Shown here: positions 1 through 64,000 of the stretch, piece after piece
How the letters are laid out: every line of letters starts with the position of its first letter
How positions within the stretch are numbered: the first letter of the stretch is position 1
Assembly: GCA_001662655.1 (NCBI GenBank)
Contig: KV460211.1
DNA: 64,000 nt
Direction: 5' to 3' (one strand)
Source: Pseudogymnoascus verrucosus
Lineage: Eukaryota
The notes under the pieces: generated by a model
Seen by the model: the letters and a program-made list of their open reading frames with translations, nothing else
What the model was told of the DNA's origin: nothing
Databases searched by the model: none
Made by a program: the position numbers and the translations under genes

Positions 1-233
1 ATCTGCTCAAGCTGCGACCAGTCTCGCACATCGGTTTTTTGGAACACAGCGCGTCCACGGCCCCGGGCGCTTGACTGGTGAGTGCCAACGACCTCCTGAG
101 CTTCTGGCCTGAGACCAAGATCGGCAAAGACCACATTGCAGCCTTTGTCAAGAAGAGCGGATGCGAAGGCGAGATTGATGCCGCTACCAGCACCCGTTAC
201 AATCGCAACCTTGCCAGAGAGTGTCTGAGACAT
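1..233 (-). CDS. Short-chain dehydrogenase/reductase, N-terminal part (runs off the left edge)
   Basis: Manual minus-strand translation from ATG at 233: MSQTLSGKVAIVTGAGSGINLAFASALLDKGCNVVFADL...AVFQKTDVRDWSQLEQ. Classical SDR TGxxxGI cofactor motif. Absent from the ORF track because it is truncated. Confidence 0.9.
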   Translation of the reverse strand, partial: MSQTLSGKVAIVTGAGSGINLAFASALLDKGCNVVFADLGLRPEAQEVVGTHQSSARGRGRAVFQKTDVRDWSQLEQ

Positions 234-368
234 GACTGCTGTAGTTGCGCAGCTGTCTCCCGAAATCAAGTAGAGTGTTCAAGCTGTGGATGACAATATT
301 TAGTGGGCTCAATTCCTTAACACTCTGCGGCCCAAGGACAACCAACTTATAATAGGAGACCCTGGACG

Positions 369-746
369 TGTTGAACCTCACCTAGTACCTTGCTTCAAGC
401 ACCTAGCACCCAATTTCGAGACGCGGCAGGCTCTGCAGCTCCGGAGTGCGGGGTAGTGGTGGCGGCGCTTATGGCCAAAAGGGATAAAAAGGTGAGTCCC
501 CCTCCAAGAATCCAATAGTGTGGCTTTGCATCAATCATCATAAATCTGCCGATGGCCTGTTGAACCTCCTCTAGTGCCTTGCTTCGAGCACCCCGCACCC
601 GATTTCGAGACGAGGCAGGCTCCGCGGGCTCTAGAGTGCGGGGTAGTGGTGGCGGCGCCTATGCCCAAAAGGGTTAAAACGGTGGGTCGCCCTCTGATAA
701 TCCAACAGTGTGGCTTGCATCAATCATCATAAATCTGCCGAGGGCC
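369..746. repeat. Degenerate ~189-bp tandem duplication (2 units: 369-557, 558-746) in the SDR/TF divergent intergenic region
   Basis: Both units start TGTTGAACCTC, share GAGTGCGGGGTAGTGGTGGCGGCGC and end TGCATCAATCATCATAAATCTGCCGA.GGCC. Confidence 0.9.
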
Positions 747-850
747 CGCACGGTGTGTTCCTAATATTCCTTGTCCTCCCTCTGCTCGTTCCTCCTCCAC
801 CCAACAATTTGTCTTGATTGAGATAGGAACCAGAGACGACGCGTCTAACC

Positions 851-2303
851 ATGCCTACAAAGGTCAAAGGTAAGAGAGCTGAGATTCGAGAGCCACAGGA
901 TTCTAACGTGCTCCGTCCAGGATGCCGCAGCTGTTCCCGCCGGCGAATAAACTGCGACCGGACTCTACCTGCTTGCAACAAATGTGTTCGGGACAACCTG
1001 GTTTGCTACGGCCTTAGCGGGACCTACCGTTGGCTTACTAGCCGGACCTCCAGGAAGACGAGGACACCGGGTCAAGGGAGCAAGAGAGACTCGCCCCCGC
1101 CGTCTCAGATGGTCTGTCGCTTGTCTATCTCGTAACCCATAGACACATTGGCCATAACTTACTGGGCATCCAGGCACTCGATGATTCCGATAAAGGCAGC
1201 CTAATACCGCTATTAGCGTCCCCGACGTCCCCGCTGACTTTCCCGCTGCCCCGGACACAGCCGAGTAATCACGAGGATCAATGGGTGTTGAACTACTGTA
1301 CGTGACACTTCATGGAGCCATTCATCGAAAGATGTACCAACAACAGAGCAGTTGCAGAGCAGATAACGCCGTGGATGTGCCCGATTCTGCGAGAAGATAA
1401 CGAATGCAAGATGCAAGTCTTGCCGCTAGCCGCTTCTTCCCCACTCGTCTTCAATGCCGTTGCCGCGACATCCTTTCATCGCCTGGCCTACTACGGAAAC
1501 AATGAATTTGCAAGTAAGGCTGAAAGATACAGGGCCACTGCTATTAAGGGCCTGCTAGAGAGCTGTCAGAGAGTCTGCTTGCCGTTGCCATCCTCTCAGG
1601 ACGTGCTGTTTGCCGCGGCTACTCTCTTAATTCTGATGTATGATGAGATGGTGGCTGCCCAGGGTTCCTTCACGACTCTTGCGCGTGTCATGTCAAGCAT
1701 GCGGAACTTTGTGGATTTCTCAACCTTAAGCGGCAGCTCGGAGCTTCAAAGATACCTGTCAGGGCAGTTTGATATGTGAGTTGCACTTTCCAGGCAGATT
1801 TGTGCGGCAAGCATGGTGGTAATTGTGACCTAATATCATCCAGGCTAGCCATCTTCGCCCTACCGCATCTTGACGAAGGTCCATCGCAGACGCACGCCTT
1901 CGAGTTGGTAGACACCTTTGAGTCGACGACCAAAGAAGACCAAAATAACCCTCCCTTCCTGGCAGACTGCTGGAAGACTGTCTTAACGGCTTGGCTCTGT
2001 CAGAAACAGAACTCGGACGTCGACGTGGTCAACAGTTTACTGGAGGATCTCAAGTTCAGGATTTTATCTCACGATGGTATTACACGGTTTGATCACTACA
2101 TGACATGGGTTTACTTCATGGCTGCAGCGGCTTCACCTAGTCCACATCTACGGAGCTTCTTCAGGGACCGCCTCTTCCAGCATACCATCACTTTTGGATG
2201 GAAGAATGTTGCCTTAATGCTCAAGCTCCTCGAAGAACTAGAAAAGTCTGGCTCGGACTGGCCTTCTCGGTTGCAGTCTCACAAAAAATACATTTGCGTC
2301 TAA
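851..2303 (+). CDS. Zn(II)2Cys6 transcription factor with C-terminal fungal-specific TF domain; exons 851-1111, 1174-1775, 1844-2303
   Basis: CRSCSRRRINCDRTLPACNKCVRDNLVC zinc cluster. Introns GTCTGT..CAG and GTGAGT..CAG join the three ORFs in frame. Middle region (VLPLAASSPLVFNAVAATSFHRL..ATLLILMYDE) is typical of fungal TF C-terminal domains. Confidence 0.85.
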
Positions 2304-2882
2304 TGGTAGCTATTTGATAACCCCCTGTTACTTGCCAACCCACTCGATGCGAGCACATGCTGCAGCCATGAATATCATCTTGCCACCAACCACACTAGCT
2401 AAATAACCCAACCATAAAATTAAACAATACAAGGCAAAGCATATTGGTACAGCTGCACAAACACACGTAAAAGTGAGGGGTACGGGAGAAAGGAAGGCGA
2501 GGCTAACCAACTTCCGAGGTCGGCAGCCTCTTTAAAATCGGGCAGCAAGCTGCACGTTGGTATTGATCCCACACGGCCTCCACATATGAACACTGAAGCA
2601 GATAGCATATGTCTGAAAACCGTATTCTTCGTCTGATTACGACGGAACAGAGAAATAATTGGGTGGTAAGAGGCGCAAGGGACATGCCAACCAAAACTGG
2701 GGTACTCATGTTTTTGACCTTCCGCGTTCTAGCGCAGAACCTCTCGGTGTACTCATTGCGGCGAAACATAAATATTCGTGGAACTCTCTTACAGTGACGG
2801 CTACCTTTCCAGACCTAAATGAGCCATCTTCATTCAAGTCCTTATGATCTCTCAGCTTGCGAGAACTGAACATTATTGAACC

Positions 2883-4550
2883 ATGCGTGCCGACATTTCC
2901 ACTCTTGGATCCGCCAATGGCTATAGTAATGGAACCGCCAACGGGTCCGCACTTCACAAAGTCGATGTGGTAATTGTGGGAGGAGGCTTTTCAGGGTGCT
3001 ACATGCTACACAAGCTGCGGCAGCAAAACTTCTCGGTGCGGATCGTGGAGGCTGCCCCTGAGCTTGGCGGTGTTTGGCAGTGGAACTGCTATCCCGGCGC
3101 CAGAGTCGACACACACGTACCTCTGTACGAGTACTCCATAGAGGAGGTGTGGAAGACATGGACATGGCAGGAAAAGTTCCCTACTGCAAGCGAGTTGCAG
3201 CGTTACTTCCGTCATGTTGACAACGTGCTCGGACTGAGTAAAGATGTCATCTACAACACCAAGGTCACCAGAGCTATATTCGACGATTCAAAGAGCACAT
3301 GGACCATCTCGACGGATAAAGGCAGCAAGCTCGAGGCCAATTTCTTCATCCCGGCAGTTGGCTTTGCCGCAAAGCGATCATTCCCCAATTGGGCCGGCCT
3401 CGACGACTTCAAAGGCATTGTTCACCACTCAAGCTTCTGGCCCGCTGATGGTGTCGATCTAGCCGGCAAGCGCGTCGCTGTCGTTGGCACTGGGAGCACT
3501 GGCGTTCAGCTTGTCCAAGAGATCGGGCCCCAGGCCGGGGCTCTGACACTTTTCCAACGCACACCCAACCTGGCACTTCCGCTGAACCAGGTCGTCCTGA
3601 CGAGGGGCATGCAGGATGAAAGCAAGCCAGATTATCCTGCCAAGTTCCTAGAGCGCCTGCAGAGCAGGTTTGGATATGACTACAGCCACGAGGATATCAA
3701 CACTTTTGACCATACACCACAGCAGAGGAGGGCCTTCTACCAATCGAAATGGGATCAAGGAGGCTTTCTCTTCTGGGTCGGTGCTTACCAGGACCTCTTG
3801 ACAGACCTGAAGGCCAACCGCGAGGCGTATGACTTCTGGGCAGAACAGATCCGGGGAGAGATTAAAGATCCAAAAAAGCGGGATATTCTTGCTCCTTCAG
3901 AACCCCCTCATCCCTTCGGTACGAAGAGACCTGCCTTGTTCCGCAACTTCTATGAAGTATGTGACCAGGACAACGTTACCATCGTGGATACCAACAAGAC
4001 ACCCGTCACTCAAGTCGTAGCCGACGGTATCATCACAGGAGACGCCAAGAAACACGACATTGACGTTCTCATCCTCGCAACCGGCTTCGACGCAATAACC
4101 GGGGGCCTCAAAGCCATCGATATCCGAAACGACCGCGGTGAAACATTATCTGACAAATGGTCGGCGGGCACTTGGACAAATCTTGGCCTGATGACGGCTG
4201 ACTTTCCAAACATGTACTTCATATACGGTCCTCAAGGCCCGACCGCCTTCTCCAACGGTCCCACCTGCGTCGAGATCCAGGGCGAATGGATCATCAACGC
4301 TCTCACGCACATGCGAGAAAAAGGCGCGCGCCGCATGGCTGCAACGCTTCAGGCGCAGGAGGATTACCGGGCCATGATAAACGACTTGACAGCCCAGACT
4401 CTGTTCCCTCTGGCAAAGTCTTACTATATGGGTGCCAATATCAAGGGCAAAACAAAAGAGGCGCTGAACTTTCCAGCGGGGATCCCTAAATACAGGGAGC
4501 TACTTGACGAGAGCGCAGCCGAGGGCTATAAAGGATTCGTACTTGCCTAA
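2883..4550 (+). CDS. Type I Baeyer-Villiger monooxygenase (cyclic-ketone monooxygenase-like), intronless
   Basis: GGGFSG FAD motif, GGVWQWNCYPGARVD, BVMO fingerprint FKGIVHHSSFWP (FxGxxxHxxxWP), second Rossmann motif GTGSTG, ATGFD. Confidence 0.95.
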   Translation: MRADISTLGSANGYSNGTANGSALHKVDVVIVGGGFSGCYMLHKLRQQNFSVRIVEAAPELGGVWQWNCYPGARVDTHVPLYEYSIEEVWKTWTWQEKFPTASELQRYFRHVDNVLGLSKDVIYNTKVTRAIFDDSKSTWTISTDKGSKLEANFFIPAVGFAAKRSFPNWAGLDDFKGIVHHSSFWPADGVDLAGKRVAVVGTGSTGVQLVQEIGPQAGALTLFQRTPNLALPLNQVVLTRGMQDESKPDYPAKFLERLQSRFGYDYSHEDINTFDHTPQQRRAFYQSKWDQGGFLFWVGAYQDLLTDLKANREAYDFWAEQIRGEIKDPKKRDILAPSEPPHPFGTKRPALFRNFYEVCDQDNVTIVDTNKTPVTQVVADGIITGDAKKHDIDVLILATGFDAITGGLKAIDIRNDRGETLSDKWSAGTWTNLGLMTADFPNMYFIYGPQGPTAFSNGPTCVEIQGEWIINALTHMREKGARRMAATLQAQEDYRAMINDLTAQTLFPLAKSYYMGANIKGKTKEALNFPAGIPKYRELLDESAAEGYKGFVLA

Positions 4551-4791
4551 TGTCTAAATATGAAAATGTTTTTCGGCTATTGACGAGAGGAAAAGCAACA
4601 GGGTTTGTAGCGAACATATAAGAAGACAATCTCCGCATGCCACATTTCCACATTAAACTATTCAACTATCAATGTACATTATGTGCCATAGTTGTTTACA
4701 AGTCTACGAGAACAGTTAAACTTTTAGCCGCTTGTTCCGCGTCTCGATTGCACTTGACCTTCAAAATTTCATTCACTAGGCTGTAAGCCTG

Positions 4792-4865
4792 TATATGTTC
4801 CGGCCCAACCGCGAATAAGTCGTATTCGCGAATACGACTTATTCGCGGTTGGGCCGGAACATATA
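4792..4865. mobile_element. Perfect 74-bp spacer-less palindrome with TATA at both ends; probable minimal MITE (two fused TIRs)
   Basis: Left arm TATATGTTCCGGCCCAACCGCGAATAAGTCGTATTCG (37 nt) is the exact reverse complement of the right arm. The palindrome is certain; the transposon interpretation is inferred. Confidence 0.6.
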
Positions 4866-4977
4866 TCATAAAGTGTGCATCTTCTGTCACAAAATAGGAG
4901 ACTCTTTCTCTCCGTACTTTTACCATATCTCTGATCGCCCAATTCTTCTTTCTTCTCCGGTAATTTTTATCAAGATC

Positions 4978-5343
4978 ATGTGTGCTCCTTCAGTATTATT
5001 CCCCAAGGAGGTTTTCGATTGGAATATGACATTTTGGAACCAGTGTGTTCCGGAACCCAATTAAAGCTCCGGCCTGAAGTTGTTGGCATTTGCGGGACAG
5101 ATCTTCATGGAAACTCAGCTCTAGCCTTTATCCCGACGCTGGAGAGCCATCATCCTGTCACTGACGAGGCTCCAACCGTCATTATTGGCCATGAGATGGC
5201 TGAGACAATACTAGAAGTTGGTGTCGTTGAAGCGAACACGTCAATCAAAATAGGGGCAAAGTGGCTGTGAGATCATCGTGGAGAAGAATATTATTGCTGC
5301 TTCGTAACTCCTGGGTTCTTAGGTTGGTCCGGTGGATGGGGTG
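4978..5343 (+). pseudogene. Remnant of a zinc-dependent medium-chain dehydrogenase (butanediol/sorbitol dehydrogenase-like)
   Basis: VVGICGTDLH (catalytic Zn Cys), HPVTDEAPTVIIGHEM (GHE motif) and GFLGWSGGWG near 5313-5342. Frameshifts near the start, stop at 5270, structural-Zn Cys cluster and NAD-binding domain missing. Confidence 0.75.
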
Positions 5344-5605
5344 AAATACTCTTAAGAAGGGCCAATCTACATAATTTCATTAGATTCTGATCAAAGCACA
5401 TATCACATTTCATTCAGTAGTAACTCCGTTGAATTTGGTAGGGAGCTTAGTACAAGTTGAAATTCGCTAGTTGGCATTTTTAAAAAAGTACTGCGCCCAC
5501 TAAGAGAAGCAGATAGTGAGGCCTCCTAACACATTGCACAAAGAGCAGCCGGTGTTCTTTCAATACAAACTTGTCTGTCCCACATATTTTATTGTAGTTC
5601 TGCAT

Positions 5606-7313
5606 TTACGAAGTTGGTTCAGAAGCTTCTGTCACACTATTGCCAAGATATGACTTGCGTCCGCGGAAGGCCCAGTCAGCGGCAATGACAATGGCCAGTG
5701 CCACGTATACCGCACTTATATAATTCATGTCTTCAAATGTCAGCAACAGAATGTGATAATTCACTCGACCTTTAGACTTACTGCCTGCCGTTACCGGCAT
5801 AACTGCCGGGAGAGCATATATAACAACCGAGTAAAGAGTCCATACCAACAAAACAATATTAGATAGTAGTCCCAATTTTCCGAACCAGTAGGGACCGTGA
5901 GGCGTCTTATCTCGACCTTTGATGAGTTGACACACTACTGGAATGCTATAACTAACATACAGCAAGGCTATCGTCGCACTCACCAACCTAAAATTCGTCA
6001 GTATCTCCCTATAAGGCCTTGAGTTTGCTTACGAGTTAAATGCAACGCTGCTGCCAAGATAAAGAAGACCGACCAAGGCGTCTATCACGACACTCACTGT
6101 GTGTGCTACGATAGGAACATCGAGCTTGTGGTCGACTTTACTTAGTTGTGAGGAAAATGGTAATCCTTTGTCCCGAGCAAAACTCCAACACAATCGAGCT
6201 TGCCAGGTGTGACAGGTCGTCAAGCAGCCCACTCCCGTGAGGATGATGAGAGTTTCCAACGCGATGGCTCCAGTTGGACCGATAGCCTGGTTGAATATTT
6301 CAATGATTGGTACTAGCGTGGCAGTGTTAGACACAGCGTCCAGATCATGGATGGAAAACATCATTGAAACTGCAAATAACCACGCTGTGGAAAATCCAAT
6401 CGCAACGGTTCCAAGTAGGGCAATTGGTATAGCCCGCTCAGGATTGCTGACTTCTTCTGCTACATGCGTTGCGCAGTCCAAAGCGGCAAAAGGGTAATTT
6501 GTATTTATGAGGCCGATGAGAAATGCCACGCCATTTTCTTTCCATCCAGTATTGTTGATAAACTCCGTAAAGACGAAGCTAGCAGGTTGATGACTGGATG
6601 AAGATGCAGGGACAGCAATTGTAATCACAATAAAAGACGTCAGTGACAGATATAAGCTCAAGGTATTGATAGCTGGTAAGGCTCTGCCCCAGGTATTCAA
6701 AAAATAGCAGAAGAAAGTGAAAAGTTCGTAAGTGACAACGACATGCCAAGCTTGTATCGTACTGCTGTCTGTCAGACTGAGAAAAACGTAAAACTTGAAC
6801 ATGGAGAACTTACAGGTCAGGGTGCGTTAGTTGATATAAACCAACAATGCCAGATGCCATCCCTGAAGCGACGGAGGCAGAAGCAAAGATAGAACCTGCG
6901 TAGGCAAACCATCCAGTCAGATAGCTTACAATACCAGCGTATCTAGGAGGTGCCAACACCTTTGCCCAGAAGTATTGGCCACCGGAGTTTGGATAAGCGC
7001 TAGCCATCTCTGCGAGACTGATAGCGACACTGACAGAAACGAGGCCGAGTATCATCAGACCGTAGATCAAAATAACTGGACCGCCTGAGTTGATGCCGGT
7101 TGCTAGGGAAAAAGATAGGCCAAACCAGGAATTGGTTAAGGAGAACCCGACTGCGAGAACGGACCACGGTGAGAACTTTCGGCGCATTTCTTGTTCATAT
7201 CCCATCTCTGCCAGTCTGAGAACATCATGATTAACTTGCTCAAGGTCTGCGACAGACGCACTGATAGATCCAAGATCTTCTAGCATCTCTTCTGTCTTGT
7301 CCTTCTCAGCCAT
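5606..7313 (-). CDS. Amino acid/amine permease of the APC superfamily (choline/GABA transporter, Hnm1/Uga4-like); exons 7313-6814, 6761-6033, 5987-5782, 5730-5606
   Basis: LAEMGYEQEMRRKFS, NSGGPV, LAEMASAYPNSGGQYFW, DCATHVAEEVSNPERAIP, ARLCWSFARDKGLPFS, MNYIS. Three GTAAG..AG introns give a continuous frame. Confidence 0.92.
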
Positions 7314-7941
7314 GGGTTCGAATTTCTAGATGAATTACTATTGAGGATTGAGCGATATCCTAGCCTAGAAGTGTAGATTTCTTGAGGTCTTCTGGAAGAA
7401 ATGGACCAGGGTAGAAATGGTTTTATAATAGACCGATAAGCACTGCACCAAGACTTGCGTGGTTTTGCTAATGGATGCAGGCTGTCACCGAATCAAACAG
7501 GTTTGAGTGAAATAATGCTCTGAACAAGGAATTTCGCTTCGTGTCGACAAGTTCAGATACACTTGTAGATTATAGTCGAGGTTCCACAGCTTTGATCTAA
7601 GATAGCCCACTTGTGATCAAAGAGAGTCCGGAGAAAAGGAGTTGTAAATCGGCCAAAAGTAAGGCTTGCCATCTTTATATACTTATATAATTGCTGGAGT
7701 TATGGAACTCCTACAACGCAATCTTCTCAGACTTAGATATGCATACAAAGCTGGGGCCTTAAGGTCTGGGGGAGGATAGTAATCCACAGCCACATCTATG
7801 CCATTGCAGATAAACTCAATAACATTGATTGGGCCACTGCGTTTCGGATTGATGAAACTACCAAGGTCGGCAAAAGCCCTCTCCATGATCGACTACGCCA
7901 CATAAACTTTGATGCTTTTCCAAGCTGTTGGAAAAGAGCTG

Positions 7942-8129
7942 CTCATCAATTTCGCCAGATTAGGTTAGGTTAGGTTAGTAAGTTAGATGGCCAGGTACAT
8001 GCTCTGGCCAGATCGCCGATTGTCGCCTAAATTAAACGGCTTGCGACGGGAAATTTCTCACGCTAAAAGGAATGTTTCATGAACTAAGTTTACTAACCTA
8101 ATCTAACCTAATCTGGCGAAATTAATGAG
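7942..8129. mobile_element. ~188-bp MITE-like element with ~40-bp terminal inverted repeats containing TTAGG repeats
   Basis: Left CTCATCAATTTCGCCAGATTAGGTTAGGTTAGGTTAGTAA; reverse complement of right end CTCATTAATTTCGCCAGATTAGGTTAGATTAGGTTAGTAA (2 mismatches). No clear target-site duplication. Confidence 0.6.
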
Positions 8130-9266
8130 TTCTCGTAGACTCGCAACAACCGTGGGACATAATGTACTTCTGATTAAAATGTTTAACCGCATTGGACTTC
8201 AAAGCTAGTAAGGTTGGTAGGCGCTAGAGAAATTACTGTACTATGCCCTACAAAGTAAATTGACAGGCATTATGCCGAAGAAGGAAATAGATAGAGCTGC
8301 TCTGTATCTCGTTGTGTTTTACTCATCGATAACATGTACCGTGCCAAATGCAAACACCTGTTAGCACCAAGTGGACACGATCCGCTGTTATTGAATGCGA
8401 CCTAATACCTTTGCGGGGAAAGAAGGTGATTCCTCATCGCGATACCTCGGAGATCCGCATCATTGCCAGCTCGGGCCAATGGCTAAAGTAAAGTCTCCAG
8501 CACCTGATGCTCAAGATCTTGTCCTAAATTAGTAATAAAACCGTTGATAGTTAATTTGCCCGTTTTGTCCAGACTAGTCGATTGGCAACGAACGTTCGTT
8601 GCTAGTATTAGTTTCGGTATACAACAAATGAGAGTAATAACTCTCGGTATTTTGCTCTAGTGTTTGATGATTGAGTAGGCTGGATTTGCTAGTTGCGTGG
8701 CTTAAAAAATGATGAGGCACTACTTGATGGGTTTTATGGTGTATGTCTATAGTTGGAGTGATTGGTTTACGTCATCCAACCTCGGGCACTTGTCGGCAAA
8801 CTGGAAGCTTGCGACCGAACTAGATAAGGCGACACATAACTTTGATATTTCTGGCTTACCAGATTAACTCTTTGATCTTGCTAAGTCGCCTAGACGAGGT
8901 CTGTGTCAGCTTTCCTGTGTTCGAAGTAAGATACGGGGTTGAAGGACAGATAAATGCGCTTGCTGGACGGAATTCGCAACTAACTGTGAGAGAAGCGAAC
9001 AGTTGGTATAGAACTGCGCTCGGTAACGTTCGTAGAATAATAAACGATAATTCCGGTATCATCACGAGTAGGGTTCAATTGATCAGAAGTGAATGCATAT
9101 CGATTATTCTAGCTAACGTATGTCGTGGCGTCACGCGGGTGGTGCAGTGTTCGGCACTTGGGCTCACTTAGACATGTATTATGCTCCATAATGCTTTTCC
9201 GGTCCTCGGTTCTCGGTCCTCGGCAAAATCTCAGCTTTCCCCCGCAGCCCCATATAATCGTTCCTG

Positions 9267-10118
9267 TTGTTCGTCCAAAATGCTATCCAGACGCAGTCAA
9301 CACGTCGACCCGGGATGATTCTGCATCGTCGGTGCATTGCAAAGGTTGCCATGATACAGCATGAGGCAGGCTTTGACCTCGAGTCCATCCTCACGGATGA
9401 AAACTGCGTCAAGGCCATATTCGAGAATCGGTATAATTACCTGACGGATTCCGATTATAATTTACCGGCTCTTCATGATGTACAGCAACGCTCGAGTCCT
9501 AACAGCTTCTTAGACCAAGGTCTCGAAGATGCGGGTGAATCGGGCTCCCAAGAAGGGAATACACAGTTTAATAACAAGGCCAACGCAAATGCAGGCTTTG
9601 ACCTCGAGTCCATTCTCACGGATGAAAACTGCGTCAGAGCCATATTCGGGACTCGGTATAATTACTTGACGGATTCCGATCACAATTTATCGGCTTTTCA
9701 TGATGTACAGCAACGCTCGAGTCCTGACAGCTTCCAGGACCGTGCTGCATATGTTGAACTGAACTCTTTTCATGCTGAAGTTCCAGGATTCGACTATTCA
9801 GGATCAGGTTACCCAGTTGAACAAATGAGAGATATAGGGCACAATGATTTAGACTATGATTCTATAGCAAAGCAACAAGCTGATGTCGAGATCCACAAGA
9901 TCTACAGTACTTTTCCACCAGGTATGCTCTTCTTACTAAGGATTATTAAATGCAAAGAATTTATCTCTACTATAGATATTGACATGACATTCGTGTTGAA
10001 TCTCTTACGAGATCTCGAAGATTCTGGCGAACCGGGCCCTCAAGAAGGGAATACACAGCTTAATAAGATGGCCAACGAAAAAGCAGATTCGATACTGCCT
10101 CAGATCCTCACGACTTGA
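9267..10118 (+). CDS. Hypothetical protein with internal partial duplication; true start unclear, possible in-frame intron ~9922-9975
   Basis: 283-codon ORF. AGFDLESILTDENCV...FQD repeated at 75-codon spacing; LED.GE.G.QEGNTQ.N repeated at 9521 and 10013. No recognisable domain. Confidence 0.4.
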   Translation: MFVQNAIQTQSTRRPGMILHRRCIAKVAMIQHEAGFDLESILTDENCVKAIFENRYNYLTDSDYNLPALHDVQQRSSPNSFLDQGLEDAGESGSQEGNTQFNNKANANAGFDLESILTDENCVRAIFGTRYNYLTDSDHNLSAFHDVQQRSSPDSFQDRAAYVELNSFHAEVPGFDYSGSGYPVEQMRDIGHNDLDYDSIAKQQADVEIHKIYSTFPPGMLFLLRIIKCKEFISTIDIDMTFVLNLLRDLEDSGEPGPQEGNTQLNKMANEKADSILPQILTT

Positions 10119-10480
10119 ACCACCAGACCGACGTTAATGACATTTCAACAAGATTGCCAGATACCCGAACGAGCATGTTCATTTTTTGTGTCCCTTTATG
10201 GATGAGTTTGATTTCTACGTTATGTACGAGAACGCCTTGACTTTTCGAGACTCGCGTTTAGGAGCCATGAATATTACCTCTTTTACAGGCCATTAAGGCC
10301 ATTATGTTCGCTGTAATGGGAGTAATTGTCTTGACCAAATATTCGTTTCGCTCATAGTTGGAAGAAGCGACTGCGCGGTTTGGCGACTAGCGTCTGTTCA
10401 TCACCACTCCTCGATAAAACCTATAACATAGCTATAGATAGTATTTTAGATAGTAACGCAAAGCTATGTAAACTAATTCA

Positions 10481-12712
10481 ATGGAAGGGACTTCTCTCTC
10501 AAATGTCTGCAACTGGCTTCTAGAAAATCCCTCCAAGTCTGTGGCTGTCGCTAGTCGACGTTTTGGTGTTCAAGAATCGACGATCTAGATCGTTTGGAAC
10601 GCTGGTGGTTTACAAGTTGTCGTCCGTATAAACACCGATAGAGTCCCTCATCTCTATAGCATATTGCCTGATGGATGCAAACTAGAAAATGCTACCCCAA
10701 AACGATTTGCAGACTCTTCTCTCCCTTTGGCGCAAGTTCGACGAGTTGGAGAGGGCAACGCGACTCAAAAAACCTCAAAGACACTGATAGGAAGTTATGT
10801 TTCTTCTCGTTTGAGGTACTCATCACGTTCCGAGACGAAAGGTGATCGAGAGCAGTTTTTACACATTACGTCTTACGATGAAGTCTCCAGAATTTCGGCG
10901 ACTACGCATTTCCAGGTGTTTACAGGTATCCCAGTCCTCAGGGCTTGGACAACTGTCACCAACGACTCCGACAAAAATGTCATACTCTGTCAGGCAAACT
11001 CTCTTACATTTGGGGGTATGGCTAGTTCCAAAGAATGGTGGAACGAGTATACCCTTTCGACAGCAACAAACTCATGGTTTCGAGAAGCACAATGGCGTGA
11101 CCACTCTCTTCCAGGTGTTGGTATTGACGACAATGAGATTACGGGACTTCCTGATGGCCACACAGGGTCTATGGCTAACTATTCGCTTGCGAATCGCGGG
11201 TCGTTCTCCACTGGCACCTACTTGCCCATGGGAATGTTGAAGAGAAATGACAGCAGAGATACTTGGCTATGGCAAGTGGAAAACAACTCTTCGTGGAGAT
11301 GGGAGGTTGGCGACTACAAGGATAATGTCTACATCGCGGGAGGCGGTCCCACATCAATCGACCATGATTGGAGACAAAAACTCAAACCGCATCAAACGTT
11401 CACGAGCGTGCCTATGGCCATCTGTCATGTTCTGGACACTCCAACAAATGCATTTGGTGTCCTAACCAATTACCGTCGTCGATTGAGAAGAAAACATATC
11501 GATAACGAAAAACTTCCAATTATATTCAACGATTACATGAACTGCTTGATGGGGGATCCCACCGAAGATAAAATAAAAGCCCTTCTAGGGCCAGTTGCAA
11601 GCTGTGGGGCCGAATACTTTGTGATTGATGCCGGTTGGTACGCTGATGATGGCGGATGGTGGGACGAGGTTGGACTATGGGAACCTTCTAGGTTACGATT
11701 TCCTGGAGGTTTTAAGCCACTACTCGACACCATTCGATCTCATGGGCTCATCCCCGGGGTATGGCTGGAGCCAGAAGTCATTGGCGTACGGAGCGTAGTG
11801 GCCAACCAGTTACCACAGGATGCATTCTTCCGAGAGCAAGGAGAGAGAATAATCGAAAAAGGCCGCTATCAACTGGACTATAGGCACTCTGCAGTCCGAA
11901 AGAGGATGGACGAAGTGATTGATAATCTCGTACTCAACTACGGCGTTGGATACTTCAAATTCGACTACAATATTGAAGTCGTCCAAGGGACGGACGTAAA
12001 TTCCTCTAGCACAGGGGAAGGACAATTAATGCACAGCCGTGCCTATCTGGAATGGGTCAACAAGATCTACGATCGCTATCCCGACCTGGTCATCGAGAGC
12101 TGTTCTAGTGGTGCTCAGAGAATGGACTATGCAATGCTCGCTGTTCATTCTATACAGTCCACGAGCGACCAGCAAGACCCTGTCCTATACGCCGCCATCG
12201 CAGCATCAGCACCCACAGCTGTCACTCCTGAGCAGAGCGCAACTTGGGCATATCCGCAGCCGAGCTGGAACCCAGAAATAAATGCTCTCACTGTGGTTAA
12301 TTCGCTTCTTGGGCGGGTGCATCTCAGTGGGAAGCTAGATGAGTTAAATCCAGAGGCCCTGGAGCTTATTGCGCAGGGTATGAGTGTTTATAAAAACATT
12401 AGGTCAGATCTCAGGAATGCGCTACCATTCTGGCCATTAGGATTGCCGAAATGGCATGATGACTGGTTGGCTTTGGGCATGACAACTACATCTGGCAACG
12501 TTTACTTGAGTGTCTGGCGCCGGAGCGGAACATCCTCAGCTACTTTGCCTATTGCAGAATTGAAGGAGAAGCATGGCGTAAAGGTAGAGCAGCTTTATCC
12601 TCGTGGCTTTGGAGCAGATGTAAAATGGGTTCCAGAGACCTCGTCCTTGGTCGTAGAGTTTCCCTCTGTTGTGTCCGCTCGCCTCTTCCTCCTACGAGCA
12701 AATGAGGCTTGA
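10481..12712 (+). CDS. GH36 alpha-galactosidase (melibiase-type); 5' end abnormal (in-frame TAG at 10586-10588)
   Basis: PIIFNDYMNCLMGDP, YFVIDAGW, GVWLEPE, YFKFDYN (nucleophile Asp), IESCSSGAQRMD, STSDQQD. The frame is open from 10589 to 12712; the only upstream in-frame ATG (10481) is separated from it by a TAG. Confidence 0.85.
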
Positions 12713-13008
12713 GGTTAACATTATATCGGGTATATTTATATAGAATTTAAATTGATTACTATGAGCTTGTCTACCTTCCTTTTCAGAATCTTGTTCATGT
12801 TCCTTTGTAGATTTGTACCACAACTCTAATTGCGTCATACTTTCCTAATATAGTAACGCACTTAATAAGATACTGATTAGGAGTATATCCAGTGCCAAAA
12901 TCTTAAGATATCTGTCGGCATATTAATGGAGCCGATCCATCTGACAGAAGAGAAGTAAAGAGCCTACATTGGTCGTTAAAATGAATCGCATGCTGAGAAC
13001 TTCAGCTT

Positions 13009-13066
13009 CCCCGCGAATTCCCCGCCCCCGCGAATCATCCCCGCTAATCCCCACCCCCGCCCCCGC
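13009..13066. promoter_or_regulatory. Cluster of 7 CreA/Mig1-type sites (CCCCGC/CCCCAC = SYGGRG on the minus strand) upstream of the sugar transporter
   Basis: Sites start at 13009, 13020, 13026, 13039, 13049, 13055 and 13061, in an otherwise AT-rich promoter. Confidence 0.65.
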
Positions 13067-13442
13067 AAACTTATAGCAACGTTGAAATTCGCTCATCTTT
13101 CATCCACTAATAGCTGCATTAGTTTACGGCATATTCTTAATAGAATCGCAAAAGACAGGTATGGGTTGTCTTTGATGGGCGCTAGACTTGTTTTAGTCCA
13201 ATGGCTACATCCTGGTAAATAGCTTGACTTTGTTCACTTCGATCGAAGCATTTAATATGTAAATATCCCTTCCATTCCCACTTCTCCTCTTGAACAAACT
13301 GTCAAGACGCAGCTGTTTGAATTTTACTTCACATAAATCTCATATTGAACAACAGTAAGATTCTATAAACCATCCTATATTTCTTATGTCTCACTCTACA
13401 TCTATAGTATTAACTTCTGTAATAGAATCGTGCCAAGCAGAG

Positions 13443-15171
13443 ATGGTGTCTGAGAAAAAATCGGCTGAATTCATTTATGTTGAAGATACATCAGGGCACG
13501 CTCTACATGATGTCACCTACGATGGCCGCCTTGGCGAGAAAGGGGGATGGCAAGCTTCCGTCGCTGAAGCAGCCGCTGCTAACACGGCGGAGCACGAGAT
13601 GACCGTTCGCAAGGCTTTGAGAGCATATCCTTGGGCCGTTGCCTAGGCGCTCGTGGTCTCCATGTCTGTCATTATGGAAGGGTACGATACTATCCTGATC
13701 GGATCCTTATTTGGATATCCCGCCTACCAGAGGAAGTTTGGGAATTATTTCCCAGCGACCAACAACTATCAGATTGATGGCAAATGGCAAGCTGCGCTAG
13801 GAAGCGGGCCCGTTGGTGGTTCGGTCATTGGTGCTTTCATTAATGGCTTCCTAATACAGCGCTTTGGCTTTCGTCCTGCGTTTATGGTGGGGTTAGTTCT
13901 CATGACTGCGTTCATCTTCATTTCTTTCTTTGGCAATACCATTGAGTTGCAGGTGGTCGGCCAAGTCCTTTGTGGGTAAGTCACCTGTATCCATTTTCAC
14001 AGTTTTCAATCTTAACGCTCGCAGTGTCCCCTGGGGAATCTTTGCTACCATCGGTCCTGCATATGCCTCTGAAATCTGCCCTATGTCCCTACGCGCCTAT
14101 CTCACCGCGTACACAAATATGTGCTTTGCTATCGGCCAATTTATCGGTGCTGGCGTCCTCCAAAGTCTTATCGACCGCGGCGATGAGTGGTCGTTTCGAA
14201 TTCCATTTGCTATTCAATGGCTATGGCCGCCATTTCTCATCGTTGCCTCTGTTTTTATTCCTGAGTCACCCTGGTGGCTCGTCCGACATGGCCGATTCGA
14301 AGAAGCAGAGCGCAGCGTCTCAAGACTCATGTCGAAAGCAGAGAAGCCAGCAGCGCGATCCGTTGTGGCCATGATGGTCCATACTAATGAGATTGAGAAG
14401 TCCACTACCACTGGCACATCTTACCTCGATTGCTTCCGCGGCACTGATCTCCGTCGCACAGAGATTGCATGCGTGGTTTTCCTCGGCCAGATCACCTGCG
14501 GCGCACAATTCGCATACTCGGCGACATATTTTTTTCAACAGGCTGGGCTGAATCCGGATAACGCATACAAGCTCGGGCTAGGCGGAACTGCTATTGCGTT
14601 CATCGGTACGATACTATCGTGGGGTCTGATGCGCATAGCAGGCCGCAAGCACATCTATTTGAGCGGAATGATTGGTATGGCGACATGTTTGTTCATCATC
14701 GGGTTCTTGACCCTTGCCAAGGGTAGCCAGAACGCAGTTTGGGGACAAGCAGCCTTGTGCATCATTTGGCTTCTCTGCTTCTCGCTGTCTGTTGGTCCTG
14801 TTGGCTGGGCTATCCCAGCTGAAGTTTCATCGACTCGCCTAAGGTCCAAGACTGTTGTGCTCGCAAGAAACTCTTACTACATCGTCCAAGTCGGGGCTAA
14901 CATCATCCAACCGTATATGATGAACCCGACTGAGTGGAATTGGAAAGGGAAAACTGGGTTTTTCTGGTTTGGATGGACAGTCCTTACTATTGTGTGGGTT
15001 ATCTTCAGGATGCCAGAGACAAAAGGAAGGACTTTCGAAGAGTTGGATCTGATGTTTGCAGCCAAGGTGTCGACACGAAAGTTTGCGAAATACAAGGTTG
15101 ATGCTTTTGAGGGCGAGCGAGGTGGAGTGTTAGAGTCGGAAGAGAAGGAGAATAATTCTAATAAAGATTAG
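13443..15171 (+). pseudogene. MFS sugar porter (maltose/alpha-glucoside permease-like) with premature TAG at 13644-13646; intron 13976-14024
   Basis: EHEMTVRKALRAYPWAVA*ALVVSMSVIMEGYD (Trp expected at the stop), AYASEICP, WSFRIPFAIQW, PESPWWLVR, DCFRGTDLRRTEI, EVSSTRLRSKT, PETKGRTFEELD. The rest of the frame is intact. Confidence 0.85.
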
Positions 15172-15616
15172 GGTTATTTCACTCAATACATTATTTCTCC
15201 TTTATAAATGAAACTGACTGATATAATCTGAGGTTGTTTTGTTGTGAAGGGTTGTAAGATATAACATTGAAATGCCAAAGCGTCGTAGCTCTTGTTAACA
15301 AATGACGGCAAGGTACAAACCATAGAATGCTCGAAAGGATGCAATAATTCCCAACAAATCATGACCTGTCACACCGATTTAAGATGTGGCGCAAATTCTT
15401 GGCGGGGCCGCACCAACAAATACACGGCTCGGCAGATGCAAAGTTTAAACGGGCGTTATGTTGTCGCGATATTCTGGTTTCGGTATATATTAAAATTCGA
15501 CGGAATTTGAGCTGTCGCGATACCGTCGAGAATATATTTGTATGAGCGGCGTCCTCTGATCTACATCATCAAAACGACAAGGCTTGTGATCTTTAACACT
15601 AATTCAATAGATCAAC

Positions 15617-15937
15617 ATACAAATCTACTTTTTATCATCTTCTCAGCTTCTTACCAAGACCGCTCTCGGTGCTGTCGCCGCCACCGAGCCTGCCGCTGAG
15701 CGTAGCATCGCCATTCACGCCGAGCATGTGGGCAGGACCTGCGTCGCCAATGGATGCAAGCGCATAATAAGCATTATCCCTGGGATATACTATAATAACT
15801 ACTTACTTCTACCTATCGGCAACAGAGTCGTTATTACTGCGAAGTTGGACGTCGACCACGTTTACCAGTGCTGCTCTGGTGGCTTGTATCGTGACTATAA
15901 AACGGTGAGCTATTGCATTGTGCCAGAGACCAACTAA
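15617..15937 (+). pseudogene. Eroded small secreted cysteine-rich protein gene (start ATG apparently mutated to ATA)
   Basis: Open frame from TCAAC-ATA at 15617: IQIYFL..TALGAVAATEPAAER..RTCVANGCKR..PGIYYNNY..VITAK..DHVYQCCSGGLYRDY..SYC. Tyr (TAT/TAC) stands where Cys (TGT/TGC) would complete the pattern. Confidence 0.5.
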
Positions 15938-17304
15938 GCATCGGAAATTAGGAGAGGGGTGGGTAGTATTGTGAGAAGGTGTGCGTCAGCTATAGAGGAA
16001 TAATATGTATGTTATAACACATGGAAAACGTGTGTTTGCTATAGGTATCCTAAAGGGGGGTGTGATATTAATGAAGAATATATAAATGGTAACCTGGAGG
16101 ACGTGCGCTTTCATGGATATTGCGCGGGGGTGTGTGCGTGATATTAATAAAGAGCAGACGTATAGCAACCTAGAGAACGTGCTTTTCATGGGTATTATGA
16201 TTTATAATGATGTGATAAGCCAATTACAACTTCAAAACACGTATACAGCCTTACCCTGCCCCATAACCCAACTACATGTCGTACCTCCCTGTCTTACATC
16301 AATATCATCGCAGAACCGAGGGTTTTGTTGTGCTGTCATGAACAACACGTGGATAGAACGGGGAGAGACGGAGCAGATTTCTACTCCTCATTCTTCGAGT
16401 ATGCAGGTGTAAACAAATATTCTCATGTCATTCTAGAAATCGCAAAATACCGAGGATTCTCAGGTTTTGAAGTTGTCATGCATCGCATATAGATGTATGT
16501 TAAAGACACGGGACGGCCTTAAGATGCTTCGATACCCCTCATTTCCTCAATGAAGCAGGTGTTAATCTATATTATCATCCTCGACATTCCTCTATTGGTT
16601 AAACCCTGAGGGTTGATCGCCATTGGCACGGCTCGAACGAGGGGAAAAGGGGAAGGCGGCCAAAGCCACCAATCGCTTAGCGCCAGTGCACGATTCCCCC
16701 GTGGGGAAATGCCGCCGGCATGGCCCGCACGGGAATAGATCAACAGGATTCCCCCCCCCCGCAATTACAGGGGTCCGATTGTTATTATGCTTATTGTGGT
16801 GGCGACACCATGATCCGCGCTGCATTGACAGTGACAATCTCCTGTGCAGTCTTCTAAACGAGTCATAGAGTAATGACAAGCCTCAGACAAGATCTACGTT
16901 CTCGACTGACTTCAGACGGCTTCATAGACAGATGGAGGAAGCAAGACTGATAATCCGATGAGGGGTTCATCCATCTACGCGCTCGACGAGATCTTGCACA
17001 GTAGCGGCGGCGCCAAAAGAAATATGCAGCGACAATACCTCGGAGCAGTAGCGGACGGGGTTCATGCCCAATGCGTCTTCCCAGGCAGGGCGTACGCGAC
17101 GTGCTGAGCACATGTTTGCTGAAGAACGAAGGTATCGTACAATAACACGACGAGCACATGAAAATGAGGCCTCGGCATTAATAACTATATAATGGAGTCG
17201 ATAATCCTCCGTATTACTCTCCATCGACCAGCATCACTCTCAAGCATCATCAACTACCACAATCAACAACCCATCACCACCCCAACCACCAACCAACCAT
17301 CAAC

Positions 17305-17841
17305 ATGAAGTTCTCTACCCCCCTCTTCGCCCTGGGCTTCGCCCTCACCGCCACCGCCTCCCCCCTCGAGGTCCGCGACCTCGCCACCTTCAAGACCATC
17401 ATCGCCAACATCCAGTCTGACGCCGACGCCCTCGACGTGACCATCAAGGCCTTCACCAGCGGTGACGGAGCCGCCGTCTCCGCCGCCGCCGACAAGCTCG
17501 TCGCCACCATCAACACCGGCGTGACCACCGCCAACGCACAGCCCGTCCTGAGCGACCTGGATGCGCTTGGACTCACTACCTCGGTCAACACCTGCAACGA
17601 CCACGTCACTATTGTCGTTGACGACACTATCGCCAAGAAGGCTGCCTTTACCGCTGCCTGCTTGGGCCCGGATATCCTCGCTGACCTCACCTCGCAGTTG
17701 GCGGCCGCTAAGGCGCTGGCTACTGCTGTCACTGCGAAGGTGTCGGATCTCCTGAAGCCGACTGCGGCGCAGCTTGCTGGCAAGATCTCGGCGAACATCC
17801 AGCGTGGTGTTGATGCTTACACCGGTGTTGCTGGGTGTTAG
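17305..17841 (+). CDS. Secreted HsbA/Mp1-like cell-wall protein (hydrophobic surface binding protein A family)
   Basis: Signal peptide MKFSTPLFALGFALTATASP, propeptide ending EVR, Ala/Thr-rich amphipathic helices (IAKKAAF, ALATAVTAKV), strong codon bias, CAACATG start context. Confidence 0.85.
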   Translation: MKFSTPLFALGFALTATASPLEVRDLATFKTIIANIQSDADALDVTIKAFTSGDGAAVSAAADKLVATINTGVTTANAQPVLSDLDALGLTTSVNTCNDHVTIVVDDTIAKKAAFTAACLGPDILADLTSQLAAAKALATAVTAKVSDLLKPTAAQLAGKISANIQRGVDAYTGVAGC

Positions 17842-17990
17842 ATAAATAAAAGTGGGATGGGGGAATGGTTTAAATAGGGTAGATATCTATCAACTACATG
17901 TTTGCTCTTTGGATGGATGTGTTCGAATTGGTGACTTGTTATGTGCAGTATAACTATTCATATTTAGTCCCCGACAGACGTATCACTGTC

Positions 17991-18109
17991 ACATACGACC
18001 ATAGACTCAAGAGAATTGGGCATCCCGTCCGCTCTGCCATACACAAGCTTGAGATCGGTGGATTAGTAGTTGGGTGGGTGACCACCAGCGAATACCCACT
18101 GTTGTATGT
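17991..18109 (+). rRNA. 5S rRNA (dispersed copy, intact)
   Basis: ACATACGACCATAG...CATCCCGTCCGCTCTGCCATACACAAGC...GATTAGTAGTTGGGTGGGTGACCACCAGCGAATACC...TGTTGTATGT. 119 nt, complementary ends, followed by a T-run Pol III terminator. Confidence 0.95.
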
Positions 18110-19035
18110 TTTTTTAGTTTTTTTGCCGTTTTATGTCAAAATTTTGGGGTCCCCGCAGATAAAATGATTGGGGGGAGTGGTGCTTGTATTGATTGTGTCT
18201 GCATCTTACAAAATAGCCCGTCTCCATGTAAAGGCTGACAGAAAGAGAAGCAAACAGATCTGATGAATATTTAACCAGGTCATGTCGAATGAGGCTAATC
18301 TATGCTGGATAGTTAGCTGAAAGAACATACAAATGGACTTCCCCGGCTTATCACCACGTTGCCTGGTACAAGACCAGGCCATAGAGTAAAAGGCCCCGGC
18401 ATCTCTCAAATTTTCCGTTGTGGAACGTCTGGACATTGCTCTAAGGTGTATTATTAGTAAGAACAATATTTACGGCGTGGCGGGGAATCCAATCTATCAA
18501 TCTCTACTACAACACCTTCAACCAAGATGGAGGAAAGAAATATATATATACATATATAAGAATATGAGAATATAGTACCAGTATGCCGCTATCAACCCCT
18601 CGCGCCTTGGGAGCACAGATTATGTAAAACCACTCATCCAACATCTGTATCTAGAAACGGCCAATGCACCGCCCTTACCACCCTGCTGGGTCCGTGATAT
18701 ACGTTGGTATTTGTTAGGGCTAAACTTTATATCGACGACGACAAATACGATGGTGTTGGTGTAACGTCCGGTTTCGTTATCGTTGGTGATACGATTGGGA
18801 TGAGTAGGTGGGTGTGGACTGGAGTGGTGAGATTGGTATATTAATGTGAGCGTGCTGCTGGGAAAGGCCAGAAGTCACAACTATAATTATACTCCACAGC
18901 GAAATTAAACCAGCAGGCAATCCTTGCATCAGTGACGACGCATTTCATACAGCACAGCAACAGCAGAATAATCTAGATATCGTTGTCGGCTCCCTGTTGG
19001 TTATTGCTAAATCCCATCTGCCTTCTGATCAAATA

Positions 19036-21177
19036 ATGGCAACTGAATATAGAATGGACAACAGCGGTCGAAAACCACTTTCAGTTCCTGGCTTTGGCGG
19101 GATGTCCATCTACCATGAACTTAGCGTCGACGAACGCTTCTCCGACGCTCTCACAGGATGGGAGCAAAAACCGGCCATAACCGCGCCCGAAATGGCCATG
19201 CTGCAACTATGAGCGACCTAACCGACAAGAGTGGCTGGAATGTCGACGTATTCGACAATACCATTGTTGCAAAGTGGCGCGAAGAGACGTTCCAGGCTCA
19301 GGAGGCCAGAGTAGCGCAGGGAGAAGAGCTTAAGACGCGAGTAACCAGTGAAAGAGCTTGGGACTGGTGTATTCTGGAACTTCGCGATAAAGCGCTCACG
19401 TTTGACGAGGACCGATTTGTTCGACTCTTCGACGCCGGATCTGCGGTGTGCAAGTCAGACGTTCTTGTTTCTGAATCCGCACGCCTTAAGCTGAAGGATG
19501 GCATTGCGCCACTGCTTAAACGGGCAATTTCAGATCGGAATCAAGAAACGCTTGTTGATCCTTCTCTATTCCCTTTGCCACACGGAAAGACTTCGGTGTT
19601 GACGGAGGGCCAAGTTTGCCTACGTGCTGCCATTGAGTCGTTTGGAACTGGAAAGCGCTCTCCGAGGCAGCTAGATGAGCGCTTGAACACATCTGAGGCC
19701 GATTCTAGAATAGACGCAGGTTATGCCGATGTATTTGAAAGCGACGAGACTGATGATCTCCGTCGATTCTTATGGTCGTCCAATTATCAGTTGCTTCCAT
19801 GTGAGGTTGAATTTTCTGAGTCGGGTACTGGTACCGATGTGCACATCACTTCACTACCAGTCTGTATACTACTTTGTTGAGAAGTTTATTTCGTTGGCAA
19901 TCAAGCCGTGGAATGAGTGCCGTGTTAAATGAGAGAAGGCTCGCTGGCCAATTCGGATTCGGACTTACAGCCTCACGTGGGAGCCAGAATACCCTAGGGC
20001 ATTAGTGGATAAACTACAGCAGGATCCTGCAACTGAGATCCATAAAGAAGCGATGAAAGAGGCAGAAGGGTTTTTCAAGCTTCCGAATCGCGGCGGATCA
20101 GTTCAACCATCAGCAGACCTTCCAGAGGACTTGGCTAGGTATCCAAATATGTATGTTAGTGCTAAGTGGAAAGATCTATATACACTAAATGTTCCGGAGC
20201 CTGGCATATCGTTCTCATATGATGATTGGAAGGACGGTCGAAATGGAGCGGCGATTAAGGAAAAGTGCAGTTGCTACAAACCAAAATCGAGCGCGCCTAC
20301 TCAACCAGACCTCGATCACGAGTTTTACTCTGTTAGATTAGAGGATACGTTTCGTGACCAGGGCTTACAAGTTATTGTCAAGATCGGTAGCGTTACGCCG
20401 TCACATACTAATAGTTACTGGCACATGGATAACACTCTAAATTAGCATATAGTTGCCACAGCTATATACTTCTACGACGTTGAGAACACGACGGCGGCGG
20501 AGATGAAGATCTCCTTTCGCCAAAGAGCATATATGGGCCAGGATGATTATCACTATAATCGATCAGACTGGCCTGCCTTTCCAAGTAAATTCGAGGTTCC
20601 CAGAGAAGACATCGAATCAATGCTCGGCTTCAAAGAGAAAAGCAACCTGTTCGCCCTAACGACACAGGAGATTGGGTATATATCTGCGGTACAAGGACGC
20701 CTCATTACATGGCCTAGCACACTACAATATCGTTTTGAGCAAGCTACACTAGCCGATGGCGCATCCGAGATCTCGAGCTCATCCTCTCCAAGGTTGCCTT
20801 CGCCGCCTCCCTCTTTGACTCCGACGGCATCAAAGTCCGCTTCATCGACAGTTCCAGAGTATTGCCGATTCGTGATGTTATCGTTGGTAGATCCACATTA
20901 TCGCATATGCTCGACGAGGAATGTGCCTCCACAGGAGCATGCGTGGTGGGCAGAGGAAGTCCATAACATACTTGCCTTGTGTCGAATACCCTTGGAGGTG
21001 GCGGTGATGATTACGGAAATGACGGGTGGTTGGCCGGTCAGTGTGGATGAGGTGAGGCTTCAGCAGGAGCAACTCTTGAGGGAGCGCAAGTGGGTTATAC
21101 GATACTTTATATTGCGTGTGCTAATGCCGGATATGTATTTATATATAAACGCGTATATTAGAACAACACTTTTGTAG
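19036..21177 (+). pseudogene. DUF4246-family pseudogene (multiple frameshifts and stops)
   Basis: Family-like blocks in different frames: MSDLTDKSGW..VFD..IVAKW, WDWCILELRDKA, LVDPSLFPL, WSSNYQLLPCEVEF, GLQVIVKI, WHMDNTLN*HIVATAIYFYDVEN, GRLITWP, LVDPHYRICSTRNVPPQ. Lesions near 19210, 19860-19880, 19930 and 20443. Confidence 0.8.
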
Positions 21178-23120
21178 TGCGTGTGGTAATGCTACATATA
21201 TGTATATATTTATATGTGAACTCATATATTAGAATATATAACAAATATTAACAAATATTAACATACGATATTTTGTATTGCGTGTGCTAATGTCGCATAT
21301 TTATTTTATATATAAACTTCTATATATACATTATAATAGGGTATATATGTACTAAGAGCCTTCTTAATTATAATATACAACTAACTATTCTAACGTATAC
21401 TTAAGACTATATAACAAGTACAGACCATAAAAAAAAGTGAAGTATTTTTAACCTAGGACCTTATTTAAAAGCCTATTCTACTCGTGACTCTCGGCTTCCC
21501 CTATTTCCCCATCACAAATCCCTCGGAATAAAGAAAAGGGGGAAAATACTATCAATCACTTTCCTCTAGCATCATCCCATCTCGCGACCGAGTCAAGCGT
21601 ACTCACCGTACCTACCTGCGCCATAGCCGTCCGATCCCGCCTCTGGAAGGGGATAGGATACAGGGATGTCTCACCTAGACACCTCCCTGCCTCCCTATTT
21701 TCCCCTCCATAACTCACCGTGCAAGAACACAGCTGCTATAGCAAAACCCCCCCTCTACCTAGAACCAGCACGTCCATCAATTCTTGCAAATCCCGATTCT
21801 CAACACCCAACCCCCCCCATCCCGCTGTCGGACACGTCGTGATAATCCGGCACTCACTCACCCCAATGCGACGTCGCTGTCCTCCCCCCCCCTAGCCACT
21901 AGCATCCGCTCGGTACCATTCTGTACCGAGGAAGTCTCCCCCGATCCAGCTAAGCGCGCCTCCGATCGCCCTCTCGCTCGCCCTGTAACACCGACACACA
22001 CCTAGGAGACAGCCACACAGAGGCTCCAGAGGCGTAACTCCCCTAACCTCCGTGTGTCGGTCGTCTGGTGTATAATCTCCACGCACCGCGCAATAACACA
22101 TTTCCCGCCCCTCTTGGTGGGAATTATCCCCCCGCCCCCCCCGCGTCGGTGATGAGGGTTTTTTTGGTCGTAAATGATATGATATGGGATGGATTTATGG
22201 TTGTAGATAGTCGTGTAATATCTTGGATATATTTGTTGTTGATGGGGGAATTGGTGAGTATTGTTGATATCTCTATACAAAATATTAATATGTAGTATGT
22301 TATTACTTGCTAATTCTGCTAGTTATGCTAGTTATTGTAGCCCTACAGACGTCGGCACGTCGGGACAAGGCCCTCAAGGGTCCTCCGTAGTCCGTCCCAT
22401 AGAATTTAGAGGATAGAGGAGTGTACCTGCTACTGTGTGGTGGTTCAGTAGTACGGTGGTCTGGTCCGGGGATAGGTACGGGAGGGTACAACTAGGATAC
22501 AACGGGTATATAGCAGCCTCACATCTAGCACATCTAGCACATCTAGCACTGTATAAGCACCCTATAGCACCCTATAGTCACTCCACAGTACTACACACTT
22601 GCCATCTATAGCACTCTGTAGCACACTCTAATACTCCAAAGACTGCACTTTGGGGTTCTGCAGTCTGACGTACAGTACAACAACAACTACTGCTAGATTG
22701 CTCTGTGTTGTACTACTATGCTATATCGACTACTCTAGTCTACTCTATCTTCTATACTATACACGATTGTAGCGCACAACAACACAGCTAGAGTTATCTT
22801 TTAGAGATCTCTATAATCTACTACTCTACTACTAGATATATCTACTCTACTGCTATCATATAAACATTTTCTAGACACCCCATACACAAATCCGTAAATT
22901 ACAGCCACCACATATAATCTGCGCTTATGGTCTCTCCCCCTCTCCCTACCAGCTCGCTTCTTTCCAGTCACGCCGCCATTTCTTGGGAATCGACGTGGGA
23001 GCCACTGAGCCACTGTACTGACTGCTGCACATCTCCATGGTGGAGCACTCTAAACTCAACTACTCTCTACCCTCAATCAGATATACTCTTCCTTCACCAA
23101 CTCTCTCCATTCTAACCCTC
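21100..23120. other. AT/TpA-enriched, RIP-like eroded non-coding tract between the accessory and core compartments
   Basis: Very AT-rich 21.1-21.5 kb; abundant CTAG/CTATAG/TACTA in 22.3-23.1 kb; (CACATCTAG)x3 near 22520. Confidence 0.55.
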
Positions 23121-23547
23121 ACTCTCTTCCAACCAACCACCGACACATCTTGACTGATTCCAACTATCGCTGTCGCCTCCCTCTCCGCCCTCCCCTCCCA
23201 CCTCTCTCCGCCCTTCCGCCCACTGCTCGGTCAGCAAAATTAAAGATACAACCACCCCCCGAATACATACAACCCACCCCTTTCGCCACGATCACTCCTC
23301 GACTTCCTGTTGGACACGAAGGGACGAGGAGACACCCGGATTTTCCCCCTGTACGCGGCCACACATCACACATAATCCCCGAACAGACAGAGAATCTTTG
23401 CGACGACCGACACATCCACCATCCCGACGCTCATCGCGTCGCTGAAACAAAATCCATCGTGGCCCCCCGTAAAAGTCATCGCGACGACTTCGACACCTCC
23501 CCCATTTCATCAGACGTTGTCTTCGGTCGCGAACTTCGTCACCCGCG

Positions 23548-26112
23548 ATGAATAACAACGTGAACATGGCCGCCCTGAACGCCATGGGCGCTGGCGCCGT
23601 CGGTGGCGCCGTGCCCATGATGAACAACGGCGTCCCTGGAAACCAGCGCGCCTTGCCCGTGGACGACTCCCAGCAGAGGGCTCGCCTGAACACATATATC
23701 TACGAATACTTCATCTGCAACGAGATGTACGATTGCGCCAGGGCTCTCATCAATAGCGAGCAGCCCGTCAACCTCCTCAAGGGGAGCCCCAACCAGCAGC
23801 GCGATGCGAACGGGAACCCCGTCGATGGCGCTGGGTCCGACGATATGGAGGACACCAAGGAGGGCATCGATATGAAGAGGCCGGATGACTTACCCGCCCC
23901 CAACCTACCTAGGGAATCTTCCGAGAGTTGCTTCCTCTTCGAGTGGTGGAGCTTGTTTTGGGATATGTTCAACGCGCAGAGGGGCAAATCCGAATCGCAA
24001 AACGCGCAGCGCTATGCAAACTACACACAAGTAAGTCGTGTCGCAACGTAATATTTTGAATGCTCGGTGGCTAATATTCGCGATAGGCTCAATCGAGGTT
24101 CAAGCAGGAGCAACAACAACAGATGCTCCGCGCGATGAGCCAGGGCGGGATGATGGGCATGCGTGGCCAGCCAAATGGCATGGGGATGGCCCCGAACGAC
24201 CTTGCCCGCAAAGCTATGCAGAATAACAATCGTAATATGTATGTTGTGTCCGAAGAATTGGGGTAGAATGGCGCTAATCAGAATCACAGAACTCCCCAGC
24301 AACAAATGCAGTTAATCGCACAACAACAAGCGAAACAGAACCAGCAACTACAACAGCAGCAGATGCAACGAGACGGCTCCGATATGGACGGCAACCGCCA
24401 GCAGAGGCCACAATCACCCGGGTCCGCTGAGGGCGCGCCGTCGCCATCGAAACGCCCCCGCCTCGAAAACGCGCCGTTCAACGCAGCCCAAGGAATGATG
24501 CCGAATGGAAGGGGACAGGGTATTCCGGGCCAGCAGGGTGCCGGTCCCGGTGGCAACGTCGCACCAAACGCGCAGATGCTCCTTGCCAATGGTATCAACC
24601 CTGGCAACTTGACCGCGCAACAATTCCAGAACTTCCCTGGCCAGGCGCAAGGCCCCAAGGCCTTGCAGCAGTACAACAACAACCTCGCCCAGCACCAGCA
24701 AAGCCAGATGCCTAACAAGGGAATGCCCAATCCAAATGGACCGCAAGGCCAGGGCTCTCCCATGATGCCGAACCAAGACGGCAATATTGCGGGCTACTAC
24801 AACGCTGAGACGAGCGGCATGCGACCGGGGGCTAACGTAGGGCCTAATAATGGCAGCCACGCCCTGCAAGATTACCAGATGCAGTTGATGCTATTGGAGC
24901 AGCAGAATAAGAAGCGATTGTTAATGGCCCGACAAGAACAGGATGGATTGACGAATAACCGTGATGGGTCTGGTGGACCTGGACAAGGGGGACCGGGTGG
25001 ACCTGGTGGACCTAATGGACAAGCTTTCCAGGGAACGTCGCCGCAGGGAGCTCGATCTGTTAACTCGCCAAATCCGAATGATATGAAGCGGGGGACACCG
25101 CAGATGAACACGACGGGCGTGCCTTCGCCAGTGCCTGAAGGCCAGTCTCGCGGATCTCCTGGCTCAATGGGTTTCATGCCCGGCAACATCGACCCGAACA
25201 TGACACCTCACTTCTATGGAAAGGTTAATGGAATGGAGGGAGGTATGATTGGTGGTGTGCCGAACGTGATGCGTCCCCCGAGTTCGCATCCTACTGCGTT
25301 CAATGCCAATGGCCAGCCCAACCAGCAGATGATCAACATGCAACGGCAGCAGCAGCAACAGCAGCAGCAGCAGCAGGGCAATGTCAACCAACAAGTCCAG
25401 GGATGGCCTGCTGGGCCTAATGGTACCCCTATGATGCAACAAGCATCGCAACCAGGGGCGCCGACACCTCAGCCAGTTGGGACACCTCAGCAACGCGCCA
25501 TGCCACCGCCATCTGCACCTGCTGTTGCTCAGGCAGCGAACGGCCGCACAACAACCTCTTCCCCACAACAGCCCGCGGCACCCCCCACTCCATCCCAAAC
25601 TACCAAGGCGAACCCCAAGGCAAAGAAGGATACCAAGCCCAAGGTAATTTACTCCCGCTTTCCAACATTTATCATAGTATACTGATGCTAACACTTTTTC
25701 TCAGCGAAACACAAAGAAGGCAGCTCCCGCAGGGGTAACACCCGCCGCCGAGGGTGCCACGGAAGCGGCGACGCCTACACCCGCGACGCCGATCACGCCC
25801 ATGCACGCCCAGAGCTTCAACAAGAACGGGCAGAACAACGGACAAGCGAACGGCCAGCCTGCAGCGCCGGCCGTCTCGCAACCCCCCGTCATCACGCAGC
25901 CACAACCAGAGCCCGTGCAGAACGGCGTGTTCTCGATGGACGACAGCAATTTCATGTCGGGCATGTCGATGGATTTCGCAAACCCGACTGCGGGTGGTGG
26001 CGATGTGCTGCAGGACTTTGACTTCGACTCGTTCCTTAATAACAATGACGATAACCCGGATAACTTCTCCTTCGACGCCACGTTCCTCGATCAAGAAGTT
26101 ATTGCAGAGTAA
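23548..26112 (+). CDS. FLO8: LisH/LUFS-domain transcriptional regulator Flo8/Som1; exons 23548-24030, 24087-24238, 24290-25643, 25705-26112
   Basis: LNTYIYEYFICNEMYDCARAL (LisH), FLFEWWSLFWDMF, PSPSKRPRL (NLS), HALQDYQMQLMLLEQQNKKRLLMARQEQ, C-terminal DVLQDFDFDSFL. Three canonical introns keep the frame. Confidence 0.92.
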
Positions 26113-29062
26113 ACCCCCCCTCTGGCTCCGTCTCTCGTTGCTTTTATATCGAAAAAAGGGGGAGGGTTGCTACACACAACTCATGCGCCCCCAACTCACC
26201 TCACCTCACACACTTAAAGGCGTTTATCATCACTCACTCACATCACATCACATTACGCAAACTACCGACCAATATGGAGATACCTGCGAATAAATGGCGT
26301 TTTCTCGTTCGTTCGTTGTAGTCAAAGTCACCAAACCGGTTATACCACTCCTCTGTGCATTATTCACATCAATCAAACATCTATCATCATTGTTTTCAAC
26401 TTGTTCACTATTCTCCCCTTTTCCCAATTATTTCCTCAATTATCTTGGGTCCGGGAAGGGAGGCGCGCTGGGTCTTTTGCTTTTGCTTTTTCTTTTCTTT
26501 GGTTGGGGGGTTATGGGGAATTTCGCGCGGTTCTTATTTTAGAGAAAGAAAAAGCTGATAGTTCTTTTTTTGATCATCGTCATCGTCGTCGTCGTTGTTG
26601 GTTGGGTCTTGGTCGTTCACTCACCCCACCTCCCCTCTTTTTTTTTTTTGGCTACATACTGCCGCCGTTTGTCAAAAAGGGGGTTCGGAAAGTTCTTTCC
26701 GATGTGGTTGGTTGGGGTCCCCCCCCTGGTCCCCTACTCTCGCTACGCGCTGTGGTGGACGGGGAAAAGAATGCGCGGCTACGGTGGTGGTACGCAGACG
26801 CCCGAACCGAAAAAAAAAATCGCGCAAGGAAAACAGCGGATGGGGGGAGCGAGCGTGCTTGGGCTTGTTCGTGTTCTTGTTACGAGGTGTCTCGGGAGGG
26901 AGTGGGTAAGGAGACGAACAGGCAAGGGGGTGGGGATCGTGCACAACCACTCTATATGCGTGTCTCACAGCGCAACGGAACGCACCACAACACTCTTGTC
27001 GCAGCGCACGAGCCTCGTCGACAGGCTGAATCCAGTAGGGGAGGGTCGAAGTGGGGGGAAAAGAAGAGAGAGTGTTGAGAGTTGAGAGAGAAGGGGATGG
27101 GAGATGGGAGGGAGATGGTGGGGTGGGGTAGGGAGTACGGGAAGGGTAGTCAGGCAGGAAGATCCTTTAACGGTTTCAGGATCTGCTATTTATTAACGGA
27201 AAGTTGGCGTCTCGGGCAGGAATTTGTTTTTGTTGTTCTTGTTTTTCCCTCTCTTTGGTTTTGTGGATATGTTTATTTTGTTTACCTCCCCCTCTGTCTC
27301 TCTGGCGGGGAAGGGGAAGTGGAAGGGGGAGGTGGGCTTGCGTGTAACTCTTTGTTGTTATTGTTTTTTTTTGGGCGCTTGTGCCACCGCGGCGAAGGGG
27401 GGGGACGTACGTAGCTATGTCTGTCTGGCCTGGGTAGGCTGGGATTCAAATGGATGGTGGGGTTGGGGGAGCGGGAGAATGAAAGATGAATTATGGTCAC
27501 CGACTTTTTTGCCCTGTCTTATGTCTCTATCTTGTCTGCCTGCCTGTCTGTGACTGCATCCATGCCTGGTGCTGCTGCTGCTGCTGACGGTGATTGTTAA
27601 TGACCATGATGACGACGATACTGCTAATCTCCCAGATCTGATCGCGCTGTGTGTTTGTTGTAGGCTCTACCTACATGCTGCTGCTGTGCTGCGGTGGTGC
27701 GGTGGTGCGGGGGGGTGTGGTGTAGCATGTGACTAGATCTGATGCTGTGCCCTGTGCTGTGTCGTGTTGTGTAGTGGTGTCGTGATCCCCTTGGCTTGGT
27801 GTGTGGTGATCTGATCGGGAGGATCGGGTGGTATGGAAATGGCGCATCCTACCCCCTCCTCCCGCCCAGCAGCCGTACCGTCCCCCCTTACAGGAGGGCG
27901 TCACGGACACGAAGGCGTTGAGGGCATTGAAGGCGTTGCGGACTCGGATGGCTTTACTGGCTGGACTGGCTTGGCTTGACTGACCGGCTTGCATTAACTA
28001 AGCAAGCTGGCTGACCGGTTCCACTGACAAACCGACCGACTTCACGCCCGCCTTGCCGACGTTACACCCCTTTTTCTCACCGGTCTCGCGTATTTGTCAC
28101 CCCTGATCCCTCACCCTCTCCCTCTCCTAGGGGCCCGTTTTCCGGCAGCTGGCAAAAGCTGGCAGCTGACGGGGTCGGTGAGGATGCGGCCGAGGGGGGA
28201 CTTGGGTATCGATCGGTTGGGATGTGGCTGTGGATCTCCTATAGAAATGGGAGAAGTGGAGATGGTTTGACGTGATGGGGTGGATGAGGTGGATTACCTT
28301 GATGTGGAAGACGGGGGCTGGGATACGCTGCGCCGGGGGGTATGTGGATGGGGATGCAAGGCGGGCGAGGATAGGGGTGTGGGTGACGTGCAGGATGCAG
28401 GGAAGGGGGGCGGCACGGGAAGGAGGAGCGTCGGAGGGGGTTAGGGGTGGGTGAGGGGAGGGAGTAGGGGTTGAGGCGGCAGGGTGGTGTGGTTGCACGG
28501 CGCGTTGGCGGTGTGACGGGGATGGGCGGGCTTCGAGAAGGGGGGCTGGCGGGAGAAGGGAGGGGAGGGGGGTTAGAAGTGTTAGAAGTGTTAGAAGTGG
28601 GGTAGCTGAGGGGGGAAGGAGGTTTCGTCTGATGAGGAGGTGGGTGATGGTGAATGGTAGTAATGGGGGGGTAGGGATTTGGATTTATTTTTTGGGGGTG
28701 GAAATGGAGGAGTGATATTTGGAAAATGTGAGGCTGAGATGATGGGAGGGATTTATGTATGATGATGTATTGTAGCACTAGAAATCACGATTTGGGAATA
28801 TCAAATTTGTGTTTATACAATATATTGATTTCAATGTGTAGAAATGATTAAAAATCCATCCCCTTGACAAAATAACTCGTCTCTTTCAGCCTCGCAGCCT
28901 TACCTCGTCATCGCATCCGTCGCCTTCGCGGCTCCTCAGCCTCGCCCCTCCCTCTCCACTTCCCACCAGCCTCCACCAAAACACCTCTCATCCACAACCC
29001 CATCATCCGCCCTTCCAGAAACCCCTCACCACCTGCACTCACCCACTTTACCCACCTACCCC

Positions 29063-29994
29063 ATGTCCACCCCTCTCCCCGGCGGCTTCCTGCCTACCCC
29101 CCTCTCCCCCACCCCTTCCATCTCCTCCCCCCACACCTACACCAACCTCCCGCACCCGCGGCCGCGCCCCCTCCGCCCGGGCAGCGGCAGAGAAGAGACG
29201 ACGCGGCGGTGGGTCGAGAATGCGCTGTTGAAGGTTTCGAGACGGTATGTGAAGAAGTTCCAGCCGGTGGAGATGAGGGGGCCGGGGGAGGGAGAGGAGG
29301 GGAAGGGGTATGAGAGGATGGGGGATGTGTGTAGGGATTTGGGGGAGGTTGTGGATGTACTTTGGAGGAGTGGGACGCGTGAGTTTGTTCCTTTATTTTC
29401 TTTTCTTTTTCTTGGGCGGGTTGCTTTGGTGGATGCGCTGGGCCCTGGACTCGGGAGGGGGGCGAGCGGGCGGCTCCTTGCGTTTGAAACGGATGTTAAT
29501 ACTGACGTGGTGGGGTAGCGAGTCTGCAGATTCCGTATTTGTTTAATATCGCACTGGCGGTATCGACGTATCTACCAGCGTTTCCAGCTGCGCCGGGGGC
29601 GACATTCGGGTTGTTGAGGAAGATGGACCATGCGCTTGCGAGTTTGTTGGTTGGAAAGGATGTGGCGAGTGGGGAGGCGCTGCCGGGCTTAGAGGAGGAG
29701 GGGAGTGGGATGAGCAGGACGGATATGGTGAGGTGTAAGAGTATTGTTGAGCAGACGCGTGTTGTTGTCGTGGAGGTTATGGGGAGGGAAGGGGAGGTGG
29801 AGGATGAGGGGAGTATGGCTACAGAGACGGAGGATGAGGGGACGGATGGGGGGGGTGCGCAGATGGACTGGGACGAGGACGAATCCGATCTGCATAACAT
29901 GGATGTCGCAAAGGTTTACGAGAACACGATTGTCAGGCTCGATGAGGCGTTGAATCGCGGGACGGCGTATGATGTTGGCGCATCGTCGGGTTGA
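29063..29994 (+). CDS. TFB6: TFIIH-associated Tfb6-like protein; exons 29063-29378, 29519-29994
   Basis: LPHPRPRPLRPGS..SRRYVKKF..DLGEVVDVLWRSGTP|SLQIPYLFNIAL..TFGLLRKMDHALASLL..MSRTDMVRCKSIVEQTRV..VAKVYENTI. Intron GTGAGT..CTGAC..TAG. Confidence 0.7.
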
Positions 29995-30432
29995 ATAATT
30001 CCTTTCCCCGAGTTACACTCTGACGACTGATGCCGAATGATCGACCGTGCATACGACAGTAAGGGATGCTGCCACGTGTGGCGGGGGTCGAGAAACTTCG
30101 GACGGGATCTGGCAGAGAGTCATTTACAAGGCTACCCCCCTAGCTGTTGTTTGCTTGCTCACACCTTGCCTGTACGCCCGGGGGGAGGAGATCGCCGGAA
30201 GTGAAGACTTGCAGAATACGCATAGCTGCATGAATGTCTTGCGGAAGCTAGAGGACAATGGATTACGTGCTTGGCGCCGTGGGTACGAGGGTATCTTATC
30301 GGATCTGTATCTAATAATTGACGTATTTGTTGTCGTGCTTGGGGGTGGCTTCATATTTTGATTATTTCATAGGTTCTACGTGCGCGTCACGGAATAATGC
30401 CGCAACGCAGTGCAACCGTTTACAACGCCGCT

Positions 30433-31942
30433 TCAGCGCCTCCTATATCCGTCATCCCTTCTACTACCACCGCCTCGACTCTCGTAGCCACGGTCACGGT
30501 ATCTATCCCTATCCCTGTCGTCGCGTCTCCTTCCATCGTCTCGTGAATCGTAGTGACGCGTCTCTTTCCTGCGCGGGCTCGGACTCCTGCTTCGTGATTT
30601 TTCACGCCTTTCTGGGCTGCGACTAGGCTTGCCGCCCATTTCACGTTCCCTCTCACCCCTCCTCCGCAGTTCATCCTCGTCATATACCATCCCGTACCTA
30701 TCCCTCCTCACTCCATAGTCGTCTGCCTTATACTGCCTCTTTTTCTCCAGCCCACTCACGCCACCAAATCCGCCACCGCCTTGCCGCCTCTTAGAATTCG
30801 TTGCTGTGCGCCACGAGTCAGAGAGCTTCGACACTGACTGCGAAAAGTCGACGTGGATTCGGTGGTCGTCAATAAGCACCCCTTGCATCTTGAAGTAAGC
30901 TTGCTCGCAAGAAGCCTGGTCTGCATATTCAATAAAGGCGTATTGAAGACTGTCGCCAGTTCGCTTGTCACGAATGACTTCGCAGGAGAGGATAGTGCCA
31001 AAGCGGGAGAAGATCAACTCAAGGTCCTCGTCTAAGGCGGCAGTTAGCATTGTTGGGCTTGAGGCTGATAGCAGTGTCTTACCTGTAGTTACTGGGTTAA
31101 GCTTGCATACAAATAGGACGTTCTCGGGAGGCTTGACTTCAGCGAATGGGAGATCGCCCACCATCTCCAGTGTGAGCGCTTGGGCCCGAGCCTCGCGCTC
31201 TCGCCGTTGCCGTTCCACGGCTTCTGGGTCCGTTGTCTCTTCGAGGTTTTCATCTTCGCCAATACGGACCGTTGCGAGCTGCTCCTTGCTTGGGGGAGGC
31301 GATCCAGGGGGTTCGGTCAATCCGGGTGGGTCGTCGTAAGGGTCATCAAGGACGACAGTATGTTTTATGCGGATATCCACCATAGGCCTCCCCTTCTCGT
31401 CGCATATTGCCTCGTTTATCTTCTCCAGTGCGTCAAATCCCTCAACAACCTTCCCGAATATCGCCGCTTTGCCATCCAGGTAATCCAACTCATCGCCAAG
31501 TGTAATTATAAACTGACTCCCTGCGATTCGCTTGTCGGGGTCTCGTGGTGACTGTACAGTTGCCATGCTCACTGTGCCTCGCTCTGCATGCTTCAGCTTC
31601 GGGTTTAATTCCGCTTCGAACGTCCTCTTCGCTGGGCCATCCAGGATTCCCCATATCGAGCTTCCGCCATCGCTGTGTTTCGAGTCTGGTCCGAGTGGGT
31701 CGCCGCTCTGAAACGAGAAGTTCTTCTGCACGCCATAAACGGGCGAGAAGTTGTAGTACTTGACTTTGCAGAGCTTAAGGAAGCTATATCGAGCGGGAGT
31801 GTTAGGATCTATGTATTCAGCTACTTGGGCGGTGCGGGGGGGGGATATGGGGTTGCACTCACTTCTCGCAGAGCTTTGGCGCGTAATCGACAAGAAGGTC
31901 GATGACGATGTCGCCAGCAGAGGTCTCCAAGAGAACACTCAT
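30433..31942 (-). CDS. PPIL4: Cyclophilin-RRM protein PPIL4 (Cyp6/Rct1); exons 31942-31863, 31783-31083, 31031-30433
   Basis: [90 protein letters not shown], and an R/D/S-rich tail. Confidence 0.95.
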
Positions 31943-34900
31943 GATTCCTATTGGATCGTAAAATATTAAGCAGCGTTTGATTGTGAATTGTGCTTTGCTA
32001 CAATCCGCCGTCTCTATTGCACAAACTCATGTCCAAAAACACGTATATTCGTCACTAACCAAGTAGCTCCCCTCATAAATCGCGAGGGTCGAGCCTTGCG
32101 ATCGATCGATCGGTGGGGATAGGCGCCCAGACGCGGCTATTTACTGGAGCTCCACTCACGCGCCATCCCTAACAACCCAAGGAAGGTTTGCTTCCTTGCT
32201 TCGTCATGCACATCATTTTATTTCTACGCAAGGGATCCCTAATCATAAATTTAGACATCAATCTCTAATCCCTCAGATTACTCGTAGCAAAGCGGCGACC
32301 ATCATTATATTTCCAGCCCCCTACAAATATACCTATCATTATTCCTACTTGTGCAACAACCTGGTCCTTGGCTGTCCGACTGAGAGGTCTCTACTGGCTG
32401 CAGGATTGAAGATTGCTCTTTGTCTCACAAGTTGGCGGTGAATGCCTGCGCACCCTGACCTTGTAACAAACAACCTATTCATATACCAACCAATCACAAA
32501 ACAGAAATTTAGCAGCAAACTAACATATGTCTCTAGACGCTCTCATGGTCTTGACGCCTCTTGACGCCTCTTTGCAACCCCTTGGAGCACTCCCATATCA
32601 TCTGCAGCACACATGTACGACTGTACGATACTTACAATACTGTACAAGTACATCTCTTATTTGTATATCCGCCTCAGAGATTTGACTGTTTTTACCTTTC
32701 CATTTATGTCCTTATGCAGCCTTCAAGCATCCAAGGGGTGTCGGTGAAGGGTCCCGCAAGCACACTCCGATAGATGTCTGTTGTCGCCCTGGCATAGACT
32801 AAACTTGGTCTCGGCCGCATGCATTCTGGAATACCACCACTGCTGTCGCCTTTGGCAGAACCCCACTACCACTGGAGCTTTCATACGGTAAACGAAGCTG
32901 ACCTCTTATCTTCCGTGGAAAACCCCCGCATATGTAGGGTCAGGGTCCATGTGAAAGGAGGGGGGCGGATCTTTTTTCGGAGACCGCCTCATATTCCCTA
33001 CCTGGTGGCTGTTTAGCAATCCTCCGAGCCCGCGTCCGCTTATTCCTTGGAGACCACATCTCGCTCCTTGCTACAACGGGCAAATGCCTTGCTCAGAAGT
33101 ACCAAACACAAATTAACAGGGGTACTACTGCTTACCACGTGCTGGGGATGGAAACGTTTGGAAGCTAAGGATGGTGGGATTTGAGTAAATGCAGTTCTGA
33201 ATATGGAATGAAGCAGCTCAGATATTCTCCAATGGCTCAGAATCACGAGCCTCGTGCTTTATGTTACCACACGGGTCATACGAGAGTTTGAAAGTAGTCC
33301 TTTCTGTTGCAGGTCAAGGTCGTCCGTATAGATCTCGAAAATATCGGAGAGCGAGGCCAACCCTGCATCTACCTACGATCACGGAATGCAAGTCATAGGC
33401 CACAGAACATGTCTTGCTTGTCCCTCCCTATCCGCTAGAGACAGCCAGGGAACATGGGAAAGGCGATGTTTGAGCTTGCCCTCGTCTGTCTTCCACAAAT
33501 TGATTCATTATTAGATTTTGGCCACGACTGTCTCCTGCCAATCGATTCATTATTAGATCCTTGTTATACTGGGAATGGGAATACTGGGTTTCGAAAGGAC
33601 ATTATTTCTGGGTCGAATTTCATGACAAATTTCTCACGTCGTGGACCAAAGTTTGCCGACCCAATGGCATTCAACCGCATGAAGTCACCGTGTTACCCTG
33701 CGTACATGAGGCCGGATTATTCTTTCATTTTATATCATTGACATGCAAGTGCTTCTGCTGACTCATCGCCTTCCTGCAACATGTACATCCAATGCATTCA
33801 TTTCCACCGTCCAAGCAAATCCCAGCCATGTCCGCGCATTCGCTCATCTGACCCGGTTCTAAAGTCGGATGCAAGAAGTGGAAGCTTCACAGCTTTTCCG
33901 TACAACGAATATATCATAAATGAGGGGCACATAGGGGCCTCTTACAGAGTGGAACGAGACCCCTTTGGGGCTGGCCTTGCATTAAGCAAACACAAGCTCT
34001 GGCACTTGCTGAACGGGAGTAACCGTCGAGTCTAGTAACTTTGAGAAGCTCAAAATCAATATAGCTCGTTCCAAAATTACTTGCGCTGAGAAAGTAAATT
34101 ACTGGGAAATTTTCCTTGTGTCATTCTATAAATGCAGTGCTTTGGCTATTAATATCACTTACAGAGCCCGTTTGGCCCGTTGAATCGTTTCCATGATGCA
34201 GTATTCTCCCTTCGCCTGCGCATCATAAATTATTCCAAAAAAAGATATTTCTAGAGAGCTTGGCCAAGATGTACCTCTGCTGAATAGGTTACTAATATGG
34301 AATGCAATGGGGAGAGCCGGAAAGCTACAGCCTACCTTAACTTATGTTATATTCATGGGCGCAACTGAGGTGACCTGGACTCATGGCGTCCTCCAAGTCG
34401 CTGTGCTTGGCAAATCTATTCGTTTGATAGTGAACAGTCTCATGAACCCGAGACAGCTTATTACACCTGACTTATTATACGTTGCTTTGAGTGAAGAGTC
34501 AATAGCAATCTTCCCCGCGGCCCAAACAGACTCTGTCTGTGTATTCTCAGTGGCTGGTTAAATCCGTTTGTTAAACGCTGTCGATTCATATCTGTGTGAA
34601 TATTTGATACGAAGCTCTCCTGAGAGACAGACGAACAGAGAAATATGCAGGCGCCCATAGCTCAGGCGCCACAAAATACCACTTAGGTACAGTCGTCTCT
34701 ACGGGGAGTTATGGAGGCACATACCGTGGTGGTACGAGGCTACAGGGTTGCAAAACGACCCTGTGCTGATCTATCGCATTTACTGCCCCCGCATACTATT
34801 CGCGAGATGGTGCAAACACTCCACGCGGGGGATATAACAATACATGGATGGCCTCCGCAACCCCACGATTTCTCTAACTTATCTCCCATTATATGTATGA

Positions 34901-35083
34901 CATGAGATTGAGCATACCATGACCTACGCCTCCCTGCTGCAGATACTGAACTTGGTTGATTCTCACTTCTATTTACAGGAGTCAAACTATCATAGCGGTG
35001 GATAAATTGGAGTGAGTTCCCAAGGTTTTCATATTCTAAGAAATCATAAGGCATATATACTGACGGGGAAAAAATCGTAGAAC

Positions 35084-36535
35084 ATGACAAAACTTTGGAG
35101 TGAGGATATTGAACATCCATGCATTACCCGCTACAGCCGCAATGGCATACCATATCAAGTGAGCCATGAGAGATATAACCAATCCAATGGTGAAAGAATG
35201 AGAAACGGGATTCGAGGCTATCCGATGTCGACCCACGAGACTCACCCGAATGATCAAGATCAAGAGGAGGGCCAGAAACCACAGCAGCGCCGGAGGATAC
35301 CTGTCGCTGTACGTATATCTGTTCCCCCCAAAGACTCATATCCTAATTTGGTTATTAGTGCGGGCGCTGTCGAAAACGCAAGATCAAATGCAGTGGTCCC
35401 CAAGGAGACGATGGCTGCCATAACTGTAAATTAGCTGGCACCAACGACCACTGCCAGTTCAATAGAGTAAGTTCGGGACTTGTTTTCTATTATCACTCGT
35501 GGCATCAGATAGTTAACTCCTGGTTAGGTTCAGTCAGAGGAGTTGCCATTCGTCAAGGACAGCTTCAATTACGACTCTTCCGCTGCCCTGCGCACTCTTC
35601 ATCGGAGCAGAGGCCTCCCATGCTACACAGCACCATACGGGACCCCTTCAATAGGGAACACTCTTGGCAGCCAGCAGTCATATAGACAGCTGCCCCTCAA
35701 TGATTATCAGTATCCAACCAAGGCCGCCTATTACACGCCTCCATACGGGATCGATTACGCCGATGATGGTGTCGATTACAACATCATGCCCCATACGTTC
35801 CAGCAGTTAAACCAGGACCAAATCGGACTTCAATATGCGACAAACCCGCCAGCCAGGCCGTGGACACCGGCTCCCGGATTGAAAGCAGCTGGAAACGCTG
35901 CGTGCTACGATCCGGACCCATCTTGTGCCTATACTTCGGCGCCTCCTCTGCTGTACAACCACGCTGCGAGTTATGCATCCCGCTCTAGCATCAGCACGGA
36001 ATCAAGCAACTTCTCCTTCCACAGTATGGCGAGCTCACTTCCAGCGGCATCTGCTCTGACAAGCAATGAACGAGTGCTTCCCATGCCTGCACGCCCTTTG
36101 GCCCGTACATCCGATGGGGTTGTATACTATAGCGGCTTGGCCCCAAATTCCGGTTCTGGGATCAAGACGGACAGCGAAGCTCCTCTATCAGTATCTTCGG
36201 ACGGCACGTCTCATTCATACTCTTCCACCGACAACACTGGCGAGCAAGATTTATATGTCAGCACCTCCAATGGCTGGACACACACTCCAGCCCATCAGCC
36301 ATCATTGCGCGCCCAAACCTCACAAGCCGAACTTTTCAGTTACGGCGCCAGCAGCGACAACTTGCCCGTCCGCAAGCTGCAAATGGACACAGGAGGAACG
36401 CTATGTGATGGAAACGTATACGTGCCGTTCACAAGCTCAAGCTCAGGCCGTGCGGGTCAGGCACTGAGCGACGACCAGGACCGTCTCCACGAGACCTCCC
36501 TCCACCGAGAAGCCATCAGCAATGTGGTTGCATGA
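35084..36535 (+). CDS. Zn(II)2Cys6 transcription factor with low-complexity C-terminus; exons (start uncertain)-35308, 35359-35466, 35528-36535
   Basis: Spliced RRRIPVA|CGRCRKRKIKCSGPQGDDGCHNCKLAGTNDHCQFNR|VQSEELP. Introns GTACGT..TAG and GTAAGT..TAG. Confidence 0.8.
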
Positions 36536-38066
36536 GAAGCCTGTCATTGTGGCGCTGCAATTTCCGGCAAGGCTTCTTCTTGTCTTCTAATAGCGCGCGC
36601 TTTCAATTCATCGTCCTGTTCCTTAGCAGTTTCCCGAAATATTTTATTGGGTTGTCATTTATCAGTTGTAAAGTGTGCATGCGTTTGTTTGCTTCCCGAA
36701 ACACAGCGGAACAAGCAAACAGGTTTGGTTTTTTTTTGACTTCTTTTCACGGATAGACAAAAAAATCACTGGGCTAATTCATCACACACCCACAATAGGC
36801 CCTTTGGACATTGCTTGGGGTTGCGGGGGCGGGATTGGGGGAGTTTGTTCTTTTTTATTGTCTCGGTTTTTGGCGTTTTTTGTCACCTTTAGGCCGTGTT
36901 TGCGTCAGCCTCCATCGACCGAAACAGCACCGATGGCGCAAATCGACCACACGTCATTATACGACGGGCAGGCCCCTGATGTGCTGCAACGTTAATGGGG
37001 CAGTAGACCCCATGTTTAATTGAGACGGTGGTGTATCGCGTGGACTTTCTTCTTTTGGGAAACTGGGAAACGGGAACGGGATGGAGATGGAGTCGGGATA
37101 ATGAGTACTAGGCCCGGGGGCCATAGTTGTCGGACTCGGTAGTCTTTGGACTGGCTTTGTAAATGACTATTAGCTTTATGCGCATACATATAACAAGAGC
37201 GAGGGAGAGTACAGATATGATCTTGTGAGTGACCTTGTTCACCATCAAGCAGCTTTTGGTTGGAAATGTAGATGATATAGATCACCGTTCACCCACCACT
37301 TCTTGCGTTGGACATGCTGGTCAACAATAAAGCCCTCCCAAAACCTGGCTTGCTCATCGTGCAAATGAGCCCGTCTGCAAGTAGGAGTAGCTTTCCGGGC
37401 AGGTCTCGAGGAACATTGAGGATCAGTCGCTGGGCTGGGCGGACTGCCTGGCCTTGGCTGAACAAGGCTGCGTAGTGTAGAAATATAGAATATGCGACAT
37501 CGAGAGGAGATAGAAGAAAATACACCCTTGCCTACCAGAGTGACTGCTCGTGAGGAGAGCAAGACAAATGTGCAACAGTTTTGTGGTGAGATATGGAGGA
37601 TCCTTAATGTGGAGTTCGTTATCCTGTGCCGCGGCTGAAAGGGTGTCTGGATGGGCAAAACATAGTACAGTCGGGTTTCCGGGTTTGTTTGTTTGGCAAT
37701 TACCCTGACGCTTGGTGTGGAAGGCATGACCTTGATGGCAGTCAAACGTATATTCGCGAAATTGTCCATTTGTAAAATATTTTCTGTCAATAGAATACAC
37801 TTTTCCATCAGCAAAAGACATGAAGGGAAAATTACTGTCACACAAACACGCAGAGCCAGCGAATGGATTGTAAACCTCAATTGAAATGGTATTGGGCCAG
37901 CGGAGCGATCGAATTCATGCCATCATGTCCCGATTCGTTTCCTTAATTTCTGCTACCACAATATAAGGAGACCGATGCAATGCGAATACACGATGCCTGT
38001 CTTCCCGAACAACCCAACACCCACCGCAACCAAACCACCGTATGCTCCATACACAAGGCGAATAGC

Positions 38067-38705
38067 TTAGTCGTCGTTCTTCTTCTTCTTGGGTCCCTTG
38101 ACCTTGGCCGTTCCGCGGAGGGTCTTGAGCCTGTTCTTGCGTTGATGGCCTGTTCTAATGTTAGCACTCTGATTCCTCCATGATATGGTGTCTCGCGGAT
38201 CCGAGGGATTGTTTCGGTGGACGTACGTTGCGCTCTGGATGGCTTCTCGATCTTCTCTGCGACACCGACACGGACAAGTCTGAAGTGAGGCTCGAACTTC
38301 TTGAGGGCCTCTGGGGAATCGTAAACGAGGGCGAAGCCGGTGGTCTTGCCGCCACCGAACTGGGTCTGGAGACCGAAGACGTTGATCTGGTCCTTGGTGC
38401 ACTTGTACAGCTCAGCGAGCTTGCCACGGAGGTCGTCCTTGGACACGTTGGCGCGGTTTGGGTGCAGGACGTCACTGTCAGGATTGTGTTAGCCCTTGCG
38501 CTTCCCAATTCCAATATATATATATCCTGATCCATTTCCGCAGAGCAGTTGCTCAATATCTCTTCCCCGTTCTGCGGAGCGTGTTTTTTGCGATCGTGGG
38601 CTGGCGTGGTGGATGAACTTACATGACCATCTGCTTGCGGCCCAAAAGAGGGTTGCGGATGAACTTGCGCGTTCTCAGCGTAACGGGTTGCTCGCGGTCG
38701 GCCAT
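38067..38705 (-). CDS. RPS24: 40S ribosomal protein S24 (eS24), 2 introns
   Basis: [71 protein letters not shown]..|[19 protein letters not shown]. Confidence 0.97.
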
Positions 38706-39099
38706 GTTGACGATATGTGCTGTCTGCGAAGTCGAGACAGATGTCGAATTGGTCGTGAGGTCGCTGGCGGGAGAGGGAGAAGTTCGGAGGGCTAACGTAA
38801 CTTAGGGTATCAACAAATTTCAGGATTAGCTTTGGTGCGGTTTTGCAATTGGTCGGTTAAACGAGGCGCTTAAGCTGTGTGGAAGCCCTACCCTAAGCCA
38901 CTAAGGCTGAGCCTCATGTGGCTGAACGACCGACCCCGCCCAACCCAAAGCGGCAACGGCATGCGACACAGCGAAAGCACGTGAGCACTTCCTGAGATCT
39001 ACAGAAGAGCTTTCTTGACGTCGAGGATGATTTTTCCTGATTGAAGCAATTATATTACAGGCGCCTTGGAGAATGAAATGTGCTTCCGGGGAGATAGCC

Positions 39100-40312
39100 A
39101 TGATGCCGCTCATGTGGCGGGAGGAACTGGACCTCTTTAAACGCCAATATCTCCAACTCCAGATAAGTCTCAAATACCCGTCAAAAGAATGCTTGAAGCA
39201 TGAGGAGTTCCAACAAATGTTGTACTCTGAGGTCTTCTCAGAAGATGCAATGAAATGGTATCCGCCGCAACGGTATCAGCTGCGGGTTCTAAAGGAGCTC
39301 ATGAAGCGGATCGAAGTGAGCATTACCGATTGGGAAGAGGAAGTATGAGGATTCTCTCTTTTCAGTTCAAACATCTTATATCATATATATTTGCAGCATT
39401 GATTTATTTATTTACCCGTACTCGATGACTTCCACTCTCCAAACCAAATGTCTGACCTTTGTATCTCCATAGCAGAGTATTTCTGACGACCTAATGAACT
39501 CCTTCGCCTCCCTCCTCACCACCACCATCCCACCCGAAGCCGTCGCCGCACAGGAGAAGTCATACGTGACCTACACCCTTTCCAACCTCCTCCAAGAGTC
39601 ATCTTCATCCTCGGCCTCACCACCGTCATCCACACCACCCCCAACCGACCCCCCCACCATCACCATCCTCGAATCCCGCAACCTCCTCGGCGGCACCGGC
39701 ACCACCGGCTTCCGCACCTGGGAAGCCTCCCTGCAACTAAGTTCCTTCCTCAGCTCCCCCACCCTCCGCCCCTCGCTCTCCCTCCGCGGCAAATCCGTCC
39801 TCGAACTCGGCTCCGGGACAGGCTACCTCTCCATTTGCTGCGCCAAGTACCTAGGCGCCACGCACGTCACCGCCACCGACGGCTTCGACACCGTTATGAC
39901 GGACCTAGGAACCAATCTCTTCATCAACAACCTGCAAGACTCCCCCCTCGTCAGTACGAGAGAACTTAAATGGGGCCACGCGCTCCTAGGGAACGAGGAC
40001 GCCACGTTCCTCGAGCACCAGAGCCCGGATTTCATTATCGGCGCCGACGTGACGTACGACGCTGCTGCGCTGCCGGCGCTGGTGGCTACGTTTAGGGATT
40101 TGTTGGAGCTATTCCCCAAGGCGCAGGTGGTAATTGCGTCGACGGTGAGGAATGAGGAGACGTATGGGAAGTTTCTGGGGTTGTGTGGGAAGTATGGGTT
40201 TGGGCTTGAGCAGATGGGGTGGGAGGCGGTGGAACCGGAGAGGCAGAGGGGACCGTTTTATGAGACGGTTATGCCGGTGAGGATTTGTAGGATTACGGCG
40301 CGGGGAGGGTGA
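39100..40312 (+). CDS. EFM3: FAM86/Efm3-like protein-lysine N-methyltransferase (eEF2-KMT); intron 39343 to 39472 or 39475 (tandem TAG-CAG acceptor)
   Basis: LFKRQYLQL, PPQRYQLRVLKELM, EKSYVTY, GTTGFRTWEASL, VLELGSGTG (SAM motif I), IIGADVTYD. Head-to-head with RPS24. Confidence 0.8.
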
Positions 40313-40887
40313 GCTGGAGATGCGAGGAGGCTGGCGAAGGCTTTGCTGCGGTTTGGAGATGCGGTTGTCTGTGGTGTCCCTGCTTTATCTGAGCATGCAT
40401 CCTACAGGGTGGAAGGAATGACTACACACACTATCATAAGTTATCATCATAGCTTATAGAATCAATGAGCAGACAGTTGCTTTCAAATAGCCTACAAACA
40501 AGGTAGAGGAGCTATCATAATCAACCCAGCCTCCATAGCCTATTAACACACCGCCACCCTTCCATCCTAATAAACCCTCAAATCCTCGGCCCATGCTAAA
40601 ACAACCCAGCAAACCACATTTCATTATACCTCCTCACAACTCCCCTCTACTTTTCCAGACGCCCTAATCAGCCAAACGGAGGTCCCTTTTCCCACTTTGA
40701 TATACAGCCGTCATAAATGACTCAAATCGCTCACGTATAACCCTCCCAAGTCTCCCAAACCCACGCGCGCTAGCAAAATGCCCAAATCCTGGTATAAAAA
40801 TCCCGTACGTACGCCTGGAGAGCATACAAAAAAACCTCAATAACAAACTCCTCTCCCAATCAATCTGATTTGAACGCACATTTCGTC

Positions 40888-43800
40888 TCAATCATCATCC
40901 ACCTCGATTACTTCCACCGCCCGGCTTCCTTGTCTGGATTGCGCTGCTGGGGAGCTATGCTCACTCTCATCACGCGGCACACTCCCCCCCTGGGGCCCCC
41001 TCGACTTCCTCCTCCCCGCCGGCAACGCCTCCGGTTTCACAGTCCACGCCCCATCCTCCGTAACCAAGATCGCCTTAGCATCCAGCCCCCCCTCCCTCTC
41101 CAACCTCTCCCTAACCGAGACCAGAAACTCGTCGACGCGGAGTGCGCGCGGACTTGCATCCCCGCCGCACAGCGGGCACTTCCACACATCAGGCAGGCAG
41201 GCGACTTCGTGGGGCTTGGTGCTGCGCGAGATGAGGAAGGTTTCGAGATCGAAGCACTCCCTGTGGCGACAGCGGACGCCGCGGACGGGGGTGGTGAAGA
41301 TGCGTGAGGTGAAGGGGTCCGCGAGGTCGATGGTTAGGTTTGCGGAGACGAGGGCGACGTCGTCGTCTTCGTCGATGTTGGCGTTGGAGAGTTTGGCGCG
41401 GATGTCTTCGATCATTTCTTGGGCGGTTATGCGCTGTTCTTGGAGACACATGTCGATGATTTGCTGGTGGCGGAAGACTTCGATTACTTCGATGGCGATG
41501 GAGTAGAATATATCGTTTCCCGTCTTCGGCGGCCTGGGTACGCAAACCCTTAGTGTGTTTTTCTTCGCCGGACCACGCTCGAGAACGTGCGGTGTGATGT
41601 CCACGGGGCGGTCTTTGCCATAGTGGCTCTTACGCCGGATTTCAATGACAGAGTCGTTCATCTCCATGAATATAGTAGGCGGCCAACTCGTATCCGCGAC
41701 AACAAAATCCGAAGGCTCCATGGGAGCATCTTTATTCATCCTGCTGCAGCGGACTCGGTACTGGAGACTACCCTGCCGCACTTCTCGAAGCATAGGCGCC
41801 GACAGGTCGGAACTTTTGTCCTCGGCTATGTTGGGGTATACGCGTTTAGGAACGGCGAATGATAGCTCGGTGAGCAAGGGAGAATCCAGGAGTGTAGTTG
41901 GCTTGACAGCAAAGCATTGGACGGCTTGGTAATACCTCGGAGCTGTCTCGTTTGCTACCAGCCCTTCATCAGCATCGATGGGTTTTAGGACTGGACTGCG
42001 GAGATGGGCTTGATGAAGGGCGCTGCGATCAGGTTGTGGGAACTGATACGGCGGAGTGTAGCCTACGGGCGGTATAAGCGGCACCCTACCGGTCTTCTGC
42101 TGTGGTTGCGGCTGTGCTTGCGGCGAACTGTATCCAGCAGGCATAGAAGCAATAGTAGGAACGGTCATACTGTACGTGGACGACGAGACACGGCGAGGCT
42201 GGTTCGTCAGCACAGGTGAAGGAGCCGCACTACCCGCTGCCCCAGGAAATTGTACTAATGAAGCATTCCGAGACGCATTCCTCGAGGCAGTCCGCACAAT
42301 ATCATTCACCTGAGCTTGTCTATGCTGCATGTTCTGCGGTTGACTCGGCTGATACGGCTGCTGGATATTCTGCGCTTGACTAGGCAGAATTTGCTGGCTT
42401 GGTAACATAGGGCATGCCTGAGCTGCCTGGGATGGCCAGGGGTATTGGTGAGGAGACGGCACTGTGGTAGACCGCGGCGAGGCAGTTAGTACCTCCGATA
42501 GCATGATAGTAGTTCGAATAGGAGAAGGATGCCCGGCTTGCGTCGCGGGTGGGATGTTGCTTGGAGACTGTACGCGTCCCAACATATTTGGTCGTTGCAA
42601 GGGACGTGTCGCATTCGGACTCATGTGCGAAGGTTCCCCTTGACGAATCTGTTCTATCCGTTGGAGCTGCGCAGCTCGAACAGTTTTATACTGATTGGAT
42701 TGCCATTGGTTGCGTTCGTTGATCTCCCTTTCCGTTGGCGGATATGCGGTGTTGACCCTCGCTGCCATCTGACGATGGAGTTCTTGGTCGTGGCTGAATA
42801 GCTTCTCCATCTGGGCACTGTATTCATCGTCGGGGATCCCCATATTCCGTCGAGTGGCGGTGAAAATAATATGCTGAAGGATTGGAGAAAGAAGCCCAAA
42901 TCGGTCCACGAGCTCGTCCACCAGAGGTGGGTATCCTCTATTAATGCATTCGGGAATATATTTTGGCCATTCCAGCGATAGCCTGGCTAGGAATGTCGCC
43001 ACATTGTTCACTGTTAGCTTGTATTGGTCCGATCTGTGTATAAGCTCCGGCAGCTGATTTGGAAAAACCGAGAAGAACTTCGTGTGGACCGGCGAGATGG
43101 CGGAATTAGGCATCATAAGTTGACCGATAATTCCAAACGCCACCTCGAGAACAGTTCCCCCTTGCGGCATTATAAGCGTAGCCACCAACTCAGGATCAAG
43201 AGTGTAAAGGCAGAAGATCTGATGGAGCGCAAAATAAAAGTAGTCATCGCTCTCACACGCCTTCTGAAGCATCTGAAACCTCTGCCGCTCGATATTCCTC
43301 GAGAGATTCTGCATCCCTCCATGCGCATTGACGTGATGCTCGAGAAGTGGCAGCATGTTTTTCAGGCTCGGGTGGTTCGCGGATCTGGTTGAGCAGTTCA
43401 GTTAGTGATTTAATCTACAAACAAATAGAACAGGATACTCCATACGTCATCTTGCGCCTCTTCGCCGGAGGAGGAGCGGGCGCCTGCGGCGTATAGCCAC
43501 TCGACACCGGTTGCCTGGTCCAGGCATTCTGCAGTGTTTGTGACTCGTTGTTTGTATTCCTTTGTTGGACCATCTGCGGCTGCTGAGTCGAGGGGCTCCG
43601 CACGGCCTGCGGTTCGTTGCCTGTATTCCTTTGTTGGACCATCTGCGGCTGCTGAGTCGACGGGCTCCGCACAACCTGCGGTTCGTTGACTGTATTACTT
43701 TGTTGCATCAACGGAGGCGACTGCTGCACCTGCCCCTGCTGCACCAACATCGACGGCATCTTCATTTCCAGCCTCCGCATATCCTGCCCCGCCCCATCTA

Positions 43801-44461
43801 TATCCCCCCCCCGCTGAATCATAATCGGCGACTCCAACGTCCCCGGCCTACGCACAGCCTGTCCCTCAGCATTCCCACCAGTCCCCAGTTGACTCATCGC
43901 AATCGACAGCCGTGTCGTCGGCCTCCTCACTTCCTGCGTATCAGCCTCCTGCATCGTCACCGGTAGCCGTTGTTGCTCAGCCATCCCAACCGTATCCTCT
44001 TGCATGACGCGACTCGAGTCCGTTTCCCTGGTAGGGCTAGGTTCATCGCTAGGCGCTGGCGAGGGAAGTACAGTACTCGCCGTCTTCGGTCTTTGAAGAT
44101 AGAAGTCAGTTCAGTTCAGTTCCTCCTCATCTACAATTCACCCCTCGGCAGCATCCGCAACGAGGGTGCCAGAAACAAAATAGTGGGCTGCTGAGTTTCC
44201 GCCGAAGTTAAGGGTCGCGCGAACTCACCTCTTATCGCCACCCGCCGTCGTCGTCGCAGCCAGGACCGACGTTCGCTTCTTGGGCCGTGAAATCGTCGTA
44301 CTCGTACTCGAAGGCGCTCCAGCTTCTGCTGTGCTGTTCATCCAAGACCTAACCTGACCACCGCCGAGGAAGAGGTTCACAGTCCAGTTGGTGGATGCGA
44401 TCTGCTGCACGGTTCCCGGGCCGGCGTGGGCGCTCTTATCTTTATCTGATCGTTTCCGCAT
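40888..44461 (-). CDS. MIZ/SP-RING zinc-finger protein (Zmiz/PIAS-like); 3 exons starting MRKRSDKDK at 44461
   Basis: IDLADPFTSRIFTTPVRGVRCRHRECFDLETFL..WKCPLCGGDASPRALRVDEFL SP-RING; ACESDDYFYFALHQIFC; terminal SIM-like VEVIEVDDD. Introns at ~44228-44038 and ~43445-43385. Confidence 0.85.
43553..43705 (-). repeat. Coding 69-bp tandem repeat (~2.2 copies; NEPQ.VRSPSTQQPQMVQQRNT)
   Basis: TGTATT.CTTTGTTG recurs at 43553, 43622 and 43691. Confidence 0.9.
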
Positions 44462-45499
44462 TTTTCTGTGGAGCCTGGTGGGTGTAGTGTCTGGGCTGGG
44501 CGGTGTAAGGGTCGTTTCATCAGATAGGTGAGTCTCACTAGAAATCGTGAAATCGAGAAAGAGAGAGTATATAACGAATACTATATTATATTCTAAACTC
44601 TCTCGCCGCCCCAAGGAGGCCCAGGGCAACAAACAAGGAACCAACAATAAAAGTCCCCCCCCCCGCCGAGTTTGTAGTGGTGGTGTCGTCAAGAACAAAG
44701 GGAAACTGTTGGATCTCTTTTCGTTTGTTCTCCCCCAATTCCCAAAGCAGGCGCAGGCGGTTCTAGGCTGGCGTTGGCGTGGCCCGATTCGAACATCCAA
44801 CATAAATACATTCGCGGTCCCACACACTCCAACGCGCGACGTGTGTTGTGGCTTTGATAATTGGACGGGAGCGGCGCTTAGGGGGCAAGGGGGGGTGTAA
44901 ATCAACAGATGGGGATGATGGGGATAGTGGGGGATGGACGAATAATGGGAGTGGTTAGGAAGTAGTCACGCATGATCGTAACTGCCTTGTATGATTATTT
45001 TGTTTTTTAACTCGCATTCTTGTTACCGCCGCCGATCTACTATATAACTATATACCACCCACCCCCCCCCCAATTCCACCAGAAATCATCTTCTTTTCCA
45101 TGGCGTCTCAGGGTTCATTTCATAAAACTACTTCATCTGTATCTTATCCCATCATCCCCATTCCATCCCCATCGCAATCCCAAACCCCAAAGCTCCCGCC
45201 CCGTCCCCTTCCCTCAATCTATTGGTATCAGCTGGCTCCCAAAACCCCAAACATCTTGTCCGAAAAATATACCCCCCCCCGCCATCCTCCCCAGTTTTCC
45301 CAAATGTATCTAAATTAGAATAATTGAACCCTTTATGCAAAAATATCAGAGAAAATTGCATCACCCCAGATCTCGGCATCCATATCAAAGCCCCCACATA
45401 CAACCCCCCCTCCGCAGTCTGGTGGTGCATCCATATGATCCATATCCATATGATCCATATGGCGCCACACACAAACCACCTCCCCACAGACACCTCAAC

Positions 45500-48400
45500 C
45501 TAGGCAGTCAAAGGCATCTTCCCCTCCTCCCCAACCGGACTATCCTCCCCCCCAACCGCCACCCCCACCCCTCCATCCTCCTCATCACCCCCCTCCTCCC
45601 CCTCCTCAAGCCCCACCCCCCTAATATTCAACCCCCCCTCCCCCTCCCCCGCGCCCCTCTCCTCCCCCTCCTCCAACCCCATCAACGCCGGCGGCCTATG
45701 TCTCATCGCCCTCGCCTTGGCAAGACTAATCGTCTTCTGCTGATACGTCGTCGTAATCGGGGTTGTATCATCCCTATCGATCGTCGCCTTCATCAGGGCC
45801 GCCATCCAGAGGCGTCCCTGCGCGATATTAGGGACGGCGAAGTAGTGAACTGTTGGCTTGGTGAAGGTTACGGCGCGAGAGAGGCCAGTGCGGGGGGGCA
45901 TGAGTTTGAAGATGAACATTGAGTCCGCCTCTGTTTTCAATCCCTTCCCTGCTTCGGCTGCGGCGTCCGTTTCGGCGGTAGTGGGTGTTTGTGCGCCCTG
46001 TGGACTATTCGGGCCGGATATCGCACCAGTGATAGTAGCGTGCAGTCCCGTCAATCTATCGTTATCAGCGGGTAAGACGCGATGGAAAGAGATATCGATG
46101 AGTCCCTTCTCCTCTGTGTCGTTCTCGGAGTAGTAGTACGATAGCCTGCGACCCTTGAGGATGAAGAGACGGGGTTTCCAAGTCGTCATGATGTTTGTGC
46201 TCTTCTTCTTCATCCAGCCGCTGTAGTCGCAGTTCTCCATCGCTTCTTTGGGGGAGATGTTCTGGAGGCCGCGCGTGTAGGCGCTTGTTTCTTTCTTCCC
46301 CTTCTTGCGGTTTGAGCGCGCGGCGGCGGAGAGGATGGTGCTCTTTGATGTGTTGGAGGAGTCTAGGTCGAAACTTGGTCCGCCGGAGGGTGTGCTTGAC
46401 CCGGTTCGTGATGGGGAGCGGTTTGAATCCGTCGGCGAGACAAGCTGCTGATCAACACCATTTCTCGCTCTCTCCTTCCCAGTTACCGCATCGGAAATGG
46501 CTCTGAAACCACTTCCACGCCCCGCTGCTGCATTGAACCAATCCGCCGCCCTACCACCAGATGCAGTCTTCGAGGTACCAGCTAGTGGAATACCATCCAG
46601 CTTCGTGACCATAGGCGACGGCGTATCCTTCGGCGGCGGCGCAGGACGAATCGACCCCACAGACGGCGTCCTCCTCGCCCCAGCAACACCATAATACTTC
46701 TGCCCCGCCGGCGACAAATGCGGCTGCTGCAACGAATCGATACTCCCAAACCTCGAATGCCTATTAACAGTAGTAGCGCTCCTCAGCCTCTGCTCATCCG
46801 TATAGCTCGACTGTCGCGAGTGCGACCCCGTCCGCTTGCGCAGCACGTTCTTCGTCCGGCCCTCGGCTTCCGTGCCGGAGAAGTAGCCCCGGTCGAACTC
46901 GTAGGGGGTCGTGCTGGTGATGGCGGGGAAGGCCTCGTCGCTGGCTGCTGGGTGCACGCCGGCTTGGGAGGCGGGACGCATGCCGGCGGAGGGGGGTTGG
47001 TCGCCCATGGTCCAGTTGCGGTCGAAGGAGGGGAGCTTTTTGTGGCCTGATGATGCCATGGTTGGTGTTGTCACTTGCGGGCCGTCTGGGGACTTTGCTG
47101 CTTGGTTGAGCAGCGTGGGGGAATCGATTGATGAGTGTCGGCGGGAGTGATTAAATTCTCGGATAGACGCCGCAGACGGACGACTCTGCCCAAGCGCCGG
47201 TCTTTGTTGGTCCTCGGGATAAATTGAAGTCTGGCCCATCGAACTCAGGCGTCCAGTTTGTCTTTGCGAGGAGTACCGCGTGGTTCCGCTGTAGTACTGA
47301 CTCCTAGTCCCTCCACCATCCGAACCCATCTCACTCCCATAGATAGACGGCACACGTCTCGACCCTGAAGGCGTCATAACCCCATGAACCTCATCCTGCA
47401 GCGCCTTAATCTTCTGCCACGTCTTCAACCGTCTCCCCACCGGCCCCAACTCAAACTCCTTCAAGAAAATCGTACTCTGATCCATCCCCAGCAGCACATC
47501 TCCCGAGATCTCCTGATCACGAAACACATCGCAATGCGCCTGCTCCACCCCCGCAGCCGCAAGATGCTCAGCAACCTGCGCAGCAGTCCACTTGCTAACC
47601 TCCGCACGATTAAACTCCCTCGCCTCCTCCTCATCCGTCTCCGACCCATTAATATACGACGCCCTCCTGTCAATATGACTACTATACTCGCTCCCCGAGT
47701 CATTCGTTCCCCTCCTCTCTGCAATCCCCCCACCGCTGTTCCGAGGCGTGCTCATATTCGAAATGTGCTCCTGGATCACACTCAGCGTCTCGCTCATGAC
47801 TGGGCTGCTATCCTGGCCCAGCCCCGGCAAAACCGCAGACGAGATAACGCTCTTCGGTACTGCTGAAATCGGCTCGACGACTGTTGGTAACGTCTCCTCG
47901 GTGGCGTATGTCTGGCTAGCAGACTGCGGCGTGTTCAACGGTGATGGTGATGGCGGTCCGGCATCCAAGACCTGCGATGCACTAATATGTCTCTCCAACT
48001 GCGTCGTCTTCGTCGCCTCCTCCACCGGCACCGAATTCCTCGTATCGAGCACCACCGGCGCCGGTGCCGCCGCAGCAAGAGGTGCAGGTGCCGGCGTCTC
48101 AGCAGTAGGCGTCGTCTGTTCCGGTGCCAGCACGGGTGTAGGGGTCACCGCCGCAGCCACCGGCGGCATCTGCGTAACAACCGGCGGACCCTGTGGCGCT
48201 ATCTTGGTATAAACTACAATAAAATCCCCTGTTAGTCGCCGTCGCAGAGTCGAGATTAAGAAGGGGTTTTCTCACCCTCAGGGAAGAGCCCGGTCGCGCC
48301 GTTCGTGAGATGTTTCCCGAGATACCATCCATCCCCAAAATCATCATCTCGCTCGACCAATTCGACGCGGTCGCCGCGCGTGAGTGTCAATTCATCGGAG

Positions 48401-48672
48401 CCGCGCGCGATGAAGTCGTCTGTGTAAATAGTGGGTTAGCTAGGATAACAAATAACCCCCAGTCGCGAGGGGGACAACAAATGTGCGGATCGCCACACAG
48501 CCATCGTCGCATCTTGCCACCTCTGCGCACACCTTCCTCCCTCCCTGTCTGCGCGCTGAGAGTCGGGTGGCCATGTATGAATCACCACGGACGGAGTTCA
48601 CTTACGAATAACCAAAAGAATCATCCCCTTCTCCGGCCGCGGCTTAGTCTTGTCTGGCAAAGGTGACGCCAT
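45500..48672 (-). CDS. Boi1/Boi2-like polarity scaffold (SH3-SAM-PH), 2 introns
   Basis: Spliced SH3 ILLVI|HDFIARGSDELTLTRGDRVELVERDDDFGDGWYLG..GLFPE|VYT; SAM WTAAQVAEHL..QEISGDVLL..GPVGRRL; PH YSGWMKKK..WKPRLFILKGRRLSYY..GRLWMAALMKATI. Confidence 0.92.
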
Positions 48673-50838
48673 TGTGTAGTGGGTATCGTCGTCGTCCCTT
48701 CACGTCGCGCGTGGAGCTGCCCTCCCTTACGCACCGCACATGCGTGTCTGTAGGTTCTTTCTTGTGAATTTGTGAGGTTGTGTCCTTTGTTGGGAGGTGT
48801 GTCGTTTTTCGACTTTGTTCGCGTTTGCGTGAGGGTGGTGGGGGATGTTTGGGTGGTGCTGTTCGGGAAGGGGATTGGGGTCGTTGTGGTGGTGGTGGTT
48901 GGGGATTTCGAGAAGTGGTCTGTGGAACGCGGGATTGACGCAGTGGTGGTAGTAGTGGAGTGTGTGTACTCGGTGGGACGATTCAGGGAACCCTTGGTGA
49001 ATGAAAACCGATTGAAAGGAGCGTAAAGTAGATGAAGAAAAGAGGTAACCCAAACAAACAAGAGTAGCTGGCTTGAAGTTTCCTTTTCGAATAAAATTAA
49101 GATGGTAAGAATTGAAGAAATGTTTCGTTGTTCTCGGGGGGTGAAGGGGGCGGGGGGGGAGAGGTGTTGTTGTCCGCAAAGAAAAAGGTGACCAGAGCTT
49201 GATTAGGAGAGGAGTCGATGTTATTTGCAGGGCGTTTGTATTAATATTGGCATATTTCTGGCCCTTTTTTTCACCCTCGGAGCTCAGGTTCACATCAGTT
49301 TAGTACTATTACTACTATACTACTACTATACTACTCTACTACCCTACTATCCTACCTAGTACTCTACTCTACTACCCAAGTAATCCTAGTACTACTTACT
49401 ATATTAAAAGTGGTTGATGCGCACCGCACTGTAGGGATTAAACAACACACGGCGCTAAGGAAAAGGCATTCCCCATTCCGCTCTACCGCCGCCCGCAGCC
49501 CAATACAAACAAAGCCGGTCCAGCCCATAAGCAGCCATGGCATAATCTAGCATAGCATAATTCGACAAAAAGAGAAAGTGAAGGAAAAAAAAGAGGCCCC
49601 AAGACAGACAGACACCCACTCCCCATGGCACCGGCCGGCAAGTTTAGGTGGAGCGAGGGGGAGGGAAGGAGGGAATTCTTCAATTGCCGTGGTAAGCTCA
49701 AATCCGCCGTCAATCCATCTCTCTATGAATCTAGTGAAGTAAAAGTTGTGCTCTCTACCACGTGTAAAGTTACATCTAAACACTCCTCTCCTACATAAGT
49801 GTAGTTACAGGTTACAAGTCTACTACATTGCGTCAGGCTTAGAGCACATATCACACCTCACACCGTCCACAAGCAGCATGCGTTGTCAACACTTTTTTGT
49901 TTACTCACCATCTATTTGCCATAAAATCCGGCTGACTGACTCTGACTCTGAACCAGCGTCGTCAGGCTCACTGAGACATTCGCATCGCGTTTGTTCATTC
50001 CGCCACCCGCGCCTGCGGCCACATGCCACAACAACAAAAAAGTCGAGTAATCTACCCGCGGTGAGACACTTGACTTTCCCTTGATCAACAAAATGCTTGC
50101 TTTGTCTGTCTGCTTACATACATCCACGGAGTGATCCAGCTCCTACACTCCTGAGCTCCTACACGGCGATTTCCATAATTAGGAATAACTGCTCCGGCTG
50201 CTGCTGCAGAATTACCCTCCATAACCCACAGCACCATGCATACAACCCAGACCACTACTACCATATGGGGTAATCAATCGTCACCAACACGCCGACATGA
50301 GAGCTAAGCTAAGCTAAGCGCTATGATCCCCTTCCCTCCCTCCCTCTCTCCTCCGCGCTCAGGCAGCCAAGCGTCAGTCAGCAGCGAGCGTGCTGGCAGC
50401 ACATGACGTGTTAAAGGGTATGTACAGTACAGTGCAGTGTACCTATATCTTGCATCGCCGCGCGCCCCTCTTTCTGGATGCGATTTAAGCCACATATCTC
50501 GTTAGTGATGGGTGTAGTAATAAAGAAGGTTTTCTTTGTAAAATATCTGCATTGTACATGATGTGTATGATAGTTTTTTCACCGGGTTTACCGGACCTCC
50601 ATTGGATATTATGCCAGATGGAGGTCCGGGAAAGGCAGTAAGTAAAACTATAGTATCTGCCTACATTCCATCGATTCCATTCAGGGGTATGCCATATCCA
50701 TATCCATCCATTCCAATCCTTTCAACGCCATCCCATTTTCTCCGGTGCAGTATATGCAGTGCAGTATACAGTATCTTCCCCCCAAAAAAACCATTCCCAA
50801 TTCATCAGTCATCATAATCATCCCCCCTCCCCCCTCTT

Positions 50839-52919
50839 CTAAAAACAATAATGCTCCGTAAACAACGCAATCCCCTGCGCCCCCGTCCCCTTATGCACGC
50901 CCCTCTCATCCGACAACGCAGCAACATGATTCCTCACACAAGCCACGATGCTCTTCCCTCCACAAACAGCAACTTGCGTCTCCCCCGCCGTCGCCTCCAC
51001 GGGTCTCCTTATGAACGACCCTACGTCGGGGCGGGAGGAGGAGTATATGATCTGCCGATTTGTTGGTTTTAACGACGTAGTTTCGGAGTTGGTGCGCGCG
51101 GAGGACGAGGGGCGGGAGATAATGGTTGAGGTGATGTCGCCCTTCTCTGTGCTGGGGGTGATGGAGAGGGAGGAGGTTTCGGTGATGGGTTTGGTCTCGA
51201 TGGGGATTATCCCCTTTTCGATATCGGATTTTTGGCTTGCTGCTCCTGCTGCTGCGGCGGTGGTGTTAGACACTTCAACAGCGAGATTCGGCGCCATCTC
51301 AAAATTATGACACTGGCAATTCGATCCACAACAACTCTTCGTCCCTGTCGAAGTCCCACACGTCACAGCGATCCGAACAGTCAGCGCGATACCAGCGCGT
51401 TCCGCGGCCGTGATGGCGGTTTTAATCCGCTCGATGTAGCAGTCTGTTGAATCGCGTTTGCGGACTACGTGCAGCATCTCGATGCGGCGGACGCAGGTTA
51501 GGCCGTCTGTGTTGTTGACTATGCTTTCGAGGATGGGGAGGGTGAATGTAATCCCCGTTGAAGCGGATATTAGGATTAAAGTCTCAAAGGCGGCCCAGGT
51601 TGGTGGTCGGCCGAGGGGTCCGGTGATGATTGCTGTGACGCCATTCTTTTGTTGCTTCGTAGCAGCCGCGTGAAGGCGCTTTGTGAACCCCCCCCTCTTC
51701 TCGATGAGAAGCTGTATCGAAGACGCGCTGGAGGTGTCGGGGCAGGCGCTGGCGATGGTGAAGGGGTGTGCTTCCAGAGGTCCAATAGAGGGGATGCGGA
51801 GGTAGATGTGCTGACCAGCAGCCCATTTAAACTGTACATCGTGGACGATGACTTCCGTCATCTCATCATTCACAGCTCTGATCTCCGCACGGTGTCCGAT
51901 GAACTTCGATAGTCCGCTTCCCGTCTTCCCAGACGCAGGGGCGTTCGTCCAGGCCGTCCAGGCGTACATGGCTAGCTTGTCGAACACGAGTGCTGCGATC
52001 GCAAACCAAATGTTGTATTGCGCGTAGGACGGGACGTGCATCCACAGGAGCCATAAAAACACCGCTGCCGCCGCAATATGCTGGAGAACGAACAGCTCAT
52101 AGGAGAAGCTCCGGATTGGCGTTAGGGAGGTGAGGAATGTCCACGCCAGAACCGCCCATGCCCCAATTCCATATTTCACCATCGTCATCATCTGCAGCTC
52201 CACCTCCACCAAATCAGCCCTGTACCACTCAACGTAGAAGAAACCGCCGTGGACAGTAACCGTCACAAGCAGAGTCCTCGACACCCATCTATGAAGCCAA
52301 TTAATCCTCTCATGCGAGCTCCCCGACAACAAGCCAATGAGACTCGCTTTCGACGCCAGCAGATACACAAACGGCACCTGCGTGACCGACACCCACGCCG
52401 CGCGGAAAGCAATCTTTTCGTAGTAGTACGCGTCGAAGGTGATGGAGTGCCATAGGAGCATGTAGAGGATGACGGCCATGTAGATGACGATGATGAGGCT
52501 GCGGCCCAGGGAGGGCGGGCTCAGCCATGATGCCCAGCGGTTGTTGATGTGGTATTTTGGGCCGGCGATTTCGCGGAGGATGGCGCTGCCTGTTGCGAGG
52601 GCTTGGGCGAGGGCGTTGCGAGGTTGGGTGGGGTGTTCGACGGCGCGGAGTTTTGCGAGGCGGAGTCTGTGGGTGATAGTTAGATGGCGATTCTTAATGT
52701 TGCCTTTATGGTTCTGGCAGCAACAGAGGGAGTGTGAGCGGGGGCAACGAACCTTGTGCGTGTCTCTGCGATCTGGAAGATGCGGAGAAGAGCTGTGAAT
52801 CCTAGGACGGCGGCGATGATATACCAGTAGCTGCGCGCCATGGACGAGTTCGTGTCGACAAAGGCGGCGCTGTCGGAGCTCATGTCCATGCCCATCCCCA
52901 TATTCATATCCATCCCCAT
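50839..52919 (-). CDS. Ferric/cupric reductase transmembrane component (FRE family) with Met-rich N-terminus; exons 52919-52753, 52666-50839
   Basis: Heme His pairs WLHRW..VTVHG and LQHI..WMH, FAD motif HPFTIAS, GQHIYL, GPLG, VAVCG, C-terminal EHYCF. Starts MGMDMNMGMGMDMS. Confidence 0.92.
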
Positions 52920-53290
52920 TTTGGCGTGGGTGTTGCGACCAACACGGTCGGCTTTATTGACTGTCCTCCCAAGGTTGTATGTATCAATATCAGTTGTGTT
53001 CGTCTATGAGGCCTCTTTTTGGCGACAGCACGCTCAATCCACGACAAGGCAAACGATTTACAAAAAAGTCAAGTACGCGACAACACCTTCAAAGTATGAA
53101 TTTCCCTGAGACATAACCACCGTCTTATCGCCCCCGCGTCATCCCCCTCAACATCCGTGATCTGGCACTATTAACTCGTGCCTTGACATGGTTTTGCACG
53201 CCTAGCACTCTTTAGCACAGTAGTATTCCCGCCATGTGGGCGTCTGGAGTCAGTTCAAGGGTTGTCGGTCGTGCGTGTAGCCAATCAGAA

Positions 53291-53415
53291 AGTGCTCAAA
53301 GTCACTCGGTTTGGCTCAGTGGCGCTAGGCTCAAAACAACGTGCTCACAGCTTCTCACATCGAGGAATTTGCCAGAGGGAAAGGGATGAGCTGGTTAATA
53401 CTGGAATGATGCTCG
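53291..53415. promoter_or_regulatory. Cluster of GCTC(A/G) copper-response-like (Mac1/Cuf1 CuRE) motifs in the divergent promoter
   Basis: AGTGCTCA 53291, GGCTCA 53313, GGCTCA 53328, CGTGCTCA 53340, TGAGC (minus) 53387, TGCTCG 53410. Further cores near 53032, 53531, 53802 and 53909. Confidence 0.5.
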
Positions 53416-54095
53416 AATACGCGCAGTTGAGTGTGTTTTATGACTTCGGATGAAGGGTTGGAGTGTATTTGAGTGCGTTTGTTTACTTTGGTGGAGTGTT
53501 GTCCAATTTATACGTGGGTTTTAGTAAGAATGAGCTCTGTACTGGTTGCGGCAGTGGCTAAGGGAAGCTATAATATAGTCAGCGACGATCCTTCAATCAT
53601 CCCGCCGCCTCGCCTCTTTTTCTACAGCAAACCGTTTGTTACTGGCGCCAATTCGCCATCCACCTGTGTCGTGATACCTTACTTTACTAGTGATTTACTA
53701 ATGGATATCATGTACTCCTGCATACTATAATCTACCCCATACCGTCTCAGCAACATGTTCGTTGGCGTTGGTTGGTGTCAGTTCGTGTCGTCGTTGGTGC
53801 CGCTCAGTCCGGTCAACCCGTTCAATCCAAACCCACAAGGTTACCGCAAGCCCCTTCCGTCCCCAACCCCCCCCCAGCCATCTAGGGTCCATTAAACCCA
53901 TTAAACTTGCTCATCCCCAAGGAGACCCTCCTTTAAAGACCGACCTGCCGCCCAGCCGCTTATTGATCATCCACAGCCTCATAATATTCCAAGACAAACT
54001 CCCCCTCCACCCCCTCAGCCTCGCACCTCAATCCACATCGCACGCACGCGTTCAATCAAGGATCAACACAGCACAGCACAGCACCTCCCATCACA

Positions 54096-54880
54096 ATGCT
54101 CAACGCCAACGTAGTCCTCCTCGGCCTCGCCGTAGGCGTCGCACAGGTCAACGGCCACTTCAACCTCAACTACCCCACCACCCTCGGCTTCAACGACGAC
54201 ACGGAAGGCACCGGTCCCTGCGGCGGCTTCGAGCCCTCCCTCGTCAAGACCACCGACTTCCACATCGGCGGCGACTTCATCGCTGTCAAGACCACCCACC
54301 CAAAGTCCAATTGGTACTTCCGCGCCACCACCAACGCAACGGCCGGCGGCGGATGGGTCAACATCCTTCCTGAGATCGAGCAGACTGGCCTCGGTGCCTA
54401 CTGCGAGCAGAACCTCAAGCTGCCAGACTCGTTTGCTGGACAGAAGGGATTCGTTCAGGCTGTTCAGCATGCCGCTGATGGCGACCTCTTTCAGGTAAGC
54501 TGTCCCTTGCTCCTCCCGTTCCATTGGGATCTTTAGCTAACTGGATTTAGTGTGCTCCCGTCAACTTCGTAACGGGCGTCGCTGCCTCCATCCCATCAGC
54601 GTGCACAAACGCAACTGGTCTCACTGCCACCGTCGTGGGCGGCGCTGCCTCCTCCGGCGCCTCCACCACTGGCTCCTCACCATCGTCTACCGGCGGAAGC
54701 GAGGCATCATCTACCAGCGGAAGCGAGGCATCATCTACCAGCGGAAGCGACGCATCGAAGACTTCGAGTGCCGCGGCGGAGACGTCGACGGGTGCTGCGT
54801 CGGCGATTGGGGGTGAGGTGTTTGGTGCATTCGGTGCTGCTGCCATGTCTCTTGCGGCGCTGTTTGCAATGGTCCTATAA
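54096..54880 (+). CDS. GPI-anchored Bim1/X325-like copper-binding (LPMO-like histidine-brace) protein; exons 54096-54494, 54551-54880
   Basis: Signal peptide ending AQVNG gives mature His1 (HFNLNYP..GF..E..GPCGG), then TTHP, GLGAYC, ADGDLFQ|CAPVNF..CTNATG, a Ser/Thr stalk with a 24-bp x3 repeat (54686-54757), and a hydrophobic GPI signal. Confidence 0.85.
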
Positions 54881-55509
54881 TACCCTATTTGATATGGAGT
54901 TTGAGAGCAGATGGGGCTTTTTTTGTAACTAAAAGAATAATGAATCGATGAAATATTTGAAATATGTCCTGGGTTTAAATGAGTTGGCTGTCCAATGCCT
55001 TGCTTTGCGCACTGTTTTAGTAGTTTTGTCATGGAGAAAGAGTCACAAATATGGCTTTTGCGGTGTAAAATAGGTAAATTGGAACGGGTGTACATAGATG
55101 GCCATGGTAGTACCATTGCGCACATGTCTTTGGTAGCCCTTGCTTGCCGTGCTCATAAGTAAAAGCCATAGCTGCTCTTAAGTATAAAATGCGCGAAGAT
55201 ATCTGTTGCAATCCCTCTCAAACATCCCCTCTTTCTCCAACGTGCGTGACAGATAACCTGAGGGGTCCAACGCTCTTGGCCTTTCGAAAACCACACCCCT
55301 GCAACAAAACCATTTGTTTACCTGGTTGCCATCCCGTCGCGAAACCCCTACTAAACTTCACGACCACGAACAATTCGCAGAATTTCCGCGCACGCCACCA
55401 GCAATCCGCCACTACAGATTGAATAAAGAATGATATATAACATCTAGACGCCCACCACTACGACACCAGCTCAGCGCCGACGATACCCGGGAGTGGGCAA
55501 ACCGCGGCC

Positions 55510-57766
55510 ATGGAGTCGGATAACCTGCGCACCGCGTCGGTGTACATCAACAACTTGCTCTTATCGCGCGGCCTACTGAAGAATGGGCAGAACCTCGATT
55601 TCGCGCACCCCGAGCAAGGGGAAGGAGGCTCGGAGGGGACGATGGGAAGGATTATGGGGGTAGTAAATGATTTAATCCTGCGACGAGACGTGCGTTCCTC
55701 CTCCCTTATTTCCCTTTCTCACCCACCCACTTCACCCAGAATCAAATAACTAACCAAACCCCCAGCGCGACGCAACCCAGCGCGAAACCCTCTCCAACAC
55801 CCTCCGCACCCTCCGCGCCGACTCCCTCCGCCAAACCACCGACCTCACCCGCCTCCAAACCAAGCACGCCGAAACCCAACGCAAACTCAGCCTCTCCGAA
55901 GCGACCGAGCGGGCACTAAAAGCGCAACTACGCGGCGCGGAAGGCGCGGCGAGGGGACTGCGCGAGGAGATGGGCAGGATGCGCGTGCTTGTTGGGCAGG
56001 CGAGGGCGCAGTGCGCGAACGAGGTGAGGAAGAGGGAGAGGGTTATTGAGGGGTTAAAGAAACATGTTGGGGAGGGGGGGAGGGCGAGGGGGAGCGGGAA
56101 GGCGGTGGGTGTTGCGACTGTTACGATAGTGGCGGGGGTGGGGGGGGAGGGGGGGGAAGGGGCGCTGGTGGGGGTGGGGGAGAGTGATTATGATTTGAGG
56201 CAGGAGACGAATGAGTTTTTGACGGAGCTGGCGAAGGGGTTGAGTGAGGAGAGCGAGAATTTGGGGATGTTGCTTAGGACGACGGTGGAGAGTTTGAAGG
56301 CGCTTTCGGGGTGGGAGGGGGAGGAAGAAGGGGGGAGGGGAGGGGAGTTGGTGATTAGTGTTGATGATAGTTATGAGAATGTGGCGGCGGAGATTGATTC
56401 GGTGATTGAGCATCTCCGGACGCTGTTGACGAATCCGAGTTTCGTGCCACTTGAGGAGGTGGAGGTGCGCGAGGATGAGATAATTCGGCTGAGAGAGGGC
56501 TGGGAGAGGATGGAGTCGAGGTGGAGGGATGCGGTGAGGATGATGGATGGGTGGAGGAAGAGGATGGCGACGAGTGGGCAGACTGTTAATCTGGAGGAGC
56601 TGAAGGCTGGGTTGGAGCTGAGCCCGGTTAAGGACTTGAGCGGCAAGGACCAGAATACCCAGGACTTGGAAGATGGCTATGAAGAGGGCGATACGCAGGC
56701 TGATATCGATGCCATGGACGACTCGCAGGTTCCGGGTGGAGAGGATATAACGCCAGACTTGGATGAGATGAGCGATGCCAGCTCATTTGAAGAGGAGCCT
56801 GAAGACTTCGTTGTGGAGCCGACACCCCAAATAACGGCGCCATCCGTGCAAGCAGCAAAGCCTGTGGAAGCTGAGATCACAGACCAAAGACCGAAACGAA
56901 GCGGGCGCGAAGCGCGAACCGAGCTCAGCAGCAGCCTCAACACACAAGAAGATAACAAGAAGAAGCGCAAACTCGACCCTCAAGCCCCTCCAAGCTCTAC
57001 CTCGCGTGTTTCGAAACCAAGAACCGATAGTAGCTCAGACATCAGCACCTCACGCCGCGCACCAGCACCACGCAAAGAGCAAGTCGTCGAAAGACAACAA
57101 CCAGAGCCAGAAATGGCTCCCTCATCCTCCCCCGGCCCACCACCACAACTCTCGCCCCTCCGCCCAATCCCCGACCCCAACCACAGGCGCAAAAGCGAAT
57201 TCACAACCATCGTCGAGGAAAACACCTGGGACTTCGCACAAATGGATCGTTCCTCCACCGATCCCGTCCCGTCATCCGACGAGATCTCCCTCCTCAAAAC
57301 ATCGCGCCACGACGCACCACCACCGACGACGACCGAGACATCAGCCCGCCAAGCTTCTGCTGCTGCTTCCACACCACTGAAATTAACGGGCGCTTCGAGA
57401 CTTCCGAGGCCGGCTTCGGCGATGGCGCAGGAGAGCCCGCTCACGATGGCGAGTATAGCGGCGAAATTGGCGGCGACGGAGCGGGAGGCGGATGCGGCGC
57501 GTGTGAGGGCGAAGTTGAAGGCGGCGAAGTTGAGTTCTGCGGCTGCGGCGACGAATTTGGCGCCGCCGAGGAGGAGTGGAGAGGAGGGGGAGAGGGAGAG
57601 GGAGCCGGTGAAGGGGGGTGGGGAGATGGTGGAGGAGGAGGCGCCGAGGAAGAGGAAGGCGAGTAGCAGGATGGGGGGGAGGGCGAGTAGGAGGAGGAGT
57701 ACGTTGAGTCCGTGGGAGTTGGAGAGTTTGATTTTGGGGGGGGTGGGGGAGGGTGCGGGGAAGTGA
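55510..57766 (+). CDS. tinA: ADIP/Msd1-family spindle-pole coiled-coil protein (NIMA-interacting TinA-like); intron 55690-55765
   Basis: MESDNLRTASVYINNLLLSRGLL, VVNDLILRRD|RDATQRE, QCANEVRKR, YDLRQETNEFL, LLTNPSFVPLEEVEVREDEI, C-terminal RRRSTLSPWELESLI. Confidence 0.8.
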
Positions 57767-58449
57767 AAGGGGGGGGGGGTTAATGATGGGATGAGCTGAG
57801 AGTATGCGATACCCCGCGCATGGCGAGGCGTCTCTGGGTGTTTGTCTTTTTATGAAGGGGGCGTGGGTATGGCAGGAGTTCCATAAGTCTACTTAATCCC
57901 AAGTATTATATGTTACGCTACCCTAGCTGGGATTTCGGCGATAATGGTTTGACATCGCGCAGTGTGGCGTTTGCATTTGACAGGTCTTGGCGGACATGGG
58001 TGCGCATGCTGTGACGACAACCGCGAGTTCAATCGGTTGTGTGCTTGAAGACACGTCGTTTCGGATTTTAGGCGGCAGGGTCGAACGAAATAAAGATGTC
58101 GAGGGATCTGTTACGGGTTGTACGACTGAGTGAGGTTTGGGGGGGGGGGGGGGTGAAAGGTGGTTCAGAGACGAGGTTTGGGTTCATGTAGGTGTTTTTG
58201 GTTTTCTTGGTTGGAGGTTTGGTATTTCTTCTTCTGTTGTTCATGACGCTTCTTCTTCTTCTTCTTCGCTATCAGAGCTTTCTTGCTGTAGCTGTTGGAA
58301 TCGACGAGTTACTACAGTTCGGGTCGTGGAAAGCACAGTTTTAAGCCTCGATCAGAATCGCATACCCACGCTCGAAGTCCCTCACCACGCTTCCCAAATT
58401 CCAAATCCCAACTCCCTTGGGGAGGTCATCTCACCCTCAGACTATCACA

Positions 58450-59077
58450 ATGTGGCCCTCCCTTCCCTCCTCCCTCATCCTCACCCTCCTCACCACCCTC
58501 CCACTCGCCCTCGCCGCCCCAGCAGATACCCCCGCAACCACAACACTCCTCTACCTTACACCAACCCTCTCCTCCAGATTCCCTCACCAAACTCCCTATG
58601 ATAGCGCTTACCCAAGCGAACACCATTGCGGAGATGATGGGGGGGACGAGCCGTGGGAGGGAGCGCCTCTGGACTCAGAGCCGAGACAGACAGTCACGGA
58701 GTTTGTGCCGGAGCCGACGGGGGTGGATGGGAAGGTGCAGAGGTGGTATATTGTTACTTATTGGTCTTGTGTGTTAGAATTCCCTGTTCTGTTTTTAGTA
58801 CTGTCGGGTCTGGTGGTGGTGTGTTTTGGTGGCCTGTGAGGGTTGGGAGGCGGGGTGGAGAGAAAGATGTCGTGATGTTTGATAAACCATGATATGCTGA
58901 CTTTGGTGGTGTAGCACTTTCAGTAATGACTACGTCCATTGCGGGTATCATACTCCTGTTCGCCCGGGGGTTGGGCCTGATGGGTGTTCATTTGATGATG
59001 GTGGGAGGAAAGAGGTTTGGATTGCGGGGGTGGTGTTTGGGGCGGTAATTGCTGTGGTGGGTGCAATTGTGATGTGA
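58450..59077 (+). CDS. Small secreted, membrane/GPI-anchored hypothetical protein; probable intron 58773-58914
   Basis: Signal peptide MWPSLPSSLILTLLTTLPLALAAP; splicing GTTAGA..GCTGAC..TAG gives VTYWSCV|TFSNDYVHCGYHTPV and a hydrophobic C-terminus ending at TGA 59077. Confidence 0.55.
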
Positions 59078-59794
59078 GCTCTTTTTGGATTTAATGAAGA
59101 TTGGCGTCTATGTATAATGGGATATATTATGGGAGTTTGGAGGTGGGGTACTGGGCACATTGTTTTCTCTGTCACGGGTGGCAGCTGGGAATCTCGAGCT
59201 GGGGGGGGAGACTGGCTTGTGGGATTCGAAAGCTATAAATTGTGTTGATGGGCGATGGAATATATTTATAAAATATTAGCCGTGGAGGCGATTTCTTCGG
59301 TCTTGTTTACTCATGGAATAATAAGTTTACTTCAAATTAGAATTTGTCGTGGTTAATACATCATTTTAATTCTTGAGTTTATAATAAATAATGATAAAAA
59401 CTTGACTAAATATTTATGGCGTCTTAATTTCGTAACGATAGTTGAATAACCTCTAGACCTGAATCATTTCAGTGAGCTAATACAATAATATAGAGAGATG
59501 AATATTTCTGTTATTCACATTCACTTCAGGGTGCTAGTGGTATAAGTACATAAATATCCTACTATATGAATTTCTGAAATCGAAGTGATAATAATGTGAT
59601 GATAACATGTAACCAGTATGATTCTGATAATGGGGAAACTCCATTACAACCAGCAACACCCAATTAATGAAATTATAGGCGTCAAGTGAATCACTACAAC
59701 CTCGAGATATATTTTATTGCCTTCGTTACAAAGACCAGCCATCCATCACCACCACGGATCACTCTTCCAACATCATTTTTTCTCAGACCTCACA

Positions 59795-61003
59795 ATGGAC
59801 CGATTCCTCGGAAAGTTGAAAAAGAAAGCTGGCGGCGGGCGAAACAAGGCAGGCAAAGACAAAGCCAGCTGGACCCCAGAAGCATCGAGGTCACCGTCGC
59901 CATTTTTGTCCCCAGAATCAGAACCCAAATCACCATTTTCCGAAGAGTTCTCCTCCTTCTGGAATTCAAACGAAGACCAACCACAAGAAGCTTTCGAAAC
60001 TACACTGCGCCCTCCGGTTACGCCCTCTGGCGATCGGCATTCAAACTACAGACCACATCGACGGGTACCAGAAACTCCTCCAGCAACAGCGACATCACTT
60101 TTTCCTCCAGGATTCTCTAGCCATCCTTATGAGCACACCAAGAAGAGTTATCCGCCACCTAGTACTTCTAAGTTTGCGGCGATATATTCTCCTGAAAAGA
60201 TTAAGAGAAAAGAGCTTCCAAAAACCGAGAAACTTCCGGACAACGAGAAGATACATCAGGCGCTAGAAACTTTTAAAGCCAGTGTGTATGCAGTTCCAAA
60301 AGTCGACAAAGAGCCAGAGCCAAAGCCAAAGCGAGAGCCAGAGCGAGAATCAGATCCAAACACTCGGAGCACATCACAGGAGATTGAAGAAAGTATTCAC
60401 TCTGTGGAAAGCCTCCCTAGCTTGGATTCGGAATCTGACATTGTTATTAAAACCAAAGCAGAAAGGACAGCAGAGCTCCTGGCAAAGAAATATGCACGCC
60501 TCGTCCATCAACAAGAGGAGCTCCATGCCAAGAAATATATGCGCATCATCCACAACCGAGAAGAACTTGAAAACCGTGGCATTTTGTGGCCTACAAACGC
60601 TCCAACCTATGAATTTCCCGATGACGAAAATGAGACACATGTATATGAGTTTCCACAGTTTGTTCCAAAACCGCTGGCTTTGCGCATCCAAAGAAAGCCG
60701 TCGAGTGAAGGACTTCAATCGAACCAACGCCAAATCTCGAATGGGGTTGTGCATGATTATGAAGCTGCAAAGTTGGAGAGCTGGAGACAGTTTTATGGAA
60801 AGGGCGAGATGATGAAGACTTTACACAATGAGATTGATGAGTATCTGTCAGCTCTTTTGTTCAAGAGGCTCCAGAAAGAAACAGCTGCAGATGCCAGTCG
60901 GCAGTCTACAGAGTATCGCTCAGAGCTCAATGTCCGGAAGTATTGGGACGGTGTCCGAGGATTTCTTGGGTCGGAATTCAAAAATGAGGAAACAAGGAAT
61001 TGA
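59795..61003 (+). CDS. Hypothetical protein (Pro/Ser-rich N-half, charged helical C-half)
   Basis: ~400-codon uninterrupted ORF starting CACAATGG (MDRFLGKLKK). No recognisable domain. Confidence 0.6.
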   Translation: MDRFLGKLKKKAGGGRNKAGKDKASWTPEASRSPSPFLSPESEPKSPFSEEFSSFWNSNEDQPQEAFETTLRPPVTPSGDRHSNYRPHRRVPETPPATATSLFPPGFSSHPYEHTKKSYPPPSTSKFAAIYSPEKIKRKELPKTEKLPDNEKIHQALETFKASVYAVPKVDKEPEPKPKREPERESDPNTRSTSQEIEESIHSVESLPSLDSESDIVIKTKAERTAELLAKKYARLVHQQEELHAKKYMRIIHNREELENRGILWPTNAPTYEFPDDENETHVYEFPQFVPKPLALRIQRKPSSEGLQSNQRQISNGVVHDYEAAKLESWRQFYGKGEMMKTLHNEIDEYLSALLFKRLQKETAADASRQSTEYRSELNVRKYWDGVRGFLGSEFKNEETRN

Positions 61004-61118
61004 AATTCATACCTACCTACTGTACAAATAGCTTTTGATATCAGCTTCAGAGTTCGGGCGAGGCTTGTATAGGACCTATACTGAGAGAGAACTGTCGAGG
61101 ATGGTCAAAAATGTCAAA

Positions 61119-61261
61119 AACTCGGAAGGGCAAGCACGATGGTCAGTAATTCAGGAGGTCAAGAACGATGTTAATAACTCGGGAGGGCAAGAACGATGGT
61201 CAGTAACTCAGGAGGGCAAGAACGATCGTCTGGAACCCAGGAGGGAAGGAACGATGGAAAG
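61119..61261. repeat. Minisatellite, 5 copies of a 28-29-bp unit
   Basis: Consensus AACTCRGGAGGGCAAGAACGATGGTCAGT; unit lengths 29/28/29/29/28. Confidence 0.85.
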
Positions 61262-61540
61262 AACTTGATATAGTTCGAGACAATACCTAAACCTTCCCTG
61301 TCTTTTAAAAGTATATACACATCATCGTGTATTTCAATTCTAGCGTGCTCATATTCACATAGTTGAGAACAATTGGCTCTTATCGACTGACGTTGAAGTC
61401 CATCCACGAGCTATGATGGCCGGCACCACTAATAATCCCCGACCTCTCCTAACCCTCTCGGCAACTCCCGCACCCGCCATCAACGCAGTCAACACGTATC
61501 ATTCCAAACCCCCCTCAACCACCACAAACATACCGCAACA

Positions 61541-62605
61541 ATGGATCCCTTCTCCTCCGAAGTCGAGCTCGTCGACCTGCGCGACCACTTCGCCGCCGGC
61601 CGCTTCCAAGAAGTTGTCGACTACGACACCGCCTCCCTGTCCCCCGAAAACAAAGTCCCGGCCCACATCCTCGCCCTCCGCGCCAAAGTCGCCCTGGGAG
61701 AAGCAAAGGAGGCCCTCGAGGAGATCAAGGATGCGGAGAGCGGTCCGGAGTATAGCGCTGTGAAGGCGTATGCTGAGCATGCGGTGGGAAAGACAAAGGA
61801 TGCGCTGAAGGCGGCGGAGGAGCTCGTGGAGAGCAACCCGGATAATGCGACGGTGCAGCTGCTGGCGGGGTCGGTGCTGCAGAGTGAGGGGAAGACGGAG
61901 GAGGCGCTGGCGTTGCTGTCGCAGCATCAGGGAAATTGTGGGTTATTATGCTTTTGGGGGTTACGTTTACAATGCTGATGTTATGGATAGTGGAGGCTGT
62001 TGCGCTTATTGTGCAGATACATTTACAGCAGAACCGCACCGATTTGGCTCTTAAGGAGGTGCTTGCGGCGAAGAAGTGGGCGCAAGATAACTTGTTGATC
62101 AATATCGCGGAGTCGTGGGTTGCACTGAGGGTGGTACGTATTTGATAATCCGGCGGTGCTGGTTCAGGAGATTCAAGAAAGTTAACTGATACATCGAATA
62201 GGGCGGAGAGAAGTATCAGGAAGCATTCTACGTCTTCGAGGAGATCGCACAAGCCCCTTCAGGAGCAGCAACGCTGGCCCTGCTATCACAAGCCGTTTCC
62301 GAGATCCACCTGGGACGCTTCGAGGAGGCCGAGGCCGCACTGAGCCAGGCAATCAAGCAATTCCCCGAGAACGCCGATGTGATCGCGAACATGGCCGTCC
62401 TGTCGATTCTGTCTGGGAAAGACCGCAGCGAATACGTGCAGTAAGTTAATAATCTGCCCCCCGTGCTGAAGTCCAAGTCGTTAACTCGTTTATTAGGAGC
62501 TTGCAAAAGCTAGACCCCGAACACCCATATATTAAGGGAGTAGAAGAGAAGAGCGACCTCTTTGATAAGGCAGCGTCTAAGTTCGCGGCCAAGGTTGGGG
62601 CATGA
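61541..62605 (+). CDS. SEC28: Coatomer subunit epsilon; exons 61541-61937, 61991-62133, 62202-62440, 62498-62605
   Basis: MDPFSSEVELVDLRDHF, LEAVALIVQIHLQQNRTDLALKEV..KKWAQDNLLINIAESWV..|GGEKYQEAFYVFEE, HPYI..EEKSDLFDKAASKF. Confidence 0.93.
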
Positions 62606-62946
62606 TGGGAATGAAATCGGAAAACTGGCGTCACGGTGCAATAGAAATCAATGAATTATCCAGTTAATTAAAAGCGTCCTATTCCATGAGGAAGTCCCCC
62701 GCATATGCATGCAGGTCGTCTCTTGAAGGGTTATTGAAAGGCCGCCCGTGGCCCAGGACTCGCCTATTCGCGCCCAGACTAGAGATAATGTGAGAAATTT
62801 GTGACTAGTACAGAGCTGAGGCCAATACATACGACACCACATATGATTCCTCTGTCCCGTTCTCGTGCTCCTCTGTAGATAAAAACTCGACAGTTGCCTT
62901 TCAGTCCCAGAGATCTCATATCAAAACCTTTCAGTCGCCATTCAAG

Positions 62947-63530
62947 ATGAGGTTTTCAGTTATCACTCTCGCATGCCTAGCTTTGCTGCTACAGTCTTCT
63001 CGCATCCGGTTACCGATGCCCTTGAGAAGCGCGACGACCACACCTTCAAAACTGTTCTCAAAACAACCTGGACTGATCTTGATGTTGCTGAGAAGGCAAT
63101 CCATAAGTACGATGACGACAACTATGAATTTATTGAAGCTGTCGACACTGCCCCCAAGAATTTACAAAAGAGTGAAAAGGAGGTTAAGGCATCTGGAGCC
63201 CTCAGTAAGGCTGGTGTTGCCGACATCAAGTTGATCTTTCAAGATTTAGTGACTGTGTCCAAGGCTCTACACGATGAGTTGATTGTCAAGAGACCTACGA
63301 TTGAGGCCACCAGGAAATGCAGGTTTATCCGCGTTAAATTGTCGCTGCTCTGGGCTTTCTCGGCCAACCTCGTCAACGCTATCGCTGACAACTCTGAGCC
63401 CAAAATCAAAGACCTCATTAGGGGTTATGCTGGAGACTACCTCGTTAATATTCGAAAAGCTGAATATGGGTTTGATGAATCGAAATGCATCGATGCGACA
63501 TACGACTTGTCGTCGCAGGGTGACCTGTAG
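62947..63530 (+). pseudogene. Second HsbA/Mp1-like secreted protein with a frameshift inside the signal peptide
   Basis: MRFSVITLAC (ATG 62947) and SFAATVFSHPVTDALEKRD.. lie in different frames. The mature part (RDDHTFKTVL, ELIVKRPTI) parallels the 17305 protein (RDLATFKTII, DTIAKKAAF). Confidence 0.6.
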
Positions 63531-64000
63531 CTGGCATATATCAGTCAATTGCTCAGAACAAGATAGAGGACCAACACGACTTGGTGGAGAATCGCAGGGT
63601 CCTGAGATCTAGCAATCAAAGAATCGCCGGTGGCTATGATCTAATGCTACGAGACAACTATATGATATTCTCGGATTTCTTAAGATAGGAGCATCACGCT
63701 TAACTCTATGAAATGCGTATGGACAACCTGCGAATCTGTGAACCCATGAACCCGTGAACCCCTGCTGAAGTTCGGTGTGTGAGCGGTCGAGACCAACAAG
63801 GGATTATTAGTGCTAACGGAACGGCACTTAGATCCGGCCGGTCCCTTGGCGGCCAGTATTGATTTACCACACAACTACAAACCATCACCCACCATCGCCA
63901 CACCACTATCAACAATCATGACGTCAGACATTTTATATGTTCCCCACGGTTGCCCCTCCTTTTTTTTTGCCCATGCGAATCAGCAATGCAATTCTATTGA

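Follow-up and report, generated by a model that had tools for sequence, protein, structure and literature searches.

A divergent metalloreductase and BIM1-like gene pair in Pseudogymnoascus verrucosus: a likely copper-limitation module with a putative Mac1-type promoter element

A metalloreductase of the ferric reductase (FRE) family and a BIM1-like (X325) protein are encoded head to head in a 64,000-nucleotide stretch of Pseudogymnoascus verrucosus DNA from contig KV460211.1, hereafter the window. The locus is very likely a copper-limitation module in which a bidirectional promoter of Mac1 type would serve both genes, with steps of copper handling that we infer. The pair is genuine but mostly ordinary, being part of a fungal copper-uptake gene set which has already been studied, and because its orthologues are known to be copper responsive there is little that the pair adds by itself. 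Of possible use are two by-products, namely a candidate copper-responsive element and a Ctr-like methionine-rich tail in the reductase clade. In a number of fungal pathogens virulence is linked to copper acquisition, and Pseudogymnoascus includes the bat white-nose pathogen.

The reductase is encoded on the minus strand, with the following features:

50839..52666, minus strand: reductase exon 2, read in frame from 52665, with the stop codon at 50839-50841; six-helix ferric-reductase, FAD and NADPH domains
51307..51333, minus strand: CCGSNCQCH motif, in an insert of the cytosolic NADPH-binding domain
52021..52293, minus strand: the histidines that ligate the hemes, four in all (H181/H195 and H252/H266, counted along the full-length protein), with 13-residue spacing within each pair
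52667..52752, minus strand: reductase intron of 86 nt, bounded by GT..AG and containing the branch site CTAAC
52753..52919, minus strand: reductase exon 1, starting MGMDMNMGMGMDM; residues 1-30 form a methionine-rich acidic tail
within 52753..52919, minus strand: predicted extra N-terminal transmembrane helix, YWYIIAAVLGF...

Pfam searches returned three domains in the order expected of FRE proteins, each above its cut-off: Ferric_reduct (3.8e-23), FAD_binding_8 (3.4e-14) and NAD_binding_6 (5.7e-9). Across 45 aligned reductase orthologues the pairs H181/H195 and H252/H266, which lie on two helices for two hemes, are invariant, as are H356, P357 and T359 of the FAD motif HPFT, G405, P406 and G408 of the NADPH motif GPxG, and the CGG motif. 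The protein is 97% identical to V501_07951 and 89% identical to VC83_03096 of P. destructans, with which it shares an identical methionine-rich start. At least three methionines occur in the N-terminal tail of 42 of the 49 full-length reductase relatives. The tail contains one Lys or Arg against four Asp or Glu, whilst the next loop contains ten against three, and on this balance of charges the N-terminus is predicted to face outwards. No description of a Ctr-like methionine-rich tail on the VC83_03096-type reductase clade was found in the literature searched.

The original prediction also pointed to the CCGSNCQCH insert of the reductase. The motif is kept in nine of 11 relatives inspected, reads CFGSNNQCH in P. 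destructans and is absent from the relative P0022. Because it lies in the cytosolic domain and two of its four cysteines, all present in the window reductase, have been lost in P. destructans, a role in extracellular copper handling is unlikely.

The BIM1-like gene is read from the plus strand:

54096..54494, plus strand: BIM1-like exon 1, matching Pfam PF20238; codons 54096-54155 encode a hydrophobic leader of 20 residues
54156-54158, plus strand: codon of the predicted His1 of the mature protein (His21), directly after the putative signal peptide, whose leader ends VNG
54297-54299, plus strand: codon of His68, in TTHP, the second histidine of the brace
54477-54479, plus strand: codon of Asp128, the first D of DGDLFQC, a motif which straddles the intron between its Q and C
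54495..54550, plus strand: BIM1-like intron of 56 nt, running GTAAGC..TTTAG and containing the branch site CTAAC
54551..54880, plus strand: BIM1-like exon 2, encoding the last part of the fold (CAPVNF...), then a linker rich in Ser and Thr, then a hydrophobic tail at the C-terminus, closed by a TAA stop codon
54692-54757, plus strand: 24-nt tandem repeat in the Ser/Thr-rich linker
54824-54877, plus strand: hydrophobic C-terminal tail

Exon 1 alone matches the Pfam BIM1-like domain (PF20238) over profile positions 1-115 of 140, at 3.6e-23 and with a score of 83 bits, the cut-off being 27. In a phmmer search the protein matched chain 6ibh_A of LaX325 from Laetisaria arvalis (PDB 6ibh, 6ibi, 6ibj) at E 6.3e-6. 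LaX325 comes from a basidiomycete and is only 28% identical to the window protein, but the two have the fold and the His-His-Asp positions in common. Of 27 homologues, 26 have His21, which lines up with residue 1 of the mature LaX325 chain, and all 27 have His68, the counterpart of His49 in 6ibh_A. Asp128, within AADGD, aligns with the Asp of the GGDGN loop in 6ibh_A and, in an alignment read by eye, occurs in 24 of the 27, being invariant in closer sets. An Asp is the fourth copper ligand in X325 proteins (PMC10952591, PMC7529816). The AlphaFold2 model is confident for residues 21-160 only, where pLDDT exceeds 90, and its four best Foldseek matches are LaX325 chains (E 5.7e-9 to 1.5e-8, TM 0.75-0.77), led by 6ibh_B (E 5.7e-9, TM 0.77). 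The protein is 86% identical to its orthologue VC83_03095 (BLP2) of P. destructans, and is predicted to be secreted and probably GPI-anchored. The features named in the original prediction (the methionine-rich start, CCGSNCQCH, His1, TTHP, DGDLFQC and the C-terminal tail) were all present at the positions it gave, and its placing of both genes in their families was borne out by the Pfam matches, the LaX325 alignment, Foldseek and the invariant reductase residues.

Foldseek matches 5-20 of the same model are mostly LPMOs, and this LPMO-like fold would suit a different partnership, in which the reductase donates electrons to the histidine brace, for example in oxidative remodelling of cell-wall polysaccharides, or triggers copper release through reactive oxygen species. 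In the second of these forms, superoxide or peroxide made by the reductase would release copper from the BIM1-like protein. The reductase superfamily is related to NADPH oxidases, its PDB matches including NOX5, NOX2 and DUOX1, and copper release from Bim1 is accelerated by H2O2 (PMC7529816). However, Bim1 displays neither cellulose cleavage nor redox cycling (PMC7529816), and the fourth coordination site is filled in X325 by the Asp (PMC10952591) which the window protein retains. This partnership, in either form, is considered improbable.

Both introns can be traced in sequencing runs. In run X1 a single contig connects 52666 with 52753, skipping the 86 nt of the reductase intron, and one contig of run X2 carries the joint of the BIM1-like gene, skipping 56 nt at 54492/54549. 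These two runs, taken to be RNA by guess only and analysed, like the others, in small shares (0.05-0.29), span the exons and leave uncovered the intergenic region, which the DNA-like run X4 does cover; the read depth of X1 and X2 does not serve to rank the reductase against the BIM1-like gene.

Between the two genes lies the region they share:

52920..54095, no strand assigned: divergent promoter common to both genes, 1176 bp between the two ATGs
53281..53349, plus strand: conserved promoter block containing a CCAAT box, the 12-mer and a second core; aligns with locus L001
53289-53300, plus strand: the 12-mer AAAGTGCTCAAA, of pattern AAnKTGCTCAAA, occurring once in the 64-kb window
53341-53347, plus strand: second core, GTGCTCA, within the conserved promoter block
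53907..53913, plus strand: third Mac1-type core, TTGCTCA, 183 bp 5' of the BIM1-like ATG

The shared promoter of some 1.2 kb first proposed measures 1176 bp and has a conserved, putative Mac1-type element inside it. In an unbiased scan of 8-mers, TGCTCAAA ranked first, occurring in 11 of 12 intergenic regions, whereas across 200 shuffles no 8-mer did better than six of 12. The 12-mer recurs, its orientation unchanged, in ten of 11 further FRE–BLP intergenic regions, and across non-redundant loci 19 of its 20 matches sit upstream of the BIM1-like start. It agrees with two Mac1 motifs from the literature, TGTGCTCA (PMC6514546) and DHNTGCTCA (PMC11563359). Enrichment within the window alone is weak, with three TGCTCA cores in the promoter against about 0.75 expected, and when the window was shuffled 100 times, 23 of the shuffles contained at least one match to the 12-mer. 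The shared promoter lacks the Mac1 consensus in its strict yeast form, TTTGC[TG]C[AG], and ORFs of at least 45 aa in 52920..54095 contain no Pfam domain. Known consensus motifs were not found by the authors of the P. destructans study in the CTR1a and CTR1b promoters (PMC11509074). The 12-mer is a conserved candidate copper-responsive element for Pseudogymnoascus, and its regulator would, to judge from the motif, be of the Mac1-orthologue type.

The FRE family takes its name from ferric reduction, and iron regulates many of its members. A reductase dedicated to reductive iron uptake, paired with a copper protein only incidentally, would suit this background, but several observations make such a role very improbable. 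The shared promoter contains no SreA-type ATCWGATAA site. The orthologue VC83_03096 responds to a copper chelator (PMC12113139, PMC13208438). Furthermore, an Aspergillus fumigatus strain in which Afu6g02800 to Afu6g02820 had been deleted together grew normally on iron-limited medium (PMC2481287).

In P. destructans the orthologous pair VC83_03095/VC83_03096 carries consecutive tags and is induced by copper withholding at both the RNA and the protein level. Under the copper chelator BCS, BLP2 rose 3.8-fold and VC83_03096 is given only as 'significantly upregulated' (PMC12113139), and PMC13208438 gives protein log2 fold changes on copper withholding of 3.57 for VC83_03095 and 3.59 for VC83_03096. 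Co-regulation under copper limitation, which the original prediction had expected, is therefore seen in these orthologues, and by analogy the window genes may be regulated by copper as well. PMC13208438 describes BLP2 as abundant in all conditions and induced much less than BLP3, and it may also serve a constitutive role in the cell wall. The word 'adjacent' is absent from the searched passages of the P. destructans literature, and those of one paper also lack 'divergent' and 'bidirectional'.

The pairing is conserved in relatives, as had been anticipated. Adjacent tags are found in four Pseudogymnoascus genomes (V501_07951/07952, V500_10648/10649, V498_02713/02715 and VC83_03096/03095), and Sclerotinia borealis has a neighbouring pair, SBOR_1254/1255, with consecutive accessions on one contig. 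A metagenome scan was made with a nine-sequence alignment, one of 27 sequences being too diverse, and in 18 of 45 loci (12 non-redundant) a minus-strand reductase lies upstream of a BIM1-like gene. The layout is divergent in 12 of the 19 informative non-redundant loci and tandem in one; in the other six, the 2 kb or more of sequence upstream of the BIM1-like gene contains no reductase. In the paired loci identity to the window proteins is 41-69% for the reductase and 28-61% for the BIM1-like protein. That a divergent layout and an element of fixed orientation have been kept despite this divergence suggests that selection on more than chance adjacency maintains the pairing, which is not in itself proof of a hand-off of copper.

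Genes for Ctr transporters were also sought around these loci. No Ctr domain was present in 63 small ORFs of 48300-55760 or in the 30 large ORFs of the window. Nor did a Ctr gene or relic appear, by Pfam match, among 147 ORFs of at least 45 aa from the window promoter and its flanks and the long gaps of L022 and L027. Around the BIM1-like genes without an adjoining reductase (L013, L021, L024, L036 and L041), 143 ORFs of at least 75 aa yielded no Ctr, and the only neighbouring domains were arrestin, RdRP, GH7 and histidine phosphatase.

A mechanism for the proposed module can be outlined on this basis. The BIM1-like protein would retain Cu(II) at the cell surface through His1, His68 and Asp128. 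The reductase, predicted to be a plasma-membrane, NADPH-dependent enzyme of the clade that includes VC83_03096, would take electrons from NADPH in the cytosol, relay them by way of FAD and two hemes and so reduce extracellular Cu(II). Ctr transporters whose genes lie in other parts of the genome would then import the resulting Cu(I). The methionine-rich tail of the reductase, predicted to be extracellular, probably binds Cu(I) in the manner of the Mets motifs of Ctr1. That the BIM1-like protein passes its copper straight to the reductase would be a further and conjectural step. Complex predictions for the reductase (with an alignment led by P0001) and BIM1-like residues 21-160 (P0126) scored 0.03 and 0.07, the mark being 0.34, values which were obtained without alignments entering and so have no bearing on binding in either direction. 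Bim1 of Cryptococcus neoformans is reported to be redox inactive, ascorbate hardly reducing it (PMC7529816), so that one cannot take for granted that copper bound to the protein will be reduced.

This poor reducibility of Bim1 favours another arrangement, to which we assign not quite an even chance, in which the two proteins are co-regulated but act independently. The BIM1-like protein would feed Ctr directly or serve the cell wall, whilst the reductase would act on bulk Cu(II), free or chelated; adjacency would then reflect common regulation only, with no transfer of copper between the proteins. Bim1 of C. neoformans is described as acting through Ctr1 and as having an effect on the cell wall (PMC13208438), and the constitutive abundance of BLP2 and the six informative loci with a BIM1-like gene and no adjoining reductase point the same way. 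Against independence stands the retention of layout and oriented element at the identities given above. A more ambitious reading sees in the pair, with its oriented AAnKTGCTCAAA element, an ancient cassette of filamentous ascomycetes in which the reductase itself handles copper: its methionine-rich tail takes the Cu(I) which the outer heme makes from Cu(II) offered by the BIM1-like protein, and hands it to Ctr; it is put forward tentatively and is rather unlikely as a whole. Were it true, the 12-mer would be the copper-responsive element that was missed in P. destructans with the yeast consensus (PMC11509074).

A number of parallels can be drawn with known systems. In C. neoformans, Bim1/Cbi1 is, like the protein proposed here, a GPI-anchored histidine-brace protein which binds Cu(II) and is induced by copper limitation; that organism is a basidiomycete, and no neighbouring reductase is mentioned in the text searched. 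Physical linkage of the two kinds of gene, which the original prediction had supposed to be undescribed, was in fact reported in A. fumigatus in 2008, where Afu6g02800 (GPI-anchored), Afu6g02810 (a copper transporter, ctrA2) and Afu6g02820 (a metalloreductase) are adjacent and co-regulated (PMC2481287). This cluster also combines a reductase with a GPI-anchored BIM1-like protein, the match to the window pair being made through accession numbers and not by alignment, but it carries a Ctr gene between the two, unlike the window locus. A table in PMC13208438 lists consecutive accessions for the A. fumigatus counterparts of VC83_03095, VC83_03096 and CTR1a.

Fusarium oxysporum supplies a possible second precedent for such linkage in fre10/FOXG_02393, which together with fre9/ctr3 and fre12/ctr1b forms a set of divergent pairs with Mac1 sites located by ChIP-seq and the consensus DHNTGCTCA (PMC11563359). 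Fre10 stands beside Afu6g02820 in a leaf listing of the same paper. FOXG_02393 is listed as an uncharacterised protein, and the partners of fre9 and fre12 are Ctr transporters rather than BIM1-like proteins. In the supplements FOXG_02393 is named only in figures, and no other mention of it was found in the literature searched. The BIM1-like match from F. oxysporum carried no FOXG tag. In Aspergillus nidulans, ctrA-freC likewise has a metalloreductase and a gene for copper uptake diverging from a common promoter that contains a Mac1 site (PMC7705104), although the partner there is a Ctr transporter and not a BIM1-like protein. The ctrA-freC arrangement is kept in 110 of the 127 species screened (PMC7705104).

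Orthology, synteny and a conserved promoter element give good support to a copper-related reading of the gene pair, a metalloreductase and a BIM1-like (X325) histidine-brace protein. Physical transfer of copper from the one protein to the other, as proposed in the original prediction, would be a further, hypothetical step. The two genes are divergent, as the original prediction had observed, with 1176 bp from start codon to start codon. Exons, introns and spacing can be read from the sequence, giving products of 664 (reductase) and 242 (BIM1-like) residues:

52919..52753, minus strand, reductase exon 1
52752..52667, minus strand, reductase intron (86 nt, GT..AG, CTAAC branch motif)
52666..50839, minus strand, reductase exon 2
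51307-51333, minus strand, CCGSNCQCH motif in an insert of the cytosolic NADPH-binding domain of the reductase
54096..54494, plus strand, BIM1-like exon 1
54495..54550, plus strand, BIM1-like intron (56 nt, CTAAC branch motif)
54551..54880, plus strand, BIM1-like exon 2

Contigs of two public sequencing runs, X1 and X2, carry exact joints across both introns and cover the exons while leaving the intergenic region uncovered; a third, DNA-like run (X4) covers everything. These joints, one contig for each, from a relative 90-99% alike and in runs taken as RNA by guess only, support the gene models and their transcription, and nothing beyond. The window is of fungal origin, and the products of its large ORFs are ordinary eukaryotic proteins such as a sugar transporter, ribosomal protein S24e, a cyclophilin-RRM protein and coatomer epsilon.

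The proposed FRE-type identity of the reductase is confirmed by Pfam matches within exon 2 to Ferric_reduct (3.8e-23), FAD_binding_8 (3.4e-14) and NAD_binding_6 (5.7e-9). The nearest solved structures are NOX-type dehydrogenase domains. Alignment of 45 full-length relatives shows no variation in the four histidines that serve as heme ligands (H181/H195 and H252/H266, with 13 residues between the members of each pair), nor in HPFT, GPxG and the C-terminal CGG.

The partner is likewise a BIM1-like/X325 protein, exon 1 scoring 83 bits against Pfam BIM1-like_dom (cut-off 27). An AlphaFold2 model, confident over residues 21-160 and disordered beyond, has chains of LaX325 as its best four Foldseek matches (E 5.7e-9 to 1.5e-8, TM 0.75-0.77). 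A near-identical database homologue, P0121, aligns with the mature LaX325 chain 6ibh_A from residue 1, so that His21 and His68 match its His1 and His49, and Asp128 the aspartate in its Gly-rich loop. His68 is present in 27/27 homologues and His21 in 26/27. In X325 an aspartate carboxylate is reported to complete the histidine brace, and Bim1 has been modelled likewise (PMC10952591, PMC7529816). The C-terminal half, a Ser/Thr-rich linker followed by a terminal hydrophobic tail, looks like that of a putative GPI-anchored wall protein. The linker contains a 24-nt tandem repeat (GSEASSTS x2; 54692-54757). P0121, whose exon 1 is 100% identical to that of the window, has one repeat unit fewer, and in the X2 and X4 contigs 55 nt at the repeat are replaced by 22 other letters; linker length thus differs among strains.

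The pairing is retained in relatives. Identity of the reductase is 97% with V501_07951 (Pseudogymnoascus sp. VKM F-4519) and 89% with P. destructans VC83_03096; for BIM1-like exon 1 it is 100% with V499_07698, 98% with V501_07952 and 86% with P. destructans VC83_03095. Going by locus tags, the two genes lie side by side in four genomes of Pseudogymnoascus (V501_07951/07952, V500_10648/10649, V498_02713/02715 and VC83_03096/03095) and also in Sclerotinia borealis, where SBOR_1254/1255 have consecutive accessions on a single contig of 326,912 bp. Scanning of metagenome contigs with a nine-sequence BIM1-like alignment yielded 45 loci, in which the reductase was then sought by tblastn. The reductase lies upstream on the opposite strand, as in the window, in 18 of these; once near-identical loci are collapsed, this layout is found in 12 of 19 informative loci. 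Since the proteins concerned share just 28-61% (BIM1-like) and 41-69% (reductase) identity with those of the window, the pairing extends well beyond the genus. The 26 loci without a reductase comprise 20 that are uninformative (<2 kb upstream) and six with 2.1-4.0 kb upstream. Neighbours in loci lacking the reductase are unrelated, and these loci may represent other BIM1-like paralogues, of which P. destructans is reported to have three in all (PMC12113139). One further locus, L032 (16-3395), is a tandem variant with the reductase downstream on the same strand.

The co-regulation under copper limitation envisaged in the original prediction is seen in the sister species P. destructans, at both RNA and protein level. 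With the copper chelator BCS, transcripts of VC83_03095, known there as BLP2, rise 3.8-fold and VC83_03096 is described as 'significantly upregulated' (PMC12113139). Under copper withholding the protein log2 fold changes are given as 3.57 for BLP2 and 3.59 for VC83_03096 (PMC13208438).

A candidate basis for this response lies in the shared promoter. All 8-mers were counted in 12 non-redundant reductase/BIM1-like intergenic regions, each region being scored once per strand (raw 22). The commonest, TGCTCAAA, occurs in 11/12 regions, against at most 6/12 for the best 8-mer in 200 shuffles; with the related loci L002 and L011 treated as one, the independent figure comes closer to 10/11. The element extends to AAnKTGCTCA(A/T)(A/T), invariably reading in the same direction as the BIM1-like gene. 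Of 20 matches to this 12-mer in the full set of non-redundant loci, 19 are placed upstream of a BIM1-like start; the set includes eight short contigs that end before the neighbouring gene would be seen. The 12-mer occurs once in the 64 kb of the window, at 53289-53300, where some 70 surrounding bases, with a CCAAT box just ahead of it, can be aligned to metagenome locus L001. The TGCTCA core recurs at 53342 and 53908. The core fits both the Mac1 element reported for A. fumigatus, TGTGCTCA (PMC6514546), and that obtained by ChIP-seq in Fusarium, DHNTGCTCA (PMC11563359); the strict yeast Mac1 consensus is absent from the shared promoter. Enrichment within the window alone is weak (three TGCTCA cores versus ~0.75 expected, and a 12-mer match somewhere in 23/100 window shuffles), so that the weight of the element derives from its conservation across loci. 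The yeast Mac1, Cuf1 and CuSE consensus sequences were reported as not found in the P. destructans CTR1a and CTR1b promoters (PMC11509074), for which the relaxed 12-mer is now a candidate.

The linkage itself, thought to be undescribed, has been in print since 2008. Sugui et al. reported adjacent A. fumigatus genes for a protein with a putative GPI anchor (Afu6g02800), a copper transporter (Afu6g02810) and a metalloreductase (Afu6g02820), co-regulated upon neutrophil exposure; joint deletion left growth on iron-limited medium normal (PMC2481287). AFUA_6G02800 can be taken as BIM1-like, since in Swiss-Prot it is what the BIM1-like VC83_07867 matches best (PMC5810475), and the A. fumigatus homologues of VC83_03096, CTR1a and VC83_03095 have consecutive accessions (PMC13208438). 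The A. fumigatus cluster includes a Ctr gene, whereas a Pfam search of ORFs found none between or beside the window pair, nor in the long gaps of metagenome loci L022 and L027. Fusarium offers a possible further parallel in fre10 and the uncharacterised FOXG_02393, a divergent, Mac1-dependent pair sharing a promoter with several Mac1 sites; Fre10 stands next to Afu6g02820 in the tree listing of that paper (PMC11563359). Pairing of a reductase with a Ctr gene across one Mac1 promoter is well known (PMC7705104). The conserved 12-mer and a conserved Met-rich tail in this reductase clade are small additions.

This tail, residues 1-30, is acidic; next come a hydrophobic helix and then a loop in which K/R outnumber D/E by 10 to 3. 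Together with the six-helix core and cytosolic FAD/NADPH domains, this charge pattern predicts an extracellular N-terminus. Among 120 listed relatives, 49 start with Met and have the extra N-terminal helix; the tail has at least three Met in 42 of these and at least four Met plus His in 45. The other 71 mostly begin further in and resemble truncated gene models. In L002, L022 and L027, too, this Met-rich first exon can be seen upstream of the reductase. Likeness to the Mets motifs in the ectodomain of Ctr1 (PMC7705104) suggests that the tail could bind Cu(I). A literature search on fungal metalloreductases, Mets motifs, Ctr1 and Mac1 returned no description of such a tail, which does not prove that none exists. 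The CCGSNCQCH sequence is kept in Pseudogymnoascus and in relatives down to ~55% identity; the P. destructans version, CFGSNNQCH, has lost two Cys. Because its insert is cytosolic, contact with extracellular copper is unlikely; it might serve to sense copper in the cytosol.

The next gene past the reductase 3' end (45500-48435, minus strand) encodes SH3, SAM and PH domains; a Fusarium SAM-domain gene, FOXG_07771, is assigned to the Mac1-dependent ctr3/fre9 cluster (PMC11563359). Elsewhere in the window, 22000-30000 shows strong strand asymmetry (AT skew 0.277 at 24001-26000, GC skew 0.276 at 28001-30000) and several long ORFs without a Pfam match, such as 24267-25685. Two genes encode HsbA, hydrophobic surface binding protein A (17185-17841 and 62883-63530). 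DUF4246 is matched at 19125-21177 by two ORFs, 19125-19880 and 20446-21177, which correspond to the two ends of the profile, N- and C-terminal, and are probably one gene with introns.
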